Below, piece after piece: positions 1 to 64,000 of a stretch of DNA of 64,000 bases; position 1 is the stretch's first letter, and every line of letters starts with the position of its first letter. The position numbers and the translations under genes were made by a program. This stretch comes from Candidatus Omnitrophota bacterium (GTDB taxonomy: Bacteria > Omnitrophota > Gorgyraeia > B26-G9). Under the pieces are notes generated by a model, which was given only the letters and a program-made list of their open reading frames with translations, ran no database searches and was not told the origin of the DNA. The DNA lies in contig JAZDHZ010000036.1 of NCBI GenBank assembly GCA_043805415.1, forward strand, positions 4,194 to 68,193, in the 5' to 3' direction.

Positions 1-3000
1 TGCCAACCTGATAAACCTGAACTCTGCAGGCAGTGCCAACCATACCCGGAACATCGGGAATAGTCCATAAATACCCTGTACCTGATCCTGGATTAGCGTC
101 TGAAGCCACACCATCAGCAATAAAACCATTATAGTTAGCTCCGCCATCAGTGCTATATCTTATATTTACCATACCAAACGTCGTTGGATCAGCAGTCCAT
201 TTAATGTAAACAACATTTCCGATATTAAACACCAGCCCAGATGCATTGGGATAAACCAAGTCAAGATTTGCCTCAACCGAGAATGTATCACTTTGCCCAG
301 CGGTTCCGGTAAGCAGATTTTCATCTCCGTCTAAAGCAACTTTAATTTTATTATTTGTCCCCATATCTGCTGCTAGCGGACTCCAAGAATACGAAGCAGG
401 GGTAACCGGAACTGTATTAATAAGAGTCAGATAAGATGTCCCGCCATTCTTTGATAAACGGATATTCACATTCCCGGTCATACTGCCGGATACATTCCAT
501 TGAATATTTTTCGTGTCGCCGAGATTAATTATCTCAGACGCATGCGGTTCAGAAACACCAATTGTCCCTTTTATACTAAATGGTCCTACTTCATCATAAA
601 CATTTTCATTGTCTTTATTACATACTCTTAAATATACATTGTTTGTACCAATATTGTCTGGAATAAACCAGGAAAAAATCTGCTCAACCTCAGGAGTTCC
701 CGCAGGCAATAAATCAGCAGGCTCAGCCCCGTTTAAGTATTCAAAATCCCCGGCGCCTACTTTATATTTTATAACCACATAATCCATTGCTCCATGTATG
801 GTCCATTTTACGTCTTCAGTCTGTCCGACCCGCCATACTTCACTGCCTAAAGGACGATTAACATCCAAAGAAGACATAATAGTAAAGCTCGCGCTCTCGC
901 CAGACACAGTCGCGTCACTTGTGCTTACTACTTTAAGTTTAGACAATGGAGCGGAAAGATATGTACTATTGGGAATTGTCCAGTCATATGTTCCGCCTAA
1001 AGCATCTGTACCTGCCGCAACATCGCTGGCTATTGGCATGGATTCATAACTTAAACCGTCATTATATGAGTAATAAATATTCACTGTTCCGTCAGTAATC
1101 CCGGATCCGAAATGCCCTTTTTTCGTCCAGCTTATGGTTTTAGTTTCACCCAGCAGCCACATTTCCTCAGTGATCGGGCTTACTTCATAAATCTGTCCTT
1201 TTAAAGTAAAATTAGTGCTTGTGCTTTCTACTATAGTATCAGGCGTAGAAGGATCATAATTTAATAGGATTTTCAAACGATTAGTTGTAGTAATAAGATT
1301 ATTGCCATCCCAATCAGAAGGAATATCCCAGTTATAACTGCCATTGCCGCTAGCTCCCACGATTTGATTAGCAATAATCGCAGTGGGTAAAAAACTCGAG
1401 CCGTCAGTTGACAAAGTAATTGTTACTGTATTTGGGCTTAAATTTTGCAAATTACCAGTATAAGTCCAGGTAATCGCGTTTGTATCGCCGATTTTCCAAG
1501 TATTTGGCGGCTGATTAATCGTGATCGTTCCTTTAATAATTAAATCATTATTTGACACATCATAATTGCGCACAGTCATATCAGTATCAATAATCTGAAC
1601 TTTTAATTGTTCGCCGATAATATCAGTACCGCTTATTTCTGCCGGGATTGTCCAGGCATAGGTATCCAAAGTCCCGCGTATGCCGGAAATAATAGTCAGC
1701 GGATAATTATCCCCCCCGCTGTTCATGGAAAGTTTAAGATCAACCAAATGATGCCCAACATATCCCGCGTCCACGCATGATCCGCCGGTTTCCAAAGACG
1801 CGGCATGCACCCAGGTAATATCCTCTGTATCTCCCACTTGCCAAACTTCTCCGCCATTGGGAATTTTTAAAGTCAAAGGCGCGAATTCCACGGCAAACCA
1901 GTCAATATCATTGCGGACAACAGATTCTTCACGGGTAAAAGTCACAGTCGTACCATTAGTCTGCGCCACTCGATTTGAGCAATCATCCAGATAAGAGTTT
2001 GTTGTACTGGTTGTATTTGCGTCAACACTCGTAAACACAGCTGTCCGGGTTAAATCCGTAGCTAAACTTAAAGTTGCTGTTCCAGTAAGAGTTCCCCCAT
2101 TAAGCGTGGCTGTTCCTTTTTGCGCTAAGGAGCTTTCATCTGTCAATTCCACCAAATACCATTTAATGTCAACATAATCTGTTGTCCCGCCACTGTTTAA
2201 ACCGCGGACAAAGGTCAAAGTACTTGTATCAGTAATTGTTCCTCTTGGCAGCATTTGCGATTCAACACCATTAAGTCCCGCACCGCCGACAAAATTAAAT
2301 ACTAAAAATGACTTAGTAATATCAGTAATTGCCGGATTAACTGTGGCTGTTTGCGAATACTGATTATAGGCAATTGTATCCAATCCCTTTTTTATCACTG
2401 CGTCAGTCTCAAATTCCACAACCTGATAAGTAATATTAATTGTCCGGGTTATTCCCGCTTCCTGGGCACTGCGCAAGCGTGTCAGCTGGATTTGCGTATC
2501 AGAAATAAGATCAGCTTTTAAAAACAATACTTCTGTATCGCCTGAGGTGGTAATATAACCGCGGGTATAAACAAGCACAAAAGCATTCGCGCTGTTTACT
2601 GAAGAAGGCAGATTAACTGTTTTTACTTTTGTGTCTTTATCCATAGAGGAAAAACCGTGAATAACTTTTACTCCGTCATTAAATTCCACCACCTGAAAAC
2701 TCACATTAGCCGCGCAAGCCCCATAATCCCGCGACAAAGCAATATGCTCAGAATCTTCAAAATACGGAGTAAATAAATAGTTTCCGTCTCTGGTGCTCAC
2801 GCTTCCATCCGCCGAAGTATTGATCAGAATAATACTCTTGGCCGGATCAACCGCGTAAGCGAGAGTTGCTGTATCTACTATATCAATATTAGCATAGGGA
2901 ATCGTCCCTGACTGCACCCGATTGATCTGTACTGCCTGCGCTTGATTCGCCCAAAGCAATACGCCGGCAAACATGCCAGCCAATAGAAACAGCTTACCTG

Positions 3001-3030
3001 AGAAAACTCTTTTTCTAATACCCCACATAT
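1..3030 (-). CDS. Partial giant secreted repeat protein (N-terminal ~1010 aa; C-terminus beyond the window edge). It has a signal peptide followed by tandem ~95-aa beta-sandwich-like repeats with a recurring W-x-x-G-D/E-T-x-x-I-x-W motif.
   Basis: The minus-strand frame is open from the window edge to ATG at 3028-3030, preceded by AGGGAG. It is absent from the ORF track only because no stop lies in the window. The N-terminus MWGIRKRVFSGKLFLLAGMFAGVLLWANQAQA looks like a signal peptide. Repeats include EVWQVGDTEDITW, NTWKIGDTNAITW, EMWLLGETKTISW and EVWRVGQTEDVKW. The only plus-strand ORF here (798..1049) is antisense to this frame. Confidence 0.75.
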
Positions 3031-3039
3031 CAATCTCCC

Positions 3040-3468
3040 TTAGTTCAGCACCCCAGGAGCTGATGTTTCATCTTCCAAAACATCAGTTTCCATTGGTAAT
3101 GGTGCTGCCGGTTTAATAAAAGTGATCACTTTTGCTTTGCGTAATAAAGTCGGTCCTTTTTCTGTTTCCTGAGTTATCTCATCATACTGGATGCTCACAG
3201 TATCACCGACATTAATTTGCTTAATATTTTGTTTGTGGATTATCTGCTCCATCTCGTCTAAAGGCAATAAAATTTCCTCGGCTGTTCCTTTTTCCGCGTC
3301 ACCCTTATACTCCACGGAAATCGAACCATAGCCAATACCGCTGACAATGCCCTGGATTTCCTTACTGGCGATGTCTTTTTTTCCGCCGACAGCTTCGTTC
3401 TCTGCCTGTAAAGGAGAAACACACACACAAACAACTGCTAATAAACCAACTAATAATAAATTTCTCAT
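3040..3468 (-). CDS. Small secreted protein (~142 aa) of unknown function, encoded between the HUH-TM gene and the partial giant gene.
   Basis: The ORF track gives 3040..3594. An internal Met (MRNLLLVGLLAVVCVCVSPLQA) gives a clean signal peptide and is preceded by GGAGAAAAAAA. The earlier in-frame start would encode a non-hydrophobic leader. The stop abuts the giant gene start with a 9-nt gap. Confidence 0.5.
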   Translation of the reverse strand: MRNLLLVGLLAVVCVCVSPLQAENEAVGGKKDIASKEIQGIVSGIGYGSISVEYKGDAEKGTAEEILLPLDEMEQIIHKQNIKQINVGDTVSIQYDEITQETEKGPTLLRKAKVITFIKPAAPLPMETDVLEDETSAPGVLN

Positions 3469-3595
3469 TTTTTTCTCCTGGATTAAATTTTGTATTTTCA
3501 TTTTATTTTCTCCTGTTATTTCGGGCAGGACAAGTCCTGCCCCTACACCCGGCCTCGATATACTATTTTTTATAATTGATCTGGTCTTTTTCACA

Positions 3596-4753
3596 CTATC
3601 TCCTGCGATATTTCAAACTTTTAAACGAAAAATCCTGCGGCTGTTTTCCGTTTAGCTGCAGGCTAAGCATTCCCAGCATCTGGCCATTAACAACTTCCCC
3701 CCGCCATGAAGCGGTTCCCTCTGAAGATGTTTGAATTGTTTCCCAGATAAGTTTATTTCCTTCAATAACACTAGAATAATTAATATTGGGAAATTTAAGC
3801 TGGGAAAGATATCCGGAAATAAATTTTCCCCGGATAAAACTTATAATATCCGCCCGTGCCGGCGAACCGTCAATATTAAACAGTTGAATCTGCCATTCAG
3901 TATTATTAAGATCTTTTAAATCCTGCTCAATTACTGAAACAACTCCAGTATTTTGTTTATTTATATTTTTATTATAATTAAAATATAAATAAACTCCTGA
4001 GGCAGTTAGCGTAACCAGCAATAAAGCAGCTCCCACACTCATAAAATCGTTTTTTACTCCTGATTTTTTTTCTGCTGTTTCCAGCTGATCTATTTTTTTC
4101 CGCTGCATTTCTATCTCGTCTCTAACGCTATTGACAAAATCTCTTGAACCAATTACTCCCTTACGCTGCAGCTTTTTATAATGCTTTTTAAATTCATCAT
4201 CATCCTGCATCCGCTGCATAAACTCGCTGTAATTCTCTCCCACCAATCCATTAATAATGCTTTCTATCTCATTCTTGATATCCAGTCCTCTGTCTGAGGT
4301 TTGAGCATAATCAAGATACAAACCATAACTGCTGTTCTGATCAGTTTGTGCCTGTACTGATAAATTCAACCGCTTAGGATTAAGATGCATATAGGCTGTG
4401 AGATTCAACAGGATTTGCGGATCTTTTTCCACAACCGCTGCCTTGAATCTTTCCCGGAAAAGATGGCCTTTTCGATCATAGCAGCCATTGAAATATTTTG
4501 TATAAGAAGAAGTCAGATCATGCATCAGGGTGGAAACACTTGCTTTTTTATCAACCTCAATTAATAAATGCAAATGATTATACATTAAAGTATAAGCATA
4601 AAGTTTAACTCCGTATTGGTCTTTGTATTTTTTAAGCAATTCAAAATACATCCCGTAATCCCTCGCGTCTTTAAAAATCACCTGGTTTTGCAACCCATTA
4701 CAAGTAATATAATAAACTGAATTTTCAATATACACTCTTGGCAATCTTGGCAT
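3596..4753 (-). CDS. IS200/RAYT-like HUH (Y1) domain protein fused to a linker, a single TM helix and a ~140-aa extracytoplasmic C-terminal domain. The topology resembles a ToxR/CadC-type one-component regulator.
   Basis: The N-terminus YYITCNGLQNQVIF...LYAYTLMYNHLHLLIEV matches the Y1_Tnp/RAYT HUH motif. The catalytic-Tyr region YDRKGHLFRERF matches Y-x2-R-x-G-x-LW-x-R-F. A K/R-rich segment is followed by the TM helix VGAALLLVTLTASGVYLYF and then a C-terminal domain. RBS GGAG precedes the ATG. Confidence 0.8.
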   Translation of the reverse strand: MPRLPRVYIENSVYYITCNGLQNQVIFKDARDYGMYFELLKKYKDQYGVKLYAYTLMYNHLHLLIEVDKKASVSTLMHDLTSSYTKYFNGCYDRKGHLFRERFKAAVVEKDPQILLNLTAYMHLNPKRLNLSVQAQTDQNSSYGLYLDYAQTSDRGLDIKNEIESIINGLVGENYSEFMQRMQDDDEFKKHYKKLQRKGVIGSRDFVNSVRDEIEMQRKKIDQLETAEKKSGVKNDFMSVGAALLLVTLTASGVYLYFNYNKNINKQNTGVVSVIEQDLKDLNNTEWQIQLFNIDGSPARADIISFIRGKFISGYLSQLKFPNINYSSVIEGNKLIWETIQTSSEGTASWRGEVVNGQMLGMLSLQLNGKQPQDFSFKSLKYRRR

Positions 4754-4781
4754 TACTCACTCCGTTTTTATTCCGCTCTTC

Positions 4782-4845
4782 CCTGATTATGCCTGGCACT
4801 TTTTAGGGTTTTACCTGATTATACCTGACACTTTTTAATATTCTC
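4782..4845 (-). repeat. Two tandem copies of a 32-bp element (CCTGATTATRCCTGRCACTTTTTA...) in the promoter region of the HUH-TM gene. On the coding (minus) strand the distal copy has a TATAAT -10 hexamer and the proximal copy has CATAAT.
   Basis: Direct repeat seen at 4782-4813 and 4814-4845. Minus-strand reading gives AAAAAGTGTCAGGTATAATCAGG and AAAAAGTGCCAGGCATAATCAGG immediately upstream of the RBS/ATG at 4753. Confidence 0.5.
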
Positions 4846-4875
4846 AAAAAAAAACCTCAGACAACTCGTCTGAGG
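4846..4875 (-). terminator. Rho-independent terminator: an 8-bp perfect stem (CCTCAGAC/GTCTGAGG, loop GAGTT) followed by a U9 run on the minus strand.
   Basis: The plus strand reads aaaaaaaaaCCTCAGACaactcGTCTGAGG. On the minus strand the hairpin is followed by TTTTTTTTT. It lies downstream of the wecA-small ORF transcription unit. Confidence 0.8.
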
Positions 4876-5114
4876 TAACAGTAACATTATACAGGGCAGC
4901 CTGCCAATCCGCATAAAATCACGGACGCATCAGCTTTGCCACATACCCATAAATACCCAAGGTATGCGATTCCGTAAGATCCAAATAATACAGAATGCCC
5001 TCGCGTTACCACGAGTTTGCCTTTTTCTACTAATATAAGTATACCACGCATTAAAGAATAAGTCAATGCTTTGTAAAAGTTTTTAATAGAACATGCTTTC
5101 AAATATAACTCCTT

Positions 5115-5306
5115 TTATTTGTTTGACTTATCAAGTAAAAGCAATGCTATGGCAGTAAGCAAGCAGGTATCAGTAAACCGCATAAAAGCACTTGCCTCTA
5201 AGCCATACTCTGTTGCAGGAAAAGGCATGACTAAAATACGGGAAACCATGCCCACAACAAAACTAATTCCTGCGATTCCTATCACTAAACCTGCTATTTT
5301 TTTCAT
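5115..5306 (-). CDS. Small hydrophobic membrane protein (63 aa), probably cotranscribed with wecA.
   Basis: Two predicted TM segments. RBS AAGGGAGAAAA directly precedes the ATG. It sits between the wecA stop and the terminator. Confidence 0.45.
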   Translation of the reverse strand: MKKIAGLVIGIAGISFVVGMVSRILVMPFPATEYGLEASAFMRFTDTCLLTAIALLLLDKSNK

Positions 5307-5376
5307 TTTTTCTCCCTTTCTACGCGTATTTATAATTCAAGCAAAGATAAAAAGATTAACTATTATCTAACTTAGA

Positions 5377-6408
5377 TTACTCCAAATCTTTATGGTGTTT
5401 TTTCCCTAATACAATCAATACACCAATAACCCCAAAAATTATTGATGATTGCATTATGGTCATCACTCCCTCAATTGCTGAGTCATTACTGACCATTATA
5501 GCGCTTAATCCCAGGGAAAATGTTATATAGTATATAAATAAAACCGCTCCTTTTTGGCTTAATCCTAAATCAACCAGATAATGATGAAAATGATCTTTTC
5601 CTCCATATTTCAGCCATTCAATAATGTTTTTAATCTTTTGCTCTTTTATCCGCATCACAGTGGTAAATATCATATCAAATATCGGAACTCCCAGGATTAA
5701 AATCGGAATAGATAATCTAACCAGATTATCCCCTGCCCAATCGCCTTGTATCGCGATACAAGCAAGGCAAAACCCGATAAATGTACTGCCAGCATCACCC
5801 AAGAACATTCTTTTCTTTCTTAAAAAATTATATGGTAAAAACCCCAGACAAGAGCCGATAATAATCGCGATTGCTAATCCTAAGGCATATTGATTAGTAT
5901 TATAAAGAATCACAAAAAAACAAAGAAAATTCAGTATTGCTGATCCAGTGGCTAAACCATCTAAACCATCCAGATAATTATAAGCATTAGTTACGCCGAC
6001 AATCCAAATCACGGTAACCAATATTTCCCCGATATTTCCCCAGACATTATGCGGTAAGAAAGTTATCCGCACTCCGTTTAAAATAAGAATCAGCGCTAAA
6101 AGAATTTGAATAAATAACCTTAATCGCGCGGAAAGCCCTTTAATATCATCATATGTGCCCATATATAAGATAATTGTGGCGCAGATAAAAATTGGCGCCA
6201 GGGCACGAAAACTAGTGGCAAAAAAGAAAAATGAGCCAACTACCCCTAAATAAATCGCTAAACCGCCGAGTAATGGAGTGGGATTTGTATGTATTTTTTT
6301 CTGATTAGGAATATCAACTATTTTCATGGATAAGGCCATTTTTCGAAAAAAAGGCGTACTCAGATATGTGATTAAAAACGCGATAACAAAAGCGATGAAT
6401 GTCTGCAC
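5377..6408 (-). CDS. wecA: Polyprenyl-phosphate sugar-1-phosphate transferase of the WecA/MraY (GT4 phosphotransferase) family.
   Basis: Multi-TM protein with the hallmark motifs YDDIKG, NAYNYLDGLDGLATG and FLGDAGS typical of MraY/WecA. Confidence 0.88.
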   Translation of the reverse strand: MQTFIAFVIAFLITYLSTPFFRKMALSMKIVDIPNQKKIHTNPTPLLGGLAIYLGVVGSFFFFATSFRALAPIFICATIILYMGTYDDIKGLSARLRLFIQILLALILILNGVRITFLPHNVWGNIGEILVTVIWIVGVTNAYNYLDGLDGLATGSAILNFLCFFVILYNTNQYALGLAIAIIIGSCLGFLPYNFLRKKRMFLGDAGSTFIGFCLACIAIQGDWAGDNLVRLSIPILILGVPIFDMIFTTVMRIKEQKIKNIIEWLKYGGKDHFHHYLVDLGLSQKGAVLFIYYITFSLGLSAIMVSNDSAIEGVMTIMQSSIIFGVIGVLIVLGKKHHKDLE

Positions 6409-6445
6409 AGGATCAATCCTTTAACATTTAATTTGGATGAACAAA

Positions 6446-7069
6446 CTATTCAATATCCTTTAAAACTCTTACCGCGGAAAACCCTTCCGCGTATTTAACT
6501 CTTGCCTGAAAACCCCGAAAATTTGCCATTGAAGTCGCGATCTCAAGAATAGACAGATCTTCCACTCTAGTCCTGTTCACTTGAGAAGCATGTAATTTAA
6601 GTAAATTTAGTTTTTGCTTAAAAACCTTGCCAATATCAACAAAAATTTCCGGATTAAAATTCTGGGTAGTTGGCACCTCGTAATAAAGCACTTCCTTTAT
6701 ATATCTTGTTGCCGACAAACATGCCTTTGCCAAGGCCCGATGATCTTGATGCACATCATCCAGATAATTGATCAGCACTACCTGGGGATTTACTTTCTGA
6801 ATTATTTGTTCAATTTTATCAATCAGCTCCCGCACATTCATTAAGCGAGTATCTTCAAAGTTGCCCCAAAAAACTTCTTTTGCCCCCATATTTTTTGCGG
6901 ATTCTTCCTGTTCCTGGCAACGCACTTTAGGCTCTCCGCCAACCTCTCCGCAGGTAAGCACTAATAAATAAACATTATGTCCGGCTTGGGCATATTTAAG
7001 CAAACTTCCTCCGCAGCCGATTTCAATATCATCAGGATGCGCTCCGATTCCTAAAACATTCATCTGCAT
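6446..7069 (-). CDS. PIG-L/LmbE-family N-acetylglucosaminyl deacetylase.
   Basis: AHPDDIEIGCGG motif (the HPDDxE zinc site) and the conserved HQDH. The start was moved to the Met preceded by GGGGG (MQMNV...). Confidence 0.82.
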   Translation of the reverse strand: MQMNVLGIGAHPDDIEIGCGGSLLKYAQAGHNVYLLVLTCGEVGGEPKVRCQEQEESAKNMGAKEVFWGNFEDTRLMNVRELIDKIEQIIQKVNPQVVLINYLDDVHQDHRALAKACLSATRYIKEVLYYEVPTTQNFNPEIFVDIGKVFKQKLNLLKLHASQVNRTRVEDLSILEIATSMANFRGFQARVKYAEGFSAVRVLKDIE

Positions 7070-7149
7070 ACCCCCAATGGTCAATAGCTAATAGTTATGA
7101 ATTATGAGTTACAAGTTACGGGTTTTGAGTTTTTTAGAAATTAGTGCAA

Positions 7150-7292
7150 TTAGTAATTTGTTTTCTGTTTTCTGTTTTCTGTTTTCTGTTTTCTGCTTTC
7201 TGCTTTCTGCTTTTTGTTTTTTCTATTAGCTATGAGCTATCAGCCATGAGCCAAGCGCTTTTTGCTTTTCCTAATCGCTAAACGCTAATCGC
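7150..7292. repeat. Composite intergenic repeat element, copy A. It contains tandem heptamer arrays (TTTTCTG)x5-(CTTTCTG)x2-CTTTTTG at 7152-7207, an (AGCYATS)-type array, and the core TTTTTGCTTTTCCTAATCGCTAAACGCTAATCGCTATACGCTG.
   Basis: Read directly from the sequence. The same core recurs at ~24036-24140 and ~33571-33695. Confidence 0.85.
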
Positions 7293-7308
7293 TATACGCT
7301 GTCTTCTA

Positions 7309-8124
7309 TTAGCTCTCAACATCAGAACTTACTTCATTTATCAGATTTTCATCAACAATTTTCGCGTTTTTCCCAAAACCAGCGAATAAAGCTAAGTCAC
7401 ATAAGTGATTAATCCTTCTGGGAATACCCCCGGTTTTTTTATAAATAAGGCTATCTGTACCTTGAGCGAAAATGATTTGGCTTGCCCCGGCGACATTTAA
7501 TCGATGGCTGATATAATCGTTTGTTTCCTGTTCACTTAAAGGCCCAAGATGAAATTTGACTCCAATCCGCTGGGAAAACTGTTTATTAGAATCAATCATT
7601 GCTTTTAATTCCGGCTGGCCCAAGATTAACAGTGTGAGCAGAAACTGATTCTCGATTTGAAAATTTAACAGCAGTCTTAATTCTTCCCAAACCTTTGAAT
7701 CAGTAATAACATGCGCCTCATCAATAACAATAACAGTTTTCTTTCCATCGCGCATATTATTTTCCAGGATTTCACCTAAACGCTCAAGAACAACATTCAC
7801 TAAAACATCCTGCTTGTTTTTAGGCAAATCCCGCGCTCCAAGGCTATAGGCAATATGCATAAGTAATTCGGAATAATTCAAAAAAGGATTGGCAATAAAA
7901 GCGGTTTTATAAATATCCCGGTCAAGTTCTTTAAACAGAGTCTGTCCAAGTAAAGTTTTTCCGCAACCAAAAACTCCGGTAAGCAGCCCTGCCCCTTTAC
8001 CTTCGCTGACAACATAAAGCAATCTGGATAAACCTTCCTCATGCTGCGGAGAATGATATAGAAATTTTGGATCAGGAGTATTTTCAAATGGTTTTACGGA
8101 TAAACCCCAATGCGATTCGTACAT
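7309..8124 (-). CDS. ExeA/GspA-like AAA+ ATPase (AAA_22 family). It is a cytoplasmic domain only, with no peptidoglycan-binding region.
   Basis: N-terminus WGLSVKPF, Walker A GVFGCGKT and Walker B VIVIDEAH, arranged as in ExeA-family ATPases. Confidence 0.75.
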   Translation of the reverse strand: MYESHWGLSVKPFENTPDPKFLYHSPQHEEGLSRLLYVVSEGKGAGLLTGVFGCGKTLLGQTLFKELDRDIYKTAFIANPFLNYSELLMHIAYSLGARDLPKNKQDVLVNVVLERLGEILENNMRDGKKTVIVIDEAHVITDSKVWEELRLLLNFQIENQFLLTLLILGQPELKAMIDSNKQFSQRIGVKFHLGPLSEQETNDYISHRLNVAGASQIIFAQGTDSLIYKKTGGIPRRINHLCDLALFAGFGKNAKIVDENLINEVSSDVES

Positions 8125-8144
8125 AACCTTCCTTGGTTTTAATG

Positions 8145-8846
8145 TTAAGACTTCCCGGCTCTTATAATATCCATACTTTTAGGGCCTTGATTAAACAAAA
8201 GATCAATTACTGACATATACGCAGAGAATTCATGTTTCTCTGATTCGAATTGCTGCAAATATTCAGGATGCGTAAAATTTTGATATTGCAATTTGATATT
8301 ATTTTTAGTAAATTCAGACTCTTCCAAATAATCTTTACCGCCGCGACCGGATAAATAAGTATCAGCGTCAAGCTTTTTACATATTTCTATAAGTCTTAAG
8401 GTACTGACATTCTCGGTTTTTAATTCTGATTCTAAATATATTTCAGTCTTAATCTTAAGCGCGTCTAATATAAATTTAATAATCTGAATATTTAGATCAA
8501 TTAATTTTTCCCATTTTTTCTCATAAACTGTTTTAAAAAAAGGAAAATAATCACTAAAATGCGGGGCAGAGGCATACCAAGTTTGCAGACTATGAATATG
8601 CTCTTTTTGCCAATCTATTTCATTGTCAATCTGCACTTCATTCAGCCTTTGCAGGCTGGCCCCTTTTGTCCTTACCGGTACTGTTAACCAAATAGAACCT
8701 GTTTTGGTGCGAATTTTGTTTCGATTTTGAAATTCTCTCTTTTTATATTGTACCGTATCCAAAAATACAAAGCAATCACTTTTATCAATCTTGTCAAAAT
8801 ATCCAAGCCAGGGTATATATTGGGGTTGATGCGCTGAAAGTATCAT
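8145..8846 (-). CDS. WbqC-like family protein (glycan/O-antigen cluster protein of unknown function).
   Basis: The N-terminus MILSAHQPQYIPWLGYFDKI matches the characteristic QPxYlPWlGYF start of WbqC-like proteins, and the ~230 aa length is typical. Confidence 0.75.
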   Translation of the reverse strand: MILSAHQPQYIPWLGYFDKIDKSDCFVFLDTVQYKKREFQNRNKIRTKTGSIWLTVPVRTKGASLQRLNEVQIDNEIDWQKEHIHSLQTWYASAPHFSDYFPFFKTVYEKKWEKLIDLNIQIIKFILDALKIKTEIYLESELKTENVSTLRLIEICKKLDADTYLSGRGGKDYLEESEFTKNNIKLQYQNFTHPEYLQQFESEKHEFSAYMSVIDLLFNQGPKSMDIIRAGKS

Positions 8847-8871
8847 TGTTTTTCCTTCTTTTACCTGTTTT

Positions 8872-10380
8872 TTAATTTACAAAAATCGGATTAGTGATCA
8901 GATGCAAACCAGTTGATTTAATCTCGATTCGATAAAAATCCTTTTTATCTTTTGATTTTTCCGCGGTAAACTCAATATCAAACAAATCTTTTTCTGAAAA
9001 AATCTTTATAATTTTTCCATTTTTTATCAAATACACTTGAATCACCTGATTTATTTTATTTTTATCAATAAAATGCCCTTTTATTTTAATTTTAATATCC
9101 GGACTATTCGTAATCAAAGTTTGCCCCATGACTTTAACCTCTTGGCTTTCTGGATCTTCGATTGAAAAATTGTCCAAAATAAATTCCGAGGATTTTTGCC
9201 CTCTGATTGCATATACTCTTCCTTGGTTTAAAGCGTCTAAAACCCCTTTATTGCTAAAATCATCAATTAAAACCATATTCCTTAAATCCTTTAGCGATTC
9301 CTTAAGGTCTTTGCTAAAATCAAAAGCCAGGCCAGCAATTGCCCAAACCGGCTTCTGCCTTTTTCCTTCTAAATATTCTTTAAGCACTTTATCCCAAAGC
9401 CCTCCAGGCTTTCCAATTAGCTCATATCCTTCATAAAAAACACTAAAACCCGCATAATTTCGCGTATTATAGAAATCCTGAACATGCTTTTTGGTAATAA
9501 TATCAACATATTGTGTTTTTGAACAATTTTCCGCTTCAGGATGCGCCCAGAATACCATCCCCCCTTGCTTATTCACATAATCAATAACTTTCTGATAAGG
9601 CAATACTCCTCTGTCCCCATGGTATTGGTCAAAGAGCAAAGTTTTAAACGGATAATTGTTCAAACAAAAAATTAAGCCTAAGCAGCTCAGGATAATCGCG
9701 AATATTTTCTTATTCCGATAAGCCTCAATTTCCAGAGAATTTCTAAAATATTTCTTTTTAGAATTAAAAACCAGCAGAAACCCGGTTAATAAAACCAGGA
9801 TCGGCCAAAAATTTATAATACTTTCAAGCTGATAATTTTCATATAAACTAAACCGATTTCCCACTACCGGCAAATTTGCCAAAGCTGTTTGCGAAAGCCC
9901 GATAATTAATAAATGCTTATGCGCATCATTTAGGGTGAAATTTTTAGCAAAAATACTTCCGCTCCAAAAATAAAACGGTGTGGATTCTACTCCCGGAATT
10001 ACAATTATATCTTTTGCTTTCCGGTTTATCTCCTCAATTAATTTAAAGTAGTTTTTAATACCGAAAACAGCCAGGGAATTATTCTCCACGGTTTTTTTAA
10101 TAATATTACGCAAAGGCCAAAGTCCGTATTCCCAGCGCATTATTTCCCGTTCATTAAGAATCACAATCTCAAATCCCGCTTCCCGGGCAATCGCCACTAT
10201 CTGTTCCGGAGCATACAGTCCGTCACTGATTATAGAGCTGATGTGAATCAAGGCCGGAGCTTGCTGATACTGTTCCTGAGCAAAAATATTCTGCGAAAAA
10301 GCAATAACCACAAACATGCTCACTGCCCCAACTATAGGGCCGATTAATTTGGTTTTTATTTTTTGTTTAGTTTTTTGCAT
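8872..10380 (-). CDS. Membrane protein with PHP-like (polymerase/histidinol-phosphatase) metal-dependent phosphoesterase motifs, interrupted by two TM helices. Hypothetical.
   Basis: Signal/TM at the N-terminus. Motifs IHISSIISDG and WAHPE resemble PHP family motifs. Central hydrophobic segments. The call is weak. Confidence 0.5.
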   Translation of the reverse strand: MQKTKQKIKTKLIGPIVGAVSMFVVIAFSQNIFAQEQYQQAPALIHISSIISDGLYAPEQIVAIAREAGFEIVILNEREIMRWEYGLWPLRNIIKKTVENNSLAVFGIKNYFKLIEEINRKAKDIIVIPGVESTPFYFWSGSIFAKNFTLNDAHKHLLIIGLSQTALANLPVVGNRFSLYENYQLESIINFWPILVLLTGFLLVFNSKKKYFRNSLEIEAYRNKKIFAIILSCLGLIFCLNNYPFKTLLFDQYHGDRGVLPYQKVIDYVNKQGGMVFWAHPEAENCSKTQYVDIITKKHVQDFYNTRNYAGFSVFYEGYELIGKPGGLWDKVLKEYLEGKRQKPVWAIAGLAFDFSKDLKESLKDLRNMVLIDDFSNKGVLDALNQGRVYAIRGQKSSEFILDNFSIEDPESQEVKVMGQTLITNSPDIKIKIKGHFIDKNKINQVIQVYLIKNGKIIKIFSEKDLFDIEFTAEKSKDKKDFYRIEIKSTGLHLITNPIFVN

Positions 10381-10400
10381 AAATAAAATTTGGTTTAGAA

Positions 10401-11564
10401 TTAATCTTTGCGTTCAGTTGTTTCCTGGATTAAATCTTCATAAATTTGCGTAATCCTAGCTATGAATACCTCAACCGAATATTTTGCTAGCACATTTTTT
10501 TTCGCGTATTGACCCATTGCTAAGCGCTGGGCAGGATTTTTAATTAACATTTCAATCGCATCAATCAGCGCTTTTCGATCACTGGGATTAACCAGTATGC
10601 CGCTTTTCCCATGTTCAACTATTTCTGGAACTCCTCCAACTTTTGTGGCAATAACCGGCACTCCCAAACTTTGCGCTTCAATAAGTACAAGCCCAACTGC
10701 TTCATTTAAAGATGCCAGCACCATTAAATCCATTGCATGCATATAGTGCATGGGATTTTCCTGCCACCCGGTAAATGTAAACCGGTTGATTAATTTATTT
10801 TCCTTTACTTTTTGTTCTAATAAACCGCGCAGACTGCCTTCGCCGACTAAAACAAACCGCGTCTGGGAAAAATTTTGGGCAACTTCCATTGCCGCTTGAA
10901 TAAAATATTCCACACCTTTGATCGGTTCCAGCCTGCCGACCATGCCGATAACGATTTCCCCTGGCTTAATCATCAGTTTATCCCTGATAGCTGTTTCAAT
11001 CTGAACTTCAGGCATTTCCATTACAGTATTAACAACTTTTATCTTATCCGGACTGCAGATCCTGAATTTCGCCAGATCAATTTTCTCAATTTCAGTAAGG
11101 GTGATAATCTGTGTGGTCAGTTTAGACAAAAATCGCTCAATTACAACAATCAGATTGCTAAACCAGAGATTAAAATATCCGTAAAAGTTATGTCCATGCG
11201 AAGTATGGATAATTACTTTTACTTTAGCCAAAAATGCTGCCACTCTGCCTAAGGCTCCGGCTTTAGCTGTATGCGTGTGCACAATATCAAATTTATGTTT
11301 TCTAAAAATAAAATACAATTCCCAAAAAGCAAGAAAATCAAAAATTGGATTAATATTGCGGCGCAGACTATTTACTTGTATCCGATTAGCTTTAATCGCA
11401 TCAAAAAAAACCTGAGTTTTCTCCGTTAAAAAAGCGCTTGGTCCGCAAATAAACCTTAAGTCAAATCTGTCTTTATCCAGGTATTGGCTTAATATCCGCA
11501 CTATATCCGGCGAACCTCCCCAATCCATGCGCGTAATAACCTGAGCGATTTTTATTTTTTTCAT
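10401..11564 (-). CDS. GT-B fold glycosyltransferase, family 4 (GT4).
   Basis: C-terminal E-x7-E region (EAQSLGVPVIATKVGGVPEIVEHGKSGILV) and an N-terminal Gly-rich donor-binding region. Confidence 0.88.
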   Translation of the reverse strand: MKKIKIAQVITRMDWGGSPDIVRILSQYLDKDRFDLRFICGPSAFLTEKTQVFFDAIKANRIQVNSLRRNINPIFDFLAFWELYFIFRKHKFDIVHTHTAKAGALGRVAAFLAKVKVIIHTSHGHNFYGYFNLWFSNLIVVIERFLSKLTTQIITLTEIEKIDLAKFRICSPDKIKVVNTVMEMPEVQIETAIRDKLMIKPGEIVIGMVGRLEPIKGVEYFIQAAMEVAQNFSQTRFVLVGEGSLRGLLEQKVKENKLINRFTFTGWQENPMHYMHAMDLMVLASLNEAVGLVLIEAQSLGVPVIATKVGGVPEIVEHGKSGILVNPSDRKALIDAIEMLIKNPAQRLAMGQYAKKNVLAKYSVEVFIARITQIYEDLIQETTERKD

Positions 11565-11567
11565 ATT

Positions 11568-12725
11568 TTAATACCTATATAATTCCGTACACCGAATACA
11601 TGTGGCAAACAGCTGATTTGCCTTTAACATTTGGCGATATTGCACTGCTTTTTCACTGTTCCAAATATTTTTAAACTGATCCTCTCTAATATTTCCAAAA
11701 GCATATGTTGAATTAAGGCAAGGCCTTATTCCTCCATCCGGAAAAACATAAGCACATACCCAGGGACTTAAACAACGTTTAGGATATTCCTTGGGCAAAT
11801 AAGAAGGATTGTTATAATACTCTTTCAATCCCTGCTTACTAAGATTAGGATAAAAATCAACGCTAAAAGCATGTTTTTGGTTTAAAATTAACTGCATCTT
11901 AGCATAAAGCCTGTCCGGATCTATTTCCGGAGCAAAAACAAATCCCTGCCAATTATCTGAAGAACATTGTAATTGCTGATCATAAACTTTTTGCTTTTCT
12001 ATCAGATCTTGATTTAAAAAAATCAAATTATGATAAGTCAAGGAATCAGCGCCGATTTCCGCAGCCACATCAATCATTTTCTCTAACTGGAGATAATTAT
12101 ATTTGGTAATTGTGCATTGCAGGTTGATTAAAGGAAATTTAAGCCCTTTGGCTTTTTTATAACTCTGAATTTCTTTTAAGCCATCAGTAATTTTTTCAAA
12201 TAAACCCGGCATGCCGCGAATTTGATCATGCAAATCCTTGGGCCCGTCCAGAGACACATTAAGCTCATCTAAACCTGCCTGAACAATCTCAATTGCCTTA
12301 TCTTTAATCATTGCAGCATTGGTAATCATTAACACATGCATTTTTTTGGTTTTAATATATCTAATCAACTCTATACATTTAGGATAAAGCAGCGGTTCTC
12401 CGCCAAACAAAGTTATACTAGGCTTAAAATAACTTATTTGATCAATAAGATCCTGCAGCATATTAAAATCAAGTTCTTCCTTTACCTCGCCCGCAGATTT
12501 ATTTTTTGTAACTCCGCTTTCCCCCCATTGGCCGCACATCTTACAGCGCAAATTACATTTTTGGGTTAAAAACAAGGTTATTGACTCAGGATTAGGGCTT
12601 TTCCCTTTTCTCAGATAATAGGCTTTTAAAGCCTGGATTCGCTTATAGGCAATAGTTAAAGCATAAACAGGCTGTTTGCAAAATTTCGCCAGAAACCTGC
12701 GCAGATTTTTTAAAGGCAACAACAT
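11568..12725 (-). CDS. Radical SAM protein with a C-terminal SPASM (Cys-rich auxiliary cluster) domain.
   Basis: CNLRCKMCGQWG (CxxxCxxC) plus a C-terminal CLSPWVC...CLNS...CIRC cysteine array. Confidence 0.85.
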   Translation of the reverse strand: MLLPLKNLRRFLAKFCKQPVYALTIAYKRIQALKAYYLRKGKSPNPESITLFLTQKCNLRCKMCGQWGESGVTKNKSAGEVKEELDFNMLQDLIDQISYFKPSITLFGGEPLLYPKCIELIRYIKTKKMHVLMITNAAMIKDKAIEIVQAGLDELNVSLDGPKDLHDQIRGMPGLFEKITDGLKEIQSYKKAKGLKFPLINLQCTITKYNYLQLEKMIDVAAEIGADSLTYHNLIFLNQDLIEKQKVYDQQLQCSSDNWQGFVFAPEIDPDRLYAKMQLILNQKHAFSVDFYPNLSKQGLKEYYNNPSYLPKEYPKRCLSPWVCAYVFPDGGIRPCLNSTYAFGNIREDQFKNIWNSEKAVQYRQMLKANQLFATCIRCTELYRY

Positions 12726-12754
12726 ATCATCTCCTGATTAGATCCAGTTATTTA

Positions 12755-13729
12755 TTAATTTTCCCGCCAATAAATAATTTTTATTGGATCAACTGAGCGA
12801 TCAGCAATCGCAATAATCTGTTTAAAATTTTTCGCTTCATTTACCTTTGCCCAAACAATTATCCTGAATATATCTGAGCGGACAGTAGCCCAGCGCATAA
12901 TAAACTGATTGGTCAGCTTACTAATTGAGGATATGTCCGCGAAATCCTTTTCAGTTTGAAAAGCCTGGGTTTTGCGCTTATTTATAATTGCCTGAGCCCC
13001 TTGCTCCGTCATTCCCGGCAGACTTAAAATAATTTTTTCTGAGACTGTATTTAAATTTATCTTTCCGTCACTATTCACAGTAAAAAAATCTTTTATCCCC
13101 AGCTCTAAAATACCATTTCCATTATCATTCGGCAAGCTATTCGCCTGATCATCTTCCCATTTATCTAAAATGCAATTATCATTGGTATCTTCTCCCCAAA
13201 AAATGTTTTTCTCCATTGATTTTAGGTTTAAAAGCTCATAAACACTTCTTATTATTTGCTTTTCCCCCAAACCGCTTCGATAATCAACAATCGCTTGGAC
13301 CATTTTCGTATTATCTTTTTTTGAGAGTTGATTAATCAGATTGGCGATTATTTCAGATGATATAGTGTTAATATTCAATCTACCATACTCATCAACTATA
13401 TTAATGCTGTATTCTCCGATATCCTGATTCTCACTGTTCTTAAATCTAGAAATTTTTATCCTGTCAAAGTCATGGAATTTTCCATACCATCCATCCTGCA
13501 AACAATCATAATCATTATCTTCTTTATCTGCTTTGAGTTCTGCCAAGGCAAGCAAAACCGCAGACTCCGCGATATTTAAAGACTTTTGATTCTGAACATA
13601 CCTGCTAATAAGTTTTGTATTAATCCGCATTGCGTGTGAAATACTCAAAGCAATACTTGATAAAAAAAAGACAATAAATAATGTAATAATTAAGACCGAT
13701 GCTTGTTTTTCTCTTAAATCTTTTATCAT
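12755..13729 (-). CDS. gspK: GspK-like minor pseudopilin.
   Basis: N-terminal hydrophobic helix, the GKINLNT motif (a GspK hallmark), an HhH-like LPGMTEQGAQAII segment, and a 4-nt overlap with the upstream pseudopilin gene. Confidence 0.7.
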   Translation of the reverse strand: MIKDLREKQASVLIITLFIVFFLSSIALSISHAMRINTKLISRYVQNQKSLNIAESAVLLALAELKADKEDNDYDCLQDGWYGKFHDFDRIKISRFKNSENQDIGEYSINIVDEYGRLNINTISSEIIANLINQLSKKDNTKMVQAIVDYRSGLGEKQIIRSVYELLNLKSMEKNIFWGEDTNDNCILDKWEDDQANSLPNDNGNGILELGIKDFFTVNSDGKINLNTVSEKIILSLPGMTEQGAQAIINKRKTQAFQTEKDFADISSISKLTNQFIMRWATVRSDIFRIIVWAKVNEAKNFKQIIAIADRSVDPIKIIYWREN

Positions 13730-14337
13730 AGACTATTGATTTGCCCTTTATCCGCGCAATGAATCACGGCTACTGTTTCATAAGCATCTTTATAAACGCC
13801 TTGCTGAAAATCAGCTCTGATCTTTACTGCCTGCGGTAATTTTATAGTTGAATCCCATGCTTTTTGCCATTTTTCTCCATCATAAAAAGCAAAAGAAATC
13901 GAACGCATTATATTGGACAGATTTTTTTGTTTAAAATTTTCTTTATTTTTGCCAAGAACATCATAAACTTCATAACTTAAGGCTCTTTGCCCGGTATTTT
14001 GAGCAGTACGCATCATATATGAAACTTTCCGCAAATCAGTCGAATCCGCAACATAGATATCATCATCTATTATCGCGGTTGTTGTAAAGCTAAGTGACGA
14101 CAAGCTTCCCTGAAAACCAAAAGCCGGATCCTGGTCAGGAAAAAGATAAGCACCGCGCAGCTGCCGGGTTAAAGCGATAAGCACTTGGGCGGCATTGTTG
14201 TCATTTTTAGTTTGAACTCTTTTCCAAGTACGCATCGCTAAGGAAAAACTACTATATACGGACATGAGCACAATCCCCATTATTGCTGTTGCTAAAAGCA
14301 ACTCAACTAGACTAAAAGCCTTATTTTTTTTAAGCAA
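13726..14337 (-). CDS. GspJ-like pseudopilin with a prepilin-type N-terminal cleavage/methylation domain.
   Basis: KAFSLVELLLATAIMGIVL prepilin N-terminus. Its length and operon position between the GspI-like and GspK-like genes fit GspJ. Confidence 0.7.
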   Translation of the reverse strand: MLKKNKAFSLVELLLATAIMGIVLMSVYSSFSLAMRTWKRVQTKNDNNAAQVLIALTRQLRGAYLFPDQDPAFGFQGSLSSLSFTTTAIIDDDIYVADSTDLRKVSYMMRTAQNTGQRALSYEVYDVLGKNKENFKQKNLSNIMRSISFAFYDGEKWQKAWDSTIKLPQAVKIRADFQQGVYKDAYETVAVIHCADKGQINSL

Positions 14338-14338
14338 A

Positions 14339-14716
14339 TTATTTCTCCATCAGAGTTGAGACCTGAAGATTTTTCGATTTACCTTGCTGTTGCCACTCAA
14401 TAATCAGATCAACTTTAGCCAAATTGCTAAAATTAGTTCTATCTGTTTTAATCTGCCATTTAAATTGTTCGAATGGTTCTAAAAACTGCCCTTGATTCTC
14501 TACTGTTCTTAGATTACTAAAACTTAAATCAAAAAGCTTTTTTTGGGAAAGAAACATTGCCTTAGTGTAGTTTGATACAGCTGCTTTAGCTGTAATTGCT
14601 TGAGAAAAAGAATAAATAATAACCATTAAAGAAATACTGATAATCGCAAGTGATAACATTACTTCTAAGAGCGTAAATCCTTTTTGATTCTTATTATGCA
14701 TATCAGCGTTTTTCAT
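14339..14716 (-). CDS. GspI/GspH-like pseudopilin (125 aa).
   Basis: KGFTLLEVMLSLAIISISL prepilin N-terminus. It directly follows the platform gene. Confidence 0.7.
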   Translation of the reverse strand: MKNADMHNKNQKGFTLLEVMLSLAIISISLMVIIYSFSQAITAKAAVSNYTKAMFLSQKKLFDLSFSNLRTVENQGQFLEPFEQFKWQIKTDRTNFSNLAKVDLIIEWQQQGKSKNLQVSTLMEK

Positions 14717-15922
14717 TTAAAATGTCTGCAGGTTGAATTGAAAAATTGGAAGAAGTACGGCAGCAACCAATGCGCCAACTATAGCAGCAATAAATAATAT
14801 TATCGCTGGTTCTAAAATATTCAGCATTCGCCTTAGATCTTCTTTTATCTGCTTATCAAATGAATCGGCGACTTTTCGCAATGTTTTTTCCAAACGTCCG
14901 GTTTGTTCTCCGATCGCGATCATATCTACCATAACTAAAGGAAAAACATCTTCTTGCTTCATGCTCGCGGAAAAAGAGCCGCCGCTTTTTATCCGGATGA
15001 TAATCGCATCAACGGCATCTCTCAACATTTTATTTGGTAAAACATCCCGGCTGATATCTAAACAATCAAGGATTGACATTCCATTGGCTGATAAAAGACT
15101 GACAATATAGCAAAACCGGGAAAAAGCGATTTTTTTAAGTATGTCTCCAACCAAAGGCGCTTTATATAAACATCGATCAAAGAATAATTGATTTTTTCTT
15201 TGCGCGTATGATTTTCTTAAAGTGAAAAATAGTACAACCATTATAATAATAAGAACAAACCAGTAATCAGCTAAAAACAGACTAGCGCTAATTAAAAGTT
15301 TCGTAATTAGCGGCAAGGACATATCGCCTTCTTGGAACATAAAAACCATTTTAGGAATGATAAACGTCATTAAAAAAATTACTGTAGCTACCCCGACAAG
15401 CAGAATAATCGCTGGATAAATAAGCATCGAAATTACAGCATCCTTGACTTCTTTTTTTTTCTCAATAAAATCAGCAAGATTACTAAATACACTTTCAATA
15501 TCCCCGCCCATCTCAGCAGCCTTAACCATTCCGACATAAGCCCGAGAGAAAATATCAGGATATTTACTAAGCGCTTCCCAAAGATATCCGCCATCAGCAA
15601 TCTTATTGTATAACTTAGAACATATATTCTTAATTTTTGGATTATTAGTTTGATTAGTTAAAAGATTTAATGCTTGCGCTAGCGGCAGTCCTGAATCTAA
15701 AAGGTGGGAAAGCTGTCTGGTGAAAAACACTCTCTCATTATCATTAAAAACTAGCTTCTTCTTTTTAATCCTTATGTTCTGTTCTGATACTTCTTCTATC
15801 TTTATCGGAAAAAGTCCTGATTGGCGCAATTTAGCCAAAACCTGATTACGATTAGCTGCTTGTTCTATACCGCTAACACTATTACCGGCTTTATCCCGAG
15901 CTTCATATTTGAATTTTTCCAT
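14717..15922 (-). CDS. gspF: GspF/PilC-family inner-membrane platform protein of a T2SS/T4P-like machine.
   Basis: ~400 aa with a duplicated T2SSF-type domain organisation and three TM segments, immediately downstream of the GspE ATPase. Confidence 0.88.
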   Translation of the reverse strand: MEKFKYEARDKAGNSVSGIEQAANRNQVLAKLRQSGLFPIKIEEVSEQNIRIKKKKLVFNDNERVFFTRQLSHLLDSGLPLAQALNLLTNQTNNPKIKNICSKLYNKIADGGYLWEALSKYPDIFSRAYVGMVKAAEMGGDIESVFSNLADFIEKKKEVKDAVISMLIYPAIILLVGVATVIFLMTFIIPKMVFMFQEGDMSLPLITKLLISASLFLADYWFVLIIIMVVLFFTLRKSYAQRKNQLFFDRCLYKAPLVGDILKKIAFSRFCYIVSLLSANGMSILDCLDISRDVLPNKMLRDAVDAIIIRIKSGGSFSASMKQEDVFPLVMVDMIAIGEQTGRLEKTLRKVADSFDKQIKEDLRRMLNILEPAIILFIAAIVGALVAAVLLPIFQFNLQTF

Positions 15923-15948
15923 TAATTTTCATCTCGATTATTATAATT

Positions 15949-17673
15949 CTATTCCTGCTCGGTTACCCTTAAGACCTCTTCTATTGTTGTAATTCCTTGC
16001 TTAACTTTTTCCATACCATCTGCTTTTAAGCTGATCATATTATTCTTAATTGCCTGTTCTTTTAATTGCTGCGCCGAGCCCCCGGCAACAATACAAGCCC
16101 CTAATGTCTCATCCACAATCAAAAGCTCATAAATCCCTAATCTACCGCGAAAACCCGTATCATTACATTCCGCGCATCCGGCTCCTTTATAAAAAATTTC
16201 CGGATAATCACGATTCTGACTAAAACCAACTGCATTAAGAGTGCTTTGATCGGGAATGTATTTTACTTTGCAATGCGTACATATTTTACGTACAAGCCTT
16301 TGGGCAATAACTGCCCTGACTGTTCCGCTAACCAGATATGGCTCAATTCCCAAGTCAAGCAAACGAATTATTGATGATAGCGCGTCATTAGTATGCAACG
16401 TGCTGAACATAAGATGCCCGGTTAAAGCTGCCCGGATAGATATTTGCGCTGTTTCAATATCCCTGATTTCTCCGACCATGATAATGTCCGGGTCCTGGCG
16501 TAAAATTGAGCGCAATCCTGTGGCAAAAGTCAAATCTACCTGCGGATTAATCTGGATTTGATTAATCCCCTGCAGCTGATATTCAATCGGATCTTCTAAA
16601 GTAATAATATTAATTTTCGTATCATTAATATAACTTAAACATGAATAAAGCGTTGTTGTCTTGCCGCAACCCGTTGGCCCGGTAACCAGGATGATTCCAT
16701 TTGTTTTCTTTAAAATATTTTTAAGCTTTTCCATACTTTCCTTAGGAAATCCCAGCTGATCAATTCCAAAATCCAGCATTTTTTTACTTAAAAGTCTAAT
16801 GCTGAGTCCTTCTCCAAATAAAGTCGGAAAAGTCGATAATCGCAGATCAACATCTTCATCAGCAAGCTTTATTTTACACCTGCCGTCCTGAGGCCGCCGG
16901 CGCTCCGCGATATTAATCCCTGCCATTATTTTTAATCGGGAAATAATAAAAACCTGTAACTGTTTTATATCCGGAGATGTTTTAGCTTCTTGCAAAACAC
17001 CATCTATCCGATAGCGAATTCGCAGTTTATCATCAAAAGGCTCAATATGTATATCAGTAGCATTTTTTTGATAAGCTTCCAGCAATATTTGATTTACGTA
17101 GTTTATAATCGAAGCGTTTTCCGCCATTTTTTCCGGAGCATCAGCAACTTGCTTTAATTGGGACAATTCAGCTTGAATACTTTCTTTTGAAGCCTTAACT
17201 AATGTTTCTACTGTCTCGGCCCCAACCCCATAATGCGTTTTAATCGCAGAGGCGATTCCTTCAGTCTTGGCTAATATCGGGGTGATCTTATAATTGGTTA
17301 GCACTTTCAACTCATCAATAACATGAATGCCGAATGGATTTCTCATTGCTACTACAAGACTAAGCCCTTGTTTTTTAATCGCAATGACTTTGTTACGATT
17401 AGCAAATTTTGCGGGTATCAGAGATATTGCTTGCGGATCAATTTCTATTTGAGTCAGGTCAATAATCGGAATATTTAAATGCTTACTATAAGCGCTAAGC
17501 AAATCATTTTCACTCAGCAGACCATTTTGGATAATAAAAGTTTCCAGTTCTTCTTGTGTTTCCGGGAAATTTGATCCGAATTTTTGCTGAAAATCATGTA
17601 CTTGCTCTTGGTTTAAAACAGCTTTTTCAATTAAAATATTAGCAATAAACTGAAAACGGGCATTAATACTCAT
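15949..17673 (-). CDS. gspE: GspE/PilB-family secretion ATPase with an N-terminal GSPII_E_N domain.
   Basis: Walker A GPTGCGKTTT, Asp/His boxes, and the tetracysteine motif CTHCKVKY...CAEC. Confidence 0.93.
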   Translation of the reverse strand: MSINARFQFIANILIEKAVLNQEQVHDFQQKFGSNFPETQEELETFIIQNGLLSENDLLSAYSKHLNIPIIDLTQIEIDPQAISLIPAKFANRNKVIAIKKQGLSLVVAMRNPFGIHVIDELKVLTNYKITPILAKTEGIASAIKTHYGVGAETVETLVKASKESIQAELSQLKQVADAPEKMAENASIINYVNQILLEAYQKNATDIHIEPFDDKLRIRYRIDGVLQEAKTSPDIKQLQVFIISRLKIMAGINIAERRRPQDGRCKIKLADEDVDLRLSTFPTLFGEGLSIRLLSKKMLDFGIDQLGFPKESMEKLKNILKKTNGIILVTGPTGCGKTTTLYSCLSYINDTKINIITLEDPIEYQLQGINQIQINPQVDLTFATGLRSILRQDPDIIMVGEIRDIETAQISIRAALTGHLMFSTLHTNDALSSIIRLLDLGIEPYLVSGTVRAVIAQRLVRKICTHCKVKYIPDQSTLNAVGFSQNRDYPEIFYKGAGCAECNDTGFRGRLGIYELLIVDETLGACIVAGGSAQQLKEQAIKNNMISLKADGMEKVKQGITTIEEVLRVTEQE

Positions 17674-17729
17674 CCTTTGAAAATCCCCCTAAAAACATCC
17701 TTTTTCTTATAATCAAATTTACATATTGT

Positions 17730-17758
17730 ATTATAACAAAATAACTTCAGTCGGTCAA
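17730..17758 (-). promoter_or_regulatory. Sigma-70-like promoter for the gspE operon on the minus strand: -35 TTGACC, 17-bp spacer, -10 TATAAT.
   Basis: Reverse complement of 17730-17758 reads TTGACCgactgaagttattttgtTATAAT, ~55 nt upstream of the gspE ATG. Confidence 0.5.
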
Positions 17759-17779
17759 TGTGATAAAAAAGGACACAAT

Positions 17780-17804
17780 GTCACCAAGACACAAAGTCAC
17801 CAGG
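17780..17804 (-). promoter_or_regulatory. Direct repeat GTCACCAAG-N7-GTCACCAGG (16-bp periodicity) just upstream of the gspE -35. Candidate activator site, shared with 33462-33486.
   Basis: Seen in sequence. A near-identical arrangement occurs upstream of the PQQ/minor-pilin operon. Confidence 0.45.
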
Positions 17805-17884
17805 TAAAAGCGTTGGGTCAATGGCTGATAGTAAAAGCTAATAATGCATAACTAGTAACTATCAAGATGATAGGCAAATTTTAC

Positions 17885-18068
17885 GCTGACACAAATTTTA
17901 TTGATGTAAACATCAATAACGGTAAATCCGCTTTGTATTCTTGGCACTTGCGGAACTCTCCCGCCTAAAAGCGGCGGGAGCAGACAGGTCCTCTCGTACC
18001 CTAAAGGCTCCCAAACGAGACTCACAGCGAACAAATTCAAAAGTCGTAACTGAAAAATTTGTCGAATC
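17885..18068 (-). ncRNA. Candidate structured RNA or rRNA-derived fragment in the znu operon 3' region. It contains a sequence resembling the 23S rRNA domain VI sarcin-ricin loop (GGUACGAGAGGACC inside a GGGAGC...GCUCCC stem), an alternative 8-bp hairpin, and a weak terminator-like hairpin.
   Basis: Minus-strand reading gives ...GUGAGUCUCGUUUGGGAGCCUUUAGGGUACGAGAGGACCUGUCUGCUCCCGCCGCUUUUAGGCGGGAG.... The universally conserved SRL is AGUACGAGAGGACC. The flanks loosely resemble E. coli 23S ~2590-2740. No protein-coding frame is convincing. Confidence 0.35.
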
Positions 18069-18071
18069 ATC

Positions 18072-18929
18072 TTAGTTATTATTGATTATTTTGGGGAATG
18101 TTGCTGCTGCAACTGAAATCACATAAAAGCCCACAGACAATAAAACGATTGTCGCACCGGAGGCAGTGCCCCAATAATAGGATACCACCAACCCGATAAC
18201 TCCTGAAACAAGACTAAAAACAACTGACCAGAATGTGTAATCGCGGGTATTGCGGCTGAAATTACGGCTGGCCGCGGCTGGTAAAATCAGCAAGGAATTA
18301 ATAATCAGCACTCCCACTAAACGAATTGAAAGCATCACTACTATAGCCAGCAATATCGTAAAGCTTGTTTCCAGCCAAAACACTTTTATCCGCCGGCTGC
18401 GGGCTAAGGAGCTGTTCACGCTGGTAAGAATCAAAGCATTTCCCGCGAAAAACCAATAAACCAGCACAATAAAAAACATGCTTACCAGAAACCTGATCTC
18501 CGCGGGGCTGACCGCGAGAATATCTCCGATAAGATAGGTTGTGTATTTTACAAATCCTCCCTGACGGCTTAAGATCGTTATTCCCAAAGCTACCATAAAC
18601 GCGAGTAACACTCCGAGAATTGTATCAGTGGAAGCGCGGGTCAGTCCTTTGAGGATATTAACAAAAACCGCCAAAAATACAGCCAGAATAATCATCGGCA
18701 AAGTCGGGTCATGAAACCCGCATAAAACTCCGATAGCCAGCCCGGCAAGCGCCGAATGGCCAAGCACATCGGTAAAAAAAGCCAGCCGATTGCTGACAAC
18801 CATGGTGCCGAGCAAAGCATAAACCGGAGTAATTACCAGTACAGCCAAAAGCGCGTTTTTCATAAAAATATAACGCGCCCAATCAAAAGGCAGAAACATA
18901 TCAACTAACTTATACCAGATCTCGATCAT
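18072..18929 (-). CDS. znuB: ABC-3 family metal (Zn/Mn) transporter permease, ZnuB-like.
   Basis: ~285 aa polytopic membrane protein in an operon with the ZnuC-like ATPase and the ZnuA-like binding protein. Confidence 0.82.
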   Translation of the reverse strand: MIEIWYKLVDMFLPFDWARYIFMKNALLAVLVITPVYALLGTMVVSNRLAFFTDVLGHSALAGLAIGVLCGFHDPTLPMIILAVFLAVFVNILKGLTRASTDTILGVLLAFMVALGITILSRQGGFVKYTTYLIGDILAVSPAEIRFLVSMFFIVLVYWFFAGNALILTSVNSSLARSRRIKVFWLETSFTILLAIVVMLSIRLVGVLIINSLLILPAAASRNFSRNTRDYTFWSVVFSLVSGVIGLVVSYYWGTASGATIVLLSVGFYVISVAAATFPKIINNN

Positions 18930-19735
18930 AATGGCCTTTCAAAATATAATTCCGGCAAAGAAGAAATATTCCATAAACTTGGACCAAATGCCTTAATCAG
19001 CTTCTCATCGGATAGAACATCTTTCGGCGCGCCTTCAGCCACAACCGATTGATTTAACAGTACAACCCGGTCAACATAACGCGAAATACCCGGCAAATCA
19101 TGGGTAACCAGAATCACTGAAATATCATGCTGTTTTCTTAAATCGCGCACAAGCTGATAAAAAAGCGCCAGGCCTTTTACATCAACCCCGCTGCTCGGCT
19201 CATCTAATAATAACAATTCCGGCCTGTTAGTCATCGCTATGGCCAGCAAAACCCGCTGCAGCTCTCCTCCGGATAATTCTCCGATCTTTCGCTTGATTAA
19301 ATGATCCGCGGAAAATACTTCCAGAATCTTTTTTATATCCTCGATAATTTTCCAGCTAAGCCCCAGCCAAACCGGCTGATTGCTTATTGCCGCGGCAACT
19401 AAATCCGCGACACTGACCGGAGAATCCAGATCAAACTGGAGTTTTTGCGGAACATAACCCATGCGCGGCCTGCGGCGCTGGCCTCCGCCGACAAGAGAAA
19501 CCATTTCTCCGCGATATGGCACTTCGCCTAAGATCGCCCTGAGCAAACTTGTTTTTCCCGCGCCATTTGGCCCGACAATCGCGATGATTTCTCCGCAATG
19601 AATATGCAGGTCAACATTATTTAAAATCAGATTGCCGCCAAGATTAACTGTCAGGCCATTAATCTTGATACAGCAATGCGGGCAAACCGCGGCGCTGGCA
19701 GGCAGAGAATGATTTTGATTATTGGGAGAAGGCAT
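18926..19735 (-). CDS. znuC: Metal ABC transporter ATP-binding protein, ZnuC-like.
   Basis: Walker A GPNGAGKT, LSGGELQRV signature, LLLDEP Walker B. The N-terminal Cys/His-containing extension is uncertain. Confidence 0.82.
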   Translation of the reverse strand: MPSPNNQNHSLPASAAVCPHCCIKINGLTVNLGGNLILNNVDLHIHCGEIIAIVGPNGAGKTSLLRAILGEVPYRGEMVSLVGGGQRRRPRMGYVPQKLQFDLDSPVSVADLVAAAISNQPVWLGLSWKIIEDIKKILEVFSADHLIKRKIGELSGGELQRVLLAIAMTNRPELLLLDEPSSGVDVKGLALFYQLVRDLRKQHDISVILVTHDLPGISRYVDRVVLLNQSVVAEGAPKDVLSDEKLIKAFGPSLWNISSLPELYFERPL

Positions 19736-20624
19736 TTTTTAAAACCTCAAGATTTTTTTCCATAATATTTATATAAGCATTAAGCTCATCAGGCCCGATA
19801 ACCGCCGGATCCAAAGTATAAACCATCGCTCCGGTCTCATTGGCAATTGTTCTGGCTGCCCTGCCGGGATATTGCGGCTCGCTAAACAGTGCTTTAATCC
19901 CGGCTTTTTTAATAATATCCACTGTGTCCGCCAATTCCCTGGCGCTGGGTTCACTTCCCGGCTCTCTTTCAATAACCGCCGCGATCTCAAATCCAAACTC
20001 CTGGGCAAAATAAGGAAATGCTTCATGAAAGGTAATAATCTTTCTTCCTCTATACTTTGCCAGCTCCAATCGCATTTTCTGTAGCAGTGTTTTTAATTTA
20101 GCTACATACTCAGCTGTATTCTTACGGTATATCTGCGCGTGCGCAGGGTCGATTTTTCCCAAATTAGTACCAAGATTATTAACTTCTATAATCGCGTTAG
20201 AAATACTCACCCAGACATGCGGATTATCGCCTTCACCGCCTTCGCCTTTAATCAGCGGGATGCCCTCGGCTAACTGGAATATCTTTATTTGAGGATATTG
20301 AGTAATTATCCGGTTAAGAAAAGATTCCATGCCCGCGCCATTCGCCACAAAAATATCCGCCCCGGACAATTTCTTCATATCATTGGTTGTTATTGTATAA
20401 TCATGCAGACATCCGGTCAGCGGAGGCGTAAGGTTAGTAACTACCACCCCCGGCACATCCTTGGCCACATTCCGCGCCATGATATACATGGGATAAAAAG
20501 ACGCGACAATCTTAAGCGGCTTGCCCTTTGCCTTATCCAAAGATTGGGCGCGCGCGATTAACCCAGACGAAAATACTATTATACTCCCGAAAATTAAACA
20601 TATTGCTATGGTTTTTTTAAGCAT
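19719..20624 (-). CDS. znuA: Periplasmic metal-binding protein of the TroA/ZnuA family.
   Basis: Signal peptide, TroA-like fold motifs, and an acidic/His flexible region GEGGEGDNPHVW. The start was set at the Met preceded by AGGAGG. Confidence 0.82.
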   Translation of the reverse strand: MLKKTIAICLIFGSIIVFSSGLIARAQSLDKAKGKPLKIVASFYPMYIMARNVAKDVPGVVVTNLTPPLTGCLHDYTITTNDMKKLSGADIFVANGAGMESFLNRIITQYPQIKIFQLAEGIPLIKGEGGEGDNPHVWVSISNAIIEVNNLGTNLGKIDPAHAQIYRKNTAEYVAKLKTLLQKMRLELAKYRGRKIITFHEAFPYFAQEFGFEIAAVIEREPGSEPSARELADTVDIIKKAGIKALFSEPQYPGRAARTIANETGAMVYTLDPAVIGPDELNAYINIMEKNLEVLKNAFSQ

Positions 20625-20876
20625 AACTTGCCTCCTATTACGTATTCTCCAGCTGTCTGGTCGGCACACGATGATTTATAAAAACTTCTGTTGGTACAGT
20701 AGTTATCCAAAACGCTTTTTTTCTTTTTTTTCTATTTGGACTACTTTGGCATTATGCACAGTAATCACTAGTTCCCCATACTCCAATTGACTGAGGGCAC
20801 GGGTAATTTCATTCATTATATTTTGATCTGGGGATTTATTATTACTTTTTTCTATCATATTAAATACTTTTCGAAA

Positions 20877-21446
20877 TTATATCTTTTTTCCAACCTGAGC
20901 TTTATTTATGTAAAAAAGCGTATCCAGTCGTTTTTGTCCATCTTCATCAATAAACTGTTCTTTAGTGAAATGAAATATTCCGGTTACTTCCACCAAAGCC
21001 GGAAAAGGCGGCGAAATATTTTTGCCTTCATTCATATCAACTATAACAGCATTAAATATACTCGGGGGATTTCCCCAACTACAGCACGGACAACCATAGG
21101 CATTTTTGCACACAACAAAATTGTTAACCGGATCATTAATATAATAGGCTTCTGGCGGCAGCAAAAGATATCCTGTAATTTTGACCAGTTTACCGTTTAA
21201 TGCTTGAATATTCTGGGGAATCTCTTTTAAGTCAGACTCATCCTCATTAACATACTTTTCTACTTGCCCTAATAAATTAAAATCAATATTAATAATATCC
21301 TGTTTAACCGGCAAAACCTCTTTATTAGAAGCGCCCAAGGCCAATCCATTACAAACGGCTATTAAAAAAATAAACGCAGCGATAAATGTCCGGATATAAT
21401 TGTTTGGGTTTTTAATTTTTAAGTAAATCAACTTTTTTCCTGCCAT
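20877..21446 (-). CDS. Secreted DUF3299-like protein, a family often adjacent to metal ABC transporters.
   Basis: N-terminal signal/TM. The segment KITGYLLLPPEAYY...CPCCSWG resembles the DUF3299 core. Confidence 0.45.
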   Translation of the reverse strand: MAGKKLIYLKIKNPNNYIRTFIAAFIFLIAVCNGLALGASNKEVLPVKQDIINIDFNLLGQVEKYVNEDESDLKEIPQNIQALNGKLVKITGYLLLPPEAYYINDPVNNFVVCKNAYGCPCCSWGNPPSIFNAVIVDMNEGKNISPPFPALVEVTGIFHFTKEQFIDEDGQKRLDTLFYINKAQVGKKI

Positions 21447-22038
21447 GGCTTTCCTTAGGATAATATTTTTGTTCTTCCTGTTCTATTTGTTTTACTTTAA
21501 CCACATTCCCTAATTCTTGATATGACCTTAAAAGTATCGTAAGCGCGCCGCGGTGATAATTCAGGAAATCGCCAGTAGTTGTTTTCCCTTTGTCCGGACC
21601 CGCGACTCTTATTTGTTCAAAATACGGTAAAGCTCTGGCAAATTCTTTTTTCGTGAAATAAGCCATACCCAGATCAAAACAAGCCCCTTTATTCATCGGA
21701 TTTAAAGAAACCACTTTTTCATACGTTGCGATCGCTTCATCTATCTCTCCGTTTTGCTCATAAGCATATCCTAATGATTTCAATGCCGGAATATTTTTCC
21801 GGTCAATAAAAACAATTTTCTTACACACGCGTATCGCGTTATTATAAGAACCGCCATTAAAATACGCGGCTACCCGCGTAAGCATCTGTTGGATTATAAA
21901 CGGCCTTAAAACCAACAACAGTCCTGAAATAATAAACACGCTCATTACCCAACGTATAATCAAACCGGAAAAACGATGACCATGAGCATGCCCACAAGCG
22001 CAGCCTTTTGAATGAGTTTTATGTTCCATATTATTCAC
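21412..22038 (-). CDS. Membrane-anchored TPR-repeat protein with an N-terminal His/Cys-rich metal-binding tail.
   Basis: HKTHSKGCACGHAHGH, one TM helix, then TPR-like repeats (AYEQNGEIDEAIATYEKVVSLNP...). Confidence 0.55.
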   Translation of the reverse strand: MNNMEHKTHSKGCACGHAHGHRFSGLIIRWVMSVFIISGLLLVLRPFIIQQMLTRVAAYFNGGSYNNAIRVCKKIVFIDRKNIPALKSLGYAYEQNGEIDEAIATYEKVVSLNPMNKGACFDLGMAYFTKKEFARALPYFEQIRVAGPDKGKTTTGDFLNYHRGALTILLRSYQELGNVVKVKQIEQEEQKYYPKESHGRKKVDLLKN

Positions 22039-22772
22039 GCGATCATTAAGAGAAATAAACCGGAAACTATCAAAATATTCCCGGCAACAAAACTTATGGC
22101 TTCTTCCAGTTTCTGCGTCCGCGGCCTTATATGCTTTAGGATGCTGGTCGAAAATCCAATCACTAATATCGGGATACTTTGGCCTAGCGCGAAACTAAAA
22201 AAAACCAAGCCTGAATAAAGTAATGAGCCTTTAATCACAACCAAACTGGCTATGACCATTAACACTGCCCCGCAACAAGGACATGCCGGCATTTCCAGAA
22301 AAGCAAACAGCATCCCAAAGATAAATGCCGAATGAAGATTATTTGCCTGCTTTACGGTTGCCGCGCAATGTTTATAAAACCCACTTTTCCCTATAGGAAT
22401 CAGCCCGGAAAAAAACAATCCGCCGCTAATTAATAAAATGCCTAAAGTAAAATAAAGATATTGACTGATCTGAATAAGTTTTCCGGCTAAACCGGAAACA
22501 GTTCCAAATAATAATCCAAGTATCGTGTAACTTACAATCAGCCCGCAGGCAAATGCTGTCGAAAGAAATATCCCTTTCTTTTTCGACTCGGATGTTGCCG
22601 CTACATATCCCCATAGTACCGGAATCCGGGCGATTGTGCAGGAACTCAATGAAGCAACCGCGCCGGCAAAAGCAACCGCGAGCAAAACCACAGGCAATGA
22701 GCCGTGAGCAATTATATTTTGAATAAAAGCAATCAATGAAACCCCCGCACAAATACAATTCCTATATCCCAA
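22035..22772 (-). CDS. DsbD/CcdA-family polytopic membrane protein (thiol-disulfide transporter-like).
   Basis: Six or more TM helices with Cys in TM1 (SSCTIARIP) and a later PACPCC, as in the DsbD_2/CcdA family. Confidence 0.55.
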   Translation of the reverse strand: MGYRNCICAGVSLIAFIQNIIAHGSLPVVLLAVAFAGAVASLSSCTIARIPVLWGYVAATSESKKKGIFLSTAFACGLIVSYTILGLLFGTVSGLAGKLIQISQYLYFTLGILLISGGLFFSGLIPIGKSGFYKHCAATVKQANNLHSAFIFGMLFAFLEMPACPCCGAVLMVIASLVVIKGSLLYSGLVFFSFALGQSIPILVIGFSTSILKHIRPRTQKLEEAISFVAGNILIVSGLFLLMIA

Positions 22773-22915
22773 AAATCCTCTTTTCTCATTTACACTTTTT
22801 CCTAATTCTCATAACCGCTGATTTAAGCATAATCCTCACCCATTTCCAGCCCTTAATTAGAATAGCCCCGTAAAACAAACCGCATAATCCTGTATTCCCA
22901 CAATATTGACACATA

Positions 22916-23332
22916 TCAGCGCTTTTTGGTTAACTCATTAAAAATTTTTTCAGAAACAAATTCCGCGAGTGAATAGTTGCCCGATACCACGACAACCTCC
23001 GAATGGCCTTGATTGACAGGATTAACGAGTATGCAAACTTCAGTGGTATCAATACAGGAATGAAACGATCTGTCAAAACGTTGCGCGACAATCAGAGAAC
23101 GTTTTATATCCTTTTTTATTATTTCGGACTGCATTACTTCTAATATTTTTAGCGTTTTCTCAAATACAGCTTCGCTGCCGGCAGCAAATTCATGCGTATA
23201 TTTTTTCTCAGCATTAGCTATATCGCCAATGGTATATATGCCCAAGAATTCTTGCCGAAGCTCCATCGCAGAACACCCTGAAACAATACCAAACAATCCC
23301 ACCAATAAAATAATTCTAAAATCTGTTTTCAT
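22916..23332 (-). CDS. Predicted lipoprotein of unknown function.
   Basis: Signal peptide with a lipobox-like VSGC. Confidence 0.45.
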   Translation of the reverse strand: MKTDFRIILLVGLFGIVSGCSAMELRQEFLGIYTIGDIANAEKKYTHEFAAGSEAVFEKTLKILEVMQSEIIKKDIKRSLIVAQRFDRSFHSCIDTTEVCILVNPVNQGHSEVVVVSGNYSLAEFVSEKIFNELTKKR

Positions 23333-23389
23333 GATAGACTCTCCATCATAAAATGAAAATAACTTCTATTCAGAAATCAAAAAAATTCT

Positions 23390-23803
23390 TTACTTAAAGC
23401 AAGCGTCACATATGCCGTTAACCTGCATAAAATGGCTAACAACTCTATAACCATTGATCTTCTTGGTGTCATTAATCGCGCAATCATTGATTTCGTCAAC
23501 CTTGCCGCACTTAATACAAGTGATATGATGATGGTGGTAACCGCTGTTAACAGCTGAACAAAGCCCGTAATGCTTCTTGCGATCGAATTGTTGTATACGT
23601 GTTAGGATTCCGCAATTAGCAAGACTCTCAAGATTTCGGTATACGCTCGGCAACCCGCATTGATCAAAATCCTTGCGCAATTCATTCCAGACTTCTTCGG
23701 GTGTTAAATGGCTATCGCAGTAAATAAATAACTCAACAATCGCTTTTCTGCGGGGTGTTAGCTTTAACCCATTCTCTCTTAATCTCTCTAAATAGTTATC
23801 CAT
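23390..23803 (-). CDS. zur: Fur-family metalloregulator, probably Zur.
   Basis: Winged HTH plus HHHHxxCxxCG and a C-terminal CxxC. The start was set at MDNYLERL, preceded by AAGGA. It heads a divergent locus with znuABC nearby. Confidence 0.82.
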   Translation of the reverse strand: MDNYLERLRENGLKLTPRRKAIVELFIYCDSHLTPEEVWNELRKDFDQCGLPSVYRNLESLANCGILTRIQQFDRKKHYGLCSAVNSGYHHHHITCIKCGKVDEINDCAINDTKKINGYRVVSHFMQVNGICDACFK

Positions 23804-24035
23804 GTTTTTCCTTAAATAGAAATTATTTCTGTTTATAATATCACCTAAAAAACACCTTGTCAATTAAATTAAGTTTGTTTTTAGCTTTGTTCGCTCAGTG
23901 TCCAAACTGGCAAAATAAAACCCTTGCAACTTATTACGTTACAGGCTTAGAATTTGACTCCCCAAAAATACAAAACGTATTTACCCCAATTTATGAGAAG
24001 CTTAAAAATTCCCCCATCATCTTTGACAAAGTTCG

Positions 24036-24140
24036 CTTTTCATGCTTTTGTTTTTCTGCTTTTGACCATCAGCCATCGACTATTAGCTATAAGCCAAGCG
24101 TTTTAAGCTTTTGTTTTTCTAAACGCTATACGCTATCCGC
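24036..24140. repeat. Composite intergenic repeat element, copy B (TTTTCTG-type, AGCYAT-type and CGCTAWW-type heptamers with the shared core).
   Basis: TTTTGTTTTTCTGCTTTTG...TTTTAAGCTTTTGTTTTTCTAAACGCTATACGCTATCCGCTATACGCTG matches copies A and C. Confidence 0.8.
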
Positions 24141-24162
24141 TATACGCTGCTTTCTTGAACTC

Positions 24163-24191
24163 AACAAGTTCTTGACAAAACAATCAAAATA
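24163..24191 (+). promoter_or_regulatory. Sigma-70-like promoter (TTGACA, 17-bp spacer, TACTAT) upstream of the merR-like/parA/pilM operon.
   Basis: TTGACAaaacaatcaaaataaggTACTAT, ~60 nt upstream of ATG 24252. Confidence 0.45.
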
Positions 24192-24251
24192 AGGTACTAT
24201 TTTATTGGGTTTAGTACAAAAAGTCGCTAAATTTAACAATTATAGGAAAAA

Positions 24252-24461
24252 ATGAACCTTAAAATTAATAATCTAGCCAAAGAATTAAATGTCTCGATTC
24301 AAACCATTAAGAACTATGAGACTTGGGGGATTTTGCCTAAAGCCAGGCGCGATGAGAAAAAATGGCGCTATTATACAATAGAAGATGTTTTAAAAATAAA
24401 AGCCTTGTTTGCTGAAGAAATAAAACAAGATCTCAATAAACATAAAAAGAGAGCGCAATAA
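24252..24461 (+). CDS. Small MerR-family HTH protein (69 aa, DNA-binding domain only).
   Basis: LAKELNVSIQTIKNYETWGILP...WRYYTIEDV fits the MerR-type HTH. It is the first gene of the plus-strand pilus-machine operon. Confidence 0.55.
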   Translation: MNLKINNLAKELNVSIQTIKNYETWGILPKARRDEKKWRYYTIEDVLKIKALFAEEIKQDLNKHKKRAQ

Positions 24462-25225
24462 TGATTATTGCCGTGACCAATCAAAAAGGCGGAGTAGGAA
24501 AAACCACAACCACAATTAATTTATCTGCCTCTTTGGCTGTCCTGGGATACAGAGTATTAGTTATAGATCTGGATCCTCAGGGCAACTCTTCTGACGGCTT
24601 AGGCATTGATACAAATAAGCTGGACAATACTATTTACGACGCGCTGATAAATGATACCCCCTTAAGTGACATTATTATTCCCAATCAGCTGCGAAATCTT
24701 TTTATTGCTCCGGCGAATATCAGCCTGTCGGGAGCAGAAACTGAACTTGCCTCTGATATTTCTCGGCCGTTTAAATTAAGAAAATCGCTTCGTCCCGAAA
24801 TATCAAAATACGATTATATCATCATTGACTGTCCTCCTTCCCTGGGCATACTTACGGTCAATGCGATTGTGGCCAGTACTGATTTAGTTGTTCCGATAGA
24901 ACCCAGCAGCTATGCTTTAAAAGGCATGAGCATGTTAATGAGCACTATTCTTAAGATAAAGGATGATCTGGAACATTATGTGCGCTTTATGGGTGTGGTT
25001 ATTAATATGTATGACGAATCAATCCCTTTACATTCATCGATTACCGAGGCAATTATCGAGTATTTCACAGCCCGCAAGGTATTTAATTCAAGAATTTATC
25101 GTGACCCCAAAATACCGGAAGCGGAAATTCATGGGCAAAGCATCCAGCAATATGCCCCGGAAAATCCAGCAGCGCAGATGTTTATGGCCCTGGCAAAAGA
25201 AGTGGATAAAAAAGCAAATGAGTGA
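24461..25225 (+). CDS. parA: ParA/MinD/Soj-family P-loop ATPase. No ParB is present.
   Basis: KGGVGKTTTT deviant Walker A and IIIDCPPS. Its stop overlaps the pilM/N start by 8 nt. Confidence 0.88.
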   Translation: MIIAVTNQKGGVGKTTTTINLSASLAVLGYRVLVIDLDPQGNSSDGLGIDTNKLDNTIYDALINDTPLSDIIIPNQLRNLFIAPANISLSGAETELASDISRPFKLRKSLRPEISKYDYIIIDCPPSLGILTVNAIVASTDLVVPIEPSSYALKGMSMLMSTILKIKDDLEHYVRFMGVVINMYDESIPLHSSITEAIIEYFTARKVFNSRIYRDPKIPEAEIHGQSIQQYAPENPAAQMFMALAKEVDKKANE

Positions 25226-27032
25226 TAAAAATAAAGATAAAATCAATGAGGTTGTGAAATCGAAAATTAAAGGATTGGGCCTGGATGCTCTTTTCCATCA
25301 AGTAGATATAACTCAAAAAGATGCGCAAAAAGACACAAGGAAAAAGCCGATTAATTCACAGGATGAGCTAGCGCTTATTAAAAAAATCAGCCGCGGCGTT
25401 CCGCTTAAATATCATAATCCTTTGCCTAAGCTAATTTACACTTTCTTGGCAAATTTTAATGCTAAAAAAACTGATAATAGAATTATCCTTGATATTGGAT
25501 CTAGCAGCATCAAGATAATGATTCTAAAGTATGACAAGCAAAATATTATCCTTCAAGATGCTATTTTCATCCCAATCCCGCATATTGTCACAACAACCGA
25601 AGAAAAATTAAGTAATTTCATCAAAAAAAGCATCATGCCCATAGCCAAGAGTCCCTTATTTAAAAATTCTTCGATTCTCACGCTACTTTCCCGCAACACA
25701 ATGATTGTAAAATTCATTAGTTTGCCGACAATCGAAAAACAAGAAATAGAAAAAATGCTTTCATTTGAAGCAGAACAGCATTTGCCTTTCCCCCTTTCTG
25801 AGATTGAGATGGATTATCAGATTATTTCTCAAGATCCACCTGAGAGCAAAGTGATTCTTATTGCCGCGAAGAAATCTGTAATCAAAGAGCATCTAAACCT
25901 GCTTGAAACTTTAGGTTTATATCCAGATAGCATCAAAGTAAGTTCTATCGCGCTTTATAATAGTGCTTTATCTCGGACAAGAAAATCCGGGCTTTATCTG
26001 CAAGTACATATCGGCGCCGTACATACTGACATAAACATCATTTATAATAATCAATTGAGCTTTTGCCGAAATATTGCCTGGGGATCAAAAGACCTAACTC
26101 TGCGCTTAAGTAAAAACCTTAATCTAAGTTTTGACAATGCCCAAAAATTAAAACATGAAAACGGAATTATTATCACAAAACAAGAAGCAAATGAAATTCA
26201 AAAAAATATTTCTCTAATCTCCGCTAAATGGGCCGATGATCTTATCTTAGAAATTAATCGTACGCTAGAATCTTTTCAGATAAATACTGGTAAAAACGAC
26301 ATCCAACAGCTAAATTTGAGCGGCGGCGGAGCTTGTTTGATAAATTTCAATGAATACTTACGCGAAAAACTAAAAATAAAAACAGCAATGGAAAAGCCTT
26401 TGCCTTTAGAGGGAAACTCTTTGGTTATTAATAATTACGAGAAACATTCTCAAGAATTTCACCTTTGCACTGGACTGATAAACAAAGATCCGCAAGCTGG
26501 TTATTTAAATTTTAATCTTGTTCCTGAGAATATTAAGCATGCGATAAAAGCCAAACAACTAAAAATCAGGCATTTAACCTATATTATTATTTCATTAATT
26601 ATCGGATTGTCTTTGTTTATATTCCCAGCGTGGTTATTATCCTCAAGAGATAATCATATAAAAGATTTAGACAAACAACTAGAGGATTTAGAACCTGATT
26701 TATTAGTTGTTTCTCAATTGCGGGATCGGATTCAAACAATTGAAGATTATGTCGGGGCTAAAAACTCCTGTATGGAAGTTTTACGTGAAATCAGCATAAT
26801 TGTCCCCTATGACATAACAATCAATGATTTTGCCTTTGAAAAAAATGAATCCGTGATTCTTTCAGGCATCGCTCAATCTCATTCTTCGGTGGTAAATTTT
26901 TCTCAACAGTTAAATGAATCAGCTTCATTGACTGATGTGAAAATTGTATTTAGCAGAAAAAAAGGACTGCCTGGAGAAGAAATTATTGATTTTGAGATTT
27001 TTTGTAAAATAAAAAATAACGAGGACAAGTAA
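25218..27032 (+). CDS. PilM (actin-like ATPase fold)-PilN fusion, i.e. a GspL-like assembly protein.
   Basis: The ORF track begins at 24963 inside parA. The start was moved to MSDKNKD at 25218. An N-terminal PilM-like domain (ILDIGSSSIKIMIL...) is followed by a TM helix (LTYIIISLIIGLSLFIF) and a PilN-like coiled-coil periplasmic part. Confidence 0.8.
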   Translation: MSDKNKDKINEVVKSKIKGLGLDALFHQVDITQKDAQKDTRKKPINSQDELALIKKISRGVPLKYHNPLPKLIYTFLANFNAKKTDNRIILDIGSSSIKIMILKYDKQNIILQDAIFIPIPHIVTTTEEKLSNFIKKSIMPIAKSPLFKNSSILTLLSRNTMIVKFISLPTIEKQEIEKMLSFEAEQHLPFPLSEIEMDYQIISQDPPESKVILIAAKKSVIKEHLNLLETLGLYPDSIKVSSIALYNSALSRTRKSGLYLQVHIGAVHTDINIIYNNQLSFCRNIAWGSKDLTLRLSKNLNLSFDNAQKLKHENGIIITKQEANEIQKNISLISAKWADDLILEINRTLESFQINTGKNDIQQLNLSGGGACLINFNEYLREKLKIKTAMEKPLPLEGNSLVINNYEKHSQEFHLCTGLINKDPQAGYLNFNLVPENIKHAIKAKQLKIRHLTYIIISLIIGLSLFIFPAWLLSSRDNHIKDLDKQLEDLEPDLLVVSQLRDRIQTIEDYVGAKNSCMEVLREISIIVPYDITINDFAFEKNESVILSGIAQSHSSVVNFSQQLNESASLTDVKIVFSRKKGLPGEEIIDFEIFCKIKNNEDK

Positions 27033-27033
27033 T

Positions 27034-27561
27034 ATGCATTGGCTAAAAAGTAAACCAATCCTGGTTTTAAGCGCGAGCATCATTGCTATTATTCTGGTTT
27101 ATATCGCCATAATCAGTCCTTTTTTAACAAAATGGAAAGAACAAGATACTCAGATCAAGCAGAAATTAGCCTTGATTGAGAAAAGCCAGGAAATAATTAA
27201 GCAGCAAGGCGATTTGAATGAGTCTTATTCTATTATAAACCGAAAAATACAAGCTAAGCTGCCCTCTGAGCGAGGGCAAAGCAATTTTTTAACTGCCATT
27301 GGAGAAGTTGCCAAAAAAACAGATATTCATATTGAATCGATGAATCCGCAACCCCTAAGAGAGTTGGGGTTTTCTAATGAATTATCCGTAGAAATAAACA
27401 TGGAAGCAAATTTGGGTAATATTGTGCGCTTTCTTTATGAAATGAGAAAATCATCGGTTGTCCTGGTTGCCAACCGTTTAAAGTTACAACCTAAATCAGA
27501 ACGCTCAGCATTATTAAAAGGTCATTTGGTTATTTCAACCATATTTTTAAAGGAGCAATAA
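27034..27561 (+). CDS. PilO/GspM-like bitopic assembly protein.
   Basis: An N-terminal TM helix followed by a coiled-coil and a ferredoxin-like C-terminal region, in the position between pilN and pilP. Confidence 0.55.
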   Translation: MHWLKSKPILVLSASIIAIILVYIAIISPFLTKWKEQDTQIKQKLALIEKSQEIIKQQGDLNESYSIINRKIQAKLPSERGQSNFLTAIGEVAKKTDIHIESMNPQPLRELGFSNELSVEINMEANLGNIVRFLYEMRKSSVVLVANRLKLQPKSERSALLKGHLVISTIFLKEQ

Positions 27562-27562
27562 G

Positions 27563-28156
27563 ATGCCCAGCGATAGAAATAACATGATTAAAAAAATTAC
27601 AAACCAAATTCTCCTGTTTTTGATTTTTCATATCGCGTCTTGCCTTGCTTGTCTTGCTCAATCCGCAGAATCGGATTTATTAGTTGAAAATGACGCGGCT
27701 TTTAATTATTACAAAATAATCGAACAAAGGAATTTTTTCCGTCCTAAAAAAGACCTAAAAAAAGCCGAAACCGAGTTAACGGAAAAAACCCAAAAGCCGG
27801 AAAAAGACAGTTTGGATTTTATTCTTACCGGGGTTATTGAAAGTAAAAATGGATACAAAGCAATTGTTGAGCAAAAAAGCTCAAAAAAAGGATTTTATGT
27901 CTCGGTTAATGAAGCAATTGAAAACTATACAGTTAAAGCAATCATGCCCAATAAAATTTTGATTGAAAAAGATGGTCAGGAATTTGAATTAAAGTTACAG
28001 CAAGGCAGTCAGCAAAAAGAGCAGGCCGCACCTCCCGCGATAACAGCGGCTGATTCTGCTCAACAAACTAATAATGAAGAAACACAACCAACTCCACAAA
28101 CTTTAAGAGAAAATACAATACAACAAATCCGGTCTGGCACTAGGGGGACAAAATGA
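27563..28156 (+). CDS. PilP/GspC-like protein with an HR domain.
   Basis: Signal peptide. The C-terminal segment GYKAIVEQKSSKKGFYVSVNEAIENYTVKAIMPNKILIEKDGQEFELKL fits the PilP/GspC HR-domain pattern. It overlaps the secretin start by 4 nt. Confidence 0.55.
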   Translation: MPSDRNNMIKKITNQILLFLIFHIASCLACLAQSAESDLLVENDAAFNYYKIIEQRNFFRPKKDLKKAETELTEKTQKPEKDSLDFILTGVIESKNGYKAIVEQKSSKKGFYVSVNEAIENYTVKAIMPNKILIEKDGQEFELKLQQGSQQKEQAAPPAITAADSAQQTNNEETQPTPQTLRENTIQQIRSGTRGTK

Positions 28157-29931
28157 AAAAATATAAAATAGTTTTTATTGGGGCATTACTCTTGCTGATA
28201 TTTAATCCCTTAAATATCTTTGCTCAGGAATACACTGAGACAAGCGCGGAATCTGAGGACCTAATTTCTTTAAGTTTTCAGGATGCTGATATAAATCAAG
28301 CGATAAAGGTATTAGGCGATTTAACCGGTACAATAATAATTCCCAATGAAGATCTAAAAGGCACGATTTCCATAGTAAGCATGGAAAAAGTTAAACCAGA
28401 CACAGTAATTAATGTCCTGGAGAGCGCGTTAATGATCAGAGGATTTACCGTGGTAAAATCAGGAGAAGCTTTAAAGATAGTCCCTATCTCTGATATTAAG
28501 CAATCAAATGTCGAAGTTCAAATCGGAAGCTGGCCTGGGTTTATAAAAGATCAGGATATTGTGATTACACAAGTAATGCCGCTGAAATACTCTTCGGCGA
28601 TTAAAATTAAGAATGAACTTCAATCCTTAATCGGAAAACATGGAAATATTCTGGCTAATGAACGCACAAATACTATTATTATAACCGATAGCTCTTCAAA
28701 TATAAAACGCTTAGCTACTATAATTTCCCAGGTTGACCGGCCTTTGCCTGCCGCGATGCAAGTAAAAACATTTGTGGTTAATTATGGCGACGCGGTAAAA
28801 ATAGCAAAAATTTTAAATGACCTTTCCAAAGAAGATAAAGAGGCCAGATATCCGGAATTCAGTGAGCTTGGTTTAGGCGATATTCCTTTAGAGGTTTTTG
28901 GCGGAATAGAAGCTTACTCTGAGGAAGAAACAAATTCGATAGTGGTCGCTACTGCTCTGGTTAACTTCCCGGCCATTGAGCGTTTAATAAATAAACTCGA
29001 TGTCTTCCCTCCGCAAGCAATGATTGAAGTAGTGCTTATGGATGTTACCCTAAGTGATGATTTAACCATGGGAGTTGAATATGGTTCCTCAACTAACCCA
29101 ACACTTACAACCGAAGGAATTAAATCCGGGAGCAATGATCAGAATATATTCCACTCTCTGCTTAATTTATCGACTGAAGCTTCCACGCAAGGATTTACTT
29201 ATCGAATTTTAAGTCAAAATGAGCGGACCAATCTCTTGGGATTTATTTTAAAAACTCAGGAAAATACTAAGGTCCTGTCTACTCCCCGGATTTTAGCATC
29301 AAATAACCAGGAATCTTCGATTACTGTGGGACAGGAAATTCCGATTATTGAATCATCAGTCACGGATTTAGTTAATAATGTTACAACCGTGAATTTTAAA
29401 TACCAGGATGTCGGGCTGGGACTTAAAGTCACTCCGCGCATAAGCCAGGATGGTTTTGTTAATTTAAAAGTTCACGCTGAGTTAAAAGACTTAAGCGCTA
29501 AAACTTTATTTGACGCGAGTATCATTAATAAACGCGAAGCCAATGCCACTGTTATGGTCCCGGATGGATATACGGTTGTCCTTGGCGGGCTAATGCGTGA
29601 CAATGATAGTATAATTGAAAACAAGGTGCCTTTACTTGGGGACATCCCTTTTTTAGGGAATTTATTCAAGAAAACTAAAACCACAACATTAAAAACAGAA
29701 CTGCTTATATTTCTCAGTCCCAAAATACTTAAAAGCATAAAAGAACTTCAGGAAATTACCCAAGCATCTAAAGATAAACTGGATATTATCGGACAAGCGC
29801 AAACAACTCAAGAGTTAAAATCAGCTGTAAAAACTACCGTTGATCCTAAGGCTAAAAAACTAATCAAGGAAAACCAAAAAATAAAGAATAAACATAAGAA
29901 AAATAAACTGGAAAAAGAAGAGAAAAAATGA
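28153..29931 (+). CDS. Secretin (PilQ/GspD family) with a Lys-rich C-terminal tail.
   Basis: Signal peptide, N-terminal secretin domains, and the C-terminal secretin signature VVLGGLMRDNDSIIENKVPLLGDIPFLGNLFK. Confidence 0.9.
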   Translation: MKKYKIVFIGALLLLIFNPLNIFAQEYTETSAESEDLISLSFQDADINQAIKVLGDLTGTIIIPNEDLKGTISIVSMEKVKPDTVINVLESALMIRGFTVVKSGEALKIVPISDIKQSNVEVQIGSWPGFIKDQDIVITQVMPLKYSSAIKIKNELQSLIGKHGNILANERTNTIIITDSSSNIKRLATIISQVDRPLPAAMQVKTFVVNYGDAVKIAKILNDLSKEDKEARYPEFSELGLGDIPLEVFGGIEAYSEEETNSIVVATALVNFPAIERLINKLDVFPPQAMIEVVLMDVTLSDDLTMGVEYGSSTNPTLTTEGIKSGSNDQNIFHSLLNLSTEASTQGFTYRILSQNERTNLLGFILKTQENTKVLSTPRILASNNQESSITVGQEIPIIESSVTDLVNNVTTVNFKYQDVGLGLKVTPRISQDGFVNLKVHAELKDLSAKTLFDASIINKREANATVMVPDGYTVVLGGLMRDNDSIIENKVPLLGDIPFLGNLFKKTKTTTLKTELLIFLSPKILKSIKELQEITQASKDKLDIIGQAQTTQELKSAVKTTVDPKAKKLIKENQKIKNKHKKNKLEKEEKK

Positions 29932-29977
29932 GTTGATGTTTGTTTAAATATAATATATATTAAAACAAGGTGAAATT

Positions 29978-30145
29978 ATGGACAAAAAAGATCAAAAGCC
30001 AAAACAGAAAAAAAAGTATCAGCCGCCACGCGTTGATACTCGGGAAATTTATGAAATAAACGCGTTAGGCTGCGCTAAATGTGTTAATGCTAGCAGCATC
30101 TCGCTGAGTGTCAGCTGTGTTCGCGGATCAAAAAAATATTCCTGA
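29978..30145 (+). CDS. Possible small protein (55 aa): a Lys-rich N-terminus followed by a Cys-containing C-terminus.
   Basis: RBS AAGGTG 5 nt before the ATG. Sequence MDKKDQKPKQKKKYQPPRVDTREIYEINALGCAKCVNASSISLSVSCVRGSKKYS. It is below the ORF-track size cutoff and has no family support. Confidence 0.25.
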   Translation: MDKKDQKPKQKKKYQPPRVDTREIYEINALGCAKCVNASSISLSVSCVRGSKKYS

Positions 30146-30152
30146 ACATAAA

Positions 30153-30710
30153 TCACTGAAACACACCAAAAGCATTCTGCGTATCACTCCAGGAAGTAAT
30201 TGAGTAACTAGTTGCCGCAGAAGCACCTGCTGAGCCTAGCTGAGCATCATAATGAATTCCGCCCTGACCGCTGATTGTAACTGTGTTTCCGACAAAAGCC
30301 CCATACAATGCTCCCTGTCCGGTAAGTTTTAAATCTGAGTCCGGAGCATATATAGCGCCATAAAAATCTCCTTGTCCGGCTAATTTAATATCTTGCGCTA
30401 CGCCAGTGCCGTACATAATCAGATTTGACGGAACGCTGGTTGCGTTAGTTATTCCTTGGCCAGTTAAACTCACATCTCCGTCAAAATAAATATTAACCGG
30501 CCCAGCGCTGGCCGGATCAATATAAACCTGAGCTTGACCAGATATACTTATCGCGGTGGTTCCGGTTAAATAAAGATTTATCGGTCCAGTAAGGGTAACC
30601 GTCTTCTGTCCCGAGAGATTAATCATCCAGTATTGATAATCTCCTGGAGACAAAGTGGTTGTGCTGGAAATACTGCCTAAATTAGTTAATGTAGTTAAAC
30701 TTGTAGGCAC
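30153..30710 (-). CDS. Gly/Gln-rich repeat protein. It is probably the C-terminal part of the PilX-like protein, separated from it by an apparent frameshift.
   Basis: GQG/YGA repeats (LTGQGALYGAF, LAGQGDFYGAIYAP). With a +1 shift near 30712-30741 the upstream PilX-like ORF reads through (..YYS-IQIEEDKPTLTTVSVPTSL..). Confidence 0.45.
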   Translation of the reverse strand: MPTSLTTLTNLGSISSTTTLSPGDYQYWMINLSGQKTVTLTGPINLYLTGTTAISISGQAQVYIDPASAGPVNIYFDGDVSLTGQGITNATSVPSNLIMYGTGVAQDIKLAGQGDFYGAIYAPDSDLKLTGQGALYGAFVGNTVTISGQGGIHYDAQLGSAGASAATSYSITSWSDTQNAFGVFQ

Positions 30711-30741
30711 AGAAACAGTTGTTAAAGTCGGTTTATCTTCT

Positions 30742-31365
30742 TCAATCTGAATAATACGTTGCCGCCGGAGCAGTTTCTCCTACCGGAATATTGATATCCC
30801 CATCAACATAAGCCTGGCCTGAACCGGAAAATTCCGTATTACTGCCCACATCTCCATCTGAACCCACATTACTGCCTCCATACGCGCCTAAAGATGAATC
30901 ATAGCTGTCAGTAGCGCCTTGACCGCTAATCGACATTGTTCCTTCCGCAAAAGCTGCGTACTTAAATAGAGAATTGTTTGCTTTTGCTGCAATTACCTCA
31001 AGCTTACGAGTTAATGGATTTGTTGCTGCTCTGTTTGGGAAAAATCCAGTTGATTCAATCCGGACATTAGAATTCACGTAATCATAAACAGTTATATCAT
31101 AATCACCCGCAGCACCCAAAGATCCTTGCAGGATTTTATTATTTCCCTGAGTTGTCCATCCTGTCCAAGCTCCTGCTCCATTATTAAGCTCATACAAGGC
31201 TGTAGCCAGCCCTGATTCAGCCATCCAAAACGCGCGGGTCTGATCAACAAAACCTTCTGTTCTTTTATTTGCTACTGCTCCTCGCAAAAGCAAAGCACTG
31301 GCCAGAATAGTCAAGATAATAATAATAACCAGATTTAAAGCCATAGCAAAGCCTTTTTTATTCAT
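30742..31365 (-). CDS. PilX-like pilus assembly protein (PilX_N N-terminal domain).
   Basis: MNKKGFAMALNLVIIIILTILASALLLRG matches the PilX N-terminal pattern. Confidence 0.65.
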   Translation of the reverse strand: MNKKGFAMALNLVIIIILTILASALLLRGAVANKRTEGFVDQTRAFWMAESGLATALYELNNGAGAWTGWTTQGNNKILQGSLGAAGDYDITVYDYVNSNVRIESTGFFPNRAATNPLTRKLEVIAAKANNSLFKYAAFAEGTMSISGQGATDSYDSSLGAYGGSNVGSDGDVGSNTEFSGSGQAYVDGDINIPVGETAPAATYYSD

Positions 31366-31376
31366 TATAAACCTCT

Positions 31377-31847
31377 CTAACTTCGTAAAGAAATTTTTTC
31401 TTTTAAAGGAAAAACCATATCCCCTGATCTTAATCTAATCCGTGCCCGGATTTCAATTTCCAGCAGATTTCCGGTTAGGGTAAAAATCAGTGAATCCACA
31501 TTAATTGCTAAAACCTGCTGATTGCCCGGAGGATGCTCCCGGACAATCTGGTTATTAACAATCGAATATCTTATATTGCTTGAATTTACCAAAGGATTAA
31601 CACTTTGGGGAATTATAAAATCAATCTGCGTATTTGCTGAACTTATAGTAATATCCGCCATTTTTGACTGACGCAATTCTTTGACCATTGCCCCCATTGT
31701 TTGCTGGATAATCCGCTGCTTTTCCATTAAAGCCTGATTAGAATCATAAACATTTCTCCCTACTTCAAAAGCCGAGAATAAAGCAATAACCATTCCAGTC
31801 ATAATAAAAACAGAAACTAATAATTCTACTAATGTAAATCCCTTCAT
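31377..31847 (-). CDS. Minor pseudopilin (PilW/GspJ-like) with a prepilin N-terminal domain.
   Basis: MKGFTLVELLVSVFIMTGMVIALFSA. Confidence 0.7.
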   Translation of the reverse strand: MKGFTLVELLVSVFIMTGMVIALFSAFEVGRNVYDSNQALMEKQRIIQQTMGAMVKELRQSKMADITISSANTQIDFIIPQSVNPLVNSSNIRYSIVNNQIVREHPPGNQQVLAINVDSLIFTLTGNLLEIEIRARIRLRSGDMVFPLKEKISLRS

Positions 31848-32255
31848 TTAATCTGTCCTCAGCATTTCTAAAGTATAAGTTCTGTTTGTTCCTCTGCGGT
31901 CCAGCCAGTTTACCTCTAATCTGATTTGCAAAGGATTGCCTGTATTCACCGGCGTTGTAACAATGTTTTCCGCATTCAGACCGGTAAAATTATAGGGATT
32001 TCCCGAAAGCTGATTCGCGTTAAAATCCCAATTATGGTTACTAATATCTGTCTCAAGATTTGTAAACGCAGCATCTCTTATCTCCTCGAGAATGTATTGT
32101 CCGTGCATAGCGGCAAAAGTTTTCTCTTGATTCAATTCATTAAGCAATGCGATATTACTTAATGTGCCTAAAATTGCGACAAGCGCAACTGCCGCGACAA
32201 ATCCAGCTACTAAAATTTCTGCCAGCGTAAAGCCTTTTTTTGATTTTACTTTCAT
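31848..32255 (-). CDS. Minor pseudopilin (PilV/GspI-like).
   Basis: KKGFTLAEILVAGFVAAVALVAILG. The start was set at MKVKSKKGF, preceded by AAAGGA. The longer ORF-track start overlaps the upstream gene. Confidence 0.7.
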   Translation of the reverse strand: MKVKSKKGFTLAEILVAGFVAAVALVAILGTLSNIALLNELNQEKTFAAMHGQYILEEIRDAAFTNLETDISNHNWDFNANQLSGNPYNFTGLNAENIVTTPVNTGNPLQIRLEVNWLDRRGTNRTYTLEMLRTD

Positions 32256-32269
32256 CTCTGTTCCTTTAA

Positions 32270-33403
32270 TCATTCAAATGAATATAACTTCCCATCAATT
32301 GTTGCAATAAATAATTTTCCGTCTGATATTGCCGGAGATGAAAGCACTCCGGCACCTAATTCATGCTGCCATTTCAACTGACCAGTTGTAATTTCAAAAC
32401 CTTTTAGCATTCCTTTAGCTGAAGCAACATAAACAATATCTTCGGTAACACAAGCAGAAGATGAAAATCCATAGCGCGCTGCCGGTCCTAAAACTTGTTT
32501 CCATTGCAAAGCTCCATTTAAAGCATTTAAACAGTAAATATACTGTTGTTCATAGCCAGCAACTATACATAGTCCATTATCTGATACTGCAACCGTGGAT
32601 ACATAATTAGGCGTTGGCTGATTATCTTCAATCGCGTACTTCCATGCCTCAGTTCCTTTATCAATATTAAGCGCGTAAACAGACCAATCAAAATCACCAG
32701 CAGCAATATACAACTTATTTGAATCAATAGCTGGGGATGCCATATAAATACCGCCCTTGGTCTGATATTTCCACACCAAAGCTCCGGTTTCTTTATTTAA
32801 ACAATACACATAACCGTCATTAGATCCAATATATAATTCATCTCCGGATAATGCTGCCGATGAATATACCATTTGATTTGTTTCCACTTTCCATATTTCT
32901 TTTCCAGTTTGACTATCCAAGGCATAAATAAACTTATTCGGAAAACCACTGGCACAAAAAACTTTATTACCTTCAACCAAGGGTGATGAAAAATCAGTGC
33001 CACCAGTTGTATATTTCCATAAAAGCTTTCCATCCTCAAAGTTTAAACAATAGAAATTGCCGTCTCTTGAGCTAATATAAACTTTATCATTAAAAGCAGC
33101 CGGCGAAGCGTCGACCCATCCGCTGGTTTTGAATTTCCAGTTTAAACCGCCGGTTTCGGCATTAACACAATAGATAAACTCATCTCTTGAGCCGATTAAT
33201 ACCGCGTTTTTATAAACACTCGGCGATGAAATAATTTTTCCCTGTGTGCTGAACTGCCACTTTTGTTTTAAAGGCGGCTGCAGGATTTCATTATCCTGAG
33301 CTTTATGCAAAGCATCATTACGGAACATCGGCCAGTCCGCGGCAAATGCCGGTACAGCACACAAGATTACGATTAAAATTAAGACGCAAATAATCCTTTT
33401 CAT
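32270..33403 (-). CDS. Secreted PQQ-like beta-propeller repeat protein (BamB/PilY1-C-terminal-like fold).
   Basis: Signal peptide, then ~7-8 repeats of the ...G.LYaldaxTGkllWky... type (e.g. YCVNAETGGLNWKF, YCLNFEDGKLLWKY, YALDSQTGKEIWKV). Confidence 0.85.
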   Translation of the reverse strand: MKRIICVLILIVILCAVPAFAADWPMFRNDALHKAQDNEILQPPLKQKWQFSTQGKIISSPSVYKNAVLIGSRDEFIYCVNAETGGLNWKFKTSGWVDASPAAFNDKVYISSRDGNFYCLNFEDGKLLWKYTTGGTDFSSPLVEGNKVFCASGFPNKFIYALDSQTGKEIWKVETNQMVYSSAALSGDELYIGSNDGYVYCLNKETGALVWKYQTKGGIYMASPAIDSNKLYIAAGDFDWSVYALNIDKGTEAWKYAIEDNQPTPNYVSTVAVSDNGLCIVAGYEQQYIYCLNALNGALQWKQVLGPAARYGFSSSACVTEDIVYVASAKGMLKGFEITTGQLKWQHELGAGVLSSPAISDGKLFIATIDGKLYSFE

Positions 33404-33461
33404 ACAAACTCCTCGATTATAGTATAAACTCTAAACAGTAAATTATAAACATAAATAACAA

Positions 33462-33490
33462 GTCCCCAGGACAAAAGGTCACCCGGTCAC
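33462..33490 (-). promoter_or_regulatory. Direct repeat GTCCCCAGG-N7-GTCACCCGG(+GTCAC) upstream of the PQQ/minor-pilin genes, the same motif family as 17780-17804. TATAAT-like -10 elements lie downstream of it.
   Basis: Seen in sequence. Same 16-bp periodicity and orientation as the gspE-upstream copy. Confidence 0.45.
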
Positions 33491-33570
33491 AAGTAAACAG
33501 CCAACGGTCGATAGTCAATAGCCGATTCGTTAGGCAAAAATTCTCTTTGAGCGGCGGTCTAGAATCAAGC

Positions 33571-33695
33571 ATTTTTGTTTTTCTGCTTTTCCTAATCGCT
33601 AAACGTTTATCCTGAGCAAAGTCGAAGGGCTATTCGCTAATCGCCGCTTTTTTTGTTTTTCCTAACCGCTAAACGCTAATCGCTATCCGCTGCTT
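33571..33695. repeat. Composite intergenic repeat element, copy C. It has two core copies (...TTTTTCTGCTTTTCCTAATCGCTAAACG... and ...TTTTTGTTTTTCCTAACCGCTAAACGCTAATCGCTATCCGCTG) and abuts the giant gene stop.
   Basis: Read directly from the sequence. Matches copies A and B. Confidence 0.8.
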
Positions 33696-36600
33696 TATTT
33701 TACCGCTTTAAATGAATATATTTTACCAGAATCTGGACCAACAAGGACATAAGTCTCTTGCACATCCCAGGTCTCAGTATTATATATCAAATGCAACGCT
33801 GCTCCGCCTTTAATCGCAGCGCCTGTATCATAAGGCCATCCTGGGACAATCTGGCCTGTAGCTACATCAACCGCATAGAATTTACCATTATCCGCGCCAA
33901 AATAAACTATGCCGTTCTCAACCAGCGGCCAGGAATCAATTGGCGAACCAACATCAACTGGAAAATTCGGTTTCATACTGCCATCCGTAATACTGACCGC
34001 GTACAGTTTTCCATCCTGCGATCCAAAAAATACATAACGGGATCCTGTATCAAACCAGGGAGCTGAGTAAACCGCGCCGCCTACAGAGATTGGATTAACT
34101 GTCCAGCCTGTATCAGCACTGTCTGAGCTTAAATTTGAGGTATTAACCGCATAAAATTTCCCATTTGTTGTACCAAATAGCATTAATCGCCTTGAACTGC
34201 CGACACTTGGGTTTTGCAAAGTAATAGTTGGTGCTGTTTTAATTGCCCCTTCTGAGCCAAACCCTGTATCAAATGTGCGTGCGCCTGTTCCATCAACTGC
34301 TTTAAAACCATAAACTTTTCCGTCACTGGCCCCAAAATATATTTCATCATAATCTAAAGTTGGAACATAAATCATGGCTGGGGATGATTCAATAGCACCG
34401 CCGACAGCAGCCGGAGCTCCCCAGGCATCTGTTCCATCGGCAGAATCAATACAATAGATATTATTCGCGGTTGTGCCAAAATATACCCCAGAAACATAGT
34501 CATACAAGACTGTGGTTGTAAGCGACTCACCCATTACTCTATTCCATCTAAGCGTATTATCTGCCCATAATCCATATACTGTCTTGCCTACAGTTCCAAA
34601 ATAAACAATATCTTTTAAATCCGCGCCGTCAATATCAGTTGATGGATATGGCAAGCCTCTAATCTTTCCGGAAGTTGTGAAACTAGTCTCAAGTTCATGT
34701 GTATCGCCATTTAAGATATATAGATTATTATCATCTGATCCAATATATATTTTATTTTCCATTCCCCAATAAGCTATCGGAATACTGCGTATTGGGCCAA
34801 GCACATTCGCCCCTGTAGGATATATCCAATCCGCGTTTAGGGTGCTAATACTCACATTGGCCGATACATTAGCTATTGAACTTACATCTGCTTGAGAGCT
34901 TGAATCCACACCCGATGCATTTCCCGTAAAATTAACTGTTCCGGAAGTTATCCCTGCTTTATATGTCCAAATAAAATTTTGCTGCGTCTGGGGAGCTATA
35001 TTCGCAGTTAATGGTATCGGGCCAGTTAAAAGATTTGCCGCAGCACTAGTCCCCCCAATAGTTATGATAGATGGAGATACTCCCTGTGCTGTAGCACCTC
35101 CTGTGTTTGCAGTATTAGTTACAGTCATTGTCACTGTTATTGTCGCGTTAGTAAGCAAAGACGATGGAGTTGCCGCAATTGAAGATGTCAAAGCTGCTGA
35201 TTCAGTTAAAATTCTGATATCGCTTGATGCTGAAGCAGCAGACGCTGTTTCGGTTGCATTAGCATGCCCGGTAAAGTTAACAATGCCTAATGTGCTTCCG
35301 GCATTATAAGTCCAGCTGAATTGCTGTGTTGCTCCTGATCCAAGAGTTGCAATACTTGCTGGAATCGGCCCTGTGGCATAAAGCGCGTCTGAAGAACTGC
35401 CTCCCACAGCCAAGCTGGATGGCGTAATATTGTTTAATATACTGCCGCCTGTATTTTGCACATTCATCGTTACTGTGATTGTATCAGATGGTTGAACTGA
35501 ACTCGGAGTTGCACTTATTGATGAAGTCATGGCATATGAAGGCGGTGATTGCACAGTTACTGAATCTTGAGCTTGAGTTGCCGTTAAAACAGCATTAGAA
35601 TTCGCATCTATTCCCTGCGCGATTCCTGCTGCAAAATTCGCAACTCCTGCCCCTGATCCATGACCAATAAATATAAATTCTTTTGATCTGCCGCCTTTTA
35701 TTGTTGCTGTTGTAGGACTTGGCCCAGAATCAATAATTGGATTAGCCGAACCAGAGGGAATAAGTACTGGAGCTACATTTAATGCATCCGCTTGCCCTGG
35801 ATTAGAAACTGTTACTTTAATAGTTATATTTTCATTTGTATTTACTGTTGCCGGCGCAGCATAGACATTTAAAGTTAAACTCGCTTTTTGTACAATCGTA
35901 ATATCATTTGAAGAAACTGTGGTTGATTTAATGATTCCATCTGTATCCGTACCCTGGGCATATCCAGCAAAACTAACTGTGCCGGCACTTGCGCCAGCGG
36001 TATATGTCCATTGAAATTGTTTTTGACCTGCTGGATCAATATTTTGCGCGCTGGGATTTGAACTTGTTGTAGCTGTTGCGCCTCCTGTTGAGCTGACAGT
36101 TAATACACTGGGGTCAACATCATTAACTAAGGAACTTCCAGTATTGTTTACTGTCATAGTAACCGTAAACTGTTGATCTGTGCTGACAATATTTTTTGAA
36201 CTTGCAACTGCAGCTGTTAGATTTCCCCTGCCGATTATGTAAGGTCCTGCATGAGTAACTGTACTTGACCAATTACCCACATTATCCACACTGCGAATAT
36301 GCCCATAATAACTTCCCGAGGCCAGATCATTTGCCGTATATGTGCCTTGACCTTGATCAACATTAATATATTGCGGAGGAATGGTTGTGGGACTTGTATT
36401 CACGATAATACTGTACCCGGCAACCCCTGATTGAGTATCCGTAACATCAGACCAGGTAAATTGGATATCATTATTAATTGATGGAACTCCCTGAGTATGG
36501 GATGAGGATGTAAGCGTTGTTACAAAATTAGGAGCAGTACTATCCAGGACTACACTAAAAGGCACATTAGCCGTGTTTCCAGCATTATCATAAACAACTG

Positions 36601-39600
36601 CATTAACATTATTATAATTTGCTCCAGATGAGGATATCTCATATGTATATAAATACTGATAAGCACCTGCATCTTCAGTTGTGTCAACACCTCCAGTACT
36701 TGTTGTTGTCGGAAATAAAGCTTCTTTTAATCCTGATGCTGCATCGCTTGCGCTAACACAAACCCGGAAAGCCGAATAAGCTAATCCGGAATAATAAATC
36801 AGATTACCGCTTACACTTAAGTAATCTCCGCCGGCATATTCAGTTATTTGGTAAATAGACGTTGCTGTGGGCGCTTGAGTATCTATGTAAAAAGGTCCAA
36901 GATGCGCGGCAGTTAAAGCCCAGTTACCTACATTATCTACACTTCTGATATGCACATAATGCGTATTGCCATTTGCTAGAACAGGGCTTGTCGCTGTATT
37001 CTGTGTTTGTTCTATATCTTTTATATTATCCGGAATTGTTGTTGGATTATTATCCCATAGAACAGAATAACCATCCAAGCCGCTGTCCGCGTCAACAGCC
37101 GGAGTCCAGCTTACAGCCACAGTATTATCTTTTGACTGAGGGTCACTCCACATACTAATCGCATTATTATGCGAGTTTGTAGCCAGGCCGGAAATATTGC
37201 CCGGAACCACAGAATCAACAATATAACTTCCCGTTGAATTCAAAACACTGTCTTCAGCTGTTGGTGAAAATTCAAAACTAATCCCATTTACCGGAACACT
37301 TAGGTCTACTGTTGCCCCATTAGTAACAGTCCCGGCTAAATCCACGGTTGCATACAATTCTTCTGTTCCGGCAATTGGAATATTCACATTAAGATCAGCA
37401 AACGTTGCTGTTCCACTTGAAAAAGTTTTTATTCCAATTTGTGAATCAACCCCTAATTCAAACTCACCTGAATTATTACTATCATAATAAAGTTTTACCG
37501 CGCTTATTTGCGCATCGAAAATTGTTCCGCTATTATTAATCGTAAAGCTCTTAACCGTATCTAAAGCCAAGACATTATTATTCGTAAGCGTAAGGTCTAA
37601 GACTAATTTATTACTTTCTCCCTGTTTTATATATCCGCTGCTAAGCGCGTTAGCAGTAATATCTACAGTAAGCGAAGAAGCCTGGACAACAAGCACTCCC
37701 TCTGTATTATCATCGGTTATTAAGCTGTCAGTGACATCAATATTCAGAGTCTGCGCTGTATTGTCTGTCAGATCAAAAGAAGCGACTCCATTGTCCTGCT
37801 GCGCGAATGTATACATTGCCGTATCCACACTTGCTCCGCCTTCTGTAAAATACCCTGCTCCGCTATGCAGCAACCAGCTGATATTATTCACATCCCCATC
37901 AGTATCTAAAATAATTGTTCCGACATAATCTATTTTTATATTGCCATATTGATCTTTTGCTGTTACATTTATCTCTTCTCCCACAGATTGAACCGCGGTT
38001 CCATCATGACTTATTGTAAAATAATTTAAGACATTTGGATTTACGGTTAAGCCCCCTTCTGTATCATCATCAAATTTACCATCACCGCTAACCGAAATAT
38101 TTAAAATTTCCGCGGTGGTATCATTAAGCGAAAGGCTAACTACCCCATTGTCTGCTGGAGCATAAGTATAAGTCGCGGTATCAGCATTTGCTCCGCCATC
38201 AATAAATGTGCCATTGCCAAAAACATTTGCCCAGGTAATTGTTGTCACGGTCCCGGTTGTATCCAAAGTTATAGTTCCGCTATAATCATTTTGGGTATTA
38301 TTATAATAATCCTTTGCGTAAATACTGATGTTTTCCGCGATACCGGCTGTAGCGCTGGAGTCATGAACAATCTTAAAATGATCTAAACCGCTGGGAGAAA
38401 CTACCATATTTCCTTCTGTATCATCATCAAATTTACCTGAACCGGAAATATCTATGTCTACAGATTCAGCAAATGTATCAGTAAACATCAGCACAACCAA
38501 ACCATTATCTCCGGCAACAAAATTATATGTTGCTGTATCAACCGATGCTCCTCCGTCATTTAAAACGCCTAATCCAGAATCCAAAGCCCAGGCAATAGAA
38601 GTCGCAGAGCCATTAGTATCTATGGTTATGGTCCCTATATAGTTAGTTTTAATGTTCGCGTATATATCATATGCTTTTACTGTAATCAATTCTCCAATAC
38701 CAGCATATGCCGCGGCATCATGACTGATGATAAATTTATCTAAAGCTCCAGCACCGACAACCAAAATACCTTCAGTATCATCATCTGCTTTGCCATCACC
38801 GTTTGCCGAGATATTCAAATTTTCTACTGTAGTATCCGTAATACTTAAAATAACTATCCCATTATCCGCTAAACTAAATGTATAATCAGCAGTATCAACC
38901 AATGCTCCATTATCATTAAATACTCCATGCCCGGAAACATTTGACCAGGTGATTGTTGTGGCTGTACCATTTGTATCTACAGTGATTGTTCCGGTATAAT
39001 TTGTAATTGTGTTGGCATAGGCGTCTTTGGCTGTGATTGTTATATTTTCGGCGACTCCGGCCTGGGCGCTGGCATCATGGTTAATCACAAACTTATTCAG
39101 CGTATTAGGAATAACAGATATATTCCCTTCCGTATTATCATCTGTCTTTCCATCCCCTGACACGGAGATATTAAATGATTCGGTTTTAGTATCCGCTATT
39201 CCCAAAGTAACTGTACCATTATCCGCGGCCGCGAATGTATAAGTCGCGGTATCAACTGTCGGCCCGCCATCATTAAATATGCCATTACCCGAAATATTTG
39301 ACCAGGCAATTGTTCCAGCAGTGCCGTTTGTATCTAAAGTTATCGTACCTGTATAATTTGCAACCGGATTATTATTCGCGTCATGGGCAATAATCGTAAT
39401 ATTCTCAACTACTCCGGCTATTGCATTAGCGTCATGGTTTATTGTAAAGTGATTTAATCCCAAAGGATTAAAAATTAAATTCCCTTCGCTATTATCATCG
39501 GTTTTCCCGCTGCCGCTGGCACTGATATTAATTGTCTGTGTCTGGGTATTAGTAATTGTCAGAACAACAATACCATTATCACTGGAGTTAAAAGTGTAGG

Positions 39601-39868
39601 TTGATGTATCAGCATTTGCCCCATTATCATTAAATATCCCGGCTCCTGATTGCAAAGCCCAGGTTATTTCCGTAGCAGTTCCATTTGTATCCAGCGTCAT
39701 GGTTCCGGTATAATTAGTAACTGTTACATCACTCGCGTCTTTAGCGATTACCGTGATCTGCTCCGGCACACCGGCAATCGCATTGCCGTCATGAATGATT
39801 TTAAAATGATGAAATCCCGCGGCAACTACTTCCAAAACCCCCTTCATAATCATCATCTGTTTTTGCAT
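33695..39868 (-). CDS. C-terminal ~2057 aa of the giant adhesin, as currently framed after the homopolymer frameshift. It has ~8 Ig-like 119-aa repeats, FN3-like modules, DUF11-like repeats and a C-terminal PQQ-type beta-propeller.
   Basis: The repeat signature HF.I.HDG.A.AG...YTG.ITLDTNGT...DTATYTF...DNG.V.L...GDGKTDD continues from the upstream ORF. The C-terminal 600 aa contain YFG..DG.LY/FYAV propeller-like repeats. The apparent start MQKQMMIMKGVLEVV lies mid-repeat. Confidence 0.8.
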   Translation of the reverse strand: MQKQMMIMKGVLEVVAAGFHHFKIIHDGNAIAGVPEQITVIAKDASDVTVTNYTGTMTLDTNGTATEITWALQSGAGIFNDNGANADTSTYTFNSSDNGIVVLTITNTQTQTINISASGSGKTDDNSEGNLIFNPLGLNHFTINHDANAIAGVVENITIIAHDANNNPVANYTGTITLDTNGTAGTIAWSNISGNGIFNDGGPTVDTATYTFAAADNGTVTLGIADTKTESFNISVSGDGKTDDNTEGNISVIPNTLNKFVINHDASAQAGVAENITITAKDAYANTITNYTGTITVDTNGTATTITWSNVSGHGVFNDNGALVDTADYTFSLADNGIVILSITDTTVENLNISANGDGKADDDTEGILVVGAGALDKFIISHDAAAYAGIGELITVKAYDIYANIKTNYIGTITIDTNGSATSIAWALDSGLGVLNDGGASVDTATYNFVAGDNGLVVLMFTDTFAESVDIDISGSGKFDDDTEGNMVVSPSGLDHFKIVHDSSATAGIAENISIYAKDYYNNTQNDYSGTITLDTTGTVTTITWANVFGNGTFIDGGANADTATYTYAPADNGVVSLSLNDTTAEILNISVSGDGKFDDDTEGGLTVNPNVLNYFTISHDGTAVQSVGEEINVTAKDQYGNIKIDYVGTIILDTDGDVNNISWLLHSGAGYFTEGGASVDTAMYTFAQQDNGVASFDLTDNTAQTLNIDVTDSLITDDNTEGVLVVQASSLTVDITANALSSGYIKQGESNKLVLDLTLTNNNVLALDTVKSFTINNSGTIFDAQISAVKLYYDSNNSGEFELGVDSQIGIKTFSSGTATFADLNVNIPIAGTEELYATVDLAGTVTNGATVDLSVPVNGISFEFSPTAEDSVLNSTGSYIVDSVVPGNISGLATNSHNNAISMWSDPQSKDNTVAVSWTPAVDADSGLDGYSVLWDNNPTTIPDNIKDIEQTQNTATSPVLANGNTHYVHIRSVDNVGNWALTAAHLGPFYIDTQAPTATSIYQITEYAGGDYLSVSGNLIYYSGLAYSAFRVCVSASDAASGLKEALFPTTTSTGGVDTTEDAGAYQYLYTYEISSSGANYNNVNAVVYDNAGNTANVPFSVVLDSTAPNFVTTLTSSSHTQGVPSINNDIQFTWSDVTDTQSGVAGYSIIVNTSPTTIPPQYINVDQGQGTYTANDLASGSYYGHIRSVDNVGNWSSTVTHAGPYIIGRGNLTAAVASSKNIVSTDQQFTVTMTVNNTGSSLVNDVDPSVLTVSSTGGATATTSSNPSAQNIDPAGQKQFQWTYTAGASAGTVSFAGYAQGTDTDGIIKSTTVSSNDITIVQKASLTLNVYAAPATVNTNENITIKVTVSNPGQADALNVAPVLIPSGSANPIIDSGPSPTTATIKGGRSKEFIFIGHGSGAGVANFAAGIAQGIDANSNAVLTATQAQDSVTVQSPPSYAMTSSISATPSSVQPSDTITVTMNVQNTGGSILNNITPSSLAVGGSSSDALYATGPIPASIATLGSGATQQFSWTYNAGSTLGIVNFTGHANATETASAASASSDIRILTESAALTSSIAATPSSLLTNATITVTMTVTNTANTGGATAQGVSPSIITIGGTSAAANLLTGPIPLTANIAPQTQQNFIWTYKAGITSGTVNFTGNASGVDSSSQADVSSIANVSANVSISTLNADWIYPTGANVLGPIRSIPIAYWGMENKIYIGSDDNNLYILNGDTHELETSFTTSGKIRGLPYPSTDIDGADLKDIVYFGTVGKTVYGLWADNTLRWNRVMGESLTTTVLYDYVSGVYFGTTANNIYCIDSADGTDAWGAPAAVGGAIESSPAMIYVPTLDYDEIYFGASDGKVYGFKAVDGTGARTFDTGFGSEGAIKTAPTITLQNPSVGSSRRLMLFGTTNGKFYAVNTSNLSSDSADTGWTVNPISVGGAVYSAPWFDTGSRYVFFGSQDGKLYAVSITDGSMKPNFPVDVGSPIDSWPLVENGIVYFGADNGKFYAVDVATGQIVPGWPYDTGAAIKGGAALHLIYNTETWDVQETYVLVGPDSGKIYSFKAVK

Positions 39869-42800
39869 CTCCGCTGACTGCGATATTGATAATCTCTGAA
39901 ACCGTATCAGTCAGCAATAAAGTAACCTGCCCATTATCTGCGCCCGCAAATGTATAAGTCGCGGTATCCACACTTGCCCCGCCATCATTAAACACTCCAT
40001 TTCCCGTGCTAAGCGCCCAGTTTATGGCATTAGCGGTGCCGTCAGTATCAACAGTTATCAAACCAGTATAATCAGTTTTAATATTATTATAAGCATCATA
40101 AGCTTTAATAATAATCGACTCCGGTTGATTCTGTAAAGCAAACCCATCATGGACAATAGAAAAATGGTCGATAATTCCTGGTCCTACATTAAGCATTCCT
40201 TCGGTATCATCATCTGTTTTGCCTGACCCGGATACGGAAATATTTAATTGCTCAAGAGTTGTATCTTGCAAAGATAATACAACCACTCCATCATCCGCTA
40301 AACTATAAACATAAGTAGCTGTATCTACTGATAAACCGCCATCAACAAAAGTACCATTGCCGCTGATTTTTGCCCAGGTTATGGTTGAAACTGTTCCATT
40401 GGTATCCAAAGTAATTTGTTCAGTATAATTTTTTTTCGTATTTCCATACTGATCCTTGGCAGTTATTGTAATTGTATCCAGTATTCCTGCTTGAGCAGCA
40501 CCGTCATGGGCTAGCAAAAAGTGATCCAGCACTGCGGCAGAAACAACAAGATTCCCTTCAGTATTATCATCCGACTTACTATCACCGGTTACCGCGATAT
40601 TCAGACTCTCCGCTGTAGTTGAGGTCAAGGCAAACGTGGCTGTTGAATTATCTGAAGCATTAAACGTATAAGTAGCTGTATCTACTCCCTGTCCACCATC
40701 AGTAAAAATTCCAAAACCGGTTAACAATTGCCAGCTTATTCCAGCGGCAGTGCCATTTGTATCTAAATTAATTTGTCCTGTATAATTAGACACTGTATTA
40801 TTAAAAGCATCCTTTGCTGTTACAGTTACATTTTCGGCAATACCGGCAATAGCCGCGGCATCATGGGTGATCAGAAAATGATCAATCCCTCCGGAAGCAA
40901 TAACTAAATTACCCTCAGTATTATCATCGGTTTTAGCATCGCCGCTGGCAGATATATTGATTGACTCTGCTTTATTGTCAACCAGACTAAATACCGCGGT
41001 TCCATTATCCGAAGCTGAAAAAGCATAAGTAGCAGTATCCACAGATGCTCCGCCCTCTGTAAATATTCCATTGCCTGTTACCTTTGCCCAGGTTATTGCC
41101 GTAGCTGTTCCGGTTGTATCCAAGGTAATTGTTCCGCTATAAGAAGTTTTAATATTTCCATAAATATCCCGGGCTGTCAGAGTAATCTGTTCCGGGATAC
41201 CGGTTATTGCTGATTGGTCATGCTGGATTACAAAATGATCTAGGGCCAAAGATACCGGGATGATCCCCGCTGAATTCAGCACTGTATCTTCTATCTGAAC
41301 GCCATAAACAAAACTTATCCCATTAACCGGAATCTGGATATCCAGCGTATCAGCATCATTAACAGTTTGCGCCAGAGCGCAAACTACAAAAATATCTTCA
41401 GAACCGCTAGCCGGAACACTAATATTTAAACCTGTAAATGTTTTAGTGCCAGAGTTAAACACTCCGGAACCAACCTGATTATCAACACCCGTTGTATAAT
41501 CATTAGAATTATTGCTGTCATAATATAATTTTAATGAAGAGATTTCCGTATCTGATAGCGTTCCGGTATTATTAATCACCAGGGAATTTATTACTCTTGC
41601 CTGGCTGGCAGTATTAGTTACCGTAACATCAAGACTTAAAACATTACTGGCCCCGGCAGCTATCGGAGTTGTGCTAACCGCATTAGCAATCGCGTCCGGA
41701 GGAAGTTCATAATAAATCCGCGCTGGTATCCAATCCAAATATAAATAAATAGTTGTGCTGGGAGTGCTGGCATTAATTCTCACCCGGAAATTAGCATTTG
41801 TAAAATTATCAACTGTCCAGGTTCTGCCCCAAACATCAGTTGGCCCGCCCAGAACATATGTTACTTCTGATGTAATCATATCCGGCGTAATTTTTCCTGT
41901 TGTAGTAAAGCTGGTTCCGCCATCCCAGGAAAGTTCAACCAAACCTTGGGTCAAGCCAGTAGTACTGGACGCATAGGCATCAAGCTGAACCGCAATACCC
42001 AAAATCGTTGACCCAGCCGGAATATTAACCCCATAATTATAGTACTGCTGTGATTGTCCATTGTATGAAGTAGCACGCGAAGCATCATTCGCGTAAGCAT
42101 TTGCAGGGCTGGTAAAATTACCGCTATTAGCTGTTGGCGACAAATACCCGGTATTCAATCCGCCTACTGGATTTATAACTAAATTACTTTCAGTATTATC
42201 ATCACTCTTGCCATCACCGCTAACTAAGATATTTATTGTTTCAGCCGTGCTATCATTTAAGGAAAGCACAACCATTCCATCATCAGCATCACTAAATGTG
42301 TACAAAGCTGTATCAAGTGATGCCCCTCCATCCTGGAACACTCCCACACCAGCGGTTAATGTCCAATCAATCGCTGTCGGCGTTCCATTGGTATCAAGAG
42401 TTATCTGTCCGGTATAATTATCCTTAATATTTTCCCAAACATCTTTAGCATAAATCGTAATTGATTCTCCCAGATTAACAACCGCTGAACCGTCATGGAA
42501 AATTGTAAAATGGTCAATTAGTGACGGTCCGATAATTATATCTCCTTCGGCATTAGTATCATTTTTTCCATCCCCGAAAACCGCGAGATTAATTACTTCT
42601 TTTTTCGTATCAGTAATTGCTAAAACCACAATCCCATCATCAGAGTCAGCATAGGTATATGTCGCTGTATCAACCAAAGCGCCTCCGTCGGCTAATGTAC
42701 CATTGCCAGTTATTTTTGACCAGGTAATTGTTGTCGCTGTTCCATTTGTATCCAAGGTTATTGTCCCGGTATAATTATCTTTGATATTTGAATACAAATC

Positions 42801-45800
42801 ATATGCTCTTACTGTGACATTTTCCGCTACCCCGGCTTCGGCATTTCCATCATGAATAATTACAAAATGATCAATACTGGTCGGGCCGACAATTAAATTA
42901 CCTTCTGAATCATTGTCAGTTTTCCCTCCGCCAAAAACATCAATATCAATATTTTCCTTTTTTGTATCACTAACGCTTAAAACCACAATCCCATCATCAG
43001 AGTCAGCATAAGTATATGTCGCTGTGTCAACCAAAGCTCCGTTATCAGTAAACACCCCATTGCCGGTAATTTTAAGCCAGGTAATCGTTGTCGCTGTTCC
43101 ATTTGTATCCAAGGTTATTGTCCCGGTATAATTATCTTTGATATTTAAATATGAATCATAGGCTTTTATCGTAACAGTCTCCGCTACTCCGGCCTCGGCA
43201 TTACCATCATGATTAACTACAAAATGGTCGATACTGGTCGGCCCAACAATTAAATTACCTTCTGAATCATTGTCAGTTTTCCCGTCCCCGGTTACGGAAA
43301 TATTTAGACTTTCCGCGGTTGTGTCAGTTATCTTTAGTATACATTGACCATTATCTGCCGCTAAGAATGTATACGTAGCTGTATCAACTGATGCTCCGCC
43401 GTCAACAAAAGTTCCCAAGCCAGTAGCTTTAGCCCAGGTTATTGTTCCGGCTGTGCCATTAGTATCCATACTGATCTGCCCGGTATAATTTGTCTTAATA
43501 TTGCCATAGGAGTCATAAGCAACTATTGTTATATTATCCGCAATACCGGCAACCGCGCTTCCATCGTGATTAATGGAAAAATAATCAATCGCTCCTGGCC
43601 CGACGGTTAAGGTTCCTTCTTTATCATCATCAGATTTTCCCGCTCCGCTTACTGATATATTTAAGCTTTCGACTATTGTATCAGTTATACTCAGCACGCA
43701 GGTTCCATTATCACTAGCTACATATGAATATGTTGCTGTATCAGCCAAAGCTCCGCCATCACTAAAACTGCCGTTTCCGGTAATTTTCGCCCAGCTAATA
43801 GTTGTCGCAGTGCCGGTTGTATCCAAATCAATCTGTCCGGTATATGCGGTTAATGTATTATTATTCGCGTCTTTTGCCGCGATTGTTACTGTATCAGCGA
43901 TTCCCGCGACAGCATTACCATCATGCGTAATTGTAAAATGATGCAGGCCCGCGGGATTGAACACAAGATTTCCTTCTGTATTATTGTCAGACTTGCCTTC
44001 TCCGGAAACTGAGATATTTACTGATTCTTCGGAAGAATCAGTAATTGTTAAAACCACTACCCCTAAATCTGAATCATCATACATATAAGAACAGGTATCT
44101 GCATCCGCGCCAGAATCATTAAAAGTTCCATTCCCGGATTGTAATGCCCAGGCAATAGTCCCAGAGGTTCCGGTTGTATCAATGGTTATCTGTCCGCCAT
44201 AACTTGTTAAAGTATCCCCATTAGCATTTTTCGCGTAAATTGAAATACTTTCCCCAATACCGGCAATCGCGTTACCGTCATGGACAATCAGAAAATGGTC
44301 AATCCCGGAAGAAACAAATACTAAATCACCCTCGTTATTACTATCATTCTTCCCGTCACCGGACACAGAGATATTTACAGATTCAGCAGTATAATCAATT
44401 ATACTTAAAATCACGATTCCGGCATCAGCAGGCACAAAAGTATAAGTTGCTGTATCTGCTGAAGAACCCGCATCATTAAAAACTCCTTCTCCGCTGATAA
44501 GTGTCCAGCTGATTGTAGTCACAGTTCCTGTGGTATCAAGAGTAGTCACTCCAGTATAATCATCTTTGATGTTTTCATAAGCGTCATAGGCAGTTATCAT
44601 AACTTGTTCTGATACATCTGTTGTGGCAATCCCATCATGATTAATCACAAAATGATCAATATCTCCAGAAGTAATAACTAAATTTCCTTCTGTATTATCA
44701 TCAGTCACACTACCGGCACTAACCGATATATTAATTGTCTCTGTTTTTGTATCAGTAAGGTTAAACACTGCTGTTCCATTATCCAAAGCATTAAAAGTAT
44801 AAGTTGCCGTGTCTAAGGATGCTCCGTTGTCAGTAAAAATACCATTTCCAGTATTCAGCGCCCAGGTTATTTTGGTCGCTGTCCCGGTTGTATCTAAATT
44901 TATTGTACCAGTATAATTATTTTTTATATTGCCAAACCCATCCAAAGCTGTTATTGAAATAGCTTCGGCATTTCCAGCAATAGCCTGCCCCTCATGACTA
45001 ATCACAAAATGATTAAGTTCTCCAGGAGCAATTATCAGATCCCCTTCACTATCATCATCGTATTTTCCATCTCCGACAGCGATAATATTTAATGTCTCTG
45101 CCTTATTGTCAACAATCTCAAACCTGGCTAAGCCAGTATCACTGGGGTCAAAAGTATAGATTGCTGTACCCGCGCCAGCTCCATTGTTAAAAAACACACC
45201 TGATCCTGAGTCTAGAGTCCAGTTAATATCATCCACAGAACCGTTTGTTCCCAATGTTATCTGTCCGGAGTAATTATTAACTGTATTGCCAAAACTATCT
45301 TTTACCGTAACTGAAATTATTTCTCCCGCACCAGCTATTCCTGAGCCATCATGACTAACTATAAAATGATTCACAAGCCCGGCGGAAACCGTAAGATCAG
45401 TCTCAGTATTATCATCACTTTTACCATCACCGCTTGCTGAAATATTTATTATCTCAGCGATTTCATCACTAATGTTTAATACTACCACACCCGCATCAGA
45501 CTGAGTAAATGTATATATTGCTGTATCTAAACTTACGCCGCCATCATTAAAAACCCCGCTCCCAGCATATTTTGACCAGGTAATTGATTCAGGAGTTCCA
45601 TTAGTATCAACAGTTATTGTTCCAGTATAATCGGTTTTTGTATTGCCATAAGCGTCTTTAGCAATAATCGTAATGTTTTCATCTAAGCCGGCAATTGCCG
45701 CCCCATCATGGCTAATCAAAAAATGATCTAATCCAATATATGTCTGGCGTGTACCGCTGGAGTTTAATACAGCGCTGCCGAGTTTTTTGCCATTAGAAAA

Positions 45801-48800
45801 ACCAATCCCTGAGATCGGAATTGCCACATCAAGCAGTTTTCCTGACGCGCAGGCTGAAGACAAATCAATAACCGCGAATAAATATTGGGTTGCTCCAGCA
45901 GGAATATCAATATTAAAACCTGAAAAAATTTTACTTCCTGAGGAAAAACCGCTATTGCCTACCTGGGTATCTACTTCCGGGGTGTAATCCAAAGAATTAT
46001 TTGAATCATAATACAATTTTACTGCTGAAATCTCGCTATCACTGACTGTTCCTACATTATTTAAGGTAACACTGTTTATCGTTAGCGTGCTCCCTTCATT
46101 ATTCGTAACTGAAACATCAAGAATTAAATTGCCTGTTTGGCCTACTGGGATAGTATCAGTTATTACTGGATTTGCTGTTGCTGTTGCCGCTAAGCCTACG
46201 CTAATAAAAGTCGTTGGTGAATTCTGATTATTATATTCTGTGGCAATCCATTCCGGAGAACGCGCGGTAATTGCGTAGCGTACCTCATCCAACTTTCCAA
46301 GCCAGTATTCCGTGCTATAATTTGACCAGCCAATCAAAGCTGATGTTGCTGTAGGAAATGTTGCGCTATGCGTCCCGGTTCCATGCAGAGCTCCGTCAAC
46401 ATAAAAATAAACCATTGTCCCGACTCTGCGGAAATCAACCTTATGCCATTGACCATCATTATGCGTAGCTGTTCCGCTGGAAGTAATCAATCCATTATGA
46501 TAAACCATGGCCACGCTTTGATTATAAAAACCAAATTGCGGCGCGTAATTATTATGGTCATAAATCGTTGAATATGATGCCGGAGAAGAAATATAATTAA
46601 ACCACGCGGAAATAGTATAATCCCCGGGAGTGCCCACTCCCACCGGACTGGTCTTCTTAAAGTAATCATTACTGCCGTCAAAATCTATTCCTTTGCCGAT
46701 TTTAGCGTCAATCAAATCCGTATTAGTCATGGTTCCGTAAGAAGTCATCGCGTTATTATTGGAAGTTGAATCTTTTTCCTGCGGAGCGGTTGCTGAAGGA
46801 TCATTATTTAAATGCCAGACGCCTTTATATGATGTATCCCATACTCCGCTTTTATTCTGCTGATCACTGGCAGCGCTATTTCCATAATACATATAAATCT
46901 TTGTATCTGCTGATGATAAAAGACTGGGAATTTTTACCCAGGCCACAAGGATTCCGGTTGTTTTATCAAAGCTTTCTATTTCATGATCTAATTTTGTATT
47001 TCCGTCACTGGCAGTAAAAACAATATCAAAACCATCGCTGCGGGCATTATCCCGCAATGCTGTATCTGTAATACTTATCAGTACTGGAAAATTAGTCAGA
47101 TTAGCCATGACTTTTGTCCGGTCAATTGTGATCTCTTTATGAAAAGACCAATTTGCTAGTAAAAACTGAGTGATCACTAAATTGCCTTCAGTATTATCAT
47201 CAGTCATGCCGCCGCCGCTTACCGAAATATTTATTGTCTCCGCGGTTGTGTCGGTCAAATCAAGAGTTACCACTCCGAAATCCGCGGAACCATATGTATA
47301 AGTCGCGGTATCAACACTGGCTCCGCCGTCAACAAAAGCTCCTGCGCCTTGATATTTTGACCAGGTAATTGTTGTCGCGGTTCCGGTTGTGTCAACGATT
47401 ATCGACCCGGTATAATCTGTCTTAATATTATTAAAACCATCATACGCGGCTATCGTAATATGCTCCGGCTGTCCGGTAAAAGCATTATTATCATGAGAAA
47501 TAATAAACTTAGTTAATGCCCCGGGAAGCACCTGCAATAATCCTTCACTATTATCATCAGAAGCACTGCCGGACACAGCAATATTTATTGTCTCAGTAAA
47601 AGTATCAGCCATTGCCAAAACAACAACTCCATTATCCGCAGCGCTAAATGTATAGGAACAGGTATCTGCTGATGATCCGTCATCTACAAATGTTCCGCTT
47701 CCGCTAATTTTCGTCCAATTGATTGTACTAGCTGTTCCATCAGTATCAATATATATGGTTCCAGTATAATCAGTTTTGGTCTGGCCTAATGTATCTTTAG
47801 CCGTAATTGTAATATTTTCATTTGTTCCGGCAATAGCCTGACCGTCATGCGCGATCAGGAAATGATGCAGCAATGCTGTATCAATATTCAGCAGGCCCTC
47901 GCTATCATCATCAGTTTTTCCGCTGCCGCTAATATCAATATCAATATTTTCCACCACATTATCCGTTATTGCCAGGGTTACTACCCCATTATCTAAAGCG
48001 GAAAATGTATATACAGCTGTATCCACAGCTGTACCGCCGTCATTAAATGTCCCATTACCGCTTATCTTAGCCCAGCTGATTGCCGCGGGAGTTCCGCTGG
48101 TATCGATTGTTATGGTTCCAGTATAATCTGTCTTTATCTGACCAATACTGTTTAATGCCGTAATCGTAACAGTTTCCGCTACCCCGGCATTACCCGCTCC
48201 ATCATGTACTACCCGAAAAGACCAAATAATCGCAGGCCCAACCACTAAATTTCCCTCAGCATTATTATCAATTTTTCCATCGCCGGAAACTGAAATATTA
48301 ATTGATTCCGCTGTAATATCAGTTATCGCGAAAACCGCGATGCCATTATCTGCTGAATCAAAAGCATATGTCGCGGTATCGACACTTTCTCCATTATCAT
48401 TAAATATGCCATTGCCTGTTGTTTTTGCCCAGCTGATTGCTGATGCCGTGCCATCTGTATCTAAAGTAATTGTTCCGCTATAATCACTTTTTGTATTGCC
48501 ATAGATGTCTTTTGCTGTCACTGTTACTTGCTCGGAAACTCCGGATGATGCCGCATTATCATGGCTTATCAGAAAATAATCAATTGCCGCGGCACTGACC
48601 ACCATTGTCCCTTCAGCATCAGTATCAGTTTTTCCCTCAGCACTGGCATCAATATCAATTGTTTCTTTTTTTGTATCCGTAATACTCAAAACAACAGCAC
48701 CCGCGTCAGAAAGCACAAAACCATATGTCGCGGTATCAACCGAACTGTCTCCGTCAGTAAGCACGCCATTTCCGCTTATTTTCGCCCAGCTGATTGTTGT

Positions 48801-51800
48801 CGCCGTGCCATTAGTATCCACAGTCATTGTCCCGGCATAATCGGTTTTAATATTATTATAAATATCATACGCGATAATCGTAACATTATCCGCTATGCCG
48901 GCTATGGCTTGAGCATCATGGCCAACAATAAAATGATCCAAAGCTGTTGGAGCAATCACTAGATTTCCTTCAATATCATTATCATGAATCCCTGAATCAT
49001 CAACCAAAATATTCAGCGTTTCGGCTTTAGTATCCTTAATAGTAAATATAGCCACACCATTATCATTGGGATTAAAAGTGTATTGAGCTGTATCAACGCT
49101 TGCCCCGCCTTCGCTAAAAGTTCCCAGTCCAGTACTAATCGTCCAGGAAATAGTTGTCGGAGTACCATTTGTATCAAGATTAATCGTGCCCACATAATCA
49201 GTTTTTGTCTGACCATTTGTATCTTTTGCTGTGACTTTTACGTTTTCTTTAACCCCGGCAACTCCGGCATTATCATGTTCAATAACAAACCAGCCTAAAG
49301 CAGTTGTCGAAACAACCAATGTTCCTTCAGCATCATCATCACTATGCGTTCCATCAGTTACCTCAATATCCAGATTATTTGCCGCGCTGCATGTAAGCTG
49401 CAAAACAACAACCCCATTATCCGCGGCATTAAAAGTATAAGTCGCGGAATCATTATCAACCCCATTATCCACAAAACTACCGCTGCCGCTAACCAATGTC
49501 CAGGTAATCTGGTTTGTTTCATTTAAAGTACTCAGTGTTATCTGCCCGGTAAAATCATTAACCGTACAATTGGTAATATTTTTCGCTGTAATTGTTATGG
49601 TTTCCAAAGTATTAATCAATGCTGAGCCATCATGCGTAATCACAAAATGATCTATTGCTGTATCAATAGTAAAAGTATCATTAGTATCATTAAGCATAAT
49701 ATTTCCGGCAATATCCTTTGCCGCGCTTATTGCTATTGCTGCTGTCCCATCTCCTGTAGCACTATTTATCGCGCTGCTATTATAGACAGTATATGTATCA
49801 TTCGGATTATTCGTGGTTGACCAATAACCATTAAGACTCGCGTTCTGCACGCCGGTTGCTCCGCTAGGATCATAAGTTACAATCGGATTTGTGCCGGTAT
49901 CCATTGACTCGGAAAAAAGCAGAGTAAATGTTAACTCTCCTGGCGCCCGGTGACCGCTGGGATCAGGCAAAACTCCCACACTTACTGTGGGCTTTGTTGA
50001 ATCAAATATAAAAGTAAATAATGTCGCCGCCGGTTCACTATAATGTCCCAAAGCATCAAAAGTCCGTACGCGCAAATAGTAAGTAGTACCTTCATTAGCA
50101 TCAGAAATAACATTATACTGCGCTGTAGCTTGTTCCTGAACTGTTGCCGGATTACCTTCAGGATTAATTCCCCAATAAACTGAATAACCGCTGACTCCTT
50201 GTCCATTGCCGTCAGCAGCTCCGGTCCATTCAAAATAAGGAGTTGAGTCAATTCCCTGCGGAGTATTATCCGAAATAAGCGTGTTTTTTGACGCGGAATC
50301 CCAGGCATTACACGGAATAGCAGGATTTAGCGGAGCAGTGGCATCATATTTAAAAGTAAACAAAGTAACCGGAGTGCTATAATGATTCAGATTATCAAAA
50401 GTTCTTATCCTTAAATAATAAGTACCATCTCCCATAGGAGTACTAACTTCATAATTCGCATTGCCCTGTTCTTGGTTAGTTCCAGGTGCTCCATTTATAT
50501 CAGTGCCCCAATAAACAGAATAACCGCTTAGTCCTGAACCACCGCTGTCATTGGCTCCGGTCCATTCAAAATATGGAGTATCATCCGCTTCCTGCCAGGT
50601 ATTATTACTGATCGGATTTATTTTTAAATTTGTTTGCCATGCCGCACAAGGGATATCTGGATTTAAAGGAGCGCCAACATCATAGCGAAAAGTGAACAGA
50701 GTTATCGGTTCACTGTAATTTCCGATAACATCAAAAGTTCTGACTCTTAGAAAATATACACCGTCTTCAGTTCCGGAAGAAACATTATAATTGCTAGCAG
50801 TCTGGCCTTGAGTCAAGCCTGGTTCGCCGTTCGCGTCATTTCCCCAGTAAACAGAATAACCGCTGACTCCTGTGCCGCCCGTATCAGTTGCTCCTGTCCA
50901 TTCAAAATAAGGAGTATTATCTGATTCCTGCCATGTATCATTAGATATTGGGTTTATTTTACTGCTGGAATCCCATGCGCTGCAAGGTAGCGTAGGATTA
51001 ATCGGAATAGTAGTATCAATAAAAAAAGTATCATTCCCATCCGCGACCATGATATTAGCAGCTAAATCCTGCGCGGCACTCACGCTAACTACCGCGGGGC
51101 CGTCTCCGGTTTGGGCGGTTATTGCATTATCATTATATACGGTATAAGTATCATTCATTTCCGAAGTAGTTGACCAGATGCCCCCGGTACACGGCTGAGC
51201 CAGGGTGTCTCCTTGCGGATCATAAGTTACCGACGGAGTAACTCCTGTATTCATTGTCTCGCTGAATACCAGCTTTATTTCCAGAGAACCTGATGAAATC
51301 TCCCCTACCGGGTTGGGCGTAACACTTATATTTACCGTGGGTTTAATATAATCTGCCGGCCTTCTGATCGCGAAAAGTTCCACATCCTTGGAATATACCG
51401 TTCCTCCACTGGCACGGTGCCATGCCTTTACTTCATGCTGGTTGGCATCAAAGTTAACAATAGCCATATAATTGGCATTCATATAATCCGTCAAATCTTT
51501 ATAGTCTCTGTATTCAGTTGCCTGTATAACATCTGTTGCCGGATCAGCCGCGTCATGCGAAAATTCGTGGTATTGTAGGTAAGAAAGACTGCTTGTCCGT
51601 CCAAATGCCTGGCCGATAATCAGATACTCTCCAGGAGTATCTGCCGGGATTGTTGCCGTAGCCAAAAGCTGGTTTGATGTTGAGGCTGTAGAAGCTTGTG
51701 AGCTTGCGTACTGTTGATCCAAAAAGAAATCATATATTCCGGACAACCGCATAGCAAATATTCTCTGTTTACGGATAGTGCCACTAGTCGCGTCATCCAT

Positions 51801-52640
51801 CCTCGACTCAAGGCCTATGCTATGCGAGCCCGCGCTAAGATTTACCACTGAAGTTATAAATACCGGCTGCCAGTCAGTAGTATCCTGCGCTTCCAGCATA
51901 TAGTGCCGATTTGCCGCATCCGCGTAAGGCTTATACGTACTGTTATCAATATTTATCCTTATTTGCGAAGAGTCTGAGACATTATTAACATCCAGTTCAC
52001 AATACCCCATAATCAGATACTGTCCGGCAGAAGCGGGACTGATACTTAAAGAAGCTCCCAGATTTTCCCAGACCATGCTGGAAGTCATCGCATAACTTGC
52101 CGCGCCGGCATCAGTATCATAAGCATATTGATAACCGGTTTGCGAATTAATCGGGATCGCGATAAGCCGGGAACGCTTTACGCGAGTCGTGGTACCATCA
52201 TCATTGCGGTGGTCAAAATCAACGTACTGCGAACCACTTAAATTTTGCGCCACATAAAATCCGGAAACAGTTGTATAATTAGTTATGTTTACTGTTTCAA
52301 TTTTAACCGCGTCATTAGCTGAATATCCCATCAACTGAATACTGTTATTCAATTGAACCTGCAATTCCACACTATCAGCAGCAGTAGCTCCTTGCCACTC
52401 CAATTCCCACATGATCAGCCAATCAGTATTCGGCTCGGCAGTCCATCCCAAAGTATTATGTTCCGTCCAGGTTGTTGTGCTTGTACTGGTTTGTTCATTG
52501 AGGTTTTCACTGCTATACCATACATCATAAGCTCTAGCAGAGGGAGAAAATGCGCCTATCAGCAAAAAACAAAACAAAATTAAAAAGAGAATTCTGTGGG
52601 ATTTAGCAATCTTAAGTTTTTTAAAAAAATAATTTCTCAT
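39801..52640 (-). CDS. N-terminal ~4280 aa of the giant secreted adhesin. It has a signal peptide, two ~200-aa N-terminal beta-rich domains, three FN3-like modules, ~21 Ig-like 119-aa repeats, and an embedded DUF2341+LamG (MshQ-like) module.
   Basis: The start was set at the second Met (MRNYFFKK...), preceded by GGGGAAGGG. Signal peptide RILFLILFCFLLIGAFSPSARA. The repeats are seen directly. The DUF2341-like segment is WSFHKEITIDRTKV...NFPVLISI...IYMYYGN and the LamG-like segment is ...ISAWFNY...QWHKVDFRRVGTMVYFYVDG. The frame ends at a TAA 37 nt after a C5 tract. Confidence 0.85.
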   Translation of the reverse strand: MRNYFFKKLKIAKSHRILFLILFCFLLIGAFSPSARAYDVWYSSENLNEQTSTSTTTWTEHNTLGWTAEPNTDWLIMWELEWQGATAADSVELQVQLNNSIQLMGYSANDAVKIETVNITNYTTVSGFYVAQNLSGSQYVDFDHRNDDGTTTRVKRSRLIAIPINSQTGYQYAYDTDAGAASYAMTSSMVWENLGASLSISPASAGQYLIMGYCELDVNNVSDSSQIRINIDNSTYKPYADAANRHYMLEAQDTTDWQPVFITSVVNLSAGSHSIGLESRMDDATSGTIRKQRIFAMRLSGIYDFFLDQQYASSQASTASTSNQLLATATIPADTPGEYLIIGQAFGRTSSLSYLQYHEFSHDAADPATDVIQATEYRDYKDLTDYMNANYMAIVNFDANQHEVKAWHRASGGTVYSKDVELFAIRRPADYIKPTVNISVTPNPVGEISSGSLEIKLVFSETMNTGVTPSVTYDPQGDTLAQPCTGGIWSTTSEMNDTYTVYNDNAITAQTGDGPAVVSVSAAQDLAANIMVADGNDTFFIDTTIPINPTLPCSAWDSSSKINPISNDTWQESDNTPYFEWTGATDTGGTGVSGYSVYWGNDANGEPGLTQGQTASNYNVSSGTEDGVYFLRVRTFDVIGNYSEPITLFTFRYDVGAPLNPDIPCAAWQTNLKINPISNNTWQEADDTPYFEWTGANDSGGSGLSGYSVYWGTDINGAPGTNQEQGNANYEVSTPMGDGTYYLRIRTFDNLNHYSTPVTLFTFKYDATAPLNPAIPCNAWDSASKNTLISDNTPQGIDSTPYFEWTGAADGNGQGVSGYSVYWGINPEGNPATVQEQATAQYNVISDANEGTTYYLRVRTFDALGHYSEPAATLFTFIFDSTKPTVSVGVLPDPSGHRAPGELTFTLLFSESMDTGTNPIVTYDPSGATGVQNASLNGYWSTTNNPNDTYTVYNSSAINSATGDGTAAIAISAAKDIAGNIMLNDTNDTFTIDTAIDHFVITHDGSALINTLETITITAKNITNCTVNDFTGQITLSTLNETNQITWTLVSGSGSFVDNGVDNDSATYTFNAADNGVVVLQLTCSAANNLDIEVTDGTHSDDDAEGTLVVSTTALGWFVIEHDNAGVAGVKENVKVTAKDTNGQTKTDYVGTINLDTNGTPTTISWTISTGLGTFSEGGASVDTAQYTFNPNDNGVAIFTIKDTKAETLNILVDDSGIHDNDIEGNLVIAPTALDHFIVGHDAQAIAGIADNVTIIAYDIYNNIKTDYAGTMTVDTNGTATTISWAKISGNGVLTDGDSSVDTATYGFVLSDAGAVVLSITDTKKETIDIDASAEGKTDTDAEGTMVVSAAAIDYFLISHDNAASSGVSEQVTVTAKDIYGNTKSDYSGTITLDTDGTASAISWAKTTGNGIFNDNGESVDTATYAFDSADNGIAVFAITDITAESINISVSGDGKIDNNAEGNLVVGPAIIWSFRVVHDGAGNAGVAETVTITALNSIGQIKTDYTGTITIDTSGTPAAISWAKISGNGTFNDGGTAVDTAVYTFSALDNGVVTLAITDNVVENIDIDISGSGKTDDDSEGLLNIDTALLHHFLIAHDGQAIAGTNENITITAKDTLGQTKTDYTGTIYIDTDGTASTINWTKISGSGTFVDDGSSADTCSYTFSAADNGVVVLAMADTFTETINIAVSGSASDDNSEGLLQVLPGALTKFIISHDNNAFTGQPEHITIAAYDGFNNIKTDYTGSIIVDTTGTATTITWSKYQGAGAFVDGGASVDTATYTYGSADFGVVTLDLTDTTAETINISVSGGGMTDDNTEGNLVITQFLLANWSFHKEITIDRTKVMANLTNFPVLISITDTALRDNARSDGFDIVFTASDGNTKLDHEIESFDKTTGILVAWVKIPSLLSSADTKIYMYYGNSAASDQQNKSGVWDTSYKGVWHLNNDPSATAPQEKDSTSNNNAMTSYGTMTNTDLIDAKIGKGIDFDGSNDYFKKTSPVGVGTPGDYTISAWFNYISSPASYSTIYDHNNYAPQFGFYNQSVAMVYHNGLITSSGTATHNDGQWHKVDFRRVGTMVYFYVDGALHGTGTHSATFPTATSALIGWSNYSTEYWLGKLDEVRYAITARSPEWIATEYNNQNSPTTFISVGLAATATANPVITDTIPVGQTGNLILDVSVTNNEGSTLTINSVTLNNVGTVSDSEISAVKLYYDSNNSLDYTPEVDTQVGNSGFSSGSKIFSGFNIDIPAGATQYLFAVIDLSSACASGKLLDVAIPISGIGFSNGKKLGSAVLNSSGTRQTYIGLDHFLISHDGAAIAGLDENITIIAKDAYGNTKTDYTGTITVDTNGTPESITWSKYAGSGVFNDGGVSLDTAIYTFTQSDAGVVVLNISDEIAEIINISASGDGKSDDNTETDLTVSAGLVNHFIVSHDGSGIAGAGEIISVTVKDSFGNTVNNYSGQITLGTNGSVDDINWTLDSGSGVFFNNGAGAGTAIYTFDPSDTGLARFEIVDNKAETLNIIAVGDGKYDDDSEGDLIIAPGELNHFVISHEGQAIAGNAEAISITALDGFGNIKNNYTGTINLDTTGTATKITWALNTGNGIFTDNGASLDTATYTFNALDNGTAVFNLTDTKTETINISVSAGSVTDDNTEGNLVITSGDIDHFVINHDGIATTDVSEQVMITAYDAYENIKDDYTGVTTLDTTGTVTTISWTLISGEGVFNDAGSSADTATYTFVPADAGIVILSIIDYTAESVNISVSGDGKNDSNNEGDLVFVSSGIDHFLIVHDGNAIAGIGESISIYAKNANGDTLTSYGGQITIDTTGTSGTIAWALQSGNGTFNDSGADADTCSYMYDDSDLGVVVLTITDSSEESVNISVSGEGKSDNNTEGNLVFNPAGLHHFTITHDGNAVAGIADTVTIAAKDANNNTLTAYTGQIDLDTTGTATTISWAKITGNGSFSDGGALADTATYSYVASDNGTCVLSITDTIVESLNISVSGAGKSDDDKEGTLTVGPGAIDYFSINHDGSAVAGIADNITIVAYDSYGNIKTNYTGQISMDTNGTAGTITWAKATGLGTFVDGGASVDTATYTFLAADNGQCILKITDTTAESLNISVTGDGKTDNDSEGNLIVGPTSIDHFVVNHDGNAEAGVAETVTIKAYDSYLNIKDNYTGTITLDTNGTATTITWLKITGNGVFTDNGALVDTATYTYADSDDGIVVLSVSDTKKENIDIDVFGGGKTDNDSEGNLIVGPTSIDHFVIIHDGNAEAGVAENVTVRAYDLYSNIKDNYTGTITLDTNGTATTITWSKITGNGTLADGGALVDTATYTYADSDDGIVVLAITDTKKEVINLAVFGDGKNDTNAEGDIIIGPSLIDHFTIFHDGSAVVNLGESITIYAKDVWENIKDNYTGQITLDTNGTPTAIDWTLTAGVGVFQDGGASLDTALYTFSDADDGMVVLSLNDSTAETINILVSGDGKSDDNTESNLVINPVGGLNTGYLSPTANSGNFTSPANAYANDASRATSYNGQSQQYYNYGVNIPAGSTILGIAVQLDAYASSTTGLTQGLVELSWDGGTSFTTTGKITPDMITSEVTYVLGGPTDVWGRTWTVDNFTNANFRVRINASTPSTTIYLYLDWIPARIYYELPPDAIANAVSTTPIAAGASNVLSLDVTVTNTASQARVINSLVINNTGTLSDTEISSLKLYYDSNNSNDYTTGVDNQVGSGVFNSGTKTFTGLNISVPASGSEDIFVVCALAQTVNDADTLDIQIPVNGISFVYGVQIEDTVLNSAGIIPVSLALDHFVIQHDQSAITGIPEQITLTARDIYGNIKTSYSGTITLDTTGTATAITWAKVTGNGIFTEGGASVDTATYAFSASDNGTAVFSLVDNKAESINISASGDAKTDDNTEGNLVIASGGIDHFLITHDAAAIAGIAENVTVTAKDAFNNTVSNYTGQINLDTNGTAAGISWQLLTGFGIFTDGGQGVDTATYTFNASDNSTATFALTSTTAESLNIAVTGDSKSDDNTEGNLVVSAAVLDHFLLAHDGAAQAGILDTITITAKDQYGNTKKNYTEQITLDTNGTVSTITWAKISGNGTFVDGGLSVDTATYVYSLADDGVVVLSLQDTTLEQLNISVSGSGKTDDDTEGMLNVGPGIIDHFSIVHDGFALQNQPESIIIKAYDAYNNIKTDYTGLITVDTDGTANAINWALSTGNGVFNDGGASVDTATYTFAGADNGQVTLLLTDTVSEIINIAVSGDAKTDDDYEGGFGSSCRGISSF

Positions 52641-52702
52641 TTTACCCTTCCCCACCAACATATTTAAATACTATTTATAATTGATATAAAACACTAAACT
52701 AA

Positions 52703-52722
52703 TCAAGCAATTAATGTGCCAA
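52703..52722 (-). promoter_or_regulatory. Sigma-54 (-24/-12) promoter for the giant gene: TTGGCAC-ATTAA-TTGCT on the minus strand.
   Basis: Reverse complement of 52705-52724 reads TATTGGCACATTAATTGCTT. It has the GG-N10-GC spacing and a near-consensus TGGCAC/TTGC. It lies ~65-80 nt upstream of the MRNYFF start codon (52638-52640). An NtrC-type activator is encoded 1.2 kb upstream. Confidence 0.6.
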
Positions 52723-52883
52723 TATGGATTATAAAAACATGTTTTACCAAACTCATAACATCTTAATTTTAAGCACTTTATGAATAGCGATTTTTAGTAA
52801 ATAATTTACAATTCAAATTAAATTAAATAAGTGTGTAAATATCACCTCATTGTGTATTATTTTACACGCTTAACACAGTAAAA

Positions 52884-52914
52884 CTAACATTTCAAGCAAT
52901 GCTCATTATGTTAT
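52884..52914. promoter_or_regulatory. 29-bp imperfect palindrome TAACATTTCAAGCAATGCTCATTATGTTA (left copy). It overlaps the 3' end of the HUH-HTH gene, ~180-210 nt upstream of the giant-gene sigma-54 -24 element.
   Basis: Outer TAACAT/ATGTTA and inner AGCAATGCT dyad symmetry. A 28/31 match to the copy at 53844-53874. Confidence 0.5.
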
Positions 52915-53801
52915 ATTTGGTTATTATGGCTGGTAGCAGGATTACTGATTAGCTTGCGGGAAATAAGCTGTCGGCTTTTGTGTAACATTTTGGCGATTTC
53001 TGAAATTGTACAGCCGTTAGAAAGTAGCTGCTCCCCTAGATATTTTATAGCCGCTACATCTTCCGGTTGGGTAAAGTGCTTGATTTTTTTAGTTCTTTCT
53101 ATTTCATCACATAGCTTCAAGGTATCTTCATCTACGTTATCTACCTTATTTTTTGACTTCATGTAATATGCAAATTCCAGCCTAAACTTATTTAAGGCAT
53201 TTAAATCCTGAGAGATAGTATTTAGTTGTACATTTATAGCATCGTTTATTAAATTAATATATATTTCTTTTGATTTCTCAGTATTGGCGTTTAACATATT
53301 TAAGATAAAATCGCAATCAACAAAACTTTGCCTGCTAATTCTGTCTACAAATAAATTTAAAGAACTCCACCTGTATTTACCTAATTCCTTTATTAACCTT
53401 GCTTTAAGCGGATTCAAATGAATATACAAAGATATAGCAAGCAAATATTTCTCTTTTAAACATAAACACGCCCTAAAAGGCTTACAAAAAACCGGACCTT
53501 TTCTTGAGTATTTCGCATTAAGATATTTAGCGTATTTTTCAAATAAATATTTTGCTCCCAACGAAAGATTTTCATCTTCTATTTGAACCAATAAATGCAA
53601 ATGATTAGGCATCAAGCAAAATGAGAATATCTTCCAGTTAAATTTCTGCGGAATACTTTTTAACAATGAAAGCATGTAAAGATAATCGCTATCTTCTAGG
53701 AATAGCACCTCTTTCCCCGGCGCCCGGTGAGTAATATGATAAATAGCATTAGGATAGATTATTCTGTCCCTGGACAGCGGAACCCCTTCTATCTTTCTCA
53801 T
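52911..53801 (-). CDS. IS200/RAYT-like HUH (Y1) domain protein with a C-terminal DnaA-domain-IV-like HTH. Possibly a domesticated regulator or a small IS200-like element.
   Basis: YHITHRAPGKEVLF...FCLMPNHLHLLVQIE for the HUH motif, and KYSRKGPVFCKPFRA for the Tyr motif. The C-terminus CTISEIAKMLHKSRQLISRKL is HTH-like. Confidence 0.78.
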   Translation of the reverse strand: MRKIEGVPLSRDRIIYPNAIYHITHRAPGKEVLFLEDSDYLYMLSLLKSIPQKFNWKIFSFCLMPNHLHLLVQIEDENLSLGAKYLFEKYAKYLNAKYSRKGPVFCKPFRACLCLKEKYLLAISLYIHLNPLKARLIKELGKYRWSSLNLFVDRISRQSFVDCDFILNMLNANTEKSKEIYINLINDAINVQLNTISQDLNALNKFRLEFAYYMKSKNKVDNVDEDTLKLCDEIERTKKIKHFTQPEDVAAIKYLGEQLLSNGCTISEIAKMLHKSRQLISRKLISNPATSHNNQI

Positions 53802-53824
53802 TCATCCTCCTTTCTCTCGATATA

Positions 53825-53874
53825 ATTTTAAACTAGATTTCGTAACATTTCAAGCATTGCTCGTTTTGTTACTT
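53825..53874 (-). promoter_or_regulatory. Right copy of the 29-bp palindrome (TAACATTTCAAGCATTGCTCGTTTTGTTA), overlapping a sigma-70-like promoter (-35 TTGAAA, 17-bp spacer, -10 TAAAAT) for the HUH-HTH gene.
   Basis: On the minus strand: ...GAGCAATGCTTGAAATGTTACGAAATCTAGTTTAAAAT... followed by RBS AAAGGAGGA and the ATG. Confidence 0.45.
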
Positions 53875-53882
53875 GTAGGGAA

Positions 53883-55262
53883 TTAGCGGGGTTTTAGCTT
53901 GTGGGTTTTTAATTTCTTGTGCAGGTTCCTTCTGTCCAGGCCTATCTCTTTTGCTGCCCGGCTCACATTTCCTTCATGCCGCATAAGGGCCTCTGTTAAG
54001 AATCTCTGCTCAAAAGCCTCGATCGCCCTTTGCTTTGCTTTTTTAAAATTAAGCGTCCGCGACTTATCTCTTAGCTCAGCAGTCTGAGCAGTTCTCACAA
54101 CCTGCGGCAAATCAGCCAAATCAATCTTATTTTCTGTAGCCATAACCACAGCACGATGCACAATATTTTCTAATTCCCGCACATTGCCAGGCCAGGAATA
54201 ATCCATAAGAATTTTCAGCGCCGCACTGGTCATTCCCTCGACTTTTTTTGCTTCAATCCGGTTATACTTTAAAATAAAATGCTCCACCAGCATGGGAATA
54301 TCTTCCGCTCTATCCATAAGCGGTGGAATCCATAAAGGCACGACATTTAAACGATAGAAAAGATCCTCCCGAAAAGTACCTTTTTTTACCGCGTTTTCAA
54401 TATTTTCATTACTTGCCGCGATTAGCCGCACATCAACTGTCCGATTTAAGGCCTCGCCAACCCGCTTAATCTGCCCGTCCTGAAGAACTCTTAACAGTTT
54501 TGCCTGCACTTCTTTGGAAATATGCCCGATTTCATCCAGGAAAATTGTTCCGCCATCAGCCACTTCAAACAAGCCTTTTTTATCCTGACTTGCTCCGGTA
54601 AAAGCACCCCGGATATGGCCAAATAATTCACTTTCCAGTAAACTTTCAGTTAAAGCCGCGCAATCAACCGGCACAAAACTCTTTTCTTGTCTTGGACTTA
54701 AAGCATGGATTGCCCTGGCAACCAGTTCTTTTCCTGTGCCAGTCTGGCCTTGAATTAAAACCGTGCTTTTCGTGGGAGCTACTTTCTTAATCAATTCAAA
54801 CATTTTAAGCATAAACGCATTTTCCGAAATAATATCAGAAAAAGTATATGTTTTTTTAAGCTCTTGGCGCAAAGCTAAATTTTCCGCTTCCAGCCGCTTC
54901 TTTTCCAAAGCTTTATCTATAACAATCAATATTGCCTCAATCTCAAAAGGCTTTGAAAGATAATCATATGCCCCGGATTTTATTGCCCGGATAGCGTTTT
55001 CCATTGTGCCATATGCTGTCATCATAATAACTATTACCTGGGGAAACTTGGCTTTTATTTTACTTAAAAGCTGCAAACCATCCATACCCGGCATCTTAAA
55101 ATCAATTATTGCCAAATCCGGAACCTGCTTTTCAATTAATTCCAGGGCAACATTGCCATTTTCAGCAGTTGTAACTTTATAACCATTATCAATAAGCAAT
55201 TTATTTAAAAACTGCCTCATGCCTTGCTCATCATCTACAACTAAAATATGCTCTTTTTTCAT
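53883..55262 (-). CDS. Sigma-54-dependent response regulator (NtrC/PilR family: REC + AAA+ + Fis-type HTH).
   Basis: REC domain (DDEQ...D in IIDFKMPGMDG), Walker A GQTGTGKE, GAFTGA motif, ESELFGH, and a C-terminal HTH. Confidence 0.93.
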   Translation of the reverse strand: MKKEHILVVDDEQGMRQFLNKLLIDNGYKVTTAENGNVALELIEKQVPDLAIIDFKMPGMDGLQLLSKIKAKFPQVIVIMMTAYGTMENAIRAIKSGAYDYLSKPFEIEAILIVIDKALEKKRLEAENLALRQELKKTYTFSDIISENAFMLKMFELIKKVAPTKSTVLIQGQTGTGKELVARAIHALSPRQEKSFVPVDCAALTESLLESELFGHIRGAFTGASQDKKGLFEVADGGTIFLDEIGHISKEVQAKLLRVLQDGQIKRVGEALNRTVDVRLIAASNENIENAVKKGTFREDLFYRLNVVPLWIPPLMDRAEDIPMLVEHFILKYNRIEAKKVEGMTSAALKILMDYSWPGNVRELENIVHRAVVMATENKIDLADLPQVVRTAQTAELRDKSRTLNFKKAKQRAIEAFEQRFLTEALMRHEGNVSRAAKEIGLDRRNLHKKLKTHKLKPR

Positions 55263-55271
55263 TATTAATAT

Positions 55272-57227
55272 TTATCCCTTAATTGGTAACAATACTTCTA
55301 CTGAGGTACCTTTACCCCATTGACTTTCAATTTTTATATCTCCTCCATGAGCCTGGACTATGCCATAGCTTAAAGATAATCCCAATCCTGATCCCTTACC
55401 CTGATCTTTTGTGGAAAAGAATGGCTCAAAAATTCTATTTAGATTCTCTTTGGGAATTCCTTCCCCAGTATCTTTAAACAAAACTTTTATTTGATCACCC
55501 GCTCTTTGGGTTGAAATTTTAAGACTGCCGCCTTGCGGCATACTTGCTTCTGCATTCAGAATAATATTTATAAACACCTGCTCAAGATGGATCTGATCAG
55601 CTAAAACACTTGGTAAATTTTCCCCTAGGATTTTAGTAATTTCGATATTTTTATTTAAAATCCGGTTTTGGGTAAAGATTAAAGCATTTTCAATTGCCTG
55701 ATTAATATCCACAAAAACCATCTGCATTTGCTTTTCGCGGGCAAACTGGATTAAACTGTTTACAATATATGAGCAACGTCTTGTATAGCTTTCAATTGTC
55801 TCAAGCAGCTGGATTGATTCCTGAGGATTAGCTAAAGATTTTTTTTCTTTTAATTCTTTTATCAGCATTTGCGCGTGCCCCAAAATTACACCCAAGGGGT
55901 TATTAATTTCATGCGCAATCCCTGCGGATAGCACCCCGAGTGAAGCCATTTTTTCCGATTCAATCAGCATTTGCTGTTTGGCATTAAGATCCTTGGTTAC
56001 TTGTTCAATTTTATCTTGCAAACGCAGATTCCAATCTTCAATTTCTTTTTTAGAACCAGCTAATTCATCGGACATATGATTAAACGCGCGGGTTAAATCA
56101 CCAATCTCATCATTAGAAAAGATCATAACTTTTTTGGAAAAATCTCCCTGAGCAATGGCTTTAGTCATCTTTATAAGCTCATGAATTGGTCCAATAATCG
56201 ACAGCTTGAAAAATATTCCGATTATAAGCACAAACGCGCAAATAATCACAAAACTCATTAGAATAATCGAATTTCTCCGCGCGCGAATCAAGGAAAACAC
56301 TTGCTCTGATGAAATCAAAATCCCTACCGCGCCCAGTGATTTCTTTTGATTGTCTAAACTAATATAAAGCGGACTAATAATCTCCGTTAAATATTCCTTT
56401 TCCCCCACTTTATGCTTTATTACTTTTTCATCTTGCATCACCTTAAGATAAATTGATTTTTCTTGCTCGTTTAGCGCTAAATTACCGCGCCCTTTAGTCG
56501 CGGATATTAAAAACTGCAAATCTTTTAAAAATATTTTTATATCGCGGATTTCTTTATCTTTGAGCATATTACCGATTAAGTCTTCCAAATAAGTAGAATT
56601 TCTTTTAACCTCAGCTAAAACAAGTTCCAAAGATTTTGAAAGTGATGTCGCAAATCTTAAAGCTTCCTCTTTGTAGTAGGCATTGCGATTTTTTCTTAAG
56701 GCTGTAACAATCTCTCCTTTTTGCGAAGGAAACCTTGCTTTCATCTGCATAATCCCCAGCAGCTCATTCTTATTTATATCAGAGGCAAATAAAGGCAGAA
56801 AATGGATAACAATCTCCCGCCCCAACTCAGATTTAACAATAGCTCTTGAGCGCTTAGTTTTAAGCACATCATCAATTATTGATATATACTGAACCTCTGG
56901 CACTGATCCAATTTGATGTTCAGAACTAGCGGCAATAACAACTTTTTCTTGGGCAATAATTACAATTTCTTCAATATCTTCATTGCTCTGAGTTAATTTT
57001 TCTACGTTTTGTTGCAAAGCCTCATAGGCTCGCAAATTACTTCCCAGGATATTATCAAGATGCGCCCCGAGAATAGACGAGAATAACCCAGCCTTATCCA
57101 GGATGCGAGCTTTAAGCTCTTTGGTCTGCATACTGATTAGAAAGGAAAATACTGCGGCAATAATCACCACAATAATAACTATCTGGATTGTAAGTTTTTG
57201 AATCAGCCGATTATTCATAGCCCTCAC
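55272..57227 (-). CDS. Sensor histidine kinase with two TM helices flanking a ~280-aa periplasmic sensor domain, then HAMP, HisKA and HATPase_c domains.
   Basis: H-box HEINNPLGVI. N, D/G boxes (LNAEASMPQGGS, DTGEGIP, GSGLGLS). Confidence 0.9.
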   Translation of the reverse strand: MRAMNNRLIQKLTIQIVIIVVIIAAVFSFLISMQTKELKARILDKAGLFSSILGAHLDNILGSNLRAYEALQQNVEKLTQSNEDIEEIVIIAQEKVVIAASSEHQIGSVPEVQYISIIDDVLKTKRSRAIVKSELGREIVIHFLPLFASDINKNELLGIMQMKARFPSQKGEIVTALRKNRNAYYKEEALRFATSLSKSLELVLAEVKRNSTYLEDLIGNMLKDKEIRDIKIFLKDLQFLISATKGRGNLALNEQEKSIYLKVMQDEKVIKHKVGEKEYLTEIISPLYISLDNQKKSLGAVGILISSEQVFSLIRARRNSIILMSFVIICAFVLIIGIFFKLSIIGPIHELIKMTKAIAQGDFSKKVMIFSNDEIGDLTRAFNHMSDELAGSKKEIEDWNLRLQDKIEQVTKDLNAKQQMLIESEKMASLGVLSAGIAHEINNPLGVILGHAQMLIKELKEKKSLANPQESIQLLETIESYTRRCSYIVNSLIQFAREKQMQMVFVDINQAIENALIFTQNRILNKNIEITKILGENLPSVLADQIHLEQVFINIILNAEASMPQGGSLKISTQRAGDQIKVLFKDTGEGIPKENLNRIFEPFFSTKDQGKGSGLGLSLSYGIVQAHGGDIKIESQWGKGTSVEVLLPIKG

Positions 57228-58239
57228 TTATTAAGAATTGTTTTTGTTTTATTGTCTCATAAACTGCTGCATTAAGGCAAGCAATGCTTGATATCCCAAA
57301 AGCGTCACCGTCTTCAAGATAGGCTAAGCCAGGGCATCTTGTGCAAAAACATGATAGCTTGCAATTATTACATTGCTCAATATTTATTTTTTTTCTCAGC
57401 TTAGTTAAAAATTTCGAATTTGCCCAGATGTCTTTAAAATCAGCTTCAAAAACATTGCCTAATTTTTCCGGAAGCTGAATACAAGGATAAACATCGCCTT
57501 TGGCCGAAATACTGGCCATAACAGTCCCCGCAGGACAAGTAAAATCATCCGCAACTTGATTTTGAAAAACAGCTTTTTGCTTTAATAATGCATCTTGATA
57601 AAAAGCACCCAGCTGCTCCTCAGATAAGCGGTAAATTAAAACATCCTTTGATCCGTCATCTTTAGGCGAAACAATTGGGTCAATAATATAAGGCACCTTA
57701 AGCTCATTTGCCAGTTTAATCACATCTTTATACTCAGCAAAGTTGTCTTTCATTAATGTGCATTTTAAATTAACCGGAATTTGCTCATTTTTTAATAAGC
57801 TTATCGCGTTTATTGATTTAGCAAAAGCTCCTTGGCAGCCAGTAATCTTGTCATGGGTTTTTGCCGACGCGCCTTGAATACTTATCCCTACTTCACTTAG
57901 ATTTAATTTCTGAATAGTCTTAATATTACTCTGATTTATTAAAGTACCATTAGTAAACAGTGATAAGTCAAAGCCGCTTTGGCGCAAATAAAAACATATA
58001 TCAAAAATATCCTGTTTTGTAAAAATCTCACCGCCAGTTAGCGATAAAAACAAAGTCCCTGCCTGCCTTAATTGCCTGGCAATATCCTTAACCTGAGCAA
58101 AACTAAGTTCGGCATTATCTTTAAAATTATAACAGTGACAACAACTAATGTTGCAGCGCCTGGTCAGCTCAAGAACAACACTAATTGGGATTGCTTTTTT
58201 CTTTAAATCTTCTTTTACTTTATCCCAGATAGTTTTCAT
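57211..58239 (-). CDS. Radical SAM/SPASM-domain enzyme (peptide-modifying maturase type).
   Basis: CNISCCHCY (CxxxCxxC) plus the C-terminal SPASM cysteines CPAG...CIQL...CNNCKLSCFCTRCPG. Confidence 0.88.
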   Translation of the reverse strand: MKTIWDKVKEDLKKKAIPISVVLELTRRCNISCCHCYNFKDNAELSFAQVKDIARQLRQAGTLFLSLTGGEIFTKQDIFDICFYLRQSGFDLSLFTNGTLINQSNIKTIQKLNLSEVGISIQGASAKTHDKITGCQGAFAKSINAISLLKNEQIPVNLKCTLMKDNFAEYKDVIKLANELKVPYIIDPIVSPKDDGSKDVLIYRLSEEQLGAFYQDALLKQKAVFQNQVADDFTCPAGTVMASISAKGDVYPCIQLPEKLGNVFEADFKDIWANSKFLTKLRKKINIEQCNNCKLSCFCTRCPGLAYLEDGDAFGISSIACLNAAVYETIKQKQFLISEGYE

Positions 58240-58243
58240 TTAA

Positions 58244-58519
58244 TTATCCAGTTATTTCAATTATCGATTTTTCTGATAATTCTTTTAGAAAAATCTCAAC
58301 ATCTTCTTGTATTTGCCAAGGCGGAGCATCATACTCTGCTTGGATTTGTTCGAGCAATTCTTTCTGCTTTATTGGATTTTCAATCAATTGCCAGATTCTT
58401 CCTCCTACACCTTCGAGAATATGCATTTTTCTAGTTTGGCTTGTTACTACAATAATATTCTCTTCAACCTGCTGCCAAGCTGCTTGGCTGTTCCGCACTA
58501 TTGTTTTTGCTGATTCCAT
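58244..58519 (-). CDS. PqqD-family protein (RiPP recognition element-like peptide chaperone).
   Basis: The 91-aa length and the pattern ...AAWQQVEENIIVV...MHILEGVGGRIWQLI...ELLEQIQAEYDAP...EDVEIFLKELSEKSII fit the PqqD fold signature. Confidence 0.68.
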   Translation of the reverse strand: MESAKTIVRNSQAAWQQVEENIIVVTSQTRKMHILEGVGGRIWQLIENPIKQKELLEQIQAEYDAPPWQIQEDVEIFLKELSEKSIIEITG

Positions 58520-59285
58520 TAATTATCCTCCTAAGATCAAAATTGAATAAATCAACCCTATATCCGCGAATACAATCGCATACAGACTTAACCTGATTGA
58601 TTAACTTCTGATTAGATTCATCATCCCAGGCAAAAAAGAAAATATTTGCCAATAGATTAGAAAACGTTTCCATTTTACTTAAAACCCTAAAACCATTAGG
58701 TATATTTTTACTTAAAAATGATATCATCTGCAAATAAACACATTGACTTGATATTGGCCCATCAAATTCACCTTTAAACGGAGTTGAAAAAAGATAAACC
58801 TTGCCATTCACGTGTCTGATAATAACTAGTTCATCACTCAGAACTTGAAAATCTTTGGCCATTTTTGCTGTGGTTGTTTTCCCGCTTTCTGATGCCCCGG
58901 CAAATAAATAACCATTATCTTGGCAAGCCAGCCCAACCGAATGCACAAGAAAACCATTATTTTCTAATAATACAACGGAATAAAATACCCGTAAAAAACA
59001 ATTAAAAACCCCTGCTAAATCAGCTAAATGCACTTTTGCGGTCTTATGCTCCACATTTATGCTGCCGATAAACTCATCGCCTTGTACTTTAAACACCGCT
59101 TTTTTTTTAAAAACACTGATTGAATCTATTTCTTGAGGGGTATAATCATGGATGACTTCAATTAAAAAATAATCACTGCTGTCTTTGGCTTGGACAAATG
59201 CGCTAAATTCCTGGGCGATTTTTTTAATAAAATCAAGATCGTCACTTTTGATTTTTAAGCATATCCCGCCAATTGATAAATACAT
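58464..59285 (-). CDS. HprK-related kinase-like P-loop protein (HPr kinase C-terminal-domain-like), a family often clustered with PqqD and radical SAM genes.
   Basis: P-loop AGASESGKTTTA and the ~270 aa length. The 56-nt overlap with pqqD suggests translational coupling or a later start. Confidence 0.62.
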   Translation of the reverse strand: MYLSIGGICLKIKSDDLDFIKKIAQEFSAFVQAKDSSDYFLIEVIHDYTPQEIDSISVFKKKAVFKVQGDEFIGSINVEHKTAKVHLADLAGVFNCFLRVFYSVVLLENNGFLVHSVGLACQDNGYLFAGASESGKTTTAKMAKDFQVLSDELVIIRHVNGKVYLFSTPFKGEFDGPISSQCVYLQMISFLSKNIPNGFRVLSKMETFSNLLANIFFFAWDDESNQKLINQVKSVCDCIRGYRVDLFNFDLRRIINGISKNNSAEQPSSLAAG

Positions 59286-59312
59286 AGATGAGCTCGCTTT
59301 GCTTTTAATAAC

Positions 59313-60470
59313 TTAGACCCCAATAAGCTTAAACATTTTTCTGATTCCGTATAAGCTCATTGCGAAAAATCGCTTTAAATAATGCCAGAATGTTATTTTT
59401 TCAACTGCTAAATGAAAAAATTGCTTATCAATAAATATTGACTGCCAAAGGCATTTTAGTTTAGCAATAAATCCTTTTTTTGAAAACAAATAAAGCAGTT
59501 CTCCAGAGACATCTCTTCGTCTATTGTGCATTAACATATCTAGTGACCTTTTCTCAAAACTATTTAGTTTCAAGCATGAGAATTCCTTAATTAGCTTTTG
59601 AGGAACAGGCAAAATTCCATTAGCATCCAGATATTTTAATATGTAAAAAACAGGCTTTTCCAAACCATACTGCCGGGATTTTAAAACTAACTTATCCCAA
59701 TCAAAGTTATCTTTGCAATCAGATATAAGATTGCGAATATCATAAAACCAGATCAGCCTTGAAAATGAATGCTCTTGTAAATGCGCGCAACAATTAATTA
59801 CCGCGTCGTAAACTGATAAGGTTTTCACATAAACACTATTGCTTTTAGAAGCAATTGCTTCCAGCCAAATAACCGTGTTTTTTATATTTGGAGAATAAGG
59901 ATTTTGCGCTAATTTGTAAGAGCAGATATAATCCGCATGTAAATCAATAAATAAAGCACTATTATCAAACAAGTAGGGATAGCCTTTCGGGTGCTGATAT
60001 CCCAGACTTTCCAGTAAATTTTTAACTTTAGATATATCCTCTTTATGAATAACCAGATCCACATCACTCATACTTCGACTGCCCAGGGGATATATTCTAT
60101 TCAAAAAATCAGCACCCCGCAGTAATAATACCGCTATTTGATGCTCTTCAAAAGCTTGGATCACATTTTCCAGATGCGTAGTAATTAATAAATTTCTACC
60201 AAGATTACGCATATAATTCTGTTTAATTTCATACAATACCCATTCAGGCAATTTACTATTCAGCCCCCATTTACTAAGGTTATCAAACAATAAGCCATCA
60301 ACTCCTTCGGCAAAAACCTTTTTTAAAAACAAATGCCAGTTAAAATAAGGCAGATTAACTCGGTCTATTGCCTGTTGACAGTCAGAAGGATTGCGCAAAC
60401 AAGCAATAAGCATCTTGTCTATGGCCGCGGCAGAATTTACAGCATTTCTATAAATATTCATATTATTCAA
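59313..60470 (-). CDS. NTP_transf_5-family (uncharacterised nucleotidyltransferase) protein.
   Basis: LLLRGADFLNRIYPLGSRSMSDVDLVI matches the characteristic G-x-R-x-M-x-D-x-D-L-L-V core. ~385 aa. Confidence 0.65.
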   Translation of the reverse strand: MNNMNIYRNAVNSAAAIDKMLIACLRNPSDCQQAIDRVNLPYFNWHLFLKKVFAEGVDGLLFDNLSKWGLNSKLPEWVLYEIKQNYMRNLGRNLLITTHLENVIQAFEEHQIAVLLLRGADFLNRIYPLGSRSMSDVDLVIHKEDISKVKNLLESLGYQHPKGYPYLFDNSALFIDLHADYICSYKLAQNPYSPNIKNTVIWLEAIASKSNSVYVKTLSVYDAVINCCAHLQEHSFSRLIWFYDIRNLISDCKDNFDWDKLVLKSRQYGLEKPVFYILKYLDANGILPVPQKLIKEFSCLKLNSFEKRSLDMLMHNRRRDVSGELLYLFSKKGFIAKLKCLWQSIFIDKQFFHLAVEKITFWHYLKRFFAMSLYGIRKMFKLIGV

Positions 60471-60473
60471 TTC

Positions 60474-60956
60474 TTAGGTTTGTCTTTGATAAGATAAAAA
60501 AGAGATTAAGCCTCTGACTATCTTTCTTAGCAGTCTTATCGGAATATAAAGAAAAGCTCCTATAATCATAAATCTCGAGATCAAAAAACCAGAGCGTCTT
60601 GCAGAATTAGTATCTAATCTTATTCTTTTCCTACCACTTTTTTTTTCAGCCACTTTCCCGATTAAATCTTGTTCGCGAACCGGCAAGTCAGGAAAAATCA
60701 AAGCATCTGCTTTGGTTTGAAAACTAGCCTTGTTGATTTTAAAAACCCGATGACAAAGCATCCGGCTTCCATTATAAGTTAAAACTATTTCTCCCACAGC
60801 AAGTTGTTCGACTCGGCAAGGAACAAGCTGGATAATATCCCTGCTTTTTAAAAAAGGATACATCGAATTGCCAATAACTGTTATCTGAAGATTACCTTTT
60901 CTTAGGATATCACGCTTATATGTTTCTGCCCGCGCAGCCTGAATAGCATTTTCCAT
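60474..60956 (-). CDS. S24/S26-family serine peptidase (signal peptidase I / LexA-like catalytic domain).
   Basis: VIGNSMYPFLKSRDIIQLVP Ser-nucleophile motif, a later Lys, and a C-terminal hydrophobic helix. Confidence 0.6.
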   Translation of the reverse strand: MENAIQAARAETYKRDILRKGNLQITVIGNSMYPFLKSRDIIQLVPCRVEQLAVGEIVLTYNGSRMLCHRVFKINKASFQTKADALIFPDLPVREQDLIGKVAEKKSGRKRIRLDTNSARRSGFLISRFMIIGAFLYIPIRLLRKIVRGLISFLSYQRQT

Positions 60957-60958
60957 TA

Positions 60959-62359
60959 TTATTTAATATATACTTTTATTGCCGCTTTTTTCTTATAGTC
61001 ATCGACCCATTGCTGGTACATATCATACTGTTTGATCATTTTTACTTTTTTAAGGTAATCCGCTTTTTTATTCTCAAATTCAGCTGGATCAGCCTTGCGG
61101 ATTTTCATTATTTTAAACACTCCATAGCCTTTATAAATCGAAGCCGGGGGATAAAATGCTCCAATTTGTTCATCGAGCATTTTATAAGCATCTTCTTTAG
61201 TAAAACCCCACATATGGATAAGAAAATCCAGCGCCACAAATCCCGGAACTTTAAAAGATCCAGGATCTTTTCTTTTTTCATCTTCCCAGAAACCAGGCAC
61301 TCTCCCTGACGCTGCATAAAATTTCTTTGCTTGGCTTTCCGAACCGAATCTCAGAACATCCGCTCCGCCTTCGGCAAATGTGTCAAAAAAGAAATTATAA
61401 GCAATCGCTACGGTTCTATTCTTTTTTAGAAAATCAGCATATTTCGATTTATCAACAATTTCCGGCTGCTCTTTTGCCGCTATTTTGCGCATTAGTTCAT
61501 CGCTTGTGGTAAAACCAGTAATATATTTTCTGAAATCAGCCGGTTCTACGCCAAATTTGTCCTTGATCCACTGATTATACTTATCAGTTTCCTCTTTCCA
61601 TTTAAAATTCACCTCATTATCGCGTAATAATCCCTCTATTGCTTTATCCACATCCGCGTCTTGCGCTTTGAATTTACGAATTCCTGCTTCATAAGAATAA
61701 ACCAGATCATTCCAAATTAAGTCATCATTCGCTTTTTGCGTAACTGGAATTATAGACTTTTCATAAAACTCTTGAGCTTGTTCTTTATCATCAAACTGCT
61801 TTAATTCAACCATAAGCGTATTGTACTCATTAAGAAACTTGTCATAAGCCTCTTCGTCTGACACTTCCGGATTAAAACCATCAATTATCTGATTTCTAAG
61901 TTTTTCCAGCTTTACCAAATGCTCCATCTGATTGCGAAAAACTTCCACTGGCTCGCCTAATTTTTCTTTAACCCATTGCTGATACTTTTCTTTATCGACT
62001 CTAAAGCTAAAATCAACCTTATTTGTTTGCAAAATCTTCTCGATTTCTGAATCTATCTCATTATCCGTTACAGTAATTCCCCGGTTAAATGACTCATAAG
62101 AAAAAAGCAGTTCTTGCCAAACAAGCTCTTCAAGCTCTGCTTCATCCTTGGGCGAGCCTCTCCATTTAGCGCCAAATGTCATTACTACCCTTTTAGCAAA
62201 ATAGTAATTCCCGACTGAAACTGGCACGCCAAAAAACTCACCCGCAACTTGAGATTCTTCATCCTGAGCATTCTGAGCTAAAACACTAGTGATATTGATT
62301 GTAGTTATTAGACAAATTGCTAAAAAACAAGCAATCCCGTTGCGATATGATTTACCCAT
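60959..62359 (-). CDS. Secreted protein with two SurA-N-terminal-like chaperone-type modules. Hypothetical.
   Basis: Signal peptide. Duplicated segments ...KYQQWVKEKLGEPVEVFRNQ... and ...KYNQWIKDKFGVEPADFRKY.... Confidence 0.45.
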   Translation of the reverse strand: MGKSYRNGIACFLAICLITTINITSVLAQNAQDEESQVAGEFFGVPVSVGNYYFAKRVVMTFGAKWRGSPKDEAELEELVWQELLFSYESFNRGITVTDNEIDSEIEKILQTNKVDFSFRVDKEKYQQWVKEKLGEPVEVFRNQMEHLVKLEKLRNQIIDGFNPEVSDEEAYDKFLNEYNTLMVELKQFDDKEQAQEFYEKSIIPVTQKANDDLIWNDLVYSYEAGIRKFKAQDADVDKAIEGLLRDNEVNFKWKEETDKYNQWIKDKFGVEPADFRKYITGFTTSDELMRKIAAKEQPEIVDKSKYADFLKKNRTVAIAYNFFFDTFAEGGADVLRFGSESQAKKFYAASGRVPGFWEDEKRKDPGSFKVPGFVALDFLIHMWGFTKEDAYKMLDEQIGAFYPPASIYKGYGVFKIMKIRKADPAEFENKKADYLKKVKMIKQYDMYQQWVDDYKKKAAIKVYIK

Positions 62360-62541
62360 AATAATCCCTCCTTAGAAAACTAACTTGAACCGCCCTATTC
62401 AAAAAATCTAAATCTTTATTGTGCTTTATTTTATCATACATCGTAATATTTTTTCAAGTCATATTAGAATAAGAAATATTGCTGCTCTGGGATAAAAAAA
62501 CATCTCTTGACTGCTAATTCGCTATCTGCTAATTTAATTAA

Positions 62542-63333
62542 ATGAGTAATTCAGATATTATACAAGTCAGGAATGTCGAGAAATCTTTCTTTCCCGTGCT
62601 AACTCTAGGGGATATCCTGGGAATTAGACTAAAAAGAAAACCGCCTGTTAAAGCTTTGGAGGATATCAGCTTTCAGTTAACTGCCGGCAAAATATTAGGC
62701 ATTCTCGGACCAAACGGAGCGGGTAAAACCACTTTATTAAAATGTCTTTGCAATTTAATTATTCCGGATAAAGGCACAATACTTATCGATCAATATTCTG
62801 GCGATAAATACCCGGCTAAAATAAAATCCCTGATTGGTTTAGTGGACAATGAGGAACGAAGTTTTTATTGGCGCTTAAGCGGCATGCAAAACCTAGAGTT
62901 TTTCGCTGCTTTGTACGGGTTAAGCCCTAAACAGACAAAACTTAGGATCACTGAGCTTTTATCTATTTTCAATATAGATTTCATGCTCAAACGTTTTGAT
63001 ACTTACTCGACTGGAATGAAAAGAAAGCTTTCGCTATTAAGAGCAATCATCCACAAACCTAAAATACTTTTAGTTGATGAGCTGACTAAAAGCCTTGATT
63101 TTGATACAGCCTTAAGCTTATATAAATTTATTAAGAATTTAAGCAATAATGGCACGACGATTATCTTAACCAGTCACAATATTCCTGAAGCAGAAAATCT
63201 CTGTAATACATTCATGCTGCTGGTGAAAGGAAAAATCTCAGCCATGGGCAATCTTGAAGATTTACGCCGGAAATTTAAAACCGCAAACGCGTCCTTAACT
63301 GATATTTACAAGATGGTGATGGAAAATGCTTAG
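62542..63333 (+). CDS. ABC transporter ATP-binding protein (ABC-2 exporter type).
   Basis: Walker A GPNGAGKTT, signature TGMKRKLSLL, Walker B LLVDEL. Confidence 0.88.
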   Translation: MSNSDIIQVRNVEKSFFPVLTLGDILGIRLKRKPPVKALEDISFQLTAGKILGILGPNGAGKTTLLKCLCNLIIPDKGTILIDQYSGDKYPAKIKSLIGLVDNEERSFYWRLSGMQNLEFFAALYGLSPKQTKLRITELLSIFNIDFMLKRFDTYSTGMKRKLSLLRAIIHKPKILLVDELTKSLDFDTALSLYKFIKNLSNNGTTIILTSHNIPEAENLCNTFMLLVKGKISAMGNLEDLRRKFKTANASLTDIYKMVMENA

Positions 63334-64000
63334 AAAAATTTTCGCGCTGCTTAAAAAAGATTTTTTACTGGAATCAAGCTATAAATTAGCTTTTATTATG
63401 AATATTTTCAGTGTCTGCGCGTCGCTGTTAATATATTTCTTTATTGATAAATTATTTGGTAACAATATGAACAAATACTTGGAAAAATTTGGGGTGAATT
63501 ATTTTTCTTATGTTTTATTAAGCATGGCTTTTTTCAGCTATATTGGAGTCGGAATCGGATCTTTTTCATCCCGGATTCGATTTGAACAATTACAAGGAAC
63601 GCTCGAATCCCTGTTCCTAACGCCCACAAAAACTGAAGTAATCCTATTAAGCATGACCATCTGGAATATTATCTTTGCCACAATAGATGTTATAATCTAT
63701 TTTATTTTTGGTGTATTTTTATTTAAAATAAATTTTAGCAGCATTAACCTAGTCTCGACATTTACCACACTTGTTTTAACTATTATTTCTTTCAGCAGTT
63801 TGGGAATTCTTTCAGCTAGCTTTATTTTAATTTATAAAAGAGGCAATCCCACAGCATGGTTAATCAGTACTTTAGAGGGTGTGGTTGGCGGAGTTTACTT
63901 TCCGATTAGTGTTTTACCAGGGTATTTGCAAATAGTTGCGCATTGTTTGCCGGTGACTTATGCGATCCGCGCCATAGAACTAGCGGTTTATCAAGGTTAT
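63326..64000 (+). CDS. ABC-2 family transporter permease (partial; continues beyond the window).
   Basis: The frame is open from ATG 63326 (8-nt overlap with the ATPase stop) to the window end. Translation MLRKIFALLKKDFLLESSYKLAFIMNIF... contains multiple TM helices. It is absent from the ORF track because it has no stop. Confidence 0.72.
   Translation, partial: MLRKIFALLKKDFLLESSYKLAFIMNIFSVCASLLIYFFIDKLFGNNMNKYLEKFGVNYFSYVLLSMAFFSYIGVGIGSFSSRIRFEQLQGTLESLFLTPTKTEVILLSMTIWNIIFATIDVIIYFIFGVFLFKINFSSINLVSTFTTLVLTIISFSSLGILSASFILIYKRGNPTAWLISTLEGVVGGVYFPISVLPGYLQIVAHCLPVTYAIRAIELAVYQGY

Follow-up and report, generated by a model that had tools for sequence, protein, structure and literature searches.

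Among described systems, the gene cluster analysed here comes closest to the linear polyphosphorylated peptide (LPP) clusters, a family reported to be restricted to Bacillota (Popov 2026, Nat Commun, PMC13381572). There, the SpI-like peptidase LppS requires the RRE (RiPP recognition element) LppB and leader residues F-3, E-2 and T-1, and the kinase LppK polyphosphorylates a serine, Ser3 of the core (PMC13381572). Pseudomycoidin offers a further precedent, with PsmK as the kinase for the C-terminal Ser and PsmN as the enzyme that attaches hexoses to the resulting phosphate (PMC6993621).

The window, by which we mean the whole 64,000-nucleotide stretch of Candidatus Omnitrophota DNA that was analysed, carries on its minus strand, between 52.9 and 62.4 kb, a single densely packed operon as judged from its ORFs (Table 1). 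Genes are separated by 2 to 27 nt or overlap, by 56 nt for kinase and PqqD, and by 17 nt for the end of the radical SAM gene and the start of the histidine kinase gene. ORF calls and family matches confirmed the gene set described in the initial annotation, whose proposal of a RiPP-type maturation operon is supported. As an identical gene order was found in at least 6 independent genomes, with kinase identities of 28 to 67%, the arrangement of the cassette is not due to chance.

Table 1. Features of the window discussed in the text
Feature	Position	Strand	Remarks
Candidate precursor peptide, 55 aa	29978-30145	+	78 bits, E 1.4e-22 against family profile
Giant secreted protein gene	33695-52661	-	two ORFs, 4286 + 2057 aa; Beta-prop_ACSF4
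Sigma-54 (-24/-12) promoter TGGCACATTAATTGCT	52706-52721	-	45 nt upstream of giant gene ATG
Sigma-54-dependent response regulator (bacterial enhancer-binding protein)	53883-55262	-	Response_reg, Sigma54_activat E 7e-70, HTH_8
Sensor histidine kinase	55272-57227	-	HAMP, HisKA, HATPase_c domains
Radical SAM/SPASM peptide maturase	57211-58239	-	Radical_SAM E 6.8e-20; SPASM E 1.3e-11
Discrete PqqD-type RRE	58244-58519	-	PF05402 E 8.8e-13
HprK/PEPCK-fold P-loop kinase	58464-59285	-	precomputed Pfam match PF27840 ScmC
NTP_transf_5 nucleotidyltransferase-fold enzyme	59313-60470	-	PF14907 E 1.6e-42
S26B peptidase, 160 aa	60474-60956	-	Peptidase_S24 weak; TIGR02228 48.4 bits, E 9e-13
SurA-like secreted protein, 466 aa, first gene of operon	60959-62359	-	signal peptide; SurA_N_3 weak, E 1.7e-3
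ABC ATPase, divergent	62542-63333	+	ABC_tran E 3e-25
ABC-2 permease, divergent, cut by window end	63326-64000	+	ABC2_membrane E 7e-16

The peptidase is of the S26B type (archaeal-type signal peptidase I, SipW-like), has a hydrophobic anchor at its C-terminus and is proposed to be the leader peptidase. Its score lies under the TIGR02228 (archaeal-type signal peptidase I) cutoff of 51.85 bits; its orthologue in the Stahlbacteria locus L013 reaches 72.6 bits, above that cutoff, and also matches SipW. The motifs GxS31MxP, H69-R70 and D84 are invariant in 8 cassette peptidases, and Ser31, His69 and Asp84 match the catalytic S29, H68 and D93 of LppS (PMC13381572). The NTP_transf_5 protein carries a GS...DVD motif, is kept in all Omnitrophota-type loci (fused to the peptidase in L005), and is proposed to act in secondary tailoring in the manner of PsmN/LppN. 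For the kinase, an AF2 model (pLDDT 90.5) searched against PDB with Foldseek matched ATP-PEPCK (E 1.8e-8) and HPr kinase/phosphatase (1knx, E 1.2e-5); H115, the P-loop G130-x-S-x-x-G-K-T-T138 and D151 are invariant, and we propose a peptide Ser kinase of the HprK/PEPCK fold. Membership of TIGR04352-04355, suggested by the initial annotation, was not borne out: where the cutoffs are 200 bits, the kinase reached only 22.8 (TIGR04352, HprK_rel_A) and 18.1, and no TIGR04353 match was obtained for the PqqD protein. The best NCBIfam match of the latter is lasso_PqqD_Bac. The radical SAM protein, which has a CxxxCxxC motif and a complete SPASM cysteine set, fell under the cutoff of every NCBIfam equivalog; it is proposed to be the maturase that crosslinks a Cys-containing core.

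Like LPP clusters, the window system lies in a polysaccharide locus, and both have a YxxPxV leader followed by aromatic-Glu-Thr/Ile just before the predicted cleavage site, with two residues fewer between the YxxP and FET elements in the window leader. The window system has, and LPP clusters lack, a radical SAM enzyme and a Cys-patterned core; it also occurs in other phyla, and its precursor is displaced by 27 kb, whereas that of LPP adjoins the enzymes. The LPP exporter, of the MsbA type, also differs. With paeninodin and pseudomycoidin the window system shares the trio of PqqD (B1), HprK-like kinase and NTP transferase, a precursor with a [Y/W]xxP leader and a C-terminal Ser, which is O-phosphorylated in the lasso peptides (PMC6993621), and the best PDB matches of its PqqD protein are lasso B1 proteins (TbiB1 5v1u, E 9.7e-8; PbaB1 9x90, E 6.7e-6; compared with LppB 9x8z, E 7.1e-4). 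Unlike them, it has an S26-type leader peptidase and a radical SAM enzyme, and neither an Asn-synthetase-like lasso cyclase nor a B2 transglutaminase-type protease was found among the window ORFs scanned.

The SynChlorMet system (SCM; TIGR04248-04251 for ScmC/D/E/F, and PF27840) similarly combines a ScmC-family P-loop protein, a PqqD homologue and radical SAM/SPASM enzymes, two of them instead of one; the S26 peptidase, the NTP_transf_5 enzyme and the two-component system go beyond it. Scores against the SCM equivalogs stayed far under their cutoffs (ScmC 11.8/125, ScmD 18.2/100, ScmE 113/400, ScmF 82/400). According to the TIGRFAM text, the SCM precursor had not been identified. Sactipeptide and ranthipeptide systems (e.g. 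SkfA/SkfB) likewise pair a radical SAM/SPASM maturase with cysteines in the core, but their RRE is fused rather than discrete, and the kinase and S26 peptidase lie outside what is known of sactipeptide systems. The candidate peptide described below shares the C-x2-C-x11-C spacing of SkfA and has a weak TIGR04404 match (E 0.018), but this resemblance falls short of significance, and in the peptide family as a whole the spacing ranges between 9 and 11. This peptide-maturation system is not a curated, named one.

A check of small ORFs in the window and in the Omnitrophota orthologous loci L001-L005 found no conserved one in or beside the cassette, in agreement with the initial annotation, which had listed a substrate encoded elsewhere among three options. 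That option is the one retained here, with a 55-aa ORF of the same window, MDKKDQKPKQKKKYQPPRVDTREIYEINALGCAKCVNASSISLSVSCVRGSKKYS (hypothetical protein V1747_08495 in the source genome annotation). It is preceded, 7 nt upstream, by an AAGGTG ribosome-binding site, and lies directly after the secretin gene, at the 3′ end of a pilMNO-secretin operon, on the strand opposite to the cassette. A profile search found the peptide family in single copy in the window. The predicted leader, M1-I27, contains Y14-Q-P-P17-R-V19 and Y25-E26-I27, and the predicted core, N28-S55, has C32, C35, C47 and the C-terminal Ser55. Compared with L015 and L018, differences are biased to third codon positions and more of the codon changes are synonymous than non-synonymous; on this sequence comparison, the ORF is under purifying selection.

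The peptide belongs to a family of at least 652 clusters, for which no Pfam or NCBIfam model was found. Its members carry a leader of the form YxxPxV...[FY]E[TI] and a core with the pattern C-x2-C-x9-11-C, and terminate in Ser, rarely in Tyr or Thr. Among 148 members, 146 have the leader [YW]xxP...[FY]Exx-A-L-x-C and 136 the cysteine spacing; 142 terminate in Ser, 4 in Tyr and 2 in Thr, and a terminal Ser is present in all 83 copies from metagenomes. PqqD and an S26-like peptidase each adjoin the peptide gene in 24 of 25 non-redundant metagenome loci with complete flanks, the kinase does so in 20 and the radical SAM enzyme in 19; the order kinase-PqqD-peptide-S26-rSAM was seen in 16. In more distant relatives, homologues also sit within the cassette: flanked by the radical SAM and peptidase genes in L013 (Stahlbacteria), flanked by PqqD and the peptidase gene in L021 (Elusimicrobiales), after the S24 and PqqD genes in L020 and L022 (Armatimonadota), and next to the kinase gene and NTP_transf_5 in L014 (Sumerlaeota). 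At the Armatimonadota loci no kinase or radical SAM gene was found within 9 kb, with the Cys pattern and C-terminal Ser nonetheless kept; either these residues may have some other role, or the enzyme genes may lie at a different place in the genome. The initial annotation held that an adjacent precursor in orthologous loci would make this a standard known system: the adjacent precursor does exist in distant orthologues, but the system is not among the curated, named ones. In Omnitrophota the peptide gene always follows the secretin gene immediately on its 3′ side, and one contig of GCA_018817165 carries both the peptide gene and the cassette. The window peptide is tied to the window cassette by family-level co-occurrence, not by adjacency.

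We conclude, with a probability of about three in four, that the operon supplies the enzymes of a split RiPP system whose substrate is the 55-aa peptide. The gene assignments in this scheme are shown, while its chemistry, from thioether formation and the phosphorylation site to the NTP_transf_5 reaction and the cleavage site, is inferred by analogy. The cytoplasmic PqqD protein would bind the Y14-x-x-P17-x-V19 motif of the leader and hand the peptide to the other enzymes. The radical SAM/SPASM enzyme would crosslink the core, most likely through Cys-derived thioether bridges at C32, C35 and C47. The kinase would phosphorylate a Ser hydroxyl, for which Ser55 is the best candidate if paeninodin and pseudomycoidin are taken as guides, and the NTP_transf_5 enzyme may elaborate this phosphate, much as PsmN adds hexoses. 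Finally, the membrane-anchored peptidase would cut the leader after [FY]-E-[TI], i.e. after Ile27, assisted by the PqqD protein as LppS is by LppB. Several observations count against this scheme, among them the Armatimonadota loci described above, the family-level nature of the link between window peptide and cassette, and the absence of a conserved dedicated exporter from the 80 related peptide loci. The residue phosphorylated in LPP, core Ser3, corresponds to a Leu in the window peptide. NTP_transf_5 is found beside the peptide in only 1 of the 25 canonical metagenome loci, and the published LppN had no detectable activity (PMC13381572). Lastly, precursor and enzymes are far apart on opposite strands, and their co-expression is a prediction.

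This last arrangement, together with the fact that the precursor is adjacent in no Omnitrophota locus, would also suit a cassette in decay, left with no precursor, in which case the 55-aa ORF beside the secretin would have a different, unlinked function. We regard this as very unlikely, since all six enzymes have intact catalytic motifs and the same order across 28-67% kinase divergence, and the ORF, besides being under purifying selection, is the sole window copy of a family that adjoins the enzymes elsewhere. Hardly credible is a protein-maturation system that acts on either the giant adhesin or the SurA-like protein of 466 aa, the other two substrates offered by the initial annotation. The operon does contain no precursor, and the giant gene does follow the cassette in Omnitrophota and most Elusimicrobia-type loci; but a small peptide, its leader of the RRE-binding [YW]xxP kind, adjoins the same enzymes in 24 of the 25 loci, as it does in three other phyla, the giant proteins of the two lineages share no detectable BLAST similarity, and the SurA-like protein, missing from all 80 related metagenome peptide loci, carries a Sec signal peptide, in contrast to the cytoplasmic maturation enzymes. 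The giant protein adjoins the RiPP system without being its substrate.

The peptide could also be the carrier or primer of a surface glycoconjugate: kinase and NTP_transf_5 enzyme would make a phospho-sugar link on the C-terminal Ser, nearby glycosyltransferases would extend it and the ABC-2 (Wzm/Wzt-like) pump export it, giving a capsule- or LPS-like product instead of a free bioactive peptide. The Omnitrophota cassettes do lie within polysaccharide loci (GT9, GT1, GT4, DegT, WbqC, PIG-L, Poly_export), LPP and paeninodin clusters are likewise in capsular polysaccharide loci, PsmN puts hexoses on phospho-Ser, and the pump adjoins the operon. Nevertheless, with NTP_transf_5 so rare and the ABC-2 pump absent at the canonical metagenome loci, we find this unlikely; it would in any case extend the split RiPP system rather than exclude it. 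Neither the pump nor the SurA-like protein belongs to the core. Both are syntenic within Omnitrophota only (in L001, L003 and L006 for the ABC ATPase/ABC-2 pair, and also in L012 for the SurA-like gene), and the 80 related peptide loci contained no homologue of the pump and no conserved dedicated exporter, at odds with the complete modify-cleave-export kit initially announced. The ABC pair, whose ATPase matches the DrrA subfamily below cutoff, may be an exporter, and the SurA-like protein is probably a periplasmic chaperone, an Omnitrophota-specific accessory.

The proposed split RiPP system also bears on the giant gene. The histidine kinase and the sigma-54 activator are co-transcribed with the cassette, and the former is syntenic in seven Omnitrophota-type loci (L001, L003-L006, L011 and L012). 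The site TGGCACATTAATTGCT is the sole perfect sigma-54 match in the 64 kb window, and in L001, L003 and L005 its counterparts occupy the interval between the regulator and the gene that follows. The giant gene, which in L001 and L003 is one ORF of 6130-6242 aa, with the frame change seen in the window at about 39.8 kb mapping onto continuous homologous ORF, is likely the target of the two-component system, and the activator would very likely drive its promoter. Given the co-transcription, peptide maturation would therefore be genetically coupled to the expression of the giant adhesin and the T2SS-like apparatus. In this way, the “missing” substrate of the operon would reveal a widespread, unnamed peptide family adjoining giant surface-protein genes.

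The window belongs to a Candidatus Omnitrophota MAG. The eight genes read on its minus strand from 62359 to 53883 are separated by 2-27 nt or overlap, and a divergent ABC ATPase/ABC-2 permease pair lies beyond them, so that the gene inventory of the initial annotation proved correct. Features are collected in the table below; the five genes at 57211-60956, from the peptidase to the radical SAM (rSAM)/SPASM enzyme, are referred to as the cassette.

Features of the operon, the candidate precursor and the giant gene region in the window
Feature	Coordinates	Strand	Remarks
SurA-like protein, 466 aa	60959-62359	-	signal peptide, weak SurA_N_3 match
S24/S26-type peptidase, 160 aa	60474-60956	-	best match archaeal-type signal peptidase I, TIGR02228 (E 9e-13, slightly below cutoff)
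NTP_transf_5 protein	59313-60470	-	PF14907, E 1.6e-42
P-loop protein (kinase), 273 aa	58464-59285	-	precomputed Pfam family PF27840 'ScmC'
PqqD protein, 91 aa	58244-58519	-	PF05402, E 8.8e-13
Radical SAM/SPASM enzyme	57211-58239	-	profile match
HAMP/HisKA histidine kinase	55272-57227	-	start overlaps rSAM gene end by 17 nt
Sigma-54-dependent response regulator	53883-55262	-	last of the eight operon genes
ABC ATPase and ABC-2 permease	62542 to window end		divergent from operon
Candidate precursor peptide, 55 aa	29978-30145	+	
Sigma-54 site	52706-52721	-	TGGCACATTAATTGCT
Giant gene (4286-aa and 2057-aa ORFs)	33695-52661	-	two frames with a 68-nt overlap, junction near 39801-39868
Y1_Tnp protein	52911-53801	-	IS200-like HUH, C-terminal HTH
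Second Y1_Tnp-like ORF	3596-4753	-	
Second radical SAM/SPASM protein, 385 aa	11568-12725	-	
T2SS/T4P-like genes	13726-17673 and 24461-29931		GspE, GspF, pseudopilins, PilM/N/O, T2SSC, secretin
ParA/MinD-like ORF	24461-25225	+	
PilM-PilN fusion ORF	24963-27032	+	

Consecutive genes of the cassette encode proteins of families PF05402, PF27840 (HprK/PEPCK fold) and PF14907. The P-loop protein, 100% identical to NCBI V1747_08560, had been called HprK-related and assigned with its neighbours to the HPr-rel-A system (TIGR04352-04355). The relationship holds at the superfamily level, its AlphaFold2 model (pLDDT 90.5) resembling ATP-dependent PEP carboxykinases (E 1.8e-8) and HPr kinase/phosphatase (E 1.2e-5), but not at the level of the family: the kinase scored 22.8 bits with TIGR04352 and 18.1 bits with TIGR04355, against cutoffs of 200, and TIGR04353 was not among the matches of the PqqD protein, so that membership in HPr-rel-A had to be abandoned. 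PDB matches of the PqqD protein were the RREs TbiB1, PbaB1 and LppB of lasso peptides and of the linear polyphosphorylated peptides (LPP) of Bacillota. When the S26-like protein, NTP_transf_5 and the profiles of the kinase and of the peptide (see below) were searched against PDB sequences, nothing significant was obtained. Residues S31, H69 and D84 of the peptidase were invariant in all 8 cassette peptidases compared.

The order S26-NTP_transf_5-kinase-PqqD-rSAM-histidine kinase-response regulator is kept in Omnitrophota and related MAGs, with kinase identities down to 28-37%. Two Omnitrophota-type loci showed variants: in L005 (8463-10004) the S24/S26 peptidase and NTP_transf_5 are fused into one 513-aa protein, and in L004 (7727-8821) the peptidase and NTP_transf_5 genes are separated by an inserted gene for a 364-aa RpoN-like protein (Sigma54_DBD). 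The second radical SAM/SPASM protein of the window is unrelated (20-25% identity to the cassette enzymes) and has glycosyltransferase, WbqC and PIG-L genes as neighbours.

The initial annotation had seen no precursor gene in or beside the operon, and this observation was confirmed. All ORFs of at least 20 aa at 57-64 kb were either within longer genes or devoid of conservation, and once coding regions were masked, no small ORF was shared among the gaps between genes in the window and in five orthologous loci; masking was needed, as an unmasked comparison of small ORFs between cassette loci returned noise only. Loci were scanned with alignment subsets A2 and A6, the full alignments A1 and A5 being too divergent. 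A genome scan with the kinase alignment yielded a distant relative in Stahlbacteria (L013), where a 56-aa ORF, MEGVQPQEEKKNKKLWVPPKMEVEKIYEMRALQCAKCESAATSTFTPSCLFAPPGS, lies between the rSAM and peptidase genes. A motif scan then detected a clear homologue of this peptide in the window, MDKKDQKPKQKKKYQPPRVDTREIYEINALGCAKCVNASSISLSVSCVRGSKKYS, which scored 78 bits with the family profile and is the sole copy there. Its gene starts 46 nt past the secretin gene and has a ribosome-binding site, AAGGTG. Compared with two orthologues, changes fall mainly on the third position of codons, and more codons have changed synonymously than non-synonymously. The peptide gene is always found directly 3′ of the secretin gene in other Omnitrophota, and in GCA_018817165 it shares a contig with the cassette, 11 genes apart.

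The family to which this peptide belongs, annotated throughout as 'hypothetical', has 36 representatives when clustered at 50% identity and no fewer than 652 clusters at 90%; its members matched no Pfam or NCBIfam model. A [YW]xxP...[FY]Exx-A-L-x-C leader is present in 146 of 148 members and a C-x2-C-x9-11-C spacing in 136, and all 148 end with a hydroxyl residue (Ser 142, Tyr 4, Thr 2). The Tyr-ending subgroup consists of P0040, P0048, P0052 and P0053. A resemblance to SkfA (E 0.018, with the same Cys spacing) was not accepted as evidence of kinship, because Cys spacing varies across the family.

The peptide was repeatedly found next to cassette genes in distant phyla. The gene order is kinase-PqqD-peptide-S26-like (GSSMLP...HRV)-rSAM/SPASM in the Elusimicrobiales locus L021, and S24-PqqD-peptide in Armatimonadota (L020/L022), where the Cys pattern and terminal Ser are kept with neither kinase nor rSAM nearby; in the Sumerlaeota locus L014 a family peptide (...HYTRPVIVSQKSFETSALAC...NVS) accompanies the kinase and NTP_transf_5. 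Among 80 peptide loci from a metagenome scan, 25 were non-redundant with at least 3 kb of flank on each side, and neighbours were counted in these. PqqD and the S26-like peptidase were each present in 24/25, the kinase in 20, rSAM/SPASM in 19 and NTP_transf_5, which is rare outside Omnitrophota, in 1; the order kinase-PqqD-peptide-S26-rSAM was found in 16. The link between peptide and enzymes is therefore strong. It does not include the ABC ATPase, the ABC-2 permease or the SurA-like protein, for which a homologue was found in 0 of the 80 metagenome peptide loci and synteny within Omnitrophota only. The pump and the SurA-like protein were rejected as core parts for this reason, and the 'complete modify-cleave-export kit' proposed from the gene content is not established. 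The ABC-2 pump could equally have a role in the adjacent polysaccharide genes.

Several known systems were compared with this one. The kinase shares with SynChlorMet only the broader Pfam family PF27840; scores fall far from the cutoffs (11.8 bits versus 125 for ScmC, TIGR04249; 18.2 versus 100 for ScmD; 113 versus 400 for ScmE; 82 versus 400 for ScmF), and SynChlorMet has two rSAM/SPASM enzymes where a single rSAM enzyme is present here. A literature search on SynChlorMet, ScmC and the peptide motifs found nothing relevant. Sactipeptides and ranthipeptides likewise combine an rSAM/SPASM maturase with a Cys-containing core; thioether crosslinks are a prediction for the product here.

The closest parallel is with LPP, whose core set consists of LppS (a SpI-like peptidase of archaeal type), LppB (a discrete RRE), LppK (an HprK-like kinase), LppN (an NTP transferase) and a pump resembling MsbA; the clusters lie within loci for capsular polysaccharide (Popov et al. 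2026, PMC13381572). A stand-alone RRE, a kinase resembling HprK and an uncharacterised NTP transferase are encoded together here too, with a SpI-like (S26B) predicted leader peptidase whose S31/H69/D84 compare with the catalytic S29/H68/D93 of LppS (PMC13381572). The LPP leader carries the motif YxxPxVLxHQxIxFETxxS, cleavage after T-1 requires LppB and leader residues F-3/E-2/T-1, and core Ser3 is polyphosphorylated by LppK (PMC13381572). The predicted leader of the window peptide, YQPPRVDTREIYEI, has these elements in unchanged order with a spacing shorter by two residues, and it lacks the H-Q pair; the family profile did not match the LppA leader chain in the PDB. Leu takes the place of Ser at position 3 of the predicted core, and three conserved Cys and a radical SAM/SPASM enzyme are present, whereas LPP are defined as a class by polyphosphorylation of core Ser3 alone, with a linear product and no further core enzyme. 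The MsbA-like exporter belongs to the LPP core, whereas the sole transporter nearby is of the ABC-2 type and not conserved with the peptide. LPP and paeninodins were reported as restricted to Bacillota, in a paper that mentions no radical SAM enzyme (PMC13381572). Among phosphorylated lasso peptides, pseudomycoidin has its C-terminal Ser phosphorylated by PsmK, and hexoses are added to the phosphate by the NTP transferase PsmN (PMC6993621), which fits the invariant C-terminal hydroxyl residue of the peptide family. Neither a lasso cyclase (Asn-synthetase-like) nor a B2 transglutaminase-type protease was found among the scanned window ORFs of at least 150 aa (the 4286-aa giant ORF excluded).

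We conclude that the system is of the LPP/SCM-like kind, plus a radical SAM enzyme, and estimate at about 0.75 the probability that the operon is the enzyme part of a split RiPP system with its precursor in the same window. The initial interpretation is partly supported. Starting from the gene and family assignments and the co-occurrence, which are observed, maturation would involve binding of leader Y14-x-x-P17-x-V19 by PqqD, crosslinking of the Cys-containing core by the rSAM/SPASM enzyme, phosphorylation of Ser55 by the kinase, decoration of the phosphate by NTP_transf_5, and a cut after Y25-E26-I27 by the S26B peptidase. Three observations given above call for caution with this scheme: Leu at core position 3, the Armatimonadota loci that keep Cys pattern and terminal Ser, and the rarity of NTP_transf_5 beyond Omnitrophota.

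Downstream of the response regulator, the sole perfect sigma-54 -24/-12 consensus in 64 kb lies 45 nt before the ATG of the giant gene, and equivalent sites are found between regulator and next gene in three Omnitrophota-type loci (L001, 16778; L003, 16262; L005, 15640). Matches with at most 2 mismatches were at chance level (27 found versus 32 expected), as were sigma-70 promoter and terminator scans, and we confined the sigma-54 evidence to the perfect site with conserved position. The perfect site and its equivalents make it most likely that the giant gene is switched on by the two-component system whose genes are co-transcribed with the cassette. The two giant ORFs align end to end with one continuous 6130-aa ORF of a relative; judged from sequence, they are a single gene of ~6300 aa with a frameshift within a ~119-aa repeat, for which either an error of assembly or a genuine shift may be responsible. 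Between regulator and giant gene, the Y1_Tnp protein has counterparts at the equivalent position in L001 (80% identity) and L004 (52%), and has the appearance of a domesticated gene kept in synteny, not of a mobile element; elsewhere in the window there is one more Y1_Tnp-like ORF. T2SS/T4P-like genes flank the giant gene, matching the conserved secretion locus reported beside Omnitrophota giant genes (West-Roberts et al. 2023); two preprints on such genes describe flanking T2SS-like loci without mention of this cassette. Among these flanking genes, the ParA/MinD-like and PilM-PilN ORFs overlap by about 260 nt as listed, and the PilM start is probably further downstream (in L015 the overlap is 11 nt).

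A comparable layout was observed outside Omnitrophota. Most of the canonical metagenome loci have a very large ORF with an open end (at least 1250-1970 aa) that begins 0.5-2 kb past the rSAM gene on the same strand, mostly with a signal-peptide-like hydrophobic N-terminus. Such a secreted-protein gene, running beyond the locus end, was seen in L021 (10787-18138), L024, L028, L038, L044, L066, L080, L084, L100 and L102. In L021, the one Elusimicrobia-type locus that was annotated, an Rrf2 regulator separates it from the cassette, and a ~850-aa ORF (CarboxypepD_reg in L021) recurs 3-5 kb upstream in canonical loci. These large ORFs are homologous to each other, and BLAST found no similarity between them and the Omnitrophota giant protein. 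The recurrence of [kinase-PqqD-(peptide)-S26-rSAM]-[regulator]-[giant secreted protein gene] in Omnitrophota and Elusimicrobia-type loci suggests a functional tie. That the peptide is a dedicated partner of giant surface proteins, and not an exported antibiotic, is an improbable reading. Under it, the mature thioether-bridged, phospho-modified peptide of Omnitrophota would serve the co-transcribed histidine kinase as its ligand, closing an autoinduction or contact-sensing loop that would turn on the giant adhesin and a T2SS-like predation apparatus; alternatively, the giant protein might have the peptide as its cofactor or its cargo.

Returning to the split RiPP system, the likely substrate of an apparently orphan cluster has been located, and a large nameless precursor family, with YxxP leader, CxxC...C core and C-terminal hydroxyl residue, is now defined; this family may also provide the type of precursor that is missing for cassettes of the ScmC family. 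The SpI-peptidase/RRE/HprK-kinase/NTP-transferase logic extends to Omnitrophota, Elusimicrobiota, Armatimonadota, Stahlbacteria and Sumerlaeota, and is here combined with a radical SAM/SPASM enzyme. Finally, the consistent position of the cassette a short way upstream of giant secreted-protein genes, together with the Omnitrophota operon that joins it to a sigma-54 system facing a perfect promoter, offers a testable handle on the control of giant proteins in uncultured, putatively predatory bacteria.
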